Source: an uncultured Bacillota bacterium
Lineage (GTDB): Bacteria > Bacillota > DTU025 > MWDF01
NCBI GenBank assembly: GCA_963823655.1
Contig: CAWGMK010000013.1
Coordinates: 448,001 to 512,000, forward strand
Direction: 5' to 3'
DNA length: 64,000 bases
The position numbers and the translations under genes are program-made. How positions within the stretch are numbered: the first letter of the stretch is position 1; the number at the start of each line of letters is the position of its first letter. The notes beneath the pieces were generated by a model. That model did no database searches. It saw nothing but the letters and a program-made list of their open reading frames with translations, and had not been told where the DNA came from. Positions 1 through 64,000 of the stretch are shown here, one piece after another.

Positions 1-728
1 GGGATGATCAGGAGACATTCTTCTCTCTGCCTTGCATGGGTTTGGCCCATTACCCGCAGGCATGGTCGCTCCCGTTAGCAATCATTGCTGCCCTTCTCCT
101 ACTGATATCTTTAGTCCTGGCCTTGAAGCATCGCCTTTCTTCTTGGCGCGGTTTAGCTGCTGCCTTTGGCATAATCCTGTTAATGGCCGCAATCGGGGGC
201 CTCGGTATAGGCGCACTTAAGCCGCTCCTGCCTAAGCTGTTCGGCTGGCAGACATGGCAATGGGGAGAGTGGCCCGAAGCAATCCCTCCATACGGAGGCC
301 TTGTCGTAGCAGGCTTGGATTTAATCGTCCTTGGAATGGTAATGGCAGGATACATCTTGTTGCGTCGCAAGAGCAGCCGAATGGACTTCTCGCTGGCGGG
401 ATTAGTCCCATTTTGCATCCTGGCCGTACTCCTGGCAGCCATTGAACCTCGAACTGCCTATGTATTCATCTGGCCTGTCATGCTGGGCGCATTTGGCTGG
501 ATTACAGTTTCTGTTTTTGGCAGGAAATCTAATCGATGGTTAGAGGACTTCGCTGCTACCTTGCCGGCCGTGGCTCTGATAGTGCTGCTCTTGCCATTCC
601 TGCCCGGCATCGTCATGGCTGATGGGATGAAGAGCATAGAGATGCTAGCCGCAGTGGAAGTCCTGCTGTTAAGCGTTACACTGCCGGCAGTAGATGGGTT
701 GCTCGTGCGCCAAGCAAAACGGGCTTGA
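1..728 (+). CDS. Multi-pass membrane protein, 5'-truncated; resembles the C-terminal membrane domain of M28-family peptidases
   Basis: ORF 36..728 is highly hydrophobic with several TM segments; frame probably begins upstream of the window. Confidence 0.5.
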   Translation, partial: DDQETFFSLPCMGLAHYPQAWSLPLAIIAALLLLISLVLALKHRLSSWRGLAAAFGIILLMAAIGGLGIGALKPLLPKLFGWQTWQWGEWPEAIPPYGGLVVAGLDLIVLGMVMAGYILLRRKSSRMDFSLAGLVPFCILAVLLAAIEPRTAYVFIWPVMLGAFGWITVSVFGRKSNRWLEDFAATLPAVALIVLLLPFLPGIVMADGMKSIEMLAAVEVLLLSVTLPAVDGLLVRQAKRA

Positions 729-1053
729 CCTTGATTTGACTGTGAGATGGTTTGGAGAATCCGTGAAGGTTTTCGCTCAAAGCAATAGGATATTTGGTTA
801 CGTTCTAATCATTGAATAAGTCCGGGCAATTGTCCAAGGCTCGGACTTAAGTTTGTATTTTGCCCCGCCGTACATATAAGGGTAATATTGGTCTGGACAG
901 GAATGCGGACGAGAACCCCGGAAGATAGTTTTTTGCCTGCCTTGTCGAAGTAAGCCATGTGGATTTTGGAAAGCCTATTCTTTGTTACGGCACTGCAGGT
1001 TGCGCAAAGTTCTGTTCGGATTCTAGAGGCAAAAGAGCAAGGAGAGAAAGTGA

Positions 1054-1401
1054 ATGAAACCGAAGTTATTTACGATGGCCTTTTCTAGCGTATATCCACT
1101 ATACATCAAAAAAGTGGAGAGAAAGGGGCGCAATAAGGGTGAGGTCGATGCCGTCATTTTTTGGCTTACGGGATATGACGAGCACGGCTTGCTGTCGCAA
1201 ATCGAAAGAGGGGTCGACTTCGAGACTTTCTTTAACGAGGCTCCGAAAATCAACGCAAATGCGAACAAGATCACCGGGGTAATATGTGGCGTACGAGTTG
1301 AGGAAATCGAAGACCCGCTTATGCAGAAGGTCCGCTGGCTTGATAAATTGGTTGATGAGCTGGCAAAAGGCAAAAAGATGGAGAAGATTCTGAGAAGTTG
1401 A
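1054..1401 (+). CDS. DUF2200 family protein
   Basis: [17 protein letters not shown]...WLTGY...[35 protein letters not shown] signature. Confidence 0.9.
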
Positions 1402-1434
1402 GCCCAAGGTAAAATTTCTCTCGGAGGCTTTGCG

Positions 1435-1914
1435 ATGAAGGGACTTAATGATCTAGTAGTGGGGTACACCCGGCACTTGCAAGAGGGCGAAATCCAGGCG
1501 GCTTACAGGGGTATTTTGGAGTTCATCGGTAAACTGAGGGCGGATTTTGTTAAGCGCTCTCGTTACGACACCGGCAACATATATCAGGGTTATATGGACA
1601 TGACGTATTTTTCGCTTACAACGAAGGCGCTGAAAGACAATGGCTTGAAACTCGCCGTTGTTTACTTGCACGAAAAGGGAGCCTTTGAAGTATGGCTTTC
1701 AGCCCGCAACAGAGATATGGCTGGGAAATTCAGAACGGTCTTGAGCAGCGGGAATTTCGATAAGGCCGCCGTTTTCCATGAAGAAGACAATCAAGATGCC
1801 ATAATAGAATGCAAATTGACTGCTTCGCCGGATTTCGAGAACCAAGCCGCGCTAATCGATATAATCGAACAAGGCGTAGAGAAGTTCGAGGCGGCAATAA
1901 ACGACCTCATATGA
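1435..1914 (+). CDS. Conserved hypothetical protein (DUF7000-like)
   Basis: 159 aa ORF, GGAGG RBS, YQGYMDMTYF and FEVWLSARN motifs. Confidence 0.7.
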   Translation: MKGLNDLVVGYTRHLQEGEIQAAYRGILEFIGKLRADFVKRSRYDTGNIYQGYMDMTYFSLTTKALKDNGLKLAVVYLHEKGAFEVWLSARNRDMAGKFRTVLSSGNFDKAAVFHEEDNQDAIIECKLTASPDFENQAALIDIIEQGVEKFEAAINDLI

Positions 1915-1969
1915 AGCAAATTCCTCTTTACAGTATGCCAAAACAACAAGGCATCCAATGTCAGCAGTA

Positions 1970-2332
1970 TCACCTGTGGGCAGGCGAAAGGGCATCCATA
2001 GCCTCGTCAAGGTTGCTTACCCAAAACACCTGGTTTCCCTTGTTGCATTCATAAATGAAATCACGCAACGCCTTGCTATCGTATACGCTGAAGTCCCCCA
2101 CAATGGCAAGCCGGACGCGATAGTTCGAGAATTTTTGCAGCACTTCGCCTGCAAAGCGCGTCTTCAGGTCGAAGAAATCCTCAGCCAAGCTTTCTTTATA
2201 GATCACCAATGCATCGCTGTCACCCTGGTATTGCGCGGTTGCCATTAGGTCAAGCGCTTCCTGCACGTTGTTTATCCTCTCAACAAGGTCGATTATCGCG
2301 ATGCTCCGGCCATTCTTCTCAACAATCTGCAT
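1970..2332 (-). CDS. DUF4180 domain protein
   Basis: EDFFDLKTRFAGEVLQKFSNYRVRLAIVGDFS...LRDFIYECNKG signature. Confidence 0.9.
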   Translation of the reverse strand: MQIVEKNGRSIAIIDLVERINNVQEALDLMATAQYQGDSDALVIYKESLAEDFFDLKTRFAGEVLQKFSNYRVRLAIVGDFSVYDSKALRDFIYECNKGNQVFWVSNLDEAMDALSPAHR

Positions 2333-2334
2333 GC

Positions 2335-3162
2335 CTAAAGCTCCTTCGCCAAAAATGGCATTACCGTATCAGCCGCGCTCATTATCACATGTGCCCCTTT
2401 TATCAGGTGCACCTTCGCATGCGGGACAAATCGCAAAAGCCGCTGTGCGGCAATTTCGGCATCCATCGTAACGTCTTCTGTGCCGGCTATGAGCAGCACA
2501 GGCATGGTAAGAGCATGCAGCTGCTTTTCTGTCAGAACGGGCAGCGCTCCTGTGATGGGATTGAAGTTCTCCATAACCAGCGCCATGAATTCAAGCACTT
2601 CTTTTGGGACCTGGACATCCCCCATCACTGCGGCGCTCACTGATGCTGCTTTGCTAGGATCTCCAGCAATATCCTCGGTCAGGTCCAGGAAGGGCTGCCT
2701 GGGCGGAATAATCCCCGATGGTGCCATCAATGCCAGCGCCATCGTACGTTTTGGAAACTCGGATGCAAAATGCAAAGCCAGCCAGCCGCCCATGGAGTTG
2801 CCAATCACTACAGCCTTCTCAACTCCCAGCGCATCGATTACTTCGTTCAGCCAACGAGGATATTCATCTGTATCAAGGGCCAATCGGCTCTCATCGCTGT
2901 TGCCGGCTTCGCCCAGGATATCGACTGCAAAAACATGGTATTTGGCGGCAAACGCCGGAATGTCACCCAACCATGCTGCGCTGTTGCTGCACGACCCATG
3001 CAGAAGTACGACTGCCGGGTTTTCGGCTTCTCCTGCTTCCAGCACAAATGTATTCCCGAAAGATGTACTTACAAACCTCTTGGTTAGCGGGAAAAAGCTT
3101 AGGATCCCATTGTAGTAACCCCGGATTTTCTCCCGTCCCTCATCGGATTTGAAAACGCTCAT
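2335..3162 (-). CDS. Alpha/beta fold hydrolase
   Basis: VLLHGS oxyanion motif, GNSMGG nucleophile elbow, C-terminal Asp/His (GTED, GAH). Confidence 0.9.
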   Translation of the reverse strand: MSVFKSDEGREKIRGYYNGILSFFPLTKRFVSTSFGNTFVLEAGEAENPAVVLLHGSCSNSAAWLGDIPAFAAKYHVFAVDILGEAGNSDESRLALDTDEYPRWLNEVIDALGVEKAVVIGNSMGGWLALHFASEFPKRTMALALMAPSGIIPPRQPFLDLTEDIAGDPSKAASVSAAVMGDVQVPKEVLEFMALVMENFNPITGALPVLTEKQLHALTMPVLLIAGTEDVTMDAEIAAQRLLRFVPHAKVHLIKGAHVIMSAADTVMPFLAKEL

Positions 3163-3165
3163 CTT

Positions 3166-3621
3166 TTATGTTCTCTCCTCTTCAAATTGCTCCGCATACA
3201 CTTCTATTGCATTAAGAATCGCCGACATGAATTGGATATTGCCCCAGAGCGTAATCCTCACAATGTTATCGAACTCATTGAACTGCGCATGCATTGAAGC
3301 CTGGCCATATTCCGGCGGCTTCACATTCATCACGGCAGTAAGCGTGTTGATGATGCGCATGGCATCATCCTTGCCCGTCACCGAAATGTCGACAACCGAT
3401 GAGGCCCTTGTCCTTTCCCTTGCCCTTTGCGTGGCATCGCTTTCATCTGTATCTGTAGATGCCCTTTTTGCAAACTTGTCGAAATCATGCCCCGAAACGC
3501 GCCAGCTCTTTCCTATTTTGGTTGCCGCAAGCTTCCCCTCTCGGATGTAGCGCTGAATCGTCTTGGGGTGAATGCCAAGCATCTTTGCGATTTGCTCTAC
3601 ATTATAGAATGCTTCATCCAT
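3166..3621 (-). CDS. HTH_17 (excisionase/MerR-like) DNA-binding protein with C-terminal extension
   Basis: FYNVEQIAKMLGIHPKTIQRYIREGKLAATKIGKSWRV; first gene of a 3-gene operon. Confidence 0.85.
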   Translation of the reverse strand: MDEAFYNVEQIAKMLGIHPKTIQRYIREGKLAATKIGKSWRVSGHDFDKFAKRASTDTDESDATQRARERTRASSVVDISVTGKDDAMRIINTLTAVMNVKPPEYGQASMHAQFNEFDNIVRITLWGNIQFMSAILNAIEVYAEQFEEERT

Positions 3622-4145
3622 TCCTTATTGCTCCTTATTATTACCTATAACAGATTAATAAGGCTTAATTAGCAATATGTCAAGTAGTTAACATAAAATT
3701 AGCCAACAGAGGTGACTCGAAGGATTCGCAAACCATAAGAGGATAGCAATGAGAGCCGAATGAGCGTTTAGCAAAATCCTTACCTACATTTCGGGAAGCA
3801 GGCAATGGCACCTAAAGAGAATTGCCAATCCTAATATGTTAAGTAGATTAAGCTTATATGCAGGAATATTGGCAGACCAACCGAGGACATTGCTCGAAAT
3901 CCGAACTAAGCAGTTTGTTATAATGATAATATGACGCACAAATCTCTTGAGCCTCAGACATTACGCATTGGTATCTAGGGCATGCGTAGAAGTTGACTTC
4001 TCGATGGGGTATTTGAAGAACAACTTAACCTATCCAGCCAAGTTATATGCGCCCAAAGCTGCCCCACCGCTCGATTACGAAGATCTGATCCCATATTCAC
4101 TGAATGATCCCTTGATGACGCCAATGAGATTTGAGGTGGCGATGC

Positions 4146-4910
4146 ATGAATAGAATGCCGGTTATCTTCGTCGGTCACGGTTCTCCCATGAATGCAATTG
4201 AGGACAATGATTACACCAGAAAATGGGTTGAAATCGGCGCTGTCATTCCGAAGCCGGATGCAATCCTCTCGGTATCCGCCCACTGGACGACGAACGGGAC
4301 TTGTTTGAATGACAGCCCCCACCCCCGTACCGTCTACGATATGTACGGATTTCCAAGTGAGCTGTATGAGGTAGTCTACCAGCCATATGGCGCACCCGAG
4401 CATGCCCGTATGGCTGCAGGATTGATTGAAAACGCCCGTATCGACAATAGCTGGGGCATCGATCATGGTAGCTGGTCTGTCCTGAACAGGATGTATCCGA
4501 ATGCCGACATACCTGTCTTCCAGCTGAGCCTGGATAGGAGCGCATCCCGTAAGCATCATTTCGAGCTGGGTCAGGCAATCAAGCCGTTGAGAGAGAGAAA
4601 TATCCTGATCATTGGAAGCGGCAATGTCGTCCATAACCTGTCCCTCGTCAACTGGGATGTGGATGGCGGATATCCATGGGCCGTCGAATTCGATGGATAC
4701 ATCAAGGACCGGATATTGAAAAGGGAGTTCAATGACGTTATTGATTATAATAGCGCCGGGGCGTCAGCAAAAACCGCTTTTCGTACAACGGAGCACTTCG
4801 ATCCCCTGCTCTATGTTCTTGGCGCCTCAGATACAGATGACCGGCTTACAGTCCTGAATGATAGCTGCACTATGGGCTCGATCTCCATGACATGTTACCT
4901 TTTCGAATAA
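4146..4910 (+). CDS. ygiD: 4,5-DOPA extradiol dioxygenase (LigB family)
   Basis: MPVIFVGHGSPMNAI, SAHW, YDMYGFP, WGIDHGSW, GSGNVVHNL, EHFDPLLY; ATG at 4146 after GAGG. Confidence 0.9.
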   Translation: MNRMPVIFVGHGSPMNAIEDNDYTRKWVEIGAVIPKPDAILSVSAHWTTNGTCLNDSPHPRTVYDMYGFPSELYEVVYQPYGAPEHARMAAGLIENARIDNSWGIDHGSWSVLNRMYPNADIPVFQLSLDRSASRKHHFELGQAIKPLRERNILIIGSGNVVHNLSLVNWDVDGGYPWAVEFDGYIKDRILKREFNDVIDYNSAGASAKTAFRTTEHFDPLLYVLGASDTDDRLTVLNDSCTMGSISMTCYLFE

Positions 4911-4994
4911 GTAGGGCATCATCAGAGGAAGCAGGCGCGAGCGTCAAAGCAGGAATACCACCTAAATATGCTTAGTATCCCAGGAGGTGATCTG

Positions 4995-5987
4995 ATGGAA
5001 CTAGCTTTGATGTTGGCTGAAAGCCGTGAACCCTGGACCTCGTATGCTGCTTTGAAGGACCTTTGCGGCAAGAGCGATTCGGAGAAGGAAGTAATCGCAG
5101 CAAGGAAGCTGCTTCTGTCCCACCCTCTTGTGACAGGGTTGATCGATGAACTTACCAATTGGCCCGGTGAGGTGCTTGCCAGCCATAAAAGCGCAAAGCA
5201 GTCCTTCCATAAACTGGCGTTCCTTGCCGACATAGGATTGCGGGCTGACGATCCCGGAATGCCTGCAGTATCGATAAGCAAGGTGCGAGAGCATATATCC
5301 GTGGAGGGCTTCGTGCAGCTGCCCACTTGCATACCGGAGCATTACGGCGGCTCAGGAAAGCAAGAATGGGCCTGGGCCGCATGCGATGCACCCATTACTT
5401 TGTACGCGCTGGCTAAGATGGGGCTCAAGGACGACCCCCAGGTCAGAAAGGGCGTCTCATCATTATTGGGGCTTTCCAGGGCCAACGGATGGGGCTGCAC
5501 GGTATCGAAGGAATTGGGCAATTTCAGAGGGCCGGGACGCAAATCGGACCCATGCCCTTATGTGAACCTAATAATGCTTAAGCTGCTCTCCCTTTTCGAC
5601 GATTTGAAGTCCGGACCAGAGGCAAAAAGCGCGGTCGCCTGCCTTCTCGATTTATGGGAGCACAGCTTGGAATCTCACCCTTACATCTTCTACATGGGAA
5701 ATGATTTCAGGAAGCTTAAGGCGCCTTTCATCTGGTATGACATTCTGCATGTCGTTGAAGCGTTGTCGCACTACGAGGCCGCAGTCTCCGACTCCAGATT
5801 CAAGGATATGCTGTCACTCGTTAATTCCAAGTCGGAGCCGAATGGCCAATTTGTGCCTGAGTCTGTATGGCAAGCCTGGAAAGGCTGGGATTTCGGTCAG
5901 TCGAAAGGGCCTTCTTCATGGATTAGCCTTGTCGTGGCGCGTATCAACAAAAGGGTCATGAAGAGCCCGGATAGGAGCCTGTTATGA
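4995..5987 (+). CDS. Conserved hypothetical protein, probable alpha/alpha-barrel (prenyltransferase-like) repeat fold
   Basis: AGGAGG RBS then ATG 4995; GWGC, CPY, FRKLKAPFIWYDILHV and WKGWDFGQ motifs. Confidence 0.6.
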   Translation: MELALMLAESREPWTSYAALKDLCGKSDSEKEVIAARKLLLSHPLVTGLIDELTNWPGEVLASHKSAKQSFHKLAFLADIGLRADDPGMPAVSISKVREHISVEGFVQLPTCIPEHYGGSGKQEWAWAACDAPITLYALAKMGLKDDPQVRKGVSSLLGLSRANGWGCTVSKELGNFRGPGRKSDPCPYVNLIMLKLLSLFDDLKSGPEAKSAVACLLDLWEHSLESHPYIFYMGNDFRKLKAPFIWYDILHVVEALSHYEAAVSDSRFKDMLSLVNSKSEPNGQFVPESVWQAWKGWDFGQSKGPSSWISLVVARINKRVMKSPDRSLL

Positions 5988-6352
5988 ACGATGCGATAAT
6001 GTCCCTGTTCGGGTCGGAGCCCCGTGCCGTTGTCCTGTATGAAGCATTGGAAAAGGCCATTATGGCTATGCCCGATGTCACGAGGATTATCAGGAAGACA
6101 CAGGTATCCTTCAGCGCAAAAAGGGGATTTGCATGGATTTGGTTGCCCATAATGAAAGTCGGAAATCGGCCGGACGTGTATGTAGTGTTGTCTTTCGGCC
6201 TTGAGGCCAGGATCGAAAGCCCCAGGATAGAAGAGGCTGTAGAGCCCTACCCGAACAGGTGGACTCATCACGTAATCATCGACAGCGAAAGCGAAATTGA
6301 CAATGAGCTGCTAGGTTGGCTTGCGCAAGCGCACGATTTCGCAAGCCGTTAA
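5984..6352 (+). CDS. DUF5655 domain protein
   Basis: KTQVSF...FAWIW...SPRIEEAVEPYPNRWTHHV...IDNELLGWL; ATGA overlap with the previous gene. Confidence 0.8.
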   Translation: MNDAIMSLFGSEPRAVVLYEALEKAIMAMPDVTRIIRKTQVSFSAKRGFAWIWLPIMKVGNRPDVYVVLSFGLEARIESPRIEEAVEPYPNRWTHHVIIDSESEIDNELLGWLAQAHDFASR

Positions 6353-6443
6353 CTGGCAGCCAACGTTTCTTGATATCCGTTTCCGATCGATTTCAGTTAA
6401 ACTAGCCTTTAGAACGAAAAAGCGGACTGTAAGGTGCGACCCC

Positions 6444-6863
6444 CTACTTTCCGCCTGAGTGGCTGAACTGCCAATATACCCCGAATTTGTCCGAAACGTA
6501 GCCATACAGCTTGCTCCAGAATGTCTCCTGCAGGGGCATTATAATGGTCCCCTCTGCCGCAATTGCGTTGAACAGCCTCTTTACCTCTTCCATATCCTCA
6601 TTCACGACTGTCAGGCTTACATTATTGCCCACTACCAAGCCCGTTCCCGGCGGAATATCCGAGAACATAATATTGACCCCGTCAATATTTAGGCTCGTAT
6701 ACATGATCAGGCCTTCCGTTTCCTTGGTTTGCGGGAAGTAATCGTCACCGGGATTATCGGCGAAAGTCATGAATTCCGGTATATCCTTTTTGAACAGCTC
6801 TGCGTAGAAAAGTACAGCCTGCTTGCACTTTCCTTCGAAGTTGATGAATATGTCCAAGGCCAT
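6444..6863 (-). CDS. VOC/PhnB family protein
   Basis: FINFEGKCKQAVLFY...MPLQETFWSKLYGYVSDKFGVYWQ; ATG 6863 after GGAGG. Confidence 0.9.
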   Translation of the reverse strand: MALDIFINFEGKCKQAVLFYAELFKKDIPEFMTFADNPGDDYFPQTKETEGLIMYTSLNIDGVNIMFSDIPPGTGLVVGNNVSLTVVNEDMEEVKRLFNAIAAEGTIIMPLQETFWSKLYGYVSDKFGVYWQFSHSGGK

Positions 6864-7066
6864 TGCAAGTCCTCCCCCACTCTTAATTCTTGACCGATTC
6901 CGCGGCTTCGTTTTCCCAAGGCTTATCAATGATTCTACCATCAGGCAAGCGCATGCACTATCCAAGTGCCGAAATGCCACAACAAGCCCCCAAAGAAGGG
7001 ATATCCGTTTTATACTTGAATATGGCTAAGGAAGCGCGGTTACTCGCGGCAGAAGAGGTGTACGGC

Positions 7067-7894
7067 ATGGAAGTAAGCTTGAACGACCTGCTATTTGCAT
7101 TCGGGCTCACTGTTTTCGCGGGCCTTAGCACAGGAATAGGAAGCGCTCTTGCTTTCTATACTAAGAAGGCCAACAGGAAGTTCCTTTCCACCACCCTTGG
7201 CTTTTCTGCCGGCGTGATGATCTACGTATCCCTCATCGAGATCTTCGCCAAGGCCCGCGCATCCCTCGACTCATATTACGGCAGCCCAGGAGGCTATATT
7301 GCGACTACTGTAGCCTTTTTCGCCGGCATTGCGCTCATTGCGATCATTGATAAGCTGGTCCCAAGCGGAGAGAACCCTCACGAAATGAAGGATATCGGCG
7401 AGCTGTCCGATATCAAGCCGGGGAACCCGGCCCTGCTGCGCATGGGCATGTTCTCGGCCCTTGCAATTGCCATACACAACTTCCCCGAGGGCCTGGCGAC
7501 ATTCACGAGCGCCCTTCAGGATACAAGGCTGGGAATCAGCATCGCCGTCGCCATTGCCATACATAACATACCTGAGGGCATCGCAGTGTCCGTGCCGGTG
7601 TATTATGCAACCGGCAGCAAGAAGAAGGCCTTCCTTTACTCCTTCCTATCGGGCCTGTCGGAGCCCGTGGGCGCCGCAGTCGGGTATTTCCTCCTGATGA
7701 GATATCTCAACGATGCGATGTTCGGTATAATATTCGCGTCTGTAGCCGGCATAATGGTGTACATCTCGCTGGATGAGCTGCTTCCGACAGCCGAGAAATA
7801 CGGAGAGCACCACCTGGCGATATATGGGTTGATTTCGGGCATGGCGGTCATGGCGGCAAGCCTTCTGCTCTTTCGCCAAGTAGGAAGTCATTGA
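7067..7894 (+). CDS. zupT: ZIP family zinc transporter ZupT
   Basis: [48 protein letters not shown]. Confidence 0.93.
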
Positions 7895-7900
7895 TGGGGG

Positions 7901-8261
7901 TTGAGGAATTGGATAAGAAGCCTAAACGACAGGAAAACAATTAAGGAAGCTTACAGGCAACGGCGGATTATCGGCGGAGTAAGCGCCATCAGAAACTCCG
8001 TCAACGGCAAGATGCTGATAGAATCCGCTGTCGACCTAAGCTCGAAGCTCAATAGGTTCCAATTCGCCAAAGCGGCCGGCAACTGCATCTACCCGCGCCT
8101 GCAGGCTGACTGGGAGAAGTACGGCGCCGCAAGCTTCTCATTCGTTGTGCTCGGAGCAGCTGGAAAAGCCCGATGATCAGGATATTCGGGAGTTTACTGA
8201 AAATATCGCACTTCTGGAGAGCATCTGGGTGGAGAAGACGGATACCGGGCTGCTCTACTGA
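7901..8261 (+). CDS. GIY-YIG nuclease-like small protein (frameshifted)
   Basis: IGGVSAIRNSVNGK...NRFQF...LQADWEKYG...FSFVVL; continues in another frame to TGA 8259-8261. Confidence 0.65.
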
Positions 8262-8287
8262 TTTCATGTCTATAGGAGGAAGAGGGA

Positions 8288-8848
8288 TTGTCGGACGGTT
8301 TTGCCCCGATCCTAACCGATAGGCTGATGATAAGGCTGCTGGACGAAAGGGACGCTTTAGGTCTCTTCGATTACCGCAACCTGCCCGAAGTTTACAGATA
8401 CCAGGCCTGGAAACCGGAAAGCATCGAATCGGTTACAGCCTTCGCTATTGAGAACTCGCAAATAGCCCCCTTCCAGCCCGGCAACTATACCCAGTTCGCA
8501 ATCTGCCTTAGAGGAAGCGATGCCATTATCGGAGATGTCGGCATAATATACGACACAGACGGGTGCCAGGCAGAGGTCGGTTTCTCCCTCTCCCCTCCCT
8601 TCCACGGCAAAGGCTATGCAACAGAGGCCGTCCGGGCCATGATGGATTACCTTTTCACTAAGCGGGCCCTGCACAGGCTATATGCCTCTGTCGATCCGGA
8701 CAATGGCCCTTCGATAAGGCTCCTTGAAAAGCTAGGCTTCAGATTCGAGGCCCATTTCATTAAGAGCTACCGCATGCGCGGCGGCTGGTATGATGATGTC
8801 ATATACGGGATTCTGGACGAAGAGTGGCCTACGGTGGCCGGTTCTTGA
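8288..8848 (+). CDS. GNAT N-acetyltransferase, RimJ/RimL family
   Basis: TDRLMIR, EVGFSLSPPFHGKGYATEAV, NGPSIRLLEKLGF. Confidence 0.9.
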   Translation: MSDGFAPILTDRLMIRLLDERDALGLFDYRNLPEVYRYQAWKPESIESVTAFAIENSQIAPFQPGNYTQFAICLRGSDAIIGDVGIIYDTDGCQAEVGFSLSPPFHGKGYATEAVRAMMDYLFTKRALHRLYASVDPDNGPSIRLLEKLGFRFEAHFIKSYRMRGGWYDDVIYGILDEEWPTVAGS

Positions 8849-8957
8849 AATATCGGATTAGTCATCATGAGTGAGACACGATAAGTACCGGAAGTGAAGG
8901 CTGATTCAAGAAACCGTTTCCTTCCAAAGCAAGCTGTAGTTCAATTTCGATATAGAG

Positions 8958-9341
8958 GTGATTGCATTGGTTTCGGACCTGATTGCCATATTCGACTCGC
9001 TCAGGCGTTTGATCGGCAAGTATGAGGGGCCTCTCACTGCCAAGATGGATATTCAGGGCAGGTACGACCTCTGGTCGATAAAAGAGATCGTGATCGATGG
9101 CCGCAAGAGAAAAGAAGTCGCCTTCGCATCGGCAATAATCCAAAGCAGCTATGTGGGCTTCTATTTCATGCCCGTCTACGTGGAGGAGCAGATGAAGCAG
9201 ATCTTCGCACCGGAGCTTCTAAAACTGCTGAAGGGCAAATCCTGTTTCCATATTAAAAAGATCGATGGCAAACTCGAAGAGATGATAGCAAAGGCTCTTG
9301 AGGACGGCTTCAGGCTTTATGTAGAACGAGGCTGGGTGTAA
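8958..9341 (+). CDS. Conserved hypothetical protein (DUF1801/YdhG-like)
   Basis: YVGFYFMPVY...LKGKSCFHIKK motif. Confidence 0.7.
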   Translation: MIALVSDLIAIFDSLRRLIGKYEGPLTAKMDIQGRYDLWSIKEIVIDGRKRKEVAFASAIIQSSYVGFYFMPVYVEEQMKQIFAPELLKLLKGKSCFHIKKIDGKLEEMIAKALEDGFRLYVERGWV

Positions 9342-9364
9342 GCCCGACGGTTGGAGGCAAGCAA

Positions 9365-10246
9365 ATGGGACTCGATATGGTGAAGCTCGGCGCAAGGACT
9401 TACTACTTCCCCGGCGGGACAAATGTCGGCATGTATTCGCCAGACGGCAAGGATGCTTACCTCATTGACAGCGGCAATGACAAGGAGGCGGGCCGAAGGC
9501 TGCTATCTGCGCTGAATGCTGGAGGCTACAGACTTAAGGCCGTGCTGAATACCCACTCGAATGCCGACCATTGCGGTGGAAACCAATTCCTGCAGGACAG
9601 GACCTCCTGCGATGTAATTTGCCCGGAGATAGAATCCGCATTCCTTCAGCACCCCATACTGGAACCCTCATTACTTTACGGGGGCATGGCGCCTCCGGAA
9701 CTGCTAAGCAAATTCTTCATGGCCAAGCCGTCCATCGTAGAGAAAGGCAGCATTAAAAAGCTGCCCGAAGGCGTGAAACCCATAGACCTCCCCGGCCACT
9801 ATTTCGGCATGTGCGGCTACCTGACGGATGACAGGGTCTTCTTCGCCGCAGATTCCCTCTTCTCGCAGCAGGTGCTGGAAAAATACCATATCTCATTCAT
9901 ACACGATGTAGCATCATTCCTGGCCACATTGGAGATGCTGCCATCCATCGATTGCGACCTGTTTGTCCCCTCCCACGCCCAACCGGCGAAAGATATCGGG
10001 GCACTGGCTGCTATAAACCGGGACAAGGTGAACGAGATATCGGCCCTTGTCTACGATTCCTGCAAGCAGCCTTCAAGCCCGGATGATGTGCTCAAGAGGA
10101 TTTTCGACCACTACGGATTGCTGATGGATATGGGGCAGTACGCCCTCGCCGGCAGCACAATTAGATCTTTCATTACTTACCTGCGCTCGCAGGGCCGACT
10201 GGAGCAGTCATTCGAAGGCAACCGCCTGCTATACCGGTCAATCTAA
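9365..10246 (+). CDS. MBL-fold metallo-hydrolase
   Basis: LIDSG, THSNADHCGG, PGH, ADS, VPSH metal-binding motifs. Confidence 0.9.
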   Translation: MGLDMVKLGARTYYFPGGTNVGMYSPDGKDAYLIDSGNDKEAGRRLLSALNAGGYRLKAVLNTHSNADHCGGNQFLQDRTSCDVICPEIESAFLQHPILEPSLLYGGMAPPELLSKFFMAKPSIVEKGSIKKLPEGVKPIDLPGHYFGMCGYLTDDRVFFAADSLFSQQVLEKYHISFIHDVASFLATLEMLPSIDCDLFVPSHAQPAKDIGALAAINRDKVNEISALVYDSCKQPSSPDDVLKRIFDHYGLLMDMGQYALAGSTIRSFITYLRSQGRLEQSFEGNRLLYRSI

Positions 10247-10318
10247 TACCCTCACCAAGCGACTTCCCGAGCAAGTATACAGGGGCTTTCATCTTTATGG
10301 GCGAAATTTCCTAGAATA

Positions 10319-10350
10319 ATGACAAGATTGTCATATGACATACTTGTCAT
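10319..10350. promoter_or_regulatory. Tandem palindromic operator (ATGACA-N4-TGTCAT x2), probable TetR site
   Basis: ATGACAAGATTGTCAT followed directly by ATGACATACTTGTCAT, about 40 bp upstream of the TetR gene. Confidence 0.7.
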
Positions 10351-10391
10351 ATTCTTTCTTTTGTGCAACAATTGCGCCGAAGGAGGAAATT

Positions 10392-11000
10392 ATGCCGAAA
10401 GAAACCTTCAACAACCTATCTGCTGCAAAGAAACGCCGCATATTCGACGCGGCCGTTGCCGAATTCGCTGCCCAAAGGTTCAGTGAAGCATCGATCAACA
10501 AGATAGTAAAGGCGGCCGGCATATCGCGAGGCAGCTTCTACCAGTATTTCGAGGGTAAAGAAGATGTTTACCTTTACACACTGAACAAGATCGGCAAGGA
10601 GAAGATGGAAGTCCTGCTTAAGGCGGGTACTCCCGACAGTGATGCCGACTTCTTCCAGATATATGAGCACATGTTCAGGATGGCCTTCGTATGGGCTCGC
10701 GAAAGGCCTGAATACAGCAAGATCGGAGCATTGATGAGGCTTGATGACAGCGACTTCATCCTGAAGCTGAAAGGTTTGGCCGACGAGGGCTTCGCCAAGC
10801 TGACATCCCTGATCGAAAGGGATAAGGCAAGAGGGCTAATAAAGCCCGATGTTGATTCAAAGCTTGTGATAGATTTGCTCTATAACGCGCTGACGGCGGC
10901 CGAGATGCAGGCATCATATCTCAAAGGTTCTGAGGAAGAGATGCTAGAGAAGCTCAGAAAAGTAATCAGCATGGTTAAGGGAGGTATTGCGCTTGTTTAA
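10392..11000 (+). CDS. TetR/AcrR family transcriptional regulator
   Basis: MPKETFNNL...ASINKIVKAAGISRGSFYQYFEGKED HTH; AGGAGG RBS. Confidence 0.93.
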   Translation: MPKETFNNLSAAKKRRIFDAAVAEFAAQRFSEASINKIVKAAGISRGSFYQYFEGKEDVYLYTLNKIGKEKMEVLLKAGTPDSDADFFQIYEHMFRMAFVWARERPEYSKIGALMRLDDSDFILKLKGLADEGFAKLTSLIERDKARGLIKPDVDSKLVIDLLYNALTAAEMQASYLKGSEEEMLEKLRKVISMVKGGIALV

Positions 11001-11846
11001 AGTGGACAACCTCGTATACAGCTACCCAAAGAGCGCTTCGAAAGCCGTGGATGGGTTAAGCTTTGCAATCCGGCCAGGGAGAGATCTACGGTTTGCTGGG
11101 CCCAAGCGGAGCCGGCAAAAGCACGACGCAAAAGGTGCTCATTAAGCTGCTAAAAGGCTACGGCGGCAAGATATCCTACAACGGCAAAGGTCTGGAAGCC
11201 TACGGCAACGAGTTCTATGAGGACATCGGCGTAAGCTTCGAGATGCCCATCTCCTTCTCCAAGTTGACTGCCGTGGAGAACCTGGATTTCTTCAAGAGGC
11301 TTTACAAGAATACCGCAGATATCGAACCCCTAATGAAGAGAGTCGGGCTGTGGGAGGATAAGGACAAGAAGGCCGGTGAGTACTCCAAGGGCATGAAGAT
11401 CAGGCTCAACTTCGTGCGCGCCATGCTCAACAAACCAAAGATGCTGTTCCTGGACGAGCCTACCAATGGACTTGATCCTGTGAACGCAAGGATACTCAAG
11501 GACATGATCCTGGAGTTCAAACAGGCAGGCGGCACCGTATTCCTCACCAGCCACATAATGAGCGATGTCGACCAGTTGTGCGACAGGGTGGGCTTTATCA
11601 TCAACGGAAAGCTGCATGAGGAGGATACTCCGAGGAATTTGAAGATCAAGTACGGCAAGAAGACCGTAAAGATCGAATACCGCGAGCAGGGGCTTCTTAA
11701 AATCGGCCGAGTTCCCGATGGATCAGATAAACTCCGATGCCTTCCACAAACTGCTCGTCGAGAAGGATATCGAGACCATACACAGCGGAGAGACCACACT
11801 TGAGGAGATATTCATCAAAGTGACGGGGGTGGCCCTCCATGAGTAG
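10993..11846 (+). CDS. ABC exporter ATP-binding subunit (2 frameshifts)
   Basis: Walker A GPSGAGKS, signature YSKGM, Walker B LFLDEP; TTG start at 10993, ends ...KVTGVALHE-TAG. Confidence 0.85.
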
Positions 11847-12563
11847 GCTTTCGGTGCTGATAAAGGGCGAATTCGACAGGCTTAGCAAATATAACCTTTT
11901 CACGGCCAGTTTCGTGGCCTCGGCCATGTATGTCGTGATGGCCTGGTTGATGAGCGCCGAGCAGCTGACGGGATTCCTGCCTTTCATATTCATCACCGAC
12001 AGCACGATGATGACAATAGTGCTAGTAGGAGCCACACTGTTCTATGAGAAGAAGGAGCATACGATCAACTCCATAATGGTGACTCCGGCGACCTACGATG
12101 AATATCTTATCGCCAAAGTCGTGGTAAACGTCGCCAACTCGATGTTCACCGTGGCGTTCGTTTCAATCGCAGTCTTCCTTCTCAAGGATCTCAGCTACAA
12201 TTACCTTCATATAGTCTTCGCAACGATACTTGTAACGGTCCTTCATACATTCATAGGCATAAGGATCGCCTACACGGCAAAGAATTTCGCTTCGATGCTC
12301 ATAAGCTTCATGTCCTATATGCTGGTGTTCATGATGCCAAGCATCCTGGCGATCACAGGGATAATCGGCGAGGATGTCGCGCAAATGCTGGTAATACTAC
12401 CGATAAATCCTCTCTTAACCTGGTCAAGGCGGGCTTTGCCCAGGTGCCGATATGGAAGATAGTCTTCGGGTATTGCTACCTGGCTGTAATCTCCGTAGTT
12501 TTCTACAGGTATGCGGTTAGGCCCCGCTTCGCCGAGTACATGATGCGGGAAATGGGGGTGTAA
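11839..12563 (+). CDS. ABC-2 type exporter permease (frameshifted)
   Basis: Hydrophobic; GATLFYEKKEHTINSIMVTP motif typical of fluoroquinolone-export-like permeases. Confidence 0.75.
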
Positions 12564-12565
12564 GC

Positions 12566-13290
12566 ATGTTCTGGACGATGGCAAGGCACGAAACTAAGAA
12601 CCTGCTTCGAGACAAGATGACGCTTTTCATGGCCTCTTATCCTATAGCAATCGGCCTCGCCCTGAGATATCTCGCAGCGGAGCAGATCGTCGCAGGCCAG
12701 GCGCTAAATGTAAGTGCGGTCCTCCTCACCCTGATGACGGGCTTCTCCTTCGGCGCGGTCGCGGGCATGTCGCTACTCGACGACAGGGATGACCTCGTCC
12801 TCTATTCCATACAGATTTCCCCGGTGCCTGTATGGAAGTTCATCTGGCTGAAAATCGCCTTCGTATATGTCCTGGCCTTAATCGGCGGCATGCTGATAAT
12901 CTGGGTGTCTGGAGCTCTTGATTTGAGCTTCACGGAGAATCTGCTGATATCGCGCTTTCTGCCATGCAGGTCCCCTTCCTCGCTTTCCTCATCAATGCCT
13001 TCGCAAAGAACAAGGTGGAGGGCTTCGTGGCGATGAAAGGAAGCGGCTTCCTGCTGGTATTCCCCGTCGCCGGCTTCTTCTTCCTGGACATCAAGGAGTG
13101 GCTGTTCGCAATCGCCCCTGGGCACTGGGCGGCAAAGGCGGTACAATACCTGCTTTTAAGGCCGGCCATCGACGCAGGCCTTACCAATATGAACCTGACC
13201 TTCTTCTCATATCTGGCAATAGGCTTCGTCTATAACGCGCTTTTCGCAGCTTTCGCTTATTCGCTTTTCAAAAAGAGGAATGCATTCTAA
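12566..13290 (+). CDS. ABC-2 type exporter permease 2 (frameshifted near 12955)
   Basis: LLDDRDD...ISPV and AKNKVEGFVAMK motifs split over two ORFs. Confidence 0.75.
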
Positions 13291-13302
13291 GGAGGAAGAA
13301 AA

Positions 13303-13497
13303 ATGTCGACCGCATCTTTGATCCTTTTCCTGCTGGGGGCCTTCTATGCTGCAGGGCTAATATTCAGGTTCCCATTCTTCTATGAGAGCAATCCGAAGAC
13401 GCGCTTCATTATCCAGAAGATCGGGATGGGCCCCTATAAGATCCTGCTTGGAGTAATCGCGGCAGCTTGCATAATTGCCGCAATAGTGCTCAAGTAG
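13303..13497 (+). CDS. Small two-TM membrane protein
   Basis: AAGGAGG RBS; two hydrophobic segments. Confidence 0.65.
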   Translation: MSTASLILFLLGAFYAAGLIFRFPFFYESNPKTRFIIQKIGMGPYKILLGVIAAACIIAAIVLK

Positions 13498-13541
13498 CCG
13501 ATACGGCCCTTAGCAAAGCCAAGAAAAGGGTGTAAATCCAC

Positions 13542-14000
13542 TTGAAGCTTGAGTTCGATGCAAAGCTACTAAGGCATGAAGGCCTGGACGCGGCATACAT
13601 TGAGCCGCCATTCGACGTCGAGAAGGAGTTCGGCTCCAAAAGGGTGAAGGTAAGGGCCTTCTTTGACGGTTTCGAGTACAGGGGCTCTATAGTGCGCATG
13701 GACGGATGTTTCATGCTCGGGGTAACAAAGCAGGTGCGCTCGGCAATCGGGAAGGGCTTCGGCGACATAGTACACGTAGTTGTGGAAAAGGATGAGCTCG
13801 AACGCGTGGTTGATGTACCTGAGGAGCTGTCGAACCTGCTAAAAGCGAATGCAGAAGCCGACAAGAAATTCTCAGGCATGTCCTACAGCCACAGGAAGGA
13901 TTACTCCTTGTGGGTTGCGGGAGGTGCTAAGCCTGAAACAAGGCAATCGCGGGCAGGCAAGGCAATAGGGCTCATCATCCAGGGTAAGCCTTTGAAATGA
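13542..14000 (+). CDS. DUF1905 + YdeI/OmpD-associated domain protein
   Basis: PFDVEKEFGSKRVKV...YRGS; VDVPEEL...SYSHRKDY...AKPETRQSR. Confidence 0.85.
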   Translation: MKLEFDAKLLRHEGLDAAYIEPPFDVEKEFGSKRVKVRAFFDGFEYRGSIVRMDGCFMLGVTKQVRSAIGKGFGDIVHVVVEKDELERVVDVPEELSNLLKANAEADKKFSGMSYSHRKDYSLWVAGGAKPETRQSRAGKAIGLIIQGKPLK

Positions 14001-14021
14001 CAGGAACCAGTATCCGTTTTG

Positions 14022-14047
14022 GGGCCGTCCTTCAGGATGGCCCTTTT
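14022..14047 (+). terminator. Intrinsic terminator
   Basis: GGGCCGTCC-TTCA-GGATGGCCC then TTTT. Confidence 0.7.
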
Positions 14048-14079
14048 CGTAATATTCCTCCATTTTTTCCTTAGAAGAT

Positions 14080-14108
14080 TTGATTAGAAGGACACAAATC
14101 CTTATAAT
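14080..14108 (+). promoter_or_regulatory. SigA-type promoter
   Basis: TTGATT-17 nt-TATAAT. Confidence 0.6.
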
Positions 14109-14229
14109 CTTGAGTTGGCTGTGCTGAACGGATTGACGATCGCCAAGCCTTTCGGCAAACGAGCGGACATTCGCTGAGTCTTCAGTAATTATCTTCGAGT
14201 GTTGGCATAATGGGAGGAAACATCACCAT

Positions 14230-14602
14230 ATGAAATTCACCAAGACGAAGAAAGTGCTCTTGATCGTCCTAATTGTCATCGTAGTGGCCATTGTAGCAAT
14301 TAAGAACATGAAAGTGCCCGAAGTCAACCTGGCTGTAATCGATTTCTCCGCATTGGCTGATGGGACCTACCCCGGCACCTATGTCTTGGGCCCGGTTAAA
14401 GCATCAGTAGAAGTAGATGTCCTGGGCGGCATCGTAACTCAGATACGCATGACTGAGCACAGGAGGGCAAGGACAGTCCGCGGTCGCTATCCTGGATTCC
14501 GTCATAGCCTCTCAATCACTGCAAGTCGATATCATCACCGGCGCCACCTGGAGCAGCAACACGATACTTAAGGCAATAGAGGATGCGCTGAAAAACAAGT
14601 AA
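14230..14602 (+). CDS. Membrane-anchored FMN-binding domain protein (frameshifted)
   Basis: N-terminal TM, LADGTYPG...VEVDV, then VDIITGATWSSNTILKAIEDAL (flavinylation-type TGAT motif) in a shifted frame. Confidence 0.8.
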
Positions 14603-14614
14603 GAAGGAAGCGAA

Positions 14615-15605
14615 ATGAGCCATTCTCCAAATGCCATAACTCCAATATCAGGCATCCCTGAGGCTCTGCAAAAAAGGCTGGCCGCCAGATTCCCGGGGCT
14701 TGCCCTGATCGACAGGCTTGATGAAGGTTGGTCAGCCGATGAGAAATTCCGGCTTCAAGGCAGGCAGAGACAGGATATTCCTGTTAAGGACATCCAAATC
14801 GGTAAGCGAAGGAAGGCGGCTCGCTCAGGCTGATGCCATGGGAAATGCCCTGAAAGCTGGCATCACTGCCCCTCTCCCGATTGAAACAGGCTTATTTGAA
14901 GACGGCTCTTCCTACATACTCCAAACCTGGCTGGATGGGACGAGCCTGGAAAAAGCACTTTCCCATTTTGATATGAAAAAGCAATACGAGCTTGGCCTTT
15001 CGGCAGGAAGCCTGCTTAAGTCCCTTCACGATATCTCTTCTGTCTCCCTTTCCCGGGCGACGTATCCCGACAGGTTGAAGAAGACCTTCAGGAAACTCCC
15101 CTGCATATAAGTCCTCGGGGATTAGGGTAGCCGGAGAAGATTTGGCGCTTCAGCTGCTGAAAGATCGCCTTCCTCTGCTTGATGGAAGGCCCCTGTGCCT
15201 TCAGCACGGCGATTTCCATCCCGGGAACATGCTGGTTATGGCCCACGGAGGGCTTGGCATCATAGACTTCGACCGCTGTGACTACTCAGACCCCTATGAG
15301 GAGTTCTACAAAGCTGAGCTGTTCCGCGCCCTTTAAGCGCAGCCTTCGCAAACGGCGAGCTTCACGCCTATTTCAATGGAGACCCGCCTTCCGATTTCTG
15401 GAACGTACTGTCGGTCTACCTGGCGGGCGTGATGCTTTACTCCCCAGTCTGGGCAATACCTTTCGGCAAAGCCCAAATCGACTACATGTGCTCGCTCTCG
15501 GAATTGGTGCTTAAGGATTTCGATGGCTTCAAATCATCGTTGCCCCTCTGGTATATCCCTTTCAATAACGTGGACAGCCTCATTGCGCCTCATCCTAATG
15601 GCTGA
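14615..15605 (+). CDS. Aminoglycoside phosphotransferase/choline kinase-like protein (about 3 frameshifts)
   Basis: GWSADEKF, LQHGDFHPGN, IIDFDR, DPYEEF spread across fragments. Confidence 0.75.
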
Positions 15606-15681
15606 GGAAAACTATCGAGGCAACCCATGAAGGATTCGACTAGTGCTAGCCAGTGAAGGCTTTTTTGTTCAGGAGGTTTTG

Positions 15682-16186
15682 ATGAACACCCTAATCGTTT
15701 ACACGACGAAGTACGGCGCGACGGCCGAATGCGCAGCGAAACTAAAGAAGCTGCTGCACGGAGGCGTGGTCCTTGCTGACCTCAAGGGGGGCAAAGCCCC
15801 TGACCTCTCTAAATTCGACCGCGTCATTGTTGGCGGGCCCGCATACGTGGGAAGAGTCGGCAAAGAGGTCCTGGCTTTCTGCAACACCAACATGCAAGCA
15901 TTTGTTGTCGAAGCAAATCGGCCTATTCATATGCAACATCCAAAAGGACGGCTTGGCTGAGCTTGAGGCTGCATTTCCTAAGGAGATTGCATCTGCGGCG
16001 AAAGCGAAAGCTGCATTTGGAGGCCGACTCGAATTCAACAGGCTCACCCTTCCCGATCGGCTGGTCACGAAGATGATCGGAAAGGTGGATAAGACCATGC
16101 CCACGATGTCCAAAGGCGTTGTATACTCCACAATTTCGGACGAGGCTATCTCCCTATTCGCGAAGGAAATGGAACGGTCAGAGTAA
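15682..16186 (+). CDS. Flavodoxin-domain protein (HemG-like; frameshifted)
   Basis: TLIVYTTKYGATAECA, VIVGGPAYVG, FGGRL. Confidence 0.8.
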
Positions 16187-16202
16187 TTACTGATGGAGGG
16201 CG

Positions 16203-17242
16203 ATGCGAATGATAAAACCGAGGAAGCTGCTGCCTGGTGACAAGGTCGCAACCGTAAGCCCGTCCAGCGGCAGCGCGGGTGAACCTGCATTCAGATGGCG
16301 CTATGAAATAGGAGTGCGCAGGCTAAAAGAGCTGTTCGGCTTCGACGTGGTCGCAATGCCCAATTCCCTCAAGGGCATAGAATACAACTCCAAGCATCGG
16401 AGGGCAGGGCTGAGGATCTCTTGGCCGCCTTCAGCGATAAATCGATAAAGGCGATCATCTGCAACATCGGAGGAGACGACAGCATCAGGCTGCTGTCCTT
16501 CCTGGATCAAGAGGTCATACGCACTAATCCAAAAGTGCTGACCGGCTTCTCTGACACGACAAGCGTACATATGATCTGTTACGGCTCCGGCCTCTCGACT
16601 TTTTACGGGCCGGCCCTGCTCACGGACTTCGCCGAGAACTGCGGCGTTTTCGGCTATATGGCTGACTATTTCAAGCGCGCCACATTCGAAACAGGCCCCA
16701 TCGGCCCGGTTTCAGCCCCAGGCTATTGGACCAGCGAGTTTCTCGACTGGAACGACAGGGAGCTGAACAGGTCCCCGCGGCGTACAAAGCGTTCTGGTGG
16801 CTTCGGACATCTATGTGGAGAAGGAGTTGTTGAGGGAAAGCTTCGTGGCGGCTGCCTCTCGGTGCTTGACCGGATAGCCGATACTTCTGCCTTCCCCGCC
16901 CCTGAGCATTGGAAAAGGGCAATCGTTTTCCTTGAGACGCCCGAGACAACACCTGCCCCTGAGCTTTTCGAAGCCCAGATGATGACTATGCTGCGAAAAG
17001 GCGTCCTTCAGGAAGCGGCGGGCCTGGTCTTCGCAAGGCCGTATGGGAACATGTACAACGATGAATACAAGGCCATATTAAGAAAGCTGATCTGCGATGA
17101 GCTGGGGCTTGGGCATTTACCAGTGTTGACGGACTTGCCTTTCGGCCACACCTCGCCCATCATCACGCTTCCCATCGGGGCCGATGCCCGCATAGATGCC
17201 GATTTGCGCGCCTTTTCGATACTTGAATCCGGTGTCGTCTAG
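16203..17242 (+). CDS. S66 peptidase (LD-carboxypeptidase/MccF family; frameshifted near 16400)
   Basis: GDKVATVSPS, IGGDDS, GFSDTT, GGCL, FLETPE, FGHTSP. Confidence 0.88.
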
Positions 17243-17320
17243 CTTGCTACGTATGAAGGATTTTCAACCCGAAAACATCCAAGGATGTATAATTTCGTTG
17301 ATGGCTAAATGGAGTGTGAA

Positions 17321-17946
17321 ATGAAAGAAAAAGTCGAATCCCCGATATATTCGCAGATTGCCCTGGACATTGCCTTCAGGATATCCAAAGGAATAGATCA
17401 AGGAGGGCGCAAATCTCAGCGGCAGGTCGGTGCTCGCAAGCGAGTACAAGCTATCCCCAGACCGTAAGAAGGTCTATGAGGATACTTGAAGACATGCAGA
17501 TCGTGAAAGTGCACGCCAATATCGGGGCCGAGGTAATCTCAAGGGCAGCTGCTGCGCTTTTCATAGAGCACTACAATGTCGGCAACGATATGCGCTCCCA
17601 CAGGAATGAGATATCGTCGCTGATAAAAAGCCGTGAGGAGCTGGACGTAAAGCTGCTGTCTCTCATCGGCAAGGTGTACGACCTGAGCGAAAGGCTGAGG
17701 AACATCAGCCCGGTACATGCGGTCGAACTCGAGATCCCGGAAGGATCCCCCATAATCGGCAAAACGGTCACCGGACCTGAAATTCTGGCAGAGGACCGGG
17801 GCGACCATAGTCGGCATAAAGCGGCAGGGCAAGATAATAATCTCACCAGGGCCCTATGCATCATTCATACCTTCAGACATAGTGCTGGTTATCGGCGACA
17901 AGGATGCGCCCGAAAGGGTATCGAGAAGCTGATAGCGGAGGGTTAA
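17321..17946 (+). CDS. GntR-HTH + TrkA_C domain protein (frameshifted)
   Basis: PRYIRQIALDIA-like start, SGRSVLASEY, C-terminal SPIIGKT/FWQ/TIVGIKR pieces. Confidence 0.7.
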
Positions 17947-18048
17947 TTGGGCGATGCGCTCGCTAATGTAAGTATGATGGCGCCCGGCGAAAGACCCGGA
18001 AGCGATTCCGCCCGGCGCCATTTTGATTTTTGGCGCTGGTGATCCTGC

Positions 18049-18377
18049 TCACTTGCCGATAAATGCCTTCGGATGTTGGTGCCTTCACTACGAAAAGCTC
18101 AAGTACGGGCTCATGCTCGTTACGAACGAACATCTTTGTGCCAAACGGAATGTTCAAAATGCTGCCCGCCTCATAAACGTGGGTGTCCTGCTCTGCAAGG
18201 CTTATTGACAGAGTGCCCCTTGCCACTATCATCTGCACATGGGAGTTCGCTTCGTGCACCGGCAGCGCTTCTGTCTTGTTCAGCACCATGTGGTTTATCG
18301 CGCAGTGCTCATCATCGACGATTTTCTCGATGGTCTTCGCGTCGGTTACAGAGAATTCGATATATCTTCTCTATCAT
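18049..18377 (-). CDS. Cupin domain protein (frameshifted)
   Basis: IEKIVDDE...NHMVL..EALPVHEANSHVQMIV...LELFVVKAP. Confidence 0.75.
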
Positions 18378-18465
18378 ATTTACTCCCCCTCATGTTCTCT
18401 CTTGGCTTAGATTCTGATCAGAATGTACATAGGATAGCAGTAATATTTATTACCGGAGGATAACT

Positions 18466-19161
18466 ATGAAAATCGATCCCGTTATGCTAGACTCCGGCCT
18501 TTTTAATGGAATACCCGAAGATGAGCTCGTCTCCCTCCTCGGCTGCCTCGAGTGCCGCCGGATAGACTTTTCAAGAGGGGACATCATAGCCTACTCAGGC
18601 CAGCTGCAGAAATACATCGGCCTGGTGCTTGAAGGAAGCGCCTCCTTGGCGAAGGAGAATCTGCAGGCCCAGCGCATGTTGATCTCAGTGCAGGGGCCAG
18701 GGGATTCCTTCGGCGAGATGAACGCCTATTCCGGAAGCAAAATATGGCCGGTGACCGTTATGGCGGAGAGCAAGGGAAGCCTTCTTGCAATACCGCTCGA
18801 TCGGATCAATTCCAGCTGCGACAAGCGCTGTTTCGGGCACTGGTCGCTAATAGTGAACCTGCTGAGGCTTGTTTCAAAGAAGGCACTGACGCTAAGCCTT
18901 GCGATAGATTACATCGGAATCAAGGGTATCAGAAGGAAGCTGGCCATCATGATCCTCCAGGAGGCAGACAAGGCAGGCTCCCTTTCCTTCAGGTCCGAAA
19001 TGAACAGGGGCCAGATGGCCGACTACTTCTTTGTAACAAGGCCCGCACTCAGCCATGAGCTTTGCCTTCTGAGGGATGACGGCGCCATCGAATTCCAAGG
19101 AAGGGAATTTCGTATACTGAACCATTCCCTTCTGAAACGAATAGCCGAAAAAGACGTTTAA
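18466..19161 (+). CDS. Crp/Fnr family transcriptional regulator
   Basis: GDSFGE cNMP-binding fold; C-terminal HTH NRGQMADYFFVTRPALSHEL; Cys cluster CDKRC. Confidence 0.9.
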   Translation: MKIDPVMLDSGLFNGIPEDELVSLLGCLECRRIDFSRGDIIAYSGQLQKYIGLVLEGSASLAKENLQAQRMLISVQGPGDSFGEMNAYSGSKIWPVTVMAESKGSLLAIPLDRINSSCDKRCFGHWSLIVNLLRLVSKKALTLSLAIDYIGIKGIRRKLAIMILQEADKAGSLSFRSEMNRGQMADYFFVTRPALSHELCLLRDDGAIEFQGREFRILNHSLLKRIAEKDV

Positions 19162-19196
19162 CATTGTAAAGGCTTACAATGCTCGGAGGTTTTCCC

Positions 19197-20182
19197 ATGG
19201 TCGTCATAACCGGAGCTACTGGTCATATTGGTAATGCGCTGGTGCGCGAGCTTGCCTCCGACGGAGTAGATATCAGGGCGCTGGTGCTTCCCGGTGAGAC
19301 GACAAAATCGATCGATGGGCTAGGAGTCGAATATTTCAAGGGCGACGTACGCGATTACCGGTCGCTCATCAGGGCTTTCAAGGGGGCTGAGGCTGTCTAT
19401 CACCTGGCCGGGCATAGTATCGATCGGTTCAGGCAAGAAGAAGCTGTTAAGGGACGTAAACGTGCAGGGGCACCATGAATGTCTGCGACGCATGCCGCGA
19501 CCTTGGAATACCCAGGCTTATATATGTCAGCTCCATCCACGCTTTCAAGGAGCCCCCAAGAGGCACCCTTATTTCTGAGACCAAAGACTTCGACCCAAAG
19601 CATGTGGGGGGCAACTACGCGAAATCCAAGGCTGAGGCAACTCGCTATGTGCTCAAGTGCGCAACAGAAGGGCTGAATGCGGTTATTGTGCACCCTACCG
19701 GGGTCATCGGCCCCTATGAGTATAAGCTTTCCAATATGGGGCAGCTCTTCGTGGATTTCATGCGGAGCAGGCTTTATGCGATAATCGATGGCGCCTATGA
19801 TTTCGTCGATGTAAGAGACGTCGCCAAAGGAATTGCTCTTGCCGCAAAATTCGGCCGAAAAGGCGAGAACTACATCCTCTCAGGTGAGCAGATAAGCGTG
19901 AAGAGCATGATGGAAGTACTGTCCGGAGAGACCGGAATAAAGGCGCCGACAAGGATAATACCCTGCTGGCTTGCACAGTTCACCGGTTTCTTCGCGGAAA
20001 TCTACTACAAGGCCCGCAAGCAGCAACCCTTGTTTACCTCATATTCCGTCTCGACCCTGTCCAGCAATTCGATGACTAGCTCAGGCAAAGCTCTGAAGGA
20101 ATTCGGCTACAAATCGAGGCCGCTGAGAGAGACGATCAAGGATACTGTCACCTGGCTAAAGGAGCATACTATTAAAAAGTAG
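19197..20182 (+). CDS. NAD-dependent epimerase/dihydroflavonol reductase-like SDR (frameshifted near 19410)
   Basis: ITGATGHIG, VYHLAG, YVSS, YAKSK. Confidence 0.88.
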
Positions 20183-20212
20183 CGGCAAACATCGCCAAAG
20201 GTTCAGGTTATC

Positions 20213-20254
20213 ACCCGCCATAGGTTATAATTCCTATGGCGGGTTTAGTTTTTT
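20213..20254 (+). terminator. Intrinsic terminator-like hairpin
   Basis: ACCCGCCATAGG-TTATAATT-CCTATGGCGGGT then TTAGTTTTTT. Confidence 0.65.
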
Positions 20255-20279
20255 AGCCTGATCCTGGAGGTAGATAGTT

Positions 20280-21996
20280 ATGCAAGCCGAGAATTTCTTC
20301 CTGCTTTTCGGAGGTTTGGCGCTTTTCATATACGGCATGATGCAGATGGGCGAAGCCCTGGACAGAAGACAGCTGGCGAGAACATGCGAAGGATACTGCA
20401 GCTTCTTACCTCAAATCCCCTTCTCGGCGTGCTTGTCGGCGCCTTGGTTACGATGATAATCCAAAGCTCAAGCGCCACAACTGTAATGGTAATAGGCTTT
20501 GTCAGCGCGGGCTTGATGACGCTTAGGCAATCTGTTGGGGTCATCATGGGTGCAAATATAGGCACCACGATAACCGCCTGGCTGGTGGCAATCAAAATCG
20601 GCGATTACGCCTGGTTGTTCGCAGCCGTCGGTTTCCTCTTGATGTTCGTCGGCAAGAAGGCCAAGGTCCGTTACATCGGCCAGCTGATATTCTCATTCGG
20701 CGTCCTCTTCATTGGCTTGAATACCATGGGCGCGTCTATGAAACCCCTTGTTAAGAACGAATTTTTCCTGAGCCTGATGGAGAAATCGGCCAACTACCCG
20801 ATACTCGGCCTTCTGATGGGGACCTTTTTCACTACTCTAATCCAAAGTTCAAGCGCATCCATCGGTGTGCTTCAAACTCTTGCCAGCGCCACCGATAGCA
20901 CCGCCTCTCCTGCCGTGATTAGTATCATGCAGGCCTTCCCCCTTCTTATCGGAGCTAACATCGGGACAACGATCACCGCTTTCCTCGCTTCGATTGGAGC
21001 CAGGAAAGAGGCCCGACGGGCCGCTTTAACGCATACCGTATTCAACCTTGTAGGGGGCGGCAGTTTTCATGCCGCTATTCTATCTTGCGGCGAGGGCCGG
21101 GCTTCAAAACTGGCTTTCTAGACTTCTTAGGAGTGGATGTAGCGACCGCGGGGGGTATAAGAAGCGGAATAGCCGCTATGCACTCGATTTTCAACATTTC
21201 GAATACCCTCTTGCTGCTGCCTTTCATCTGGCTTCTGTGCAAGCTTGTGACTCTGGTAGTCCCCGGCAAGGATACTTACGAACAGCGTACCACGCTCTAT
21301 CTTGATTACAAGGTAATCGGCACATCGTACGTCGCCCTAGACTTGGCCACCAAGGAATTGGCCAGGATGGCCGAGTATTCAAGGCAGATGTCCCTTGATG
21401 CCAAGAAGGCTTTGATTAACCTGGATAATCAGGCGATGAAGAGAATCCTGGAAATCGAGGATATCGTGGACCTGCTAGACAAGGAAATCGTGAAGTATAT
21501 GTCCACCATGATGTCCAGAAAGATCATGACCGACCATGACTCGCTAAGGGTAGCGGGCCTTATGCACGTCACAAGCGACATCGAGCGGATAGGCGATCAC
21601 TGCACCAATATCGGTGAGCTGGCCCTTGAGGTGTCCGAGGATGGCATCAAGTTCTCCGACCAGGCGGTTGCAGAGCTTAATACAGGCTTTGACAAGGTAC
21701 TTTCCATAGTGGACCAAAGCATATCCTCATTGAGGAATAACGATATCGACCTAGCAATCAAGGTGATTATGGCAGAAGCCGACCTTGACGATATGGAGGC
21801 GGCGATGAGGACCAGCCATCTGAAGAGGCTCAATGATGGCCTGTGCAATCCCAAGAGCGCCGTAATTTTCCTTGATGTAATGCACAACATGGAGAGAATC
21901 GGCGACCACTGCAAGAACATAGCCGAGGTGGTCATAAGCGACAATAACCTGGACGTTGAGAAGCTTGAAAGGGACATTGCTATAAAGCAGCCCTGA
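20280..21996 (+). CDS. Na/Pi cotransporter family protein with PhoU repeats (2 frameshifts)
   Basis: Two QSSSA...GANIGTT repeats; two ERIGDH PhoU motifs. Confidence 0.9.
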
Positions 21997-22082
21997 GCAT
22001 AGAATATTATTGTAGGCACATAGAAGGGAGGCGGGCTTACCGACCTCCCTTTTAAATGTGTCGCTTGCTGGGGGTAATTTCC

Positions 22083-23170
22083 ATGGATTTCGTATTGCCG
22101 AGATATAGGCACCCGAGCTTCGAAGGCGCACAGTTCAAGAGCGCCCCTGATGCCAGGTTCGAGCCTGCACCGGACGCCGGCATTGCCCCTGACAACTTCC
22201 ATGCGACATCGATATATCCTGAGTACTTCAAAGTGCAGGGCCAGTGGAAGCTCGCTCCCGTGAGCCGCATGGATTGCGCAGTGGTGCAAAAAGGCGAAGA
22301 GCTGCTCATTACGGAAATCCGCAGGATAGAAAAGGGCGAACTTGTTCTTGTCGGGCGCAATGACGATCATACTGAGGGCATATATATCCACAGCGATCCT
22401 TTCGAGACCGACAGAAAGCAGCTTGGAGACCCATTCTCCTTCCGCAGCAGCAGGTCGCGCGAGACGCCTATGTCCAGGGATTACGAGTGCCTGGAGGCTC
22501 TTCTGGACCATGAAAGCGACTACGGCCACATCTCATGGGTCCTGGGTCCCGCCGTTGTCTTCGACCATTACTCCAGGCAGGTCATGGCGGGCCTTATCCA
22601 GGCGGGCTACGTCCACTCCATCCTAGCGGGCAATGCAGTAGCCACACATGATATCGAAGGCGCGGTATTCGGCACAGCGCTCGGCAACGACATTCACACC
22701 AATATGCCGGTGCCCAAGGGCCATTACTGCCATATCGATACAATAAACATGATCAAATCAGCCGGTTCCATAGAGGAGTTCATAAAGCAGCGGCAGATCA
22801 CCGACGGCATCATGGCGGCGTGCGTAAGGCATGGCGTGCCATATGTCCTGGCGGGCTCCATAAGAGACGACGGCCCCCTTCCTGAGGTCCACCGCAATGT
22901 TTATGAAGCCCAAGACGCGATGCGCAAATACACAGACAAGGCAACGACGATAATCTGCATGGCGACGCAGCTTCATTCGATTGCCACGGGCAACATGACC
23001 GGCATGCTTTAGAAAAGTCGGGGATGAGATCTCGGCCGGTCTACTTCTACATAGTCGATACGACGGAGTTTGCAGCAAACAAGCTTAAGGACCGCGGCTC
23101 GCTCAGCGCAATCGCGATAACCACAAATGTCCATGACTTCCTGGGGAACATCTCCCGGCGCCTTCTGTAA
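22083..23170 (+). CDS. TIGR00300/LOR-SDH-like protein, putative ornithine cyclodeaminase (ArgZ/AgrE C-terminal-like; frameshifted near 23005)
   Basis: APDNFHATS, RMDCAVV, GNAVATHDIE, VLAGSIRDDGPLP, LHSIATGNM, NKLKDRGS. Confidence 0.75.
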
Positions 23171-23261
23171 GCTGCCATCATCTTACCCGGGCCAACACGG
23201 CCCGGGCTTTACTTTTGCCGCTTTATATTCATATATTCTTATATATTGATATATCATTCGT

Positions 23262-23296
23262 AAAAGAAATCGGCCCTCTTTTCAGGAAGGGCCGAT
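23262..23296 (-). terminator. Intrinsic terminator of the dehydrogenase gene
   Basis: ATCGGCCCT...AGGGCCGAT with T-rich tail on the minus strand. Confidence 0.6.
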
Positions 23297-23316
23297 CGGA
23301 CTTTATTTGAGTCTTC

Positions 23317-24279
23317 TTACTTCTTGTTGACTACGTTGACGGGGCTGCCCGCCTTGAAGCGGGCCAGGTTGTCTATGGCAGTCGCAATGAGCCTGGTCCT
23401 TGCTTCCTTCTGGGCTCCTGCGATATGTGGCGTGATTACGGTGTTCTTCGCGGACAGCAGGGGATTGTCTGCCTTTGGAGGTTCTACGGAAATAACGTCA
23501 AGTCCAGCAGCGCTTACCTTGCCGCTGTTAAGCGCGTCCGCCAGGTCCTGATCGACTACGAGAAGGCCTCTTGAAGTATTGATGATCTTGACCCCGTCCT
23601 TCATCTTCGCGATGGAGTCTTTATTGATCATGCCCTTGTTGGACTCGAACAGCGGGCAATGGAGGCTAATAACATCCGACTTAGCATACAGCTCATCCAG
23701 CTCGACGTATCTTACGCTGTCGCTTTCAAGCGAGGCGTCCTTATGGTTGTCGTTTGCGAGCACTTTCATGCCCAAGGCTAGGGCGATCCTGCCCACTGCC
23801 TGCCCTATCTTGCCGAAGCCTATGATGCCTATGGTCTTTCCTGCCAGCTCGTTAAGCGGGTAATCCCAGTAGCAGTAGTCCAGGCACTTGGACCACTTCC
23901 CGCTCTTGACGCTTTCGCTGTGGCCTTCTACGTGCAGCATGAGGGCCAGAAGCAGCGCGATGGCATGCTGAGAGACGGCATTGGTGCCGTAAGTGGGCAC
24001 ATTGGCCACAGCAATTCCAAGATCCCTTGCTGCATCAACATCCACAACATTATAGCCGGTCGCCAGGACCCCGATGTATTTCAGATCCGGCAGAGCTTCT
24101 AGTGTCGCCCTTGTCATAGGGGCCTTATTCAGCAATATGGCAGTGGCGCCCTTCGCCCTTTCGACTATCTGATCAAGCGGCGTCCTGTCGTACACTTCGA
24201 CTTCGCCCAGCTCATAGAGCGGCTTCCAAGAAATATCCCCGGGGTTTACAGTATACCCGTCCAGAACTACGATCTTCAT
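23317..24279 (-). CDS. D-2-hydroxyacid dehydrogenase (glycerate dehydrogenase-like)
   Basis: LATGYNVVD, GIIGFGKIG, ISLHCPL, INTSRG, DV..EP, TPHIA. Confidence 0.92.
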   Translation of the reverse strand: MKIVVLDGYTVNPGDISWKPLYELGEVEVYDRTPLDQIVERAKGATAILLNKAPMTRATLEALPDLKYIGVLATGYNVVDVDAARDLGIAVANVPTYGTNAVSQHAIALLLALMLHVEGHSESVKSGKWSKCLDYCYWDYPLNELAGKTIGIIGFGKIGQAVGRIALALGMKVLANDNHKDASLESDSVRYVELDELYAKSDVISLHCPLFESNKGMINKDSIAKMKDGVKIINTSRGLLVVDQDLADALNSGKVSAAGLDVISVEPPKADNPLLSAKNTVITPHIAGAQKEARTRLIATAIDNLARFKAGSPVNVVNKK

Positions 24280-24356
24280 CCGAAACCTCCTGAAAAATCA
24301 TTCTAACTATAGATTATCCGATATTGAGGGGCTTGCTTCAAGTGCAAAGCCTTCCA

Positions 24357-25693
24357 CTAACCCTTCTCCACGCTTTCTATGTACTTCTCGACGTCGAACT
24401 TGCTCCTTGCGCCTTCGTACGACATATACCTGATCATGCCGAAGATGGGCCTCTCCCCCCATGGCCTGTCGTGCACGCCTCCAATTGACCATGCAATGCC
24501 TGCATAGCCGTTCGGGTCCCTGCCGTCCAGGCTGTACGAGTCATTTAGGCGCAAGGCCTTATTCATTGCACGAATCCGGAGAATCGGACCATTCCAGGAT
24601 CTTCTTCGCCCAATACATCCTCAGATAGCCCGGCATCGCGCCAACCCTTATCATCTGGCGCTGCGCAGCGTTCCACAGCCTGTCATGCGTCCTTGATGCC
24701 TCCAGCTCCTCATAGCTGTAGTCGTAGTCTCTCATGTCGCTCCTATGCTTATCGAGCGTACCCCTCGCCCAGGGGGGAAAGCTGCCTGCACTGTCATACT
24801 CCTCGCAATAGCGGCAGAAGTTCTCCGCAAGCTCGCGCCTTATGAAGGCCTGTTCTATGAATTCCTCCGAACCGGGCCCCGCGTGAAGCATCGCCTCCGT
24901 AACCACCCTCTCGCGCTTATCTGACCGAAGTGGATATATGGTGAAAGCCCAGATTGAGCCCCTTCATTGGGATCGTTGGAGACGGGATAACGGGGAGAGT
25001 CCTCAATTCCAGAAACTGGGCAAGCCTGTGCATGGCAGCCCTCTCGCCTGAAGTAATACCGCCAAAGCCATTCCCCACTCCAAGCAGCCGCAGCTCCTTT
25101 TTATTCAGATTGCCTCACTTGCCTTGCCCATCCCCTTCGAAGGCAATGGGTGGGCAGCTAAAGGAGGAACCGGATCAAGGAACTCACTCATCAGCCTGTT
25201 CAACTTCGGCCTTATAGTGTAAGCGGCATACTCCCTCTTTCCGGAGGCAATCGTAACCGGCACAATATTGTGCGAGTCGACAACATGATTCTTCACGTCA
25301 GACAGGTTTTCCAGCTCGGACTTCCACGAGCGCGACGGCCTAAGCGGGCTTGCATCCATTACAATCAGGCCGGCCCCAATGCGCCTGCTAAAAGCGGCTA
25401 CCTCCCTGCCCGGGCTTCCTTTCAGAAGGCAAAAAGGGATCCCGCGCTCTTCCAGCTTATCTGCCACTTCCATTAATCCGCGCAGCATGAAGGCATAATG
25501 GCCGGAAGAGGCGCGCTTAATCTCATCTGTGAGGCAGAACGCCACGTTAAGCTGCCTTCCGGCGTTGATTGCCCATTGTTGGGCATATGCCGAGCCCAGT
25601 TATCCTTGCTCCTTTGCTCCCCTGCTCATCCAATAAAGGACAGGTCCCTGCCCTGTCCTCTTGCTTGTTGTGCTGATTTCCTCTTGGATCCAT
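24357..25693 (-). CDS. phr: Class II CPD photolyase (several frameshifts)
   Basis: [74 protein letters not shown]. Confidence 0.88.
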
Positions 25694-25701
25694 TGGGGAG
25701 A

Positions 25702-26684
25702 TCAAATCCTTTCGACTTTAAGGTACTTTCCAAGGTCTCCGCAGATTTCAAGCCCAGTGTTCCCGCTTGTCCCCTCGAAAACAAGGCCTTCCGAGCGGTC
25801 GGTAAGCCTTACTTTAACAACCGCGGTAATGCTCTCCTTTATCACCCTTGTCATCATGCCGTTCTTGGGCGCTGCCAGCTCACCCGCCTTGTCATATGAC
25901 GCCTCAAGCTCCAAAAGAAGCCGGCCCTTCGTAACCGCGGCCTCCAGCGAAGCCTCCCCCCACCCTCACATGGCGCGTTCTTGCGAAATTGTAGGTGGCG
26001 AAAAGCATGAACTTGCCGTCAATAAGCAGGAATGAGATAAGCCCCGGGAAGTGCCTGCCCAGCCAAGGTATGCTTGCCAGCGAGAACATGAAGGAGGCAG
26101 GTTTTTCGAAGTGGTTGGCCTGCATCCAGGTCCACGCGTCAGGAAAAGACCTGCCCCAGTCCTTCTCGATGTAGCCTTCCCCGCCTGAGAAATCCGTCTC
26201 TTCGCCGTCAACAAACATCGATCCGCTTATCGTATGGCTGATATTTACGACACCATGGTAGCACTCCATGCCCGGGGCGAAGGTAAACGGCCCCATTATG
26301 CCGGGGAAGGGCCGCCTTTTTTCTGGGAATCTCAATATGTTCGAAAAGCCTATGTCGGCATTGATGCACCCGCTTGTGGTCTGCAAGGCGCAACCTCATG
26401 CCCTGCCTGCTGAACGAGTTGGGGCCAATTCTCACGTCGAAAAGGCCATCTGCAGCGTTGAATTCTGCCACAGGATACCTGAAATAGTGGACCTTTCCTG
26501 TAACTGCGTTTATACACTGCACAAAAGCGTGCAATTCCTCAAGGCTGCCCCCGAGCGAAATCCCGGGGATCACTGCAAATGCATTCTTGCGCCCCTTGTC
26601 TATAAGCTTGAAATACCACCCCTCGAAGTAGTGCCTCCTTCTTAATGAACCCTGGAAGACCTCTGGGTGCCATGACTTCAGCAT
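25702..26684 (-). CDS. Tocopherol cyclase family protein (2 frameshifts)
   Basis: YFEGWYFK, GIMGPF...MECYHG, GYIEKDWGRSFP..W.W.Q.NHF, LAAPKNG.M...IKES. Confidence 0.8.
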
Positions 26685-26849
26685 CGGAACCTACCCCCGG
26701 AACATCTTAGTAACGCCCAATTCAAACATCAAAATCAAAATTCTACAAGATTCCCGTAAAGGACAGCCGACTCACAACGGGGCTTTTCAGCGCAGCTATG
26801 CCCGGTCGGGCCGCAGTAATGCAATCACCGGCCGGGCATTAGTAAGGGC

Positions 26850-27187
26850 TTACAATGTGACTATAGTGTAACCTTCGTCAATGTAGCTGGCCATGGGGGA
26901 TGGCCGCTCATATCCCCGTTCAATTTGTAGCCGTTTACCTCAAGGTAATCGTGTGCACCAGTTGCCCTTGAGCATGCTTTGCAGACACAGTCTATCAGGC
27001 CCTCCTCCTTGGCTTTTAGAAGCAGGCTTCCTTTTGCCTCATCCATGTCTTTCAAGGTCTTGGTGGCAGTACCCTCGACAACTATAAGGGCTTCATGCCC
27101 CCCCTTCCTTAATTCCAGCGCGTTAAGGATCACATGCGAAAAGCACATTGTCTCGCCCTTGAAGGCGAAGAATGCGAACTTGCCCAT
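26850..27187 (-). CDS. DsrE/DsrF-like small protein (frameshift near the 3' end)
   Basis: GETMCFSHVILNAL...EGTAT...CVCKACS...MSGHP; corrected end GYTIVTL-TAA. Confidence 0.7.
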
Positions 27188-27336
27188 GATCAGCCCTCCT
27201 TTTATGTAAAAATCGATTGCATGTCGTATTATTGTATAGTTTAATATTTCTGCATTACATGGGATTCACCTGCAAGCGCAAAACGGTCCCTGCAATTGAC
27301 TTAGCCTGCCGTAATGGCAGGACATGAGGAGAAACC

Positions 27337-28146
27337 ATGGGAGAAAATGATGTAATCAGCCTTTCTGCGCAGCCCTGGTCATCGGCCGATGTGGAGTCCA
27401 TGTCAAGGCTGCTCGGAATAGGCGAAGGGGATACGGTCATCGTCCACACCAAGATGTCCTCGATGGGCTGGGTCTGCGGCGGAGCGCAGGCGGTCATCGA
27501 GGGTCTTGTAGCGGCAGTCGGCGAATCCGGAACGCTTGTGCTTCCCGCGCATTCAGGCGGCAACAGCGATCCTTCTTTCTGGAGCAACCCTCCGGTGCCA
27601 GAAGCCTGGTGGGACAGGATACGAGAGACGATGCCCGCATTCGACCCCCGCAAGACTCCGATAAGAGGAGTGGGTTCCGTACCGGAGCTTTTCAGGACAT
27701 GGCCGGGTGCACTTCGCTCGAACCATCCCACCGCATCATTCGCGGCGCTGGGTAAGCAGGCCCTTTTCATTACTTCAGGCCATGAATCGCTCATGGCGTT
27801 CGGCGAGGACTCCTCTCTTGCAAGAGTCTATGAGCTGGACGGCAAGGTCTTGCTGATAGGAGTCGGCCACGACAACAATACTTCCATGCATCTGGGCGAG
27901 TTCAGATCGGGTACCTGCAAGACCATGGTGCAGGGAGCGGCAATCATGAAGGACGGAAGGCGACAATGGGTCAGCTTCGATGAGATCGATATGGATTCGG
28001 ACAGATTTCCCGCTATAGGAGCCGCTTTTGAAGAAGCCGGGGGCATCGTGTCCCGTGGCAAGATATGCCAGGCCGATTGCTTGCTGTTCAGGCAGAGAGC
28101 CATCGTGGACTTCACGGCAAGTTTCCTGCGGGCAATGAAGGAATAG
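27337..28146 (+). CDS. AAC(3)/YokD family N-acetyltransferase
   Basis: IVHTKMSSMGWVCGG, SDPSFWSNPPVP, RSNHPTASF, NTSMHLGE. Confidence 0.9.
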   Translation: MGENDVISLSAQPWSSADVESMSRLLGIGEGDTVIVHTKMSSMGWVCGGAQAVIEGLVAAVGESGTLVLPAHSGGNSDPSFWSNPPVPEAWWDRIRETMPAFDPRKTPIRGVGSVPELFRTWPGALRSNHPTASFAALGKQALFITSGHESLMAFGEDSSLARVYELDGKVLLIGVGHDNNTSMHLGEFRSGTCKTMVQGAAIMKDGRRQWVSFDEIDMDSDRFPAIGAAFEEAGGIVSRGKICQADCLLFRQRAIVDFTASFLRAMKE

Positions 28147-28221
28147 GGCGGCTTTGTGTGGAATTTTCTTTAGGAACGAAGGCTTTCGGGCCCGGACTTA
28201 AGAATAGGTGGATTTGGACCT

Positions 28222-29839
28222 ATGACAGATACGATGCCAGCAAATGCACAGGAGCTTTTAAATCAGGCAGAGGTCCTAAGCCGGACCAGCACAAGCGCGG
28301 CAATCGCGAAGGCCAAGCTCGCCTACTCGGCTGCGCTCGATGCGAACGACCAGCTTACAAGGCTGAAGTCCCTGATAATGATGGGGCGTTGCTCTTTCAT
28401 GTCGGGCCGTACGGGCGATGCCATCAAATGGCTGTTGGAGTGCATCTCGACGGCGGATACCCTAAACATGCCCGAGCAGATGGCGGAGGCTTTCAATCAG
28501 CTTGGAAACACTTACCTGGTAATCAAGGACTACGGCAGGTCCATATCATGCTACCTTGACTCTCTGGATATCATGAAGGACAACGGATTTGAGAGTATGG
28601 AAAGCCGCGTGCTGAACAATATCGGCGCGCTGTACCTTGATCTGGAGGATCTCGACCACGCCGCCGACTACTTCCAGCAATCCTATGAGATGGACGCATC
28701 CACATCCCAGAAATCCGTGATACTCCTTTTGAACCTGGCAAGCATCTACGCCAAGAAAAAGGCCTTCGAGAAGGCCGACTTCTATATGAAGAAGGCACAA
28801 GAGGCCCTTACCGAGCCTGAAGACCTGCTGATGCTGTCCTGGTTCTACCTGACAGACGGCGAGGTGGCCCAGGCGAAAGACGACATAGAGGCCGCCATCA
28901 AGCATTACAAGGCCGCTTTCGATATTTTGAGCAAGACGGGCGACGCCTTCAACGAATGCGACATGAGCATCAGGATAGGCCTGCTGCTGCTCGATGCTGG
29001 CAGGTGCGACGAGGCTCTTGAGGTCCTTCTGCAGACATACGAGAAATGCAACATGTTCAAAGTCCATGAAACCAGCAAGAAGATAGCCGGGCTGATCGCC
29101 AGGTGCTACAGCAATGTTCGCGAGGACGAGAAGGCCCTCAGATTCTATATACTCCAGAGCATGCACACCGAGCAGTCCGAAAAGGAGCACATTGAAAACC
29201 AGAGGAAGAGCGTCCTTTTGCAGGTCCAGCAGCATGAGACCAACCTGGAAAGGCTCAGGCTCAAGCAGCTGAGCGAGGAGCTCATGAGGACCACCGACGA
29301 GCTCAAGGAGGCATATGCCACGCTGGAGAGGCAGGCGATAATCGACTCCCTTACCGGCATCAGGAACAGAAGGTCTATGGATTCGCTGCTTGACTCGACA
29401 TGGAAGCAGTGCCAGGACGAGAGCCTGCCCTTTACTTTGATGCTTGTGGACCTGGACTGTTTCAAGAACTTCAACGACTATTACGGCCATCCGGCCGGCG
29501 ACGAAAACCTAAGGATAATCGCTTCCTGCCTAACCGAGGCCATCGGTGACGAGAGGCTCATCGGCAGGTACGGCGGTGACGAATTCGTCGCCGTACTGCC
29601 CGACGTAAGCGGCGAAGAGGCAAGGAATATCGGCAACAAGATGCTGGATAATGTAAGGTCCAAGAATCAAACACGAGCGCAATGACGCTTCAAGCATACA
29701 GACTGTCACTGTCGGCGCAATATGCCTCGTCCCAAGCCGGGACGATGTCCCAGGTTCGGCCCTGCATATGGCGGATACCGCGCTGTACGACGGCAAAAAA
29801 CAGGGCAAGGACAGGCTGGTCCTCTACTGCAGGGAATAG
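28222..29839 (+). CDS. TPR-repeat diguanylate cyclase (frameshifted near 29670)
   Basis: Several TPRs (NQLGNTY, NNIGALY), coiled coil, DSLTG..NRR, DLDCFK..ND.YGH..GD, RYGGDEF; tail ADTALYDGKKQGKDR in a shifted frame. Confidence 0.88.
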
Positions 29840-29851
29840 GAGATGTAAAGC

Positions 29852-30316
29852 ATGCCCGATTTTATGGGAATTGCCATCGAAGAGGCCAAGGCCGGAGTCC
29901 TGAAGGGGCACGGCGGCCCATTCGGCGCTTGTATAGTAAAGGACGGAAAGCTGATTTCATCGGCGCATAACCAGGTCCTCAGATACAACGACCCCACCTT
30001 GCACGCTGAGATGCAGGCCATAAGCGAAGCTGCCAGAAAGCTGGGCCGCTTCGACCTGTCCGATTGCGAGCTATATACAAGCTGCGAGCCCTGCCCCATG
30101 TGCCTTGGCGCCATATACTGGTCGAGGATCAAGAAGGTCTACTTCGCCGGCACAAGGGACGACGCCGCAGACGCAGGCTTCGACGACAGGAAGTTCTATG
30201 AGGACATGGGAAGCGGCGGCTGCCCCGACGGCGTAGAGCTTAAACAAATCGACAGGGAACGCGCCATGGAGGCGTTCTCCTCATGGAACAGCAAACCGGA
30301 CAGGAAGATATACTAA
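29852..30316 (+). CDS. Nucleoside deaminase (guanine deaminase-like, CDA superfamily)
   Basis: GGPFGA, DPTLHAE, SCEPCPMC, AGFDD. Confidence 0.88.
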   Translation: MPDFMGIAIEEAKAGVLKGHGGPFGACIVKDGKLISSAHNQVLRYNDPTLHAEMQAISEAARKLGRFDLSDCELYTSCEPCPMCLGAIYWSRIKKVYFAGTRDDAADAGFDDRKFYEDMGSGGCPDGVELKQIDRERAMEAFSSWNSKPDRKIY

Positions 30317-30335
30317 GCCGCATCAAGGAGGACAG

Positions 30336-30989
30336 TTGAAGCCGAAAGTCACCATATTCAGCATGATTACGCTCGACGCCGGCTATGTCTCCGGCTTACT
30401 TGACGTGGACTTGTACTATGAGGCCGGCTACGCGCTCGGGGCGGATGCCGTCATGGCAGGCGCCGACAGCATGCTCGAAGGGCTTGCGGGCTTCGGACAG
30501 GCTCCGTGCGATGAGACGCTTCCGGAAGAGAAACGTCACGACTTCAACCTTCCCTGGCTGGTCATAACCGACAGCCGCGCAAGGCTTATGGGCAAGCTGG
30601 GCCACTACAGGAATATGGAGTATGTACGAGACGTCCTGGTCCTGGTCTCAAAGGCGACGCCCAAAGAATATATCGATTACCTTGAGAAGAACTCATATGA
30701 ATACTACGTATCGGGCGATGACAGGTGCGATATGTCAGAAGCCCTAGATCAGCTGAATCTGTATTGCCACATCGAGCATATAAGGGTCGATGCCGTCGGC
30801 AGCCTTGCGGCTTCGCTGCTTAACGAGGGCCTGGCGGATGAGCTATGTGTAATCCTTGCCCCTTACTTGCTGCAATCCCCTTCTCTAAGGGCATTCGATG
30901 GCCTTAATAAAGACATCCGCCTCTTCCCGGTCTCGTCTGGGCCGCTTAGAAACGGCTACTTGATCACTACGTACAAAATAGAAAAGTAG
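30336..30989 (+). CDS. RibD C-terminal/DHFR-like reductase
   Basis: SMITLD, DAVMAGADS, ITDSRAR, LLNEGLADEL. Confidence 0.75.
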   Translation: MKPKVTIFSMITLDAGYVSGLLDVDLYYEAGYALGADAVMAGADSMLEGLAGFGQAPCDETLPEEKRHDFNLPWLVITDSRARLMGKLGHYRNMEYVRDVLVLVSKATPKEYIDYLEKNSYEYYVSGDDRCDMSEALDQLNLYCHIEHIRVDAVGSLAASLLNEGLADELCVILAPYLLQSPSLRAFDGLNKDIRLFPVSSGPLRNGYLITTYKIEK

Positions 30990-31101
30990 CGGAAAGCAAG
31001 CGAAACGGCCCGGAGCATAATCTGCATTCACATGCCGGGCAGTACATTTTTGCGCGCTTCGTTTTGTTTACCTACAATTATTGCCACCTTCGCCGTTCGC
31101 C

Positions 31102-32316
31102 CTATAAGCCTGCCAGGGAGCCGAGGAAATCCTCGCAGATGTCCTTCTTGTCCTCTATTCCTACCGACACTCTTATCAAGCCCTCGCTGATGCCAAGCTT
31201 TAGCCTCTCCTGTTCGCCTAAGCCCCTGTGCGATGTTGACGCCGGGTGGCTCACTGTCGTAGCATAGCTTCCCAGGCTCGGGACGAATGAGGCCATCTTG
31301 AAGCCCGATATGAGCTTGTCCACGGCAGCCCTGCCGCCTTTGAGCTCAAAGCTGAGCATTCCGCCGAAACCGTTCTTAAGAAGCCTGTTTGCCGCGCTTC
31401 CCCGCTTGCGGCCCTCAATTCCGGGATAATATACCTTCTCTACCTTCTCCGACTTCTCAAGTGCCTGGGCAAGCGCTGCGGCGTTCTCGCAGTGCCTGGC
31501 CATCCTAACGCCAAGGGTCCTCATGCCCCTGAGCAACAGCCATGCCTCAAAGGGGGAAAGAACGGGGCCGAAGAGCGTCTTCGCGCTTCTTATGGCGTCA
31601 ATCAGCTGCTTAGAATCTGCCGCCGACTCCCCCACCGATACCGTCCCCGCCATCACGTCATCATGCCCGTTCATATATTTCGTGCAGCTGTGAATGCTTA
31701 TGTCCGCACCTAGTTCAAGCGGCTTCAGAAGCAATGGCGTGGCGAAAGTGTTGTCGACTGCAAGCAATGCGCCCGCGGCATGGGCCAATTCCGCAAGCTT
31801 AGGTATATCGGCCACTTCCATCAGCGGATTCGATATGCACTCGCAAAACAGCAGCCTGGCACCTGGCGCCAGCGCCTTTTCCACCGCCTTGAGGTCGGTG
31901 ATGTCTACGAATTCCGCGCTCACGCCCCGCCTTTTATGCTCGGCAGCCAGCATGCTCCTGGTCGCGCCGTACAATATGGAAGCCGAGACTATCCGCTCGC
32001 CTGGACTTACCGCCCCTTCAAAGGCAATCGCCGTCGCAGCCATGCCGGATGCACATGCTACGCTACCCGAGCTTCCCTCAAGCTCGTCCACGAGCTCTTC
32101 TACCGCCTCAACGCTGGGATTCGCCATCCTCGAATAGACATATCCCCTGTCTTTGCCGGTCCATACGTCGTCAACCTGGTCGAGCCCGCTGAACCTGAAC
32201 ACGGCCGATGCGAAAATCGGCGCTACTTCCGGCTCAGAGGCCGACTTGCCCGACCCTCTTGCCGCGTGTACAACTGCGCTGCCCTCTGAGAGCTTCCCCT
32301 TTTTCATCAGGAACAC
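31102..32316 (-). CDS. Cys/Met metabolism PLP enzyme (methionine gamma-lyase/cystathionine lyase family)
   Basis: YSRMANP, ASGMAA, VDNTFATP, HSCTKYMNGHDD, SLG...HPASTSH, IRVSVGIE. Confidence 0.9.
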   Translation of the reverse strand: MFLMKKGKLSEGSAVVHAARGSGKSASEPEVAPIFASAVFRFSGLDQVDDVWTGKDRGYVYSRMANPSVEAVEELVDELEGSSGSVACASGMAATAIAFEGAVSPGERIVSASILYGATRSMLAAEHKRRGVSAEFVDITDLKAVEKALAPGARLLFCECISNPLMEVADIPKLAELAHAAGALLAVDNTFATPLLLKPLELGADISIHSCTKYMNGHDDVMAGTVSVGESAADSKQLIDAIRSAKTLFGPVLSPFEAWLLLRGMRTLGVRMARHCENAAALAQALEKSEKVEKVYYPGIEGRKRGSAANRLLKNGFGGMLSFELKGGRAAVDKLISGFKMASFVPSLGSYATTVSHPASTSHRGLGEQERLKLGISEGLIRVSVGIEDKKDICEDFLGSLAGL

Positions 32317-32412
32317 CTCGAATCTCAGCTTTGTATGCCTTCTATTGCCCCACCCGCCACTAACCGATAGTATTAGTAATATATTAGCATTCTAACCCAG
32401 GAGGAGGAGCAA

Positions 32413-32949
32413 ATGGCATTAGTCGAGGCGAATTACCGCGATTCGGTGTTGTTCAGGCGCCGCTCGATAAGGAAGTTCAAGGATGAGATGCCGCAGCAAT
32501 GGCAGCTTAATGCCGTTTTAGAGGCTGCGATGTGCACCCAGACCGCCTGTAACCAGATGCCTTTTGAGCTGATGCTGGTAGACGACAGGAAGTTGCTGGA
32601 CAGGCTTCAGGCGGCCCTCCCCTTTGCCAGGCTGAATACAGCGCCGGCAGCGATTTTGGTCATGTCGCAGCCGAACTGGAAAGTAAGGATTCACCCGTGC
32701 GGCATGTTCATTCAGCAGGACCTGGCCGCCGTGAGCCATCAGATCTGCCTTGCGGCCATAGAATTCGGGCTGGGCGCATGCTGGTGCGGCCTGTTCCCTG
32801 TGAAGCTCATGGCATCGGCCGCGGCCAAAGTGCTGGGCATACCGTCCGATGTGATGGTAGTTTCGATAATCCCCATCGGCATTCCGGCCGAGCAGAAGGA
32901 GCCCAATTCGAAGTGGATGCCAGAGAAGCTGCACAGGAACGGTTACTGA
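32413..32949 (+). CDS. Nitroreductase family protein
   Basis: RRSIRKF, NQMP, QDLAA...GLGACWCG; GGAGGAGG RBS. Confidence 0.88.
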   Translation: MALVEANYRDSVLFRRRSIRKFKDEMPQQWQLNAVLEAAMCTQTACNQMPFELMLVDDRKLLDRLQAALPFARLNTAPAAILVMSQPNWKVRIHPCGMFIQQDLAAVSHQICLAAIEFGLGACWCGLFPVKLMASAAAKVLGIPSDVMVVSIIPIGIPAEQKEPNSKWMPEKLHRNGY

Positions 32950-33024
32950 GAACATTGCTGTTAAAGATATTTATGCTCATATGGCAATATGCGGATATGG
33001 GTAAAAATGATAAATTTTTGCAGC

Positions 33025-33053
33025 TTGAAGGATTATCGGTGCCAAATTAGAAT
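33025..33053 (+). promoter_or_regulatory. SigA-type promoter of the putative peptide-signalling operon
   Basis: TTGAAG-17 nt-TAGAAT. Confidence 0.55.
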
Positions 33054-33089
33054 ATAGTATTTGTTATATGTAGCCATTTGGAGGTACGG

Positions 33090-33788
33090 ATGGTGGAGAG
33101 GCTCATGGGCAATGGGCTCGATGAAAAGATGGCAGCCAAGCTCGAAGGGCTGATCGGCCGCATGGCAGGCGTTATCGCCGCCAAAGTGATCACCGACAGC
33201 TCCAGCAGGCCTGTCGAAATCCACGTCCTCACGAACCTCCAGAGGACTCCCAAGCAGGTGGCAAGGGATGTGCAGTCCTGCGCGGCGTCTGCTTGCGGCG
33301 TACAAGTCGACCACAGGATAATCAGCGTTGCGCAAGTAAGCGACGATGCCGTTGGGGCGCCCGGCGTAAGGCTGAAAATCAAGGGTTTGAGCCTCACTCT
33401 GGACGAAAATACGGTTACGATAAAAGTCGGGCTCACCTACAAGGGTTCCCTCTTCGAGGGCTCATCGTCGGTGATGTCCAAGGCGCAGGGCAAATACGCA
33501 GCGGCGTCGCTTGCCTGCGTAAACTGCCTTCACAAGTTCCTCGGAGTGGATTACGTATTCTCCGTAGTCGATGTGCAGAAAACGAAAATTGCGGGCATGG
33601 ACGCCTTTAACGTAGTGCTCAATCACATTTACGACGGCCGCCAGACGCTTCTGACAGGTGTTGCGCTGGTCCAGGACGATGACTATATGGCGGTGATCAA
33701 AGCAACACTGCATTCGGTTAACAGGGTTCTCGACAAAGCGTGGCGAAATGGCAGGCAAGTCGATCAGGAAGCGAACGCAGATCTTTGA
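33090..33788 (+). CDS. Conserved hypothetical cytoplasmic protein
   Basis: GGAGG RBS then ATG 33090; EIHVL...RTPKQVARDVQS...DHRIISVAQ motif; C-terminal ATL..VNR. Confidence 0.8.
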   Translation: MVERLMGNGLDEKMAAKLEGLIGRMAGVIAAKVITDSSSRPVEIHVLTNLQRTPKQVARDVQSCAASACGVQVDHRIISVAQVSDDAVGAPGVRLKIKGLSLTLDENTVTIKVGLTYKGSLFEGSSSVMSKAQGKYAAASLACVNCLHKFLGVDYVFSVVDVQKTKIAGMDAFNVVLNHIYDGRQTLLTGVALVQDDDYMAVIKATLHSVNRVLDKAWRNGRQVDQEANADL

Positions 33789-33870
33789 TAGCCCAATAAA
33801 AGGCCGGACGTAGCGGAGCGTAACAGCCCATCCACTAGCGAAGATGGAGCAATGGAAAGGGGCTGTTCAA

Positions 33871-33963
33871 ATGCGCAAATTAATGGCAATCATGGGCACC
33901 ATACTCGCCTTCGTGCTGGTAGCTGGTGCCAACTGGAAAATATTGCCTCCTCTTACGAAGTAG
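33871..33963 (+). CDS. Unannotated 30-aa signal-peptide-like precursor MRKLMAIMGTILAFVLVAGANWKILPPLTK
   Basis: GAAAGGGG RBS 8 nt before ATG 33871; basic N-region, hydrophobic core, AGA site, polar tail; TAG 33961-33963; shorter than any ORF in the supplied track. Confidence 0.75.
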   Translation: MRKLMAIMGTILAFVLVAGANWKILPPLTK

Positions 33964-34026
33964 ACAGGCAGCCATAATTAGCGGGATCTGTCCGGTCTTG
34001 CGGGCTATCATCATGTGAGGTCCTAG

Positions 34027-35350
34027 ATGTCCTCTTACAGGTTCAGCGACAAGCACTTCAGGTATCTGGTAATCGCCGCAGGAGCTGCGGCGCTTGTTTA
34101 TGTTACACTAACGCAGCCTATCAAGTTCGACTTTGCGAGCTTCGCATTCCTTGCCCTTATGGCAACGCTTGCGGAATCCCAGCCGGTTGTAACCGACAAG
34201 GACAAGACTATATCGGTCGGTTTCGCCTTCGATTTGTGCGCGCTGCTGCTTTACGGGCCTTTGGCGGCGGCATGGGTCGTATTCATATCGAGCATATTCA
34301 GCATAACCCATGTTAAGAACTGGGGCTACCTGCACATTTTCAATACCCCGCCGGATTATCTGCTTTTCAACGCGATGAATCTGGTCCTGAGCATAATTAC
34401 CTGCGGATATGTCTACCAGCGCATGGGCGGCATCTCGCTGGTTTCTCACGGAAATGCCGCAATTCCTAGCATCGGCGCAGTGCTAGGAAGCCTTGGGAAC
34501 CACGTTTTCAGCATGGTAGTGGCCATAATGGCCCACATAATGGTCAATACCTCGATAATCTCTGTGCACATCTCGATTGCGACCGACCAGAAGGCGATGA
34601 TAGCCTGGGCATACAGCTTCCTCTGGTCCGTCTTCAACCTTCTTATCGTCGGGATGATGGGCGTGACCATCGCCGCGGTTTATACAAGCTATGGCCCGCT
34701 GATGGTCATCTTGTTCATGATCCCCCTGTTATTGGCCAGAAACTTCTTCGTACAGAATGTGAAGATGCGCGAGATCTACCTGAACACTATCATGGCCCTC
34801 ACATCCGCAATCGAAGCCAAGGATATCTATACGCGGGGCCATTCCGAGAGGGTGCAGAAGATCAGTGCAATGATCGCAAAGGAGATGCGCCTGCCGACAG
34901 GGCAGCTCGAAATGCTCAGATATGCCGCCATATTGCACGATATCGGCAAAATAGGAATTAGCGAAGCCATTCTGAACAAACCCGCAAGGCTTACCAAGGA
35001 AGAGTACGCGAAGATCATGGAACACCCTGCAATAGGGGCCAAGATAGTCGAGGAAGTGGACTTTCTCAATAGAGCCTCCAAGATAATTAAGAGCCATCAT
35101 GAGTGTTTCGACGGTTCCGGCTACCCTGATGGGATAAAAGGCTCGGACATTCCGCTTGAAATCGCAGATCCTCTCGGTTGCCGACGCATATGATGCAATG
35201 ACCACCGATAGGCCCTACAGGGAGGCATTCACTGATAGAAGCGCGTGGGAGGAGCTGGAGCGCAAATCTGGCACCCAGTTCTCACCTGAGGTTGTTCGTG
35301 CATTCAGGAAGGCAGTGGACAAGAAGCAGGAGATCACCAATGCTTTTTGA
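34027..35350 (+). CDS. Membrane-sensor HD-GYP phosphodiesterase (1-nt frameshift near 35160)
   Basis: About 7-8 hydrophobic N-terminal segments; AIEAKD.YT.GHS, LHDIGKIG, HP, HHECFDGSGYPDG; removing one A from GAAA at 35158-35161 restores IPLE-SQILSVADAYDAMTTDRPYR. Confidence 0.9.
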
Positions 35351-35921
35351 GTCCGTGTTATTCGGCCTTGCGGCAGGTATACTGCTAGGAGGCAGCATAA
35401 AGGAAATCTTCAGGGCGAGCTTCAGGAGGCTGCCCTTGATTTTCATCGCGGCGGCCATCGATATCATCTTATCCTCTGCTTTTGGCGCGAAGGTTGCGTC
35501 ACTGGGCGATTGGGCGCTTATTGCGGCAACCCTTCTTCAGGCGCTGCTGCTAGCCCTGTTCGTAATATCCAATATCGGCATGCCGGCGCTTTGGCTAATA
35601 GGCCTTGGTGGGATCATGAACTCGGCGGCCTCCGCCTTCAACTGGGGCAGGATGCCGATAAGCCCGCAGATCCTCGAAATCGCGCCGGACTCGCCTTACA
35701 CATTGGCATTGCTCGCAGGTAAAGTACACAATTACGCCTTAGCGACGGAGCAGACTAGGTTGCTTTTCCTGTCCGATATAATCAACTTCAGAGGATTTAC
35801 CCTGTATATGATAAGCGCCGGCGACATTGTGACGTCTGCCGGGCTTATAGTCCTTATAATTTCGCTTATGCTGCCTCAAAACAGAAGGCCTGCAAGCTTC
35901 GATGATGGCCATCGTCAATAA
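35340..35921 (+). CDS. DUF5317-like membrane protein
   Basis: ATG overlaps the end of the HD-GYP gene by 11 nt; GG.MN...N.GRMP, L.FLSDII and ISAGD motifs. Confidence 0.75.
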   Translation: MLFESVLFGLAAGILLGGSIKEIFRASFRRLPLIFIAAAIDIILSSAFGAKVASLGDWALIAATLLQALLLALFVISNIGMPALWLIGLGGIMNSAASAFNWGRMPISPQILEIAPDSPYTLALLAGKVHNYALATEQTRLLFLSDIINFRGFTLYMISAGDIVTSAGLIVLIISLMLPQNRRPASFDDGHRQ

Positions 35922-35933
35922 GAAAAGTTCGGA

Positions 35934-37511
35934 CTAGTCTTGCCGCCCGGGCTCACCTTCGGCTAGCTCAATGCCTGATTTCGTAAAGTCTCCATAGAAT
36001 TCGGCTTCCGCCTTGAAAGTTATGGTGAGCTCCCTCACCTTCCCGCCTTTGAAACTGTCCTTTGAACCCATCAACACCAATTCACCAATCGGCCTTGCCG
36101 CCGCCTTTTCAAACAACCTTGCTGCGGCCTCGCTGACAGCTTCGCCTGGCTTCGCGTATGTCCACGGCAGCTCGGCCTTCTGGGCAGCGCCCCTTTTTAC
36201 GACAGCATGCTTTCCCCCTGCGCTGATTATTACCCTCACCTTTATGCGAACCGGCTCATATCTCGCCTGCTCCGATGGGGTATAGTACACCGAACCTACG
36301 AATTCGTCTGGCAGGTATTGCTGCTCTACCCAGCCCCCCGGGAAATCGTGGGGGTATTTGTACCCTATGCCTTTGCCGATCTTCTCCGCGCCCTTGTATC
36401 CTCCGGACTGCAGGTGTGCGGGCACCTGCCCCAGCGGCTTGTTCTTTAGATCCTCGATGGCGGCATCAATCGCCGACACGACGGCGTTGCTCTTCGGGGC
36501 GGTTGCAATGTGCAATGCGGCCTGAGCCAGCGTAATCCTCGCCTCGGGCAATCCGACATGCTCTACTGCATATGCCGCAGACGCTGCTACCATCAGCGCT
36601 GTTGGATCCGCCATACCGACATCCTCGGAAGCGTGGATCAATATCCTTCTTGCTATGAACCTCGGATCCTCGCCGGACTCGATCATCCTCGCAAGGTAAT
36701 GGAGCGCTGCGTCCGGATCCGATCCTCTCATGCTCTTTATGAAGGCCGATATGACATCGTAGTGTATGTCGCCCTGCATGTCATATTTCAAAAGCGTCCT
36801 GCCAAGTATCTCGGCCACCAGCGCCTTCGTCACAAGCGCATCTTCGGCAACGATTGCTGCCATCTCAAGCACATTGAGCGCTATCCTGGCGTCGCCTCCT
36901 GCGTGAAGCGCTATGTAGGCTATTGCCTCCTGCTCGAACCCGATTCCCGAGCCTCCGAGTCCCCTTTCCTCGTCTTTGGCCGCACGCCAAAGCAGAGTCT
37001 CAAGTGAATCGGTGCCTATGGGTTTAAGCATGAAGATCCTCGATCTTGACACCAAGGGAGCTATAATGTCGAAAAATGGGTTCTCGGTGGTAGCGCCGAT
37101 CAGGCAGATTGAGCCGTCCTCAACGGCCGGCAACAGCGCGTCCTGCTGTGACTTGTTGAACCTGTGGATCTCGTCTATGAACACCACGGTGCGCGTGCCC
37201 TGCATAGCCAGCTCATCCCTTGCTGCACCCACGACGCGGCGTATGTCGGCAACGCCCGAGTAAACGGCGTTCAGCCTTTCGAATTTCGAGCTTGTGAGGT
37301 TGGCGATGACTTCGGCAATCGTAGTCTTGCCCGAGCCTGGCGGCCCGTAAAGTACCAATGAGCCCAGCTTGTCGGACTCTATCGCCTTTCTGAGCGGTTT
37401 GCCTTTACCTAGAAGGTGGTCCTGGCCTACGACCTCGTCAAGGCCCCTCGGCCTCATCCTTGCGGCCAAAGGCATCGCCTCTGTACCTGCTTCGAAGAGC
37501 ATGCGGGCCAA
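35934..37511 (-). CDS. rarA: Replication-associated recombination protein A with C-terminal Nudix-like extension
   Basis: PLAARMRP, GPPGSGKT, FIDEIHRFNKSQQD, GATTENP, HYDVISAFIKSMRGSD, YKYPHDF. Confidence 0.93.
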   Translation of the reverse strand: MARMLFEAGTEAMPLAARMRPRGLDEVVGQDHLLGKGKPLRKAIESDKLGSLVLYGPPGSGKTTIAEVIANLTSSKFERLNAVYSGVADIRRVVGAARDELAMQGTRTVVFIDEIHRFNKSQQDALLPAVEDGSICLIGATTENPFFDIIAPLVSRSRIFMLKPIGTDSLETLLWRAAKDEERGLGGSGIGFEQEAIAYIALHAGGDARIALNVLEMAAIVAEDALVTKALVAEILGRTLLKYDMQGDIHYDVISAFIKSMRGSDPDAALHYLARMIESGEDPRFIARRILIHASEDVGMADPTALMVAASAAYAVEHVGLPEARITLAQAALHIATAPKSNAVVSAIDAAIEDLKNKPLGQVPAHLQSGGYKGAEKIGKGIGYKYPHDFPGGWVEQQYLPDEFVGSVYYTPSEQARYEPVRIKVRVIISAGGKHAVVKRGAAQKAELPWTYAKPGEAVSEAAARLFEKAAARPIGELVLMGSKDSFKGGKVRELTITFKAEAEFYGDFTKSGIELAEGEPGRQD

Positions 37512-37539
37512 ACTGCTAACACTCCCCCCGGTATATAAG

Positions 37540-37716
37540 AAGGCCCCGCGGTGCCGTATTGCGGTGTTTTTCTTCCCTGTCCACGACAGGTGGATGCCCC
37601 ACTCCCAGCTTTTTGGGTCCGCCACTTGGCGGCATGCTAGCCACTGTTAGATGAGGGCTTCCTATTCTTTGCTTGTAGGAAGAAAATCCTGTGCAACACG
37701 TACACTACAGGGTCAA
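37540..37716 (-). ncRNA. ssrS: 6S RNA
   Basis: Minus strand GACCCTGTAGTGTACGTG... pairs with ...TACGGCACCGCGGGGCC; contains GGCATCCACCTG typical of Firmicutes 6S; about 175 nt; immediately upstream of rarA, the usual position. Confidence 0.82.
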
Positions 37717-37807
37717 AGCTTCTGCCTTCATAATACACCCTGAGGCTGCATTTGGTAAGGCTTATAAATGATTTGATATCATTACGAACATCAAAACGCG
37801 TACGTTC

Positions 37808-38383
37808 CTAGAGCTTCCTTGAGCCGGGCTTGTATGGAGCCGAGCCCTGCTTGCATAGAGGGCACTCCTCGGCAGGCCACGAGGCCACTTCCAGCTTCAA
37901 GACGCTGTAGAGCGGATAACCCAAGTCCGCCTTGCCGCCGCTGCGGTCAACAAGGCAGGCGATGCCCACAACTTCGCAGCCCATAGCCTTTGCCAGGTCC
38001 GCCACTTCCCTGGAAGAGCCGCCGGTCGTGACGACATCCTCGCATACCAGCACCCTTTCGCCGGGCTTCAGTGAAAAGCCCCTCCTCAGGCTCATCCTGC
38101 CCTCTTCACGCTCCGCGAATATCGCTCTTGACCCCAGCTTCCTTCCGAGCTCATAAGCAAGCGTAATGCCCCCCATGGCCGGCCCTATCGCAACGTCGAT
38201 TTTCCCGTCGGGAAGCTTCGACGCGATGATTTCAGCAAGCTCGGCGCAAAGCCCCGGGTGCTGCATTACAAGTGCGCACTGAAGATACCTGTCGCTGTGC
38301 CTTCCCGAAGTAAGCAGGAAGTGCCCGTTTAGTATCGCGCTGTTGTCTTCGAACGCTTTGAGTACCTGTTTCTCATCCATCAT
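37808..38383 (-). CDS. pyrE: Orotate phosphoribosyltransferase
   Basis: GHFLLTSGRHS, GPAMGG, VCEDVVTTGGS, KPGSR. Confidence 0.95.
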   Translation of the reverse strand: MMDEKQVLKAFEDNSAILNGHFLLTSGRHSDRYLQCALVMQHPGLCAELAEIIASKLPDGKIDVAIGPAMGGITLAYELGRKLGSRAIFAEREEGRMSLRRGFSLKPGERVLVCEDVVTTGGSSREVADLAKAMGCEVVGIACLVDRSGGKADLGYPLYSVLKLEVASWPAEECPLCKQGSAPYKPGSRKL

Positions 38384-39093
38384 AGCCCGGCCTCCATCTC
38401 CTCGATGATCATCGCAAACGCCGCTGCCGGATCCGCTGCCTTGGTTATCGGCCTGCCGACCACTATGTAGTCGGAGCCCGCCGCCATCGCGTCTTTGGGC
38501 GTGAATACTCTCTTCTGGTCGCCCTTCGCGGACCATTCGGGCCTTACTCCCGGTGTTACGAGCCTGAACCCGGCTCCGAACTGCGCCTTCATCGGCTTTA
38601 TCTCGTGCGGGGAGCATACTACTCCGTCCATGCCGCTATCTTTGGCAATCGCGGCAAGCCTCATTGCAGCAGCGGTCGCCGTGTCGTCCGAGAAGCCTAC
38701 CTTCTTTATATCGGCATCATCCAGGCTGGTAAGTATCGTAACGGCTATCAGGCTTGGCTTATTGCGCCCGGCTGAAGCCTCATCCCTCGCCTTCACTGCG
38801 GCTTGGAGCATCGCAGGTCCGCCCGACGCATGGACGTTCATCATGTCCGCGCCGCTTAGAACTGCCTGGCTGACTGCGCCGGCTACTGTCTGGGGTATGT
38901 CGTGGAACTTCAGGTCCAGGAATACTTCCCTTCCCATCTTCTTAAGAGCGCCCACTGCCGCCCCCGCGCTTGCAAGGTACAGCTCAAGGCCCACTTTGAA
39001 ATGCCTGGCCTCCGGCAACGCCGCAACAAGCGCCTCCGCCTCCTGCCATGTTGGGAAATCGAGCGCCACGATCAGCCTGTCCTCTACCCTCAT
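38380..39093 (-). CDS. pyrF: Orotidine-5'-phosphate decarboxylase
   Basis: LIVALD, KVG, FLDLKFHDIPQT, VTPGVRP, VVGRPI. Confidence 0.95.
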   Translation of the reverse strand: MRVEDRLIVALDFPTWQEAEALVAALPEARHFKVGLELYLASAGAAVGALKKMGREVFLDLKFHDIPQTVAGAVSQAVLSGADMMNVHASGGPAMLQAAVKARDEASAGRNKPSLIAVTILTSLDDADIKKVGFSDDTATAAAMRLAAIAKDSGMDGVVCSPHEIKPMKAQFGAGFRLVTPGVRPEWSAKGDQKRVFTPKDAMAAGSDYIVVGRPITKAADPAAAFAMIIEEMEAGL

Positions 39094-40023
39094 TTTGCAC
39101 CGATCCTTCCCGGGTGCGCGGCCCCCGCCGCCTCCCGTATGTTCTTGATACCTTCCGCCTTGCAATAGCCTTCAAGACCTTCGATGATCCTCGGTATGCA
39201 CATAGGGTCCGCCAGCTGCCCTGTCCCAACTGCTACTGCCGTCGCCCCCGCCATTATGAACTCCAGGGCGTCCTCCCAGCTAGGATATCCCGCCAAGGCC
39301 GATAATCGGCACTTTTACCTTTTGCGAAGCCTGCCATACCATCCTGAGCGCTACCGGCTTTATGGCGGGCCCCGACAGCCCTCCGGTCAAGTTGGCAAGC
39401 ACCGGCTTTCCCGTCCTTATGTCTATCTTCATTCCCAACAGGGTATTTATCATGGAAAGCGCGTCTGCGCCCTCGGCCTCGCACGCCAATGCGATTTCAC
39501 AGATATCCGTAACATTGGGCGAAAGCTTGATTATAAGAGGCATTTTCACCGAGCGCCTTACCTCTTTGACAAGAAGGGCAGCGGTTTTGGCCTCTGCGCC
39601 GAAGGAAAGCCCGCCCTCCTTCACATTTGGGCAGGATATGTTTATCTCCAGGGCGTCCGCCGCCCCCGCTTCTTCTATCGCCGTTGCGACTAAAACGTAA
39701 TCTTCAACCGAGGAGCCCGCGACATTCACGATGATGTTAGTATCGATTGCCGCAAGCTTGGGCGCAATCTGCCCTAGGAATGCCTCCAGCCCGGGATTTT
39801 CAAGCCCGATGGCATTAAGCATGCCGGATGCGGTCTCGCAAATCCTCGGCGGAGGGTTGCCGATTCTAGGAAGCGGCGTTACCGCCTTTACCACGACGGC
39901 CCCCATTATGCCGGGATCGAAGAATTCCTGAAAGCAGTCGCCGAAACCGAAGGTGCCCGATGCGCTCATTACAGGGTTCTTCATTATTAGCCCTGCAAGC
40001 TCTGTTTTTAAAGCGTCGCTCAT
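39090..40023 (-). CDS. pyrD: Dihydroorotate dehydrogenase 1B catalytic subunit (frameshift near 39295)
   Basis: [36 protein letters not shown]. Confidence 0.93.
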
Positions 40024-40791
40024 TTAAGCACCTCCTCAGCTTTGAATACCGGGCCGTCGGCGCAGACCTTCAGCCATCCGGCACCCTTCCTCGCCTCATC
40101 GCAGGTGCAGCCGTTGCACGCCCCGACCCCGCATCCCATGATCGTTTCCAGCGAGACCTGCAAGGGTATGTTATGGAAGGCTGAGCAGGGATTTTACTGC
40201 CTTGAGCATCTGTATGGGCCCACATGCGTAAGCAGAATCGAAGCTTGCATGTTCAAGCAGCTTTTGCAGCGGAGCGGTTACGAAACCTGAATCTCCCAGG
40301 CTTCCGTCCTCGGTGGCGATTACGCAGCTTGTCGCAAGCATGTCCGACTCCATTAGGCACAGCTTGTTGCGCGCTCCGGCGACCAACATTGCTTTACCGC
40401 CCTGCCTTTCGATCTCGTCCTTAAGAAAGAGCAGCGGCGCAATCCCGGTGCCACCGCCTATCAATAAACTGCTTCCCACACTTATTTCAAAGCCCTTGCC
40501 GTAAGGGCCTGAGAGGCTCAATAGATCGCCGGCCCGCGTTCCTGCAAGCCACGCGGTCCCCTTGCCAACGACGGCGAACCTCAGCGTAATCAGCCCTTCT
40601 GGCGTGTTTGCGCCGGAGACTCCGAACGGCCTTCTAAGAAGGCTGTCCTTGGCCCCGGATTCGACCATCACGAACTGCCCGGGCAAAGCCGCGCCTGCAA
40701 TCTCCGGGGCATGAAGTACCAGCCTCCTCATGCCTTCGGCGATTTCACACGCCTCTACGACTTGCGCTTCGTCAATCTGCCACTTTGCCAC
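40020..40791 (-). CDS. pyrK: Dihydroorotate dehydrogenase electron transfer subunit (frameshifted)
   Basis: [28 protein letters not shown]; [10 protein letters not shown]...VCADGPVF in a shifted frame. Confidence 0.9.
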
Positions 40792-40803
40792 TGCCCGGAC
40801 CTC

Positions 40804-43800
40804 CTATTGCCTTACTGAGTATTCTTTGAGGGATCTTACTCCGAGAGGGGCTTTGCCGCCCTTCTCCTTTACATGCCCGATGACATCTAGAAGGCCCTTT
40901 GCAGTATCCAGCGAAGTAAGGCAGGGTATGTTGAACTCAACGGCCGCCCTTCTTATCCTGAAGCCGTCTTTCAGGGGCTGCTTGCCCTTAGCCGGCGCGT
41001 TGATTACAAGGCTTACCGTACCTTCCCTGATGAGCTCCAGCACGTCCTTGCCGCCGGATCCTATCTTGCCCACCTCGAAGACCTTAAGGCCCCTTTCTGT
41101 CAAAAACTTCGCTGTTCCGGAAGTAGCCCAGACCGAGAAGCCCATCTCTGCGTAACCGCGGATGATCGGCAGAGCCTCCTCCTTGTCCTTGTCGGCAAGA
41201 GTGGCAAGTATCGATCCGGTTTCGGGTATCTTGTAGCCCGCCCCCATGAAGGCCTTCATCAGCGCCTTCTTGAAATCCTTGTCGAGGCCTATGACCTCGC
41301 CTGTGGATTTCATCTCGGGGCCCAAAGACACTTCCACGTCCGTGAGCTTGTTGAAGGAGAACACTGGCATCTTAACAGCGTAAACCCCTGCTTCCTCCCA
41401 CAGCCCGCCCTTGTAGCCCAGCTGCTGGAGCGTGCTTCCAAGGGAAATCGCCGTGGCCAGCTTCACCATCGGAATGCCCGTGACCTTGCTCATGAAGGGC
41501 ACCGTCCGGCTCGCCCTGGGGTTGACCTCGATTATGTAGACCTTGCCCTTGTGGATTACGTATTGAACGTTCATGAGCCCTTTAACCTTCAGGGCCCGGG
41601 CAAGCCTCACGGTTGTGCGCACGATTTCGTCCTTCTCCTCTTGCAGCAGGTTTGAGGTAGGATAGATCGCCGTGCTGTCGCCTGAGTGCACGCCTGCGCG
41701 CTCCTGGTGTTCCATTATGCCGGGTATAAGCACTTCGACCCCGTCGCTCACCGCGTCGACCTCGACTTCCCTGCCAATGAGGTATCTGTCCACAAGCACG
41801 GGATGGTCATTGGACACTTTCACGGCCTCTGTCAGGTATTCCTCCAGGTCCTGCTCGTTGAAGACTATCTCCATGGCCCTGCCGCCGAGCACATAAGACG
41901 GCCTGACAAGCACCGGGAAGCCCAGCTGGGCAGCTATGCCCTTCGCCTCCGAGCGGGATCTGGCCATGCGCCCCGCAGGCCTTGCGAAACCGAGCTCCTC
42001 TAGCAGCTCGTCGAACTTCTCCCTGTCCTCGGCCGCGTCAATGTCCTCCACGCTAGTGCCCAGTATCTCAACACCGTGCGCCGCAAGAGGGCCTGCGAGG
42101 TTTATCGCCGTCTGCCCTCCGAACTGCACCATCACGCCCATGGGCTTCTCGTTGTCGATTATATCCAGGACATTCTCCAGCGTAAGGGGCTCGAAATAGA
42201 GCCTGTCGGATGTGTCCGGGTCAGTTGAGACCGTCTCCGGGTTGGAGTTGATGATTATCGACTCATAACCCATGCCCTTCAGTGATACCGAAGCTTGCAC
42301 CGAGCAGTAGTCGAACTCCACCCCCTGCCCGATCCTTATCGGGCCGGAGCCCAGCACGACTACCTTCTTCCTGTCTGTGGGCTTTGCCTCATTCGTCTCG
42401 CCGTAAGCTGAGTAGAAATAGGGGGTCCTTGCGTCGAACTCTCCGGCGCAGGTGTCCACCATGTGGTAGCACGGGGCAAGCCCGCGGCGCAGCCTCTGCT
42501 GCCTGAGCTCGTCTTCCGTGCAGTTTAGAAGCTTTGAGAGCTGGTAGTCCGAGAAGCCGCACTTCTTGGCCTTCAGCCAATCCTCCTGCGTCCACTTGTG
42601 TTTCGTGGCGAGCACGCCCTCAAGCCAGACTATATGCTCGATGTTGTCCAGGAAGAAAACATCTATTCTAGTGGCCTTGTGTATCTGCTCGATACTTACT
42701 CCGCGCCTTAAGGCCTCCGCGATGGCGAACATCCTCTCGTCGTCGCCGCGGTCCATCTTCTCCATCAGCTGCTGGAGGCTCATCTTCTCCATCTCGGGCA
42801 CTAGAAGCCCCGTGAAGCCCGCCTCAAGCGAGCGTACGGCCTTAAGGAGTGCAGCCGGGAAGTTCCTGCCGAGCGCCATTACTTCGCCTGTGGCTTTCAT
42901 CTGCGAACCCAGCTTCCTGCCCGCCCCCCTGAACTTGTCGAATGGCCAGCGCGGGACCTTCGCCACAACGTAGTCGACCGACGGCTCGAACATGCAGGAG
43001 GTGTTTCCCGTTACGTCGTTTACTATCTCGTCTAGACAGAGCCCGAGCGCTATCTTCGACGCCACCCTGGCTATCGGGTATCCTGTCGCCTTTGAGGCCA
43101 AAGCGGAAGACCTGCTGACCCTGGGGTTAACCTCGATGAGGTAATAGGCCGCGCTGTCGGGGTCGAGCGCATACTGTATGTTGCAACCGCCCTCTATCTT
43201 CAATGCCCTGATTATCCTTATAGCCGAGCTCCTTAGCATCTGATAGTCCCGGTCAGAGAGGGTCTGGGTGGGGGCGACCACTATGCTATCGCCTGTATGT
43301 ATGCCTACGGGGTCCACGTTTTCCATCGAGCAGACCACGATGCAGTTGTCCTTGGAGTCCCTGATTACCTCGAACTCTATCTCCTTCCAGCCCGCGACGC
43401 TCCTTTCGATGAGAAGCTGCTTGTTCATGGAGTATATCAGGCCTTTGGACGCGACTTGCACCAATTCCTCGGGGTTGGACGCGAAACCGCCGCCTGTGCC
43501 GCCCAGCGTATATCCGGGGCGCACTATGAGCGGATAGCCAAGCCTCTCGGCAAGCTCAAGCGCACCTTCCACGCTGTCAACTATGCCGCTGCCCGGCACA
43601 GGCTCTCCGAGCTGCTGCATGGTTTCTTTGAAAAGCTCCCTGTCCTCGGCCCTTTGTATCGAATCTACCGGCGTGCCTAATAGCCTCACTCCGTATTTCG
43701 CCAGCACCCCGCGCCGGTCCAGCTCGACAGCCATATTTAGCCCCACCTGGCCTCCCAGCGTGGGCAGGAACCCGTCGGGCCTCTCCTTCTCGATGATCTC

Positions 43801-44025
43801 TTCAACAGCTTCGGGTGTTATCGGCTCCAGGTACACCTGGTCCGCCATGTCGATGTCGGTCATTATCGTGGCGGGGTTGGAGTTTACAAGGACTACGCTT
43901 ACGCCTTCCTCCCTCAAGGAGCGGCAAGCCTGCGAGCCTGCATAATCGAACTCCGCCGCCTGGCCTATGACGATGGGTCCCGAGCCTATCACCAATACCT
44001 TCTTTATCGAGTTATCTCTTGGCAT
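40804..44025 (-). CDS. carB: Carbamoyl-phosphate synthase large subunit
   Basis: [15 protein letters not shown]; duplicated ATP-grasp domains; MGS domain. Confidence 0.97.
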
Positions 44026-45103
44026 ACAGGCCACCTCTTTCGTCCATAAGCTCCGAGAATTTTATGAAAAGGCCTGCTGTGTCCCCGGGGCCCGGGAAGG
44101 CCTCCGGATGGAACTGCACGGAGAATACAGGAAGCTCCTTGTGTCGCATACCCTCCACAGTGCCGTCATGCAGGTTGTAATGCGTAATCTTCCAGTCGCG
44201 GGCAAGACCGTCCGGATCCAGCGCGTAGCCGTGGTTTTGCGAAGTTATGTAGCACTTGTCGGACTCGGTGTCCTTCACAGGATGGTTGCACCCTCTGTGG
44301 CCGAACTTCATCTTTGCAGCTAAAGCGCCCGTAGCAAGGCCCAGCAGCTGATGGCCAAGGCATATGCCCATGATTGGGGTACCGTTGGACATTATCTCCC
44401 TGATAACCGGCAGGCAGTACTCTACATCGTTCGGGTCTCCGGGCCCGTTGGACAGGAGCACGCCCGAGGGCGAACCCTCCATTACCTCAGCGGCAGAGGC
44501 CCATGCCGGCAGCACCCTGACCCTGTTGCCCGACGCCACCAAAGAGCTGATTATATTGGCTTTTGCTCCGAAATCCATCACGCATACCAGCCGGCTTCCC
44601 TCGCCCACCTCATAGGCCGTCTTTGTGGATACGGTCTTAACAAGCAGCTTCCCGTCGCCGGCCTCAAGGCCCCTTGCCTCCTCGGCAAGGGCTGCAGGGT
44701 CGGCCTCGCATGCGATTATGCCCAACATGGTCCCATTGCGCCTTATGTGCAGGGTAAGCGCCCTTGTGTCCACGCCCTTCATGCCTACTACGCCGTTTTC
44801 GACGAGGTATGTGTGCAGCTTCTTCTCCGCCCGGTAGTTGGAGGGCTGCCCGCAAAGCTCGGTCACCATGAGCCCTTTCGCGTGGCACCTGTCGGACTGG
44901 ACGTCCTTGGAGTTGGTGCCGTAGTTGCCCGCCATCGGGTAGGTCATGTTTATAAGCTGCCCCTCATATGAAGGGTCGGTAAGCATCTCCTGGTAGCCAG
45001 TCATGCCGGTGTTGAAGACGACCTCCCCGCTCACTCTGCCTGACATGCCTATCGATTTGCCCTTAAAGACGGTCCCGTCCTTCAAGGCCAGATATGCGAT
45101 CAT
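44012..45103 (-). CDS. carA: Carbamoyl-phosphate synthase small subunit
   Basis: [33 protein letters not shown]. Confidence 0.97.
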
Positions 45104-46401
45104 ATTCTCACTCTCCTGACTTCTCCGCCCAGCATTACAAGGCTTCCGCCGATTATTGTGGCGTACGGCCAGCCGCTAAGCTTCATGCCCGCGACCGGGC
45201 TGTTCTTTCCCTTCGAAAGGAACTGGGCCGGGGCCGCCTCGTAAGATGCGCCCGGGTCAATTATCGTTATGTCCGCAATCGATCCCGGAGCCAGGCTCGG
45301 CGCCCTCAGCCCGAGCGCTTTGGCGGGACCTGCGGTAAGTCTGGATATGAAGTCAGACGGATGCATGCCAAGGCCAACTACTAGCGCAGTCCACGAAAGC
45401 GCGACGGCAGTCTCGATGCCCGAAATCCCGTTCGGTGCGAGCTTGAACTCCTTGAGCTTCTTCTCGTCCGACCACGGCGCATGGTCCGTGGCTATTACCT
45501 CTATCAGGCCGGATCTTACGGCCTCGGCCACCGCAGCCCTCTCTTTTTCGGACCTGAGCGGCGGGCTTACCTTGGCGTAAGTGTTGTACCCTTCAAGTAG
45601 CTCGTCCGTAAGGGCTATGTGATGCGGCGTGGCTTCAGCGGTGACGTTCGCCCCCAATTCCTTAGCCCAGCGGTACAGCTCGGCCGAAAGCCCTGTGCTT
45701 AGATGCGCCAGATGCAGCCTTCCTCCGGTCCTTATGGCCAGCACCAGGTCCCTTGCCACCATGCACTCCTCTGCCGCCGGGCTAAGGCCCGCAAGTCCGA
45801 GGCGAGTTGCAACGGCTCCTTCCGCTGCCTCCCATTCACCGGCGAGCGCCGGCTCTTCGCAGTGCTCTATGATAGGCTTGCCGACGATCTTGGAATACTC
45901 AAGGGCCCTTCTCATGACCTCCGGGTTAGAGACGGGGCTTCCGTCGTCCGAAAAGGCGACTGCGCCCATCTTCGCCATGCCCCACATCTCGGCCAGCTCC
46001 TCGCCCTTGCGGCCCTTGGTAATCGTCCCTATCGGCATCAGCCTGACATACGCGTCCTGCCTTGCCTTCATCATCATGTACTCGACCATGACGGGGCAGT
46101 CAATCGCCGGTGTCGTATTTGGCATCGGGCATACTGCGGTGAACCCGCCTGCTGCCGCGGCCTTTGTGCCGCTTTCGATTGTCTCGTCCGATGAGCCGGG
46201 CTCCCTCAGGTGGGTATGCATATCGATGAAACCGGGCGCAATTATCTTGCCCTGAGCGTCGATAATCTCGCCGGCATCAGCCTTGAGATCCGCGCCAAAG
46301 CCTATGACAGAGCCGCCCGATATCGCAATGTCGGCTACTAGATCGAGCCCTCTTGCAGGGTCTATTATCCTGCCGCCTTTTATTAGCAGATCGGCTTTCA
46401 T
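45100..46401 (-). CDS. pyrC: Dihydroorotase
   Basis: DMHTHLREPG, MPNT, FSDDG, ATDHAP. Confidence 0.95.
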   Translation of the reverse strand: MKADLLIKGGRIIDPARGLDLVADIAISGGSVIGFGADLKADAGEIIDAQGKIIAPGFIDMHTHLREPGSSDETIESGTKAAAAGGFTAVCPMPNTTPAIDCPVMVEYMMMKARQDAYVRLMPIGTITKGRKGEELAEMWGMAKMGAVAFSDDGSPVSNPEVMRRALEYSKIVGKPIIEHCEEPALAGEWEAAEGAVATRLGLAGLSPAAEECMVARDLVLAIRTGGRLHLAHLSTGLSAELYRWAKELGANVTAEATPHHIALTDELLEGYNTYAKVSPPLRSEKERAAVAEAVRSGLIEVIATDHAPWSDEKKLKEFKLAPNGISGIETAVALSWTALVVGLGMHPSDFISRLTAGPAKALGLRAPSLAPGSIADITIIDPGASYEAAPAQFLSKGKNSPVAGMKLSGWPYATIIGGSLVMLGGEVRRVRI

Positions 46402-47324
46402 CAGCAGCTCCTCCTTATCATCATGTCCAGAAGCGCCATCCTGACGGCGACCCCGCAGCTGACCTGGTAGTTTATCTGTGACTGCGGGCCGTCGGCGGCC
46501 GGCGTCGATATCTCCACTCCCCTGTTTATGGGGGCAGGGTGCATCACCAGGGCCCCTTTTGAGGCCATGGCGATCCTTTCAGGAGTAAGCCCGTAAATCT
46601 TGTGGTATTCGGAAACCGTAGGGAACATGCCGGCCTTCTGCCTTTCCATCTGCACTCTAAGCATCATCACGACATCCGCGCCTTTGAGGGCCTCTTCCAT
46701 CGAGTATGTCAGCTTGCATCCCATCATTTCGGGGCCGTCCGGCATCAGCGTGGGAGGGCCGGCGAATACGACTTCCGCACCCATCTTGGTGAGGCATGCA
46801 GCATTGGCCCGGGCTACCCTGCTATGGGAGACATCGCCGATTATGGCGACTTTCCTGCCCGCTATGCTTCCCAGCTTGTCGAGCATGCACATCAGGTCCA
46901 GCAGCGCCTGAGTGGGATGTTCATGTGAGCCGTCGCCGCCGTTTATTACCGGAGGCTCTACGTAGCTTGCGAAGAGGCCGGATGCTCCGGACATGGGGTG
47001 TCTTATAACAAAAAGGTCCACACCCATCATCTGAAGGGTGAGACCCGTGTCCTTAAGGCTTTCTCCTTTTGTGACGCTCGAAGTTGCGATCTCCACGTTG
47101 AGCACTTCTGCCCCCAGGTACTTGCCTGCCATTTCGAAGGAGCACCTGGTCCTCGTGGAAGGCTCGAAGAAGAGGGTTGCGATGCTTTTCCCCTCGAGCA
47201 GCTTAAGCCGGGCCCCCTGGTCTATAACCTTCGCCTTATAGTAGGACGCCCTCTCCATTATCGATACTATCTGTGCCTTGTCCAGGTCCTGGATGCTTAT
47301 GAGATCGTAAGGCAGCATGCTCAT
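46401..47324 (-). CDS. pyrB: Aspartate carbamoyltransferase catalytic subunit
   Basis: FFEPSTRT, HEHPTQALLD, LRVQMER, MHPAP. Confidence 0.96.
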   Translation of the reverse strand: MSMLPYDLISIQDLDKAQIVSIMERASYYKAKVIDQGARLKLLEGKSIATLFFEPSTRTRCSFEMAGKYLGAEVLNVEIATSSVTKGESLKDTGLTLQMMGVDLFVIRHPMSGASGLFASYVEPPVINGGDGSHEHPTQALLDLMCMLDKLGSIAGRKVAIIGDVSHSRVARANAACLTKMGAEVVFAGPPTLMPDGPEMMGCKLTYSMEEALKGADVVMMLRVQMERQKAGMFPTVSEYHKIYGLTPERIAMASKGALVMHPAPINRGVEISTPAADGPQSQINYQVSCGVAVRMALLDMMIRRSC

Positions 47325-47373
47325 ATCTTCATCCCCTTCTCGTCGGCGAGGCTCCCGTCAGGGCGCAGGACAT

Positions 47374-47470
47374 AAAAAAGCCTGCCGTCCCTTTGAGAGG
47401 TACAGGCAGGCGCATGCTTCTAAGTCACCAGCTCCGCCTTTGCCAGCCTCACAGGACTGAGTTAAAAGCG
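47374..47470 (-). promoter_or_regulatory. PyrR-binding leader and attenuator terminator
   Basis: Minus strand CTTTTAACTCAGTCCTGTGAGGCTGGCAAAGG matches the PyrR ARUCC.G.GAGGYU loop; followed by GCCTGCC...GGCAGGC-TTTTTT. Confidence 0.88.
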
Positions 47471-47487
47471 CGGTCTTTGCTAAAGGA

Positions 47488-47516
47488 ATTATGCCTTCCG
47501 TGGCTTGCTAAGTCAA
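47488..47516 (-). promoter_or_regulatory. SigA-type promoter of the pyr operon
   Basis: TTGACT-17 nt-CATAAT on the minus strand. Confidence 0.7.
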
Positions 47517-47545
47517 GGGAAATTCACGTCGATTCGATGTCAGGC

Positions 47546-48805
47546 TTACGCTTTTCCCTTAATATGGGCGACTATTGCGTCTATAGGCACATCCACCTGG
47601 GTGCCGGTAGCCATTTCCTTCACTGATGCCACGCCCTTTGCGATCTCATCGTCGCCAATAATGGCAACGTAGGCTGCTCCCAGCTTGCCGGCGTATTTCA
47701 TCTGTGCTTTCAGACTTCTTCCCAGGGTGTCGAACTCGGAGGAGATCCCGCTGTCGCGAAGCGCGAACGAGATTTCCATGGCTTTGGCCGCCCCAGACTT
47801 GCCTATGCCCGCTATGAAGGCCCCCAGGGCATCTTCCTGCTCCGCCAGGCCGCCTTGCGCCTTGGCTACTGTAATGAGCCGTTCCATGCCGCAAGCAACC
47901 CCTACAGAGGGTGTGGGAGCCCCTCCCACTTCCTCGATAAGGCCGTCGTACCTTCCGCCCCCGCCGATGGCGTCCTGCGATCCTAGGCCCTCGCAGGTGA
48001 ACTCGAAAGTTGTCTTGGTGTAATAGTCGAGACCTCTTACAAGCCTGGGATCGAGCATGTAGCTTACCCCGAGCGCGTCCAGGTGCGATTTCAGCTGGGA
48101 GAAATGGGTTGAGCATTCCTCGCACAGGAAGTCCTCCACCCTGGGAGGCTCGGGCATTGCCGCCCTGCACTCGGGCGACTTGCAGTCGAGAAGCCTCAAT
48201 GGGTTCGCCTCGAACCTCTTGTTGCATGATTCGCAAAGCTCGCCAAGCTTCGGCCTGTAGGCATCCCTTAGCGCTTCCTTGTAGCCGGGCCTGCACTGAG
48301 GGCATCCTATGGAATTCAGGTGCACTTTAACCTGCTTGATGCCAAGCAGTTTGAAGTAGTCTATGCTGAAGCGGATGATTTCCGCGTCGGCCATGGCGGA
48401 CGCGGAGCCCGTGTACTCTATCCCCATCTGGTGGAACTGGCGGAAACGGCCTGCCTGGGGCCTTTCGTACCTGAACATGGGGCCCATATAGAACAGCTTT
48501 GTCGGCTGCGCTTGGGCGTTCAGGTTGTGCTCCACATATGCCCTCATCACGGGGGCCGTGTTCTCAGGCCTGAGCGTGATGCTCCTGCCGCCCCTGTCGC
48601 TGAAGGTGTACATCTCCTTTTCGACTATGTCCGTGGCCTCTCCCACACCGCGCACGAAAAGCTCCGTATGCTCGAATATGGGGGTCCTTATCTCGGAGTA
48701 GCCGTAAAGTTGGGCGAGCTCCTGCAGCAGCCTTTCGGCCTTCTGCCAGCTTATCGCCTCTTTGTACATTATGTCCTTTGTTCCCCTTGGGGCCGTAATA
48801 TCCAT
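47546..48805 (-). CDS. hisS: Histidyl-tRNA synthetase
   Basis: PRGTKD, LRPENTA, FRYERPQAGR, LVRGLDYY, GGGRYDGL. Confidence 0.97.
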   Translation of the reverse strand: MDITAPRGTKDIMYKEAISWQKAERLLQELAQLYGYSEIRTPIFEHTELFVRGVGEATDIVEKEMYTFSDRGGRSITLRPENTAPVMRAYVEHNLNAQAQPTKLFYMGPMFRYERPQAGRFRQFHQMGIEYTGSASAMADAEIIRFSIDYFKLLGIKQVKVHLNSIGCPQCRPGYKEALRDAYRPKLGELCESCNKRFEANPLRLLDCKSPECRAAMPEPPRVEDFLCEECSTHFSQLKSHLDALGVSYMLDPRLVRGLDYYTKTTFEFTCEGLGSQDAIGGGGRYDGLIEEVGGAPTPSVGVACGMERLITVAKAQGGLAEQEDALGAFIAGIGKSGAAKAMEISFALRDSGISSEFDTLGRSLKAQMKYAGKLGAAYVAIIGDDEIAKGVASVKEMATGTQVDVPIDAIVAHIKGKA

Positions 48806-48884
48806 CGTCGACGCACCTCTTGCTTAGTATATAAGTCGCTGGACGGGTTTCCCCGCCCAGCTTAACTACTGCTACTAGTATTTG

Positions 48885-50046
48885 TTACGGAGTTGTGGTC
48901 GTATCCGTCTCGTTCTGCGCCGCCGCCTCTTCCTCCTGGACCTTCAGCGCCTCGGTTACCGCCTGCATGAACCTCTCGTTGATCTTCGTGGTGTCCATGC
49001 CGTCGGCCTTCATGTCCTCGATGACATAGTTTATGGTCTGGAGCACTCCGATGTTCGTGCCGGCCAGCTTGATTGCAGATTCAATGTCAGCATAAGTCGC
49101 ATCGTCGAGCTTCTGCATCGCGTTGATCTCGGCCCTGGTCAGGTAAATGGTGAAGTCCTCACCGATTTCCATTGCCTTGCCGATGCTTATCATCGCATCC
49201 TCATAAGTGCCCTTCTTGGCCTGAGCAATCGCCAGGCTGCACCAGAGGTACGGGTCCTGCTCGCTCTCCTTAAGAGCTGCCTTGTAGAACCCGATGCTGC
49301 CGTCGAAGTCCTCCGCCTCAAGTGCGCGGTATCCGAGCACCCTTGCGTCCTTCACTTCGATCTTGTCTGCGGCTTCGGCTTCTGCGCGCAATTTGGCGAC
49401 GTACTCATCAGTCGCCGTCCTCTTGCGCTCATATTCAAGCGTGCTGACAATCTCTTCTTTGATGTCTTCCAGCACAAGGGCTGGAATTGGATGCCTTGCG
49501 CCTGTCGAACTCGGTCTGGATCTCGGCGTCGGTGACGGGAGTATACTCCGCCTTCAGGCTGATATATGTGTCATACAGGGTGTTATCCGCAACATATGTC
49601 CTGAATGTGCTCTCGGTGAACGCCCAGTTGTTTAGGAAGCTTGTCCAATTGTCCTCGCTTCCGGCGGATATCGATTCCTTCTGCTCTGCAACGGCGGCGT
49701 CGATCACCTCTTTGGAGAGGTTGACCCTCTCTGCCGCAGCGGCTGCAAGGACCAATTCCTTGTCGACTACCATGTCGATGACTGATGAGCGCAACTTGTC
49801 GAGCTGATCGTACCTTACTGCCCCGAACTGGCTTCTAAGCTGCAGCTGGCTGATATATTCACGCTCGTACTCAAGCCTTGTTATCTTCCTGCCGCTGGCT
49901 ACTGCGGATATGGCGCTCCAGTATTTATCGGTTCCTGCTGTACCGCCGCTGCCCTGGAACAGGCCGGGAAGTACCATTGCGAGCACCAATACTGCTGCCA
50001 AAACCACTATTATTGCCCCTGCGTTCTTGCGCATCTTAATCATCAA
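48885..50046 (-). CDS. SurA N-terminal-like chaperone domain + TPR protein, membrane-anchored (frameshift near 49470)
   Basis: MRK + TM anchor, VDKELVLAAA, VTDAEI...F, LEDIKEEI; TPR-like C-terminus. Confidence 0.65.
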
Positions 50047-50124
50047 TCGAGTAGCCCCCAGTCATCTTTACAGAATCTATAGTATTGTAATCTAAAATAT
50101 CCCATTAGTCAATGCTTACCCAGC

Positions 50125-50778
50125 TTAAATGCTATTTAATAGGGCTGTTACCCTGTCTTTTTCCCTGCCTACGGAGGTCTCGGGCCCATGCCCCGGCAAT
50201 ACCCTCGTTTCGTTTGGAAGCGTAAACAACCTGTTTATTATCGAGTTTCTCAGCTCCTGTGCGCTTCCGCCGACAAGGTCCGTCCTACCGACACTAGCAA
50301 AGAATAACGTATCGCCGGAGAAAAGCGTCGCATATTCCGGAAGGTAATAGCTGACCCCGCCCTCCGAGTGCCCGGGCGTGTTCACCACCCGCACCACGAT
50401 GCCCGAGAAATCAAGCTCCTCGCCGTCTTCAAGCATGACGTCCGCCGCCCTGAAACCCTCAGGTTTATTGGCCAGCAGGCCGAACTCGTCTTTAGGTGCC
50501 AGCATCCTGGGCGCGTCTTTCTTTCCTGCATATACCGTAGCCCCCGTTTCCTCACGAAGCTCGCCGACGGCGCCGATATGGTCGGGATGGAAATGCGTTA
50601 CCAATATTGCGTCCAGTCCAAGCCCCATGCCGAACAACTTTCCGAGGACTTTAGCCTCGTTTGCGCCCGGATCCACCACGAATGCCCTGTCAGATCCCTT
50701 GATGCTTACAATATAGCAGTTGGTCTGTATCGGCCCTACCAGCAGCCTTACTACTTCTAATCCCACACCACACCTCAA
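50125..50778 (-). CDS. MBL-fold hydrolase (glyoxalase II/YqgX-like)
   Basis: [27 protein letters not shown]. Confidence 0.9.
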
Positions 50779-51224
50779 AATTGCCTGCTGCTGTCGAGCA
50801 GGATGGTTACAGGCCCGTCGTTAATCAGCTCCACGTCCATATGCGCCCCGAATTCGCCGGATCGGACTTCAAAGCCCTTCTCCCTGAGCTTTTGCATAAA
50901 AGCCTCGTACAGCAGGTTGCCGAGCTGGGCGCCCGCAGCCTCCGTAAATGAGGGCCTCCTGCCGCCCCTTGCGTCCCCATAAAGGGTGAACTGCGACACG
51001 ACCAGCACCGAGCCTCCGACATCAACAAGCGACAAGTTGAACTTGCCCGCCTCGTCAGTGAAGATCCTCAGGCCGGCGACTTTGTCCGCCATATATTGCG
51101 CTTCCTTGTCGGTGTCCTCGCGAGATACTCCGAGCAATACCAGGTAACCTGCTTGTATCTCACCGGTGATCCTGCCATCTACTTTGACCGACGCTGACTT
51201 AACCCTCTGTATGACAGCTCTCAT
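50775..51224 (-). CDS. dtd: D-aminoacyl-tRNA deacylase
   Basis: [19 protein letters not shown]. Confidence 0.96.
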
Positions 51225-51231
51225 ATGCAGA

Positions 51232-53370
<2,139 letters not shown>

Positions 53371-53380
53371 CCTTGCGGCC

Positions 53381-55118
53381 TCAATTTCCGCGCGGCACGT
53401 CTGGGCTGTGCCTTATGTCGCGAAGTACCAGCTGGAGGTACTCATTGCTGTTGTATCTGGATATATCCATCACATAAGCGACGTCTACCGGATACTTGCC
53501 GTCGCTGAAATCATCTATCCTGCTGCCCATATTGTAGCCGATCGCGCTGAGCATTACGCCCTCCCTGGAAAGCCTCATCCTGAGGTGCTTCCCATCGTTG
53601 CCGACCGTGCGAATGTCGTTGATCTCTAGCTTGTTGGTCACGAATACGGGCTCAGGATTGGAGAGTCCGTAGGGCTGCAGCATGCTGATCTCCCTGGCAA
53701 GTTCCAAAGTAACCCTCTGGGGCCTGAGCACCGCGTCCACCTTCAGCACGGGGCTGAGCTGGCTTGCGATTATCTGCTGCGAGGCTACGAAGTTGATCTT
53801 CTCCTTGAAGATATCCACCATGTTGGACTTCAGCGTAAGGCCTGCCGCCTGGGCGTGCCCCCCGAAACGTATGAGGCAGTCGGAGCACTCGGTAAGCGCC
53901 GCATGAAGGTCGAATTCCGCCTATGCTCCTGCCGGAGCCCCTTCCCTCGCCGTTGGCAAGGGAGATGAGTATCGCCGGCCTATTGTAGCTCTCCACCATC
54001 CTTGATGCTACAATGCCTACCACGCCCTGATGCCAGCCCTCGGAGGCGAGCACGATCACATTGAGGGAGTTTATGTCCTGCTCCTCAAGCAGGTTCACGG
54101 CCTGCTCGGCGATTACAGCTTCTATCTCCTGGCGCCTTCTGTTCTCATCGGCCAGCATGGAGGCAATTTCTGCCGCCCTGAACTGGTCGTCGGTCAAGAA
54201 TAGCTCCACGGCGACTGCGGCGTCGCCCAGCCTTCCTACGGCATTAAGCCTGGGAGCCAGCGTGTAGCTTATGTTGGTCGCGGACAGCGGCCTTCCGTAC
54301 AGGTTGCAGCTTTCCAGGAGGCTCGACAGCCCCGGGTTGTCGGTCTGCGTCATCTGCCGCATCCCGAAATATGCTATGGCCCTGTTCTCGCCAACCAGAG
54401 GCACCATATCCGCTATGGTACCCAGGGAGACAAGGTCGATGTATTTCAGCGGGTCGATGGAAGCATCCGCCCCCATTAGGCTGTGCACGGCCTGGCAGAG
54501 CTTGAAAGCCACGCCAACGCCGGCTAGCGTATCCTGCCCGAGGCTGTCGGTCATAAGCTTCGGGTTCACCACCGCCGTACACTTCGGTATGTTCTCGCCG
54601 GGCTGGTGATGGTCCGTGATTATTACATCTATGCCCAGTTCCTTAGCCCTTTCGACCTCGTCGTACGCGCCGATTCCGCAATCTACCGTCACAAGAAGCC
54701 TGATGCCTGCCGAGGCTGCCTGCTCGATCGCCTCAATGTTAATGCCGTAGCCCTCCTCGAGCCTCTTCGGTATGTAGGACTGCACCTCGGCGCCGTGCTC
54801 GATAAGGCATCTCATAAGAGTCGCCGTAGCAGTTATGCCATCAACATCGTAATCGCCGTAGACCATGATCTTCTCATGGGCGTATATGGCTTTTAGTATC
54901 CTGGTCGCCGCCTTCTTCATGTCCGGCAGCTCCATACAATCCGATATATGCGCAAGCGACGGGTTTAAAAAACGCTGCACGTTCTCGAAATCCGTTATAC
55001 CGCGGTTGAACAGGAGGCCCGCCATGGTCTCTGTAACGCCGAAAAGCCGTGCATGCTCCTTGCGCTGCGCGACATCCAACTCGTTCCTGAGCTCCCATTT
55101 CTTCCTGGCTCTGGCCAT
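53381..55118 (-). CDS. recJ: ssDNA exonuclease RecJ (frameshift near 53915)
   Basis: GDYDVDG, TVDCG, TDHH, GTIADMV, GSGRS; GGHAQAAG and PYG..NPEP in a shifted frame. Confidence 0.93.
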
Positions 55119-55209
55119 TTAGGGCCTCCTTGCTTCATGTCTAACATTATAAATATATCATAATAGCCCCCGGCCATTCACATCGATATGCGCATTATGC
55201 CGATATCGA

Positions 55210-55944
55210 TTAATCGCCCGTCCTGACCCTCCGATTCGAGGCGAGCAGCCTTCGAGACCTCCAATCCGGCATGTTCGCCGTCAAGAAAGCCTTAAACCCG
55301 GCCTGGTGGTCCGGATGTTCAAGGTGCGCAAGTTCGTGCATTACTATGTAGTCGATGAACTCGGGCCTTTCGGCAAAGAGCCGCAGGCTAAGAGTTATGC
55401 GCTTCTTCCTTATGTTGCAGCTGCCCCATGTGGCGCGCATGTCCCTGATCGCAAGCTCCGGCTTTCCATGCCCGAGCGCCGCAAGGATCGGGTAGTGCAT
55501 GTCAAGGGATTGCTCGAAATACCTTAGGGCTTCTTTCCTAAGCCATCTTTGCAGCCGCCTTGAAAGCATGGCATCGTCCGCCTGGTCCGCTGTGCAAATG
55601 GCGATCTTACCGCCTTCCATTGCAATAGATTCGATCCTGCCTGCCCGGACTTGGACTTCGGCATCTTTCCCCAGCAACCTGACCGATTGAGGAAGCTCCT
55701 CGGAGTCCTTTCCGCTTTGCCTCCTGCTTCTCTGCTCATCCATCCTCTGGACTGCAAGAGCCAGCCAACCGGCCCTCTGGTCCAGGAACGCCTGGATCAG
55801 AGGCTCCGGGGTCCCGTATGGCACCGAAAGCCTTATTTGGCCGTTAAGCAGCACCCTTAGGCGGAGCGATGTTATCTTCTTGCTTGTACACTCCACCAGG
55901 AAAGCCTTGCCGGCGCAGGAAACGCGGTAGTTCTTAACCCTCAT
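55210..55944 (-). CDS. M48/DUF45 (YgjP-like) zinc metalloprotein
   Basis: WGSC, YIVMHELAH..H..H. Confidence 0.85.
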   Translation of the reverse strand: MRVKNYRVSCAGKAFLVECTSKKITSLRLRVLLNGQIRLSVPYGTPEPLIQAFLDQRAGWLALAVQRMDEQRSRRQSGKDSEELPQSVRLLGKDAEVQVRAGRIESIAMEGGKIAICTADQADDAMLSRRLQRWLRKEALRYFEQSLDMHYPILAALGHGKPELAIRDMRATWGSCNIRKKRITLSLRLFAERPEFIDYIVMHELAHLEHPDHQAGFKAFLTANMPDWRSRRLLASNRRVRTGD

Positions 55945-56023
55945 CTGGAGCTTCCCTCCGGGATTTCAAATAAGAAGCGGAAGGCCTGAGCCCCCCGCTT
56001 CTTTGCCGAATAAGATATCCTTT

Positions 56024-56914
56024 TTACCTTGACTTCGGCTTCGCTTCGCCCATAAGCCTTCTCCAGTCGTACCAGAGGGGACCGGCCACGAACAGCGATA
56101 AGTAGACGCCGACAAGAAGGCCCACAAGCAGGGACAAAGTGAAGTCCCTGATGGTTGCAGAACCGAAGATGAACAGCGCGAGCACACCGATGAGAGTCGT
56201 AATCGTTGTATGCATCGTACGGCCCAGCATCTCATTGATGCTCCTGTCCGTCATCTGCGCGAGGTCCTCTTTCTTGCTGCTCTTCAGGTTCTCCCTTATC
56301 CTGTCGAATATGATGATCGTATTGTTCACGCAGTAGCCTACCAGGGTAAGCATACCTGCTATGAAGGCCGAGTTGATCTCCTGCCTGGTCACTACGAAGG
56401 CGCCTATTGTGATGAGCACCCCCGCTACCAGAGTAAGTACGGAAACGGCGGCGAAGCGGTACTCGAACCTGAGGGCGATGTATATCAGGATGCCCAGAGA
56501 TGCGATAAGCACCAATTCTATGGCGGTCTTGGTCAGCTCGCTGCCGATTCTGGGGTCTACCTGGTCTATGCCGTGGTTTACAACGCCTTCGAAGGAAGCC
56601 TTAAGGGCATCCATGACGGCCCTCTGTCCGTCCGTATCAAGGCTGGGGACCCTCAATGTGAATTCCTTGTCCCCTACCTTCTGCACCATGGCCTTGCCCA
56701 GGCCAAGTTCAGCTGTCGCAGGCGTATCGAGAGCCGCGGTTATCTCCTCCACTGTTACGTCCCCGCCGAACTCAAGCCAGAAGAGCGTGCCGGAGGTGAA
56801 ATCTATGCCGAGGTTCATACCGGCCGTAAGTAGGCCGACTATGCCTCCAATTGCCATTATCAGGGTCAGGGCGTACCATATCTTCCTTGTCTTTACGAAA
56901 CTGAAATTTTTCAT
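56024..56914 (-). CDS. secF: Protein translocase subunit SecF
   Basis: LGIDFTSG, YIALRF, GY.VN.TIIIFDRIREN. Confidence 0.93.
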   Translation of the reverse strand: MKNFSFVKTRKIWYALTLIMAIGGIVGLLTAGMNLGIDFTSGTLFWLEFGGDVTVEEITAALDTPATAELGLGKAMVQKVGDKEFTLRVPSLDTDGQRAVMDALKASFEGVVNHGIDQVDPRIGSELTKTAIELVLIASLGILIYIALRFEYRFAAVSVLTLVAGVLITIGAFVVTRQEINSAFIAGMLTLVGYCVNNTIIIFDRIRENLKSSKKEDLAQMTDRSINEMLGRTMHTTITTLIGVLALFIFGSATIRDFTLSLLVGLLVGVYLSLFVAGPLWYDWRRLMGEAKPKSR

Positions 56915-56918
56915 GCCT

Positions 56919-58166
56919 CTACCTCCTAGCCCCGAAGAACTTGATGCCGAGGCCAGGTGTTACTACTAGCGTCAGCAGCGCCCTTGTGAGGATTACCGCA
57001 GTGAACATGCTCGCCAGGACTCCTATGATGAGGGTGACCGCAAAGCCCTGGACACGGCCCGAGCCGAAGTAGAACAGGATCGCGGCGGTGATTATCGTGG
57101 TGGCGTTGCCGTCGATGATCGCAGTCATAGCCTTATGGAAGCCGGCATCGATGGAGGCCCTTATGCTCTTTCCGGCCCTCAGCTCGTCCTTGATTCTCTC
57201 GTAGATGATGACGTTGGCGTCAACTGCCATGCCTGTCGAAAGAACGAACCCTGCAATGCCTGCGAGGCTAAGCGTACCGTTGATCGCCATGAACACGGCA
57301 AGCACGATTCCGGAATAAATCATCAGGGCAATGCCTGCCAGAAGGCCGGGCATCCTGTAGATGATGATCATATAGAGGAATATCAGCGCAAGGCCGAAAG
57401 CTCCCGCGTTAAGGCTGCTCCTGCTCATATCCGCTCCGAGCGTAGGATCCACGAAACGGGTCTCCTTATGCTCGACGGGGGCAGGCAGGACGCCGCCTCT
57501 TAGTATTGCCGAAATCGAAGTCGCGGATTCAATCGTGATATCCCCGCCGCTTATCTCGGCCTTGCCGTTGGGGATGGCACTGTTGATGACTCCGCTTACT
57601 ACTTCCTGGCCGTCCAGCTCGATGCTTATCGTCTGGCCGATGTTGTTCCTGGTTATCGTCGCAAACTTGGAGGTGTACTCCGAAGAAAGCTCAAGGTGAA
57701 CTGCCGGCTTGTTGTCATTGCTTGAGTAGCCGGGCGTCGCCTTAGAAAGGATGGTAGGCCCTGACATTATGGACTGGCCGTTCAGTTTGAACTCCAGCAA
57801 GCCCTGCTTGCCTACAACGTCGAGAGCCTGATCGAGGCTTGTGACACCGGGAAGCGATACCGTGATGCGCCTCCAGTTCTCGCCGCTCATCTTCTCGATT
57901 ATTGGTTCCACGACTCCAAGTGAGTCAATCCTCTTCTCCATTGCCGCCCTGGTGTCCTCAACTACCTGGGCGTCGATTGCGCCCGTAGCCGTGTCCTGTA
58001 CCTCAAGTACCAACATGACTCCGCCCTGGAGGTCCATGCCCAGCTTGAGCCAGCTCTTTCCGTCCGTCTCCTTCAGCCTTGCCCTCGCCTGGATGTAAAT
58101 GAAACCTCCGGTGATTGCGATTACAAGCAGGATTGCAATGGCATTGGTCAGTTTGTTACGGTTCAT
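56919..58166 (-). CDS. secD: Protein translocase subunit SecD
   Basis: LGMDLQGG, PTLG, GMAVDANVIIYERIKDE, DGN.TT. Confidence 0.93.
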   Translation of the reverse strand: MNRNKLTNAIAILLVIAITGGFIYIQARARLKETDGKSWLKLGMDLQGGVMLVLEVQDTATGAIDAQVVEDTRAAMEKRIDSLGVVEPIIEKMSGENWRRITVSLPGVTSLDQALDVVGKQGLLEFKLNGQSIMSGPTILSKATPGYSSNDNKPAVHLELSSEYTSKFATITRNNIGQTISIELDGQEVVSGVINSAIPNGKAEISGGDITIESATSISAILRGGVLPAPVEHKETRFVDPTLGADMSRSSLNAGAFGLALIFLYMIIIYRMPGLLAGIALMIYSGIVLAVFMAINGTLSLAGIAGFVLSTGMAVDANVIIYERIKDELRAGKSIRASIDAGFHKAMTAIIDGNATTIITAAILFYFGSGRVQGFAVTLIIGVLASMFTAVILTRALLTLVVTPGLGIKFFGARR

Positions 58167-58243
58167 TGGCCTACCTCATTTCAGATGAATATGCATTATG
58201 AAACTGCAAGATAGCTTTGAAAAGCGAAGTGACTGCCGAGGGC

Positions 58244-58924
58244 CTAGAGGAACTTCGACCCGTTGACTACTATCGAGAACTGGCAGCCCAGATAGGCTGC
58301 GGCCTTCCGGCTGATGGTCATCCTGGTCATGAAAAGCTCGAAATACTCCATGACGGAAGTCACTTCGTTGTCGATATTCAGGTTCAAGGTTATCCTCTTA
58401 TGTTCGCCGTCCACATCTAGAAAGGAGTTGGTGACGCTGTAGCAGACTCTGTCGTGCACATCGAACTCCGGATCGTCGCGCTTTACTTGCACGCGGGTCC
58501 TGTGCACATCGGTCTTGTCCGCTAAGATTAGCGCCGCCGAGATGTGGTTGACCACATGCCCTATCTCCTCCTCGTGGTTGCCGAGCGCCGATACAACTAT
58601 CGCGACTTCGTCCGGGTCCATCCCCATGTTAATAAGCACAGGGGCAGCAAGAGTCGCACTTAGGGTGCCGTGGTGCTCCCGATTTATGGAGTTGCCGATG
58701 TCATGTATGTAGCCTGCTATTGCGGCCAGCTGCGCGTCCCTTTCAGGGAAGCCCAGCCTCTTCATGACATTCTCGGCTATGTCGGATACTAGCTTGGCAT
58801 GCCTTAATCCGTGCTCGGTGTAGCCCATCGCCTTGATGTTCTTCGCACCGCGGTTCAGAAAGGCCATTATTATAGGGTTCTCCCTGACATCCTTCAGCAC
58901 TACCAGCTTCTTCTCCAATGCCAT
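58244..58924 (-). CDS. HD domain phosphohydrolase
   Basis: GYTEH..RH, HDIGN, ALILADKTDVHRTRV. Confidence 0.85.
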   Translation of the reverse strand: MALEKKLVVLKDVRENPIIMAFLNRGAKNIKAMGYTEHGLRHAKLVSDIAENVMKRLGFPERDAQLAAIAGYIHDIGNSINREHHGTLSATLAAPVLINMGMDPDEVAIVVSALGNHEEEIGHVVNHISAALILADKTDVHRTRVQVKRDDPEFDVHDRVCYSVTNSFLDVDGEHKRITLNLNIDNEVTSVMEYFELFMTRMTISRKAAAYLGCQFSIVVNGSKFL

Positions 58925-58988
58925 CACCCCCGCATGGTTAAGGCCGCGCCGGCTTGGAAGCAGGCGCGGCCCGCACACCTGAGCCGTA

Positions 58989-59765
58989 TTACAGATACTC
59001 TATCGCGAACTGGTCCAAAGGCCCGAAGGGCAGGAACAGTATCCAGCTGATCGTTTCGCCCTTAAGCCCCGCTATTGCCGGGTCCTTCTGCCAGAAGGGC
59101 ATTATCGCAAACGACCTGACGCCGGTTCCGGCCTTCAGCAGGCCGTCTGTTACGTTAGCGGGCACGATGGCGTAGTAACGTTTCTTAAATACGCCGTCGA
59201 TCTCCACCACCGAATAGCTCTCCTGCATGGGCATTATATACCTGTCCAGCTTGCTGTCGTTGGCGATGAAGATGTCGTATTTTATCTCGTCGCCTATCTG
59301 CAGGTAACCCAATACGCTAAGAGTCACTCCGGCTATTGTCTCGGCCTTCTTGAAAAGCCCTTTGGAATAGTTGTTGGACACCCAGTCGCTGCCGACTAGC
59401 TTGTCGTCCACTACCGCGTTCTTGCCGACTCCGATGTTCTTGACCTTGACGTACCTGGGTACAAGCCTGCCTTCTTTATTTGTGTAGTAGACTTTTACCC
59501 TTACGCCGTCGCCGAGCTGCTCGGATTCGACTTTTACGATAGCTGTGAAGCCGTCAGCGGCGCCGCTTTTAGCCTCCACGAACTCCACGAAACTTAAAGC
59601 CGCATCTGAAGAGAGCAGCTTGGCATCCGCCCAGTTGCCCTTCTGGAACGCAGTAACATATGCCGCAGCCGTTGTCTCCGCCGCGCTGTCAGCGGTTACG
59701 GCCACAAGGCTTGTTGCTGCAACCAGACACATAGCAACTGCAATAAGTAACAGTCGCTTCTTCAT
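58989..59765 (-). CDS. Hypothetical secreted protein
   Basis: GGAGG RBS; MKKRLLLIAVAMCLVAA signal peptide. Confidence 0.7.
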   Translation of the reverse strand: MKKRLLLIAVAMCLVAATSLVAVTADSAAETTAAAYVTAFQKGNWADAKLLSSDAALSFVEFVEAKSGAADGFTAIVKVESEQLGDGVRVKVYYTNKEGRLVPRYVKVKNIGVGKNAVVDDKLVGSDWVSNNYSKGLFKKAETIAGVTLSVLGYLQIGDEIKYDIFIANDSKLDRYIMPMQESYSVVEIDGVFKKRYYAIVPANVTDGLLKAGTGVRSFAIMPFWQKDPAIAGLKGETISWILFLPFGPLDQFAIEYL

Positions 59766-59793
59766 AAGAGGAGCCTCCTCTTTCTTAAAAGCC

Positions 59794-60120
59794 TCAGGAC
59801 TTCTTCTCGGCCGGCTTCTCTGCAAATCCGGGCTTGCCCTCTACGGCGTTGATGCCCCATTTCTTAACGCGGCAGAGCATCTCCTGTGAGCTGTCATCCG
59901 CGATGTTGATGATGAGGTCGTCGTCCTTTACGTCCACTATGACGGCCCTGAGGCCTCCGATCGTTATAACCCTGTTGTCTTTCCTAAGCGATGCCATCAT
60001 GGCCTCGCGCTTTTTCTTCTGCTGCTGCTGGGGCCTAATCGTGAGGAAATACATCATCGCGAAAAGGGCTACGACCCAGATGATAAGGAATGCTGAGCTG
60101 CCGGATCCTGTAGTTGTCAT
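59794..60120 (-). CDS. yajC: Preprotein translocase subunit YajC
   Basis: YFLTIRPQQ...VITIGGL; follows tgt. Confidence 0.9.
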   Translation of the reverse strand: MTTTGSGSSAFLIIWVVALFAMMYFLTIRPQQQQKKKREAMMASLRKDNRVITIGGLRAVIVDVKDDDLIINIADDSSQEMLCRVKKWGINAVEGKPGFAEKPAEKKS

Positions 60121-60246
60121 TCATATACCTCCAGATTGTTATTGGTAGATTTAACTACTACATTTTACGCTACATGTGTCCTATTAACAATATTATCTGT
60201 GAAACTGCTGAAAGAGGTCGGGTTCAGGCAGCCCCTGCGCGCAATG

Positions 60247-62409
<2,163 letters not shown>

Positions 62410-62411
62410 GC

Positions 62412-63335
62412 TCAAATATCTTCCCCTCCGTCATCGTATCCGAACCTTCCCAGCTGCGTTGGATCCTGTCTCCACTTGTCGCGGACCTTCACCCACAACT
62501 GCAGGTTTACCCTGTTTCCCAGAAGCGCTTCCATGTCAAGCCTCGCCTCGGTGCCTATCTCCTTGAGCATGGAGCCCTTTGCGCCGATAATTATCCCCTT
62601 CTGGGAATCGCGCTCCACGTAAATGACGGCGGATATGTCGATGATGTCCGAGCCCCTGTTTTGCATGGACTCCACTGCTACTGCCACGGAATGGGGTATC
62701 TCATCCCTTGTAAGCCTGAAGACTTTCTCCCTTATCAGCTCCGATACGATGAACTCCTCCGGATGGTCCAGCTCCATGCCCTCAGGGTAGAAACGGGGAC
62801 CCGGCTGCATCATCGATGAGACGTCTGCGAGCAGCTTCTCAAGGCCGGCTCCGGTCTGCGCTGAGACCAGGTAATGCCTTTCGAATCCCGCAAGCCCTGA
62901 GAACCTCTGCGTAGTTGACTCATGTTCTGCGCCCTCGACAAGGTCCGATTTGTTTAGCACCAGCCACACATGCGAGCCGGATAATGCCAGCTCCTCGGAC
63001 ACATAGGCGTCCCCCTTGTGCTCGGGTATGCTTACATCCACAACGAAAAGGACCAGGTCCACATCCCTTGCCGCGCTCCTCGCCTGGCTGTTCATCCTCT
63101 TGCCAAGAAGGTGCTTGGGTTTGTGTATTCCCGGCGTATCCATGAATATGACCTGCAAGTTCGGCTTATTCAGTATTGCAGCTATCTTGTTTCTGGTCGT
63201 CTGCGGCTTATCGGACGTGATGACGACCTTGTGACCGATAAATGAGTTGATCAGCGTCGATTTGCCCACATTGGGCCTGCCGATCATGCCCACAAAACCT
63301 GAGCGGAACTGCTCAGCCGTAGTTTCCTTTTCCAT
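62412..63335 (-). CDS. era: GTPase Era
   Basis: [22 protein letters not shown] domain. Confidence 0.96.
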
Positions 63336-63342
63336 TAATGAC

Positions 63343-63747
63343 CTACCTGTCTTTCAGCCTTAGAGGGCCGAAGTGCCAGGGCAGCATCTCGTCGAGCCTG
63401 TGCGAGACGGGCTTGCCCTCCTCGTCCTCTAGGATTACCTCTAGTCCCGGGTTGAACTCCACTAGTGTCTGCCTGCATTGCCCGCAGGGCTCTGCAGGGC
63501 CGTTGCCGCTTCCGACAACGGCAATCGCCAGAAATTCCCTGACGCCCTCTGAGATCGCCTTCAACAGGGCGGTCCTTTCGGCGCATATCGTACAGCCATA
63601 TGCCGCATTCTCTACATTGCAGCCCTGCCAGACTGAGCCGTTGACGTCAATCAAGGCCGCTCCCACTTTGAAATTGGAATAAGGCGCGTAGGCCATTTCC
63701 CTGGCCTGCCTTGCCGAAACAAGCAGCTTTTCCCTGTCGATTGTCAA
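63343..63747 (-). CDS. cdd: Cytidine deaminase
   Basis: YAPYSNFKVGAA, NVENAAY, CAE, PCGQCRQ. Confidence 0.95.
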   Translation of the reverse strand: MTIDREKLLVSARQAREMAYAPYSNFKVGAALIDVNGSVWQGCNVENAAYGCTICAERTALLKAISEGVREFLAIAVVGSGNGPAEPCGQCRQTLVEFNPGLEVILEDEEGKPVSHRLDEMLPWHFGPLRLKDR

Positions 63748-63812
63748 AAGATAGCACCTCGCCCAAACCTGCCGTCTTGCGGCATGATTTATATGATGCG
63801 GCCTTTCGGCCC

Positions 63813-64000
63813 TTATTGCTCCCTTTGAAGCCCGAAGGCGGCCAGCACCGTCTCCTCGGCCAGCCTCATCTCAGCCTTATCCACCTCGTTCTCGTGGTCG
63901 TAGCCCAGCAGATGCAGCACTCCGTGCACAGAAAGGAAGGCCATTTCGCGCTCGAGAGGATGCCCGAACTCCAGGGCCTGCCTTGCGGCCGTTTCCGTCG
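63813..64000 (-). CDS. ybeY: rRNA maturation RNase YbeY (5' part outside the window)
   Basis: Minus strand reads GHPLEREMAFLSVHGVLHLLGYDHE. Confidence 0.9.
   Translation of the reverse strand, partial: TETAARQALEFGHPLEREMAFLSVHGVLHLLGYDHENEVDKAEMRLAEETVLAAFGLQREQ

Follow-up and report, generated by a model that had tools for sequence, protein, structure and literature searches.

Which product, if any, is encoded by a 30-codon open reading frame (ORF) that occupies the gap between a gene without family assignment (g236) and the gene of a membrane-bound HD-GYP phosphodiesterase, and what could it do for its neighbors? The question arises from a locus in the 64,000-nt stretch of DNA analyzed here (the window), which belongs to a genome of 2.3 Mb in 13 contigs. 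In a preliminary description based on the letters of the window alone, the ORF had been read as an unannotated gene with a well-spaced ribosome-binding site, encoding essentially a signal peptide followed by a short tail that acts as a signal after its release. In the following, coding evidence, distribution, predicted structure and RNA context of this ORF (Table 1) are compared with that reading and with other explanations.

Table 1. Position of genes and regulatory elements at the locus; coordinates refer to the window.
Feature	Position	Strand	Remarks
Sigma-70-like promoter match	33025..33053	+	Only match in 32900-34300 (consensus scan); just 5' of g236
g236, upstream gene	33078..33788	+	Likely start ATG 33090, 232 aa; cytoplasmic
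5' arm of long-range helix, TGATAGCCC ... GGCCGGAC	33786..33809	+	Begins at the g236 stop codon
AGCGGA repeat unit	33812..33817	+	AGCGAA copies at 33770-33775 and 33837-33842
Anti-Shine-Dalgarno (SD) segment ACAGCCC	33823..33829	+	Pairs with GGGCTGT 33860-33866 in MFE and consensus folds
Leader hairpin CCATC/GATGG, loop UAGCGAA	33828..33847	+	Competes with the anti-SD helix for C33828-C33829
SD sequence AAAGGGG of the microprotein gene	33856..33862	+	8 nt 5' of ATG; invariant in 7/7 genomes
Microprotein gene, 30 aa	33871..33963	+	ATG 33871, TAG 33961-33963; conserved in 7/7 congeners
3' arm of long-range helix, GTCCGGTC ... GGGCTATCA	33990..34010	+	Ends 6 nt 5' of the HD-GYP SD
Transmembrane (TM; MASE9-like) HD-GYP phosphodiesterase gene	34027..35193	+	Pfam HD_5 2.2e-25; 63 nt 3' of the small ORF
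DUF5317 membrane protein gene	35292..35921	+	Pfam 8.9e-25; last gene of the module

A Conserved Coding Gene in the Gap Between g236 and HD-GYP

The deduced peptide (MRKLMAIMGTILAFVLVAGANWKILPPLTK) is composed of a basic start (MRK), a hydrophobic core, an AGA motif and the tail NWKILPPLTK, and does not contain cysteine. Start codon, stop codon and ribosome-binding site were found as described initially (Table 1). An in-frame ATG further upstream at 33844 would give a 39-aa form, and this is the one chosen by gene callers (P0001); of the two, only the 30-aa form is common to all seven congeners. With 124 ORFs of at least 20 aa present within 8 kb, the size of a 30-codon ORF is by itself uninformative, and the ORF is considered a gene because it is conserved, not because of its length. 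In all seven genomes of the genus, that of the window and those of six other species, it is found in the same place 3' of the 236-aa gene, with one copy per genome. Variable columns in the codon alignment of these genomes are distributed over codon positions 1, 2 and 3 as 7/2/23, and Nei-Gojobori dN/dS values range from 0.04 to 0.18 between clades at a dS of 0.6–2.2. Two of the checks proposed in advance, conservation of the syntenic small ORF among relatives and dN/dS, turned out in favor of the gene. Residues A13 to L28 are invariant across the seven congeners, and the small peptide shows 82–87% identity to that of the window, compared with 65–72% for g236 and about 76% for HD-GYP. By these measures, the small ORF is a genuine protein-coding gene.

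A profile built from the seven peptides recovers the congener sequences at E values of about 1e-21; in the remaining 14 genomes of the order, even the best match (E 0.06) was not credible. Likewise, nothing credible was obtained with the peptide from Pfam and NCBIfam, the best ESM Atlas score of 0.86 was to unnamed clusters and gave no lead, and the longer in-frame stretch 33814–33960 used as query retrieved only three clusters among 5.8 billion. The patterns with which the genomes of 185,579 species were scanned are specific to the genus and for this reason returned no more than the six congeners. Among the matches listed from JGI metagenomes are at least two loci, identical to known ones.

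The gene order metC (minus strand), nitroreductase, g236, small ORF, HD-GYP, DUF5317 and rarA (minus strand) is the same in 6/6 congeners, and DUF5317 directly follows HD-GYP in these as well as in 5/5 distant genomes tested. DUF5317 is also present in the control genomes of Thermotoga maritima and Thermus thermophilus. In the region 32900–34300, a consensus scan detected neither promoters nor terminators near the small ORF on either strand. Two RNA-library contigs (33077–33879 and 33689–33918) join g236 to the small ORF, while a third one covers 33884–33962 and then continues like the relative G005. These contigs, the only form in which the public runs were used and in which minor forms would not show, are compatible with co-transcription of g236 and the small ORF, giving a weak hint in this direction.

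For g236, no Pfam or NCBIfam family and no significant match to PDB sequences was obtained. Its AF2 model (pLDDT 82) consists of an alpha-beta-beta-alpha unit and two subsequent beta-beta-beta-alpha units, the latter matching the leucine/isoleucine-binding regulatory domain of LeuA/citramalate synthase (3hps_B, E 6e-6; 3f6h_A, TMt 0.65, E 4e-4), while structural matches to dsRBD proteins are weaker (TM <0.2). From the LeuA-like regulatory fold of the model, a cytoplasmic ligand-sensing role of g236 is plausible. The HD-GYP product comprises 388 aa here, with about 240 hydrophobic residues preceding the HD_5/HD-GYP domain; the reading frame breaks near 35159 in this assembly due to a frameshift, and the proteins of relatives have 440 aa.

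A Microprotein Family Associated With g236 and HD-GYP

In 18 of 23 loci with a distant homolog of g236 (22–35% identity), an HD-GYP homolog comes next on the same strand after a gap of 220–360 nt, and each of these 18 gaps holds a small hydrophobic ORF (loci L009–L031). Eight of the encoded peptides are window-like, for example, MKRLFKALASLVALALAGGAHYWWW and MKTTFIRVLIALACLILAGGATYKW, and the other ten, all from the window's own order, represent a second type (group B, VKPVKKFALAGFVAAIMTLLMSVMAFADTFLVK). Peptide type shifts with sensor type, as the group B peptides accompany sensors whose TM part does not align with that of the window.

When 151 genomes representing the phylum evenly were searched with a g236 profile, 70 of them proved to carry the family. 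HD-GYP adjoins 21 of the 27 new g236 loci (L063–L089), and all 21 carry the peptide (20 found by script and that of L075 by inspection), eight of these genomes having already been counted in the L009–L031 set. Within the same set, no small ORF is present at 5/5 g236 loci lacking HD-GYP, and at L068 the peptide is present and the contig stops short of the HD-GYP position. A profile of the sensor domain matched in 34 of the 151 genomes, with g236 as neighbor in 31 of the 34; the peptide was detected in 13/13 further modules and beside a divergent g236 in G157, and is missing at both TM-HD-GYP copies without g236 (the second copy in G024 and the one in G108). Going by sequence and synteny, g236, the microprotein, TM-HD-GYP and DUF5317 form a four-gene module which is spread across many families of the phylum.

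The window ORF aligns as the genus-specific form of a wider family of putative microproteins with a length of 24–33 aa. The alignment of 23 peptides (that of the window, 19 from distant genomes and three from congeners) reveals a basic N-end and a hydrophobic stretch of about 14 residues, after which come L-[AV]-G-[GA]-A, any residue, an aromatic residue and K/R/W; as a definition of the family, L-[AV]-G-[GA]-[AGS] and K/R are used. The window peptide, encoded between g236 and TM-HD-GYP like the other members, joins this alignment via LVAGANWK, and its genus adds ILPPL followed by TK, PH or PK. LAGGA plus 4–6 residues is the recurrent build in distant relatives, corresponding to AFA-D in the second peptide type. 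Of the 25 non-synonymous codon changes that separate close relatives, 17 are located in the tail of four to five residues with LAGGA being frozen, a count of pairs that are not independent and from which the misaligned pair L088/L089 was left out. Among about 15 billion proteins, a record exists for one of ten peptides looked up, a "hypothetical protein" of Thermovenabulum gondwanense.

Predicted Docking of the Peptide in the HD-GYP Sensor Domain

In the AF2 model of sensor residues 1–245 (pLDDT 92.8), six long and two short helices (65–76 and 78–90) as well as two small beta-hairpins are present, and in the alignment of sensors N115 alone is invariant. MASE9 has been described as having eight TM segments with an intramembrane hairpin, and binding of ligands within the membrane has been proposed for it in section 12 of the same source (Galperin and Chou, bioRxiv 10.1101/2021.11.05.467447). 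The modeled helix pattern fits this description, with the two short helices taking the part of the hairpin. At the sequence level, in contrast, the window's sensor residues 1–245 gave no match to Pfam MASE9 (PF20972) at E values up to 10, and the relative P0022 scored 19.9 bits, below the cut-off of 24.3. Leaving aside Figure S5 and the supplements, the MASE9 article makes no mention of an associated small ORF in the part considered here (Galperin and Chou, bioRxiv 10.1101/2021.11.05.467447). Foldseek assigned the sensor a weak likeness to S components of ECF transporters (TMt 0.56–0.62, E 0.015–0.1).

Prediction of a complex from sensor residues 1–245 (alignment of 46 rows) and the peptide (23 rows) resulted in an ipSAE of 0.63 (0.63, 0.65 and 0.61 in the individual runs), compared with 0.01 for the best of three controls, whose replacement partners were unrelated natural 30-mers and not TM or hydrophobic helices. 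Among solved complexes, 58 of 80 come up to the ipSAE mark, as do two of 110 mismatched pairs; these counts hold only approximately here because own alignments were used. At least 82% of the contacts agree between runs, at a partner pLDDT of 65. The predicted interface involves peptide residues 15 and 17–28 and sensor residues including F114 and N115, with N21 of the peptide contacting sensor residue 50 and residues 63–66, and K23 contacting residue 89; thereby, the conserved stretch AGANWKILPPL is placed in an intramembrane pocket of the sensor. These predictions support docking of the peptide on the adjacent HD-GYP sensor.

The two short helices probably form a hairpin re-entering from the cytoplasmic side, with the pocket lying in the cytoplasmic half of the sensor, since the HD domain must be cytoplasmic and in view of the modeled N21 and K23 contacts. 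The K/R-rich loops 51–64 and 91–108 of relatives agree with a pocket on this side. According to the contact lists, not the coordinates, peptide residues 21 to 26 would run toward the cytoplasm, and a C-terminus pointing there would make it an N-out peptide. This modeled orientation fits poorly with the two to three positive charges at the N-end of the peptide, as the positive-inside rule would favor N-in for a basic N-end. For a pairing of K/R in the tail with an acidic residue at sensor position 50, there is one suggestive case (L072) and no rule.

The explanation that we favor, with somewhat more confidence than doubt, is that the 30-aa microprotein serves the MASE9-like HD-GYP sensor as its dedicated partner or as a ligand encoded by a gene. 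Its AG(G)A turn and the polar, aromatic and basic residues thereafter, extended by ILPPL in the window's genus, would dock within the membrane in the pocket whose lining is formed by the sensor's most conserved residues (F114, N115 and the E50 region), and the docked peptide would set or gate the phosphodiesterase activity. The amino-acid-binding-like regulatory fold modeled for g236 suggests that this protein probably contributes a signal of its own to the complex.

Signal-Peptide Anatomy and the Possibility of Tail Release

The signal-peptide-like n-h-c build noted previously, with basic n-region, hydrophobic core and A-G-A at −3/−1, recurs in distant relatives. MRK or MRR is found at the start in 7/7 congeners, and K/R within the first three to nine residues in 19/19 distant peptides. 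None of the three peptide types has lost the small residues at −3 and −1 that signal peptidase needs at its site; they appear as A-G-A before N21, as (A/V)-G-G-(A/G/S) in distant peptides and as A-F-A before D/E in group B. In addition, the h-region of the wider family, with only about 14 residues, is more signal-peptide-like than membrane-anchor-like. Consequently, the product might be a Sec-type pre-peptide cut by signal peptidase I after AGA, with the tail being released as an autocrine or quorum signal and perhaps sensed by HD-GYP. The tails are aromatic and basic, vary between genera and evolve fastest within genera, resembling pheromone pherotypes, and the gene adjoins that of a membrane sensor. 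However, the proposed cut site (residues 17–20) falls within the predicted interface, which argues indirectly against cleavage, and the location of this interface in the cytoplasmic half of the sensor near the K/R-rich loops argues against a free extracellular signal. Furthermore, the near-invariance of LAGGA across many genera is beyond what signal peptidase I would require, tails of four residues are unusually short for Sec export, and genes for a receptor of the Rgg/RRNPP type, an AgrB-type protease or a peptide exporter are absent from the module. Beside the peptide gene, no TPR/HTH-type RRNPP receptor is encoded, g236 being without family and modeled as LeuA-like. Taken together, we regard such a pre-peptide as unlikely, albeit as the next best explanation. 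Of the earlier idea that the short tail is the recognized part, the rapid evolution of the tail and its modeled docking on the neighboring sensor are what stands, while the model argues against the extracellular signal.

Exclusion of an AgrD precursor, already stated in the preliminary description, is corroborated, as there is neither Cys nor Ser in the tail of the window's peptide. A lipobox Cys following the hydrophobic core is absent in every peptide aligned, and no AgrB gene lies alongside, the neighbors being g236, HD-GYP and DUF5317. The missing Cys rules out both a lipoprotein and a precursor of the AgrD type.

Structured RNA Around the Small ORF

In the seven genomes, conservation of the 90 nt 5' of the ATG exceeds that of synonymous sites within the ORF. 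The anti-SD helix comprises seven pairs that are all invariant in these genomes, precluding any covariation. Equivalents of the leader hairpin, having another stem sequence and a UAGCG(G/A)A loop and ending 18–34 nt before the start codon, occur in 27 of 31 family loci. The hairpin was scored by a stem search against shuffled controls, giving stems of at least 6 bp in 22/31 loci versus 14.5% of the controls and of at least 7 bp in 14/31 loci versus 6%. Combining MAFFT and RNAalifold did not return a structure for this hairpin because the stems are out of register. AGCG[GA]A is found in 35 copies summed over 18 loci within the 170 nt 5' of the small ORF, 17 of the 18 loci having at least one, where about 0.08 per locus are estimated by chance; besides the copy in the hairpin loop, others are located 5' of the hairpin. 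No Rfam family was detected in the leader, be it that of the window or those of 19 distant loci.

The long-range helix consists of 19 pairs and encloses the small ORF. Compensatory GC/AU changes affect four pairs, including columns 25/249 (GC in four, AU in three genomes) and 35/240 (GC in five, AU in two), and several G-U pairs, among them columns 28/246 and 34/241, are present; both favor RNA pairing over an inverted repeat in DNA. This helix was followed in the family by counting perfect stems, and one of at least 9 bp in the same arrangement and with differing sequences is present in 24 of 31 loci, a set from which three congeners had been dropped since the pattern missed their AGA form. 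The 3' arm begins 3–17 nt past the stop codon in most distant loci and 27 nt past it in the window. In several AT-rich lineages, the 3' arm is succeeded by a T-rich run (for example, at loci L063, L065, L074, L093, and L099), which is absent in the window's genus; that such runs serve as terminators is speculation.

From the SD sequestration and the structured leader, we infer a tight and probably factor-dependent control of peptide translation that is coupled to HD-GYP expression. In the partner explanation favored here, output of the peptide would thus be controlled in cis by the sequestered SD and the AGCGGA repeats, one of which would be presented in a hairpin loop. The long-range helix would close off the ORF and, with its 3' arm abutting the HD-GYP ribosome-binding site, would couple expression of peptide and enzyme. 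More tentatively, and with more doubt than confidence, this may be extended to a phylum-wide and essentially unannotated family of peptide ligands, in which each MASE9-like HD-GYP would have its own gene for a peptide of 24–33 aa with a fast-evolving tail fitting the pocket. Expression would then be gated by a leader structure not described before, composed of AGCGGA repeats, one copy displayed in a loop and a "split hairpin" around the ORF, which an RNA-binding factor or g236 itself may read.

The same RNA elements could mean that only the act of translation matters, with the ORF as a cis-acting leader in which a ribosome at the stop codon opens the long-range helix and thereby permits read-through into or translation of HD-GYP. 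The conserved and covarying closing helix, the 3' arm, which is close to the stop codon in most distant loci and in the window leaves 6 nt to the SD of HD-GYP, the T-rich runs in several loci, the sequestered SD and the structured leader would all suit such a mechanism. On the other hand, the amino-acid pattern is kept phylum-wide while codons drift, indicating purifying selection on the peptide, and what is conserved is hydrophobic character, not residues contacting the exit tunnel. Moreover, 24–30 aa are too short for a force-sensing arrest peptide, the 27-nt distance and the lack of a T-run in the window do not suit the mechanism, and the complex prediction points to a function of the peptide itself. 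A leader-ORF mechanism can coexist with the partner model; solely the version with an irrelevant peptide is a rival, and this we consider improbable. Arrest via the PP motif was dismissed, as the PP tail is genus-specific and a chain of 24–30 aa cannot leave the exit tunnel before termination.

An even poorer chance is given to a type I toxin-like membrane peptide. Type I toxins such as hok and aapA1 are encoded by folded-back mRNAs kept silent by SD sequestration and long-distance 5'-3' pairing, and the locus has in common with them the size (30 aa) and hydrophobicity of the peptide, the sequestered SD and a helix by which the sequences on either side of the ORF are paired. However, the consensus scan of 32900–34300 did not reveal an antisense promoter-like site or terminator, and the 3' flank, where the antisense promoter would be expected, is the least conserved part. 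In contrast to the toxin genes, the small ORF is single-copy and operonic, with strict sense-strand synteny to HD-GYP across many families, and it is absent at loci without HD-GYP or without g236. Least credible of all is an inverton with an incidental ORF: inverted repeats of 9 + 8 bp do flank about 180 bp, with a perfect 23-nt repeat in G005, but G-U pairs are tolerated on the plus strand, the sequence between the repeats is constrained as coding DNA, all distant modules and 7/7 congeners show one and the same orientation, the ORFs read in 26000–42000 include no gene for a recombinase, and inversion joints are lacking in the DNA and RNA contigs (in which minor forms would not show). The remaining probability falls to an unrelated membrane peptide or something not considered here. 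A RiPP, as might be suggested by the nitroreductase neighbor, was rejected since the wider module lacks nitroreductase.

Relation to Known Systems and Implications

Small membrane proteins modulating a sensor enzyme have precedents in MgrB and SafA, which reportedly act on PhoQ. As in these cases, a signaling enzyme would be tuned by one small hydrophobic peptide that binds to its membrane part. Here, however, the target would be an HD-GYP c-di-GMP phosphodiesterase instead of a histidine kinase, and the peptide of 24–30 aa, unrelated in sequence, is encoded immediately upstream in the same operon as part of a conserved four-gene module.

Precursors of similar length, in which a basic N-end is combined with a C-end that is hydrophobic or contains WW, are those of the SHP and XIP pheromones. 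The peptides studied here share with the SHP/Rgg, ComS-XIP and Phr/Rap systems the very small size, the basic N-end, the hydrophobic core, a variable and aromatic-rich C-terminal part and the adjacent gene of a possible receptor. They differ in having no Rgg/RRNPP receptor, exporter or processing protease nearby, in that the candidate receptor is a membrane enzyme, and in a modeled docking of the uncleaved junction on its cytoplasmic half.

A further group of small membrane-associated and partly unannotated proteins tied to c-di-GMP signaling is the CD1980.2 family of Clostridioides difficile; in the part of the source considered here, its members are described as multicopy proteins of 58 aa encoded 3' of class I c-di-GMP riboswitches and without homologs outside C. 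difficile (PMC13724677). Compared with what is described there, the window's peptide is not homologous, has another genomic context and is not accompanied by a riboswitch match in Rfam.

In the literature on DUF5317, MASE9 and broader terms, supplements including Figure S5 of the MASE9 article aside, no report of such a peptide was found, and searching for DUF5317 by that name gave no papers. To our knowledge, no ligand is known for any MASE-type sensor domain of c-di-GMP enzymes. If the partner explanation is true, the microprotein would be the first candidate ligand for a sensor of this type and would provide a direct link from a peptide to c-di-GMP; should the tail be released in addition, this link would possibly be one between cells. 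With a co-encoded peptide predicted in the MASE9-like pocket, the ligand question becomes testable by synthetic peptides and simple genetics. The leader RNA, being without an Rfam family, may represent a new cis-regulatory element, and with the small ORF a conserved component of a four-gene signaling module comes into view that has been missed by annotation.

Nucleotide-level features of the small ORF and its leader

The leader preceding the microprotein gene (33761-33870) and the corresponding regions of the g236/HD-GYP loci L063-L104 from other genomes of the phylum carry repeated (G)AGCGGA(G)CGG units in nearly all lineages and, just as widely, the last of these units is shown in the loop of a covarying hairpin. 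No Rfam family was matched by this leader, neither in the window nor in 19 distant loci. It is a candidate binding site for an RNA-binding protein, for which a CsrA-like reader of GGA provides an analogy only. Within the small ORF, all 19 proline codons from seven genomes (positions 33946-33951 of the window and the same codons in the six congeners) are CCT, compared with just 20 of 133 in eight window genes. The resulting CCTCCT may be under nucleotide-level constraint, and it may be taken as a putative anti-SD sequence.

Sensor domain and reading frame of the HD-GYP protein

For the structural model of the sensor domain (encoded at 34027-34761), the best PDB matches retrieved with Foldseek are the S components RibU, BioY, ThiT and NikM of ECF transporters, at TMt values of 0.56-0.62 but with weak E-values of 0.015-0.1. 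At its 3' end, the HD-GYP gene of the window shows a frame break near position 35159 (region 35100-35350); the ORF stops at 388 aa versus 440 aa in relatives, and the conserved C-terminal sequence is carried on in another frame. The base at 35159 is missing in one DNA-run contig, a loss by which the frame would be restored; the break stems either from an error in the assembly or from a difference between strains. A further gene of the window, encoding a TPR-GGDEF protein, may be truncated or frameshifted.

Further features of the window
Feature	Position	Strand	Observation
TPR-GGDEF protein	28222-29685	+	GGDEF match stops with the ORF, having reached position 110 of the 161-position profile
6S RNA	37539-37716	-	Rfam RF00013, 71.4 bits; between rarA and pyr genes

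Relationships and possible reach of the module

At loci L021-L031, belonging to the window's own order, the same gap between g236 and the HD-GYP gene holds a 33-aa peptide of a second type, (M/V)KPVKKFALAGFVAAIMTLLMSVMAFADTFLVK, and the HD-GYP proteins paired with it have a transmembrane part not alignable with that of the window. Judged by g236, peptide and sensor, the window's genus is closer to other families within the phylum than it is to its own order. Upstream of g236, a cspA-thermoregulator match was found in five distant loci (L063, L066, L073, L074 and L083), and a cold-shock protein gene presumably recurs as a neighbour on this side. DUF5317 is also present in the control genomes of Thermotoga maritima and Thermus thermophilus, and Galperin and Chou (bioRxiv 10.1101/2021.11.05.467447) name TM1467 of T. 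maritima as the founding MASE9-HD-GYP protein. Hence, the module, perhaps also the peptide, may extend outside this phylum.
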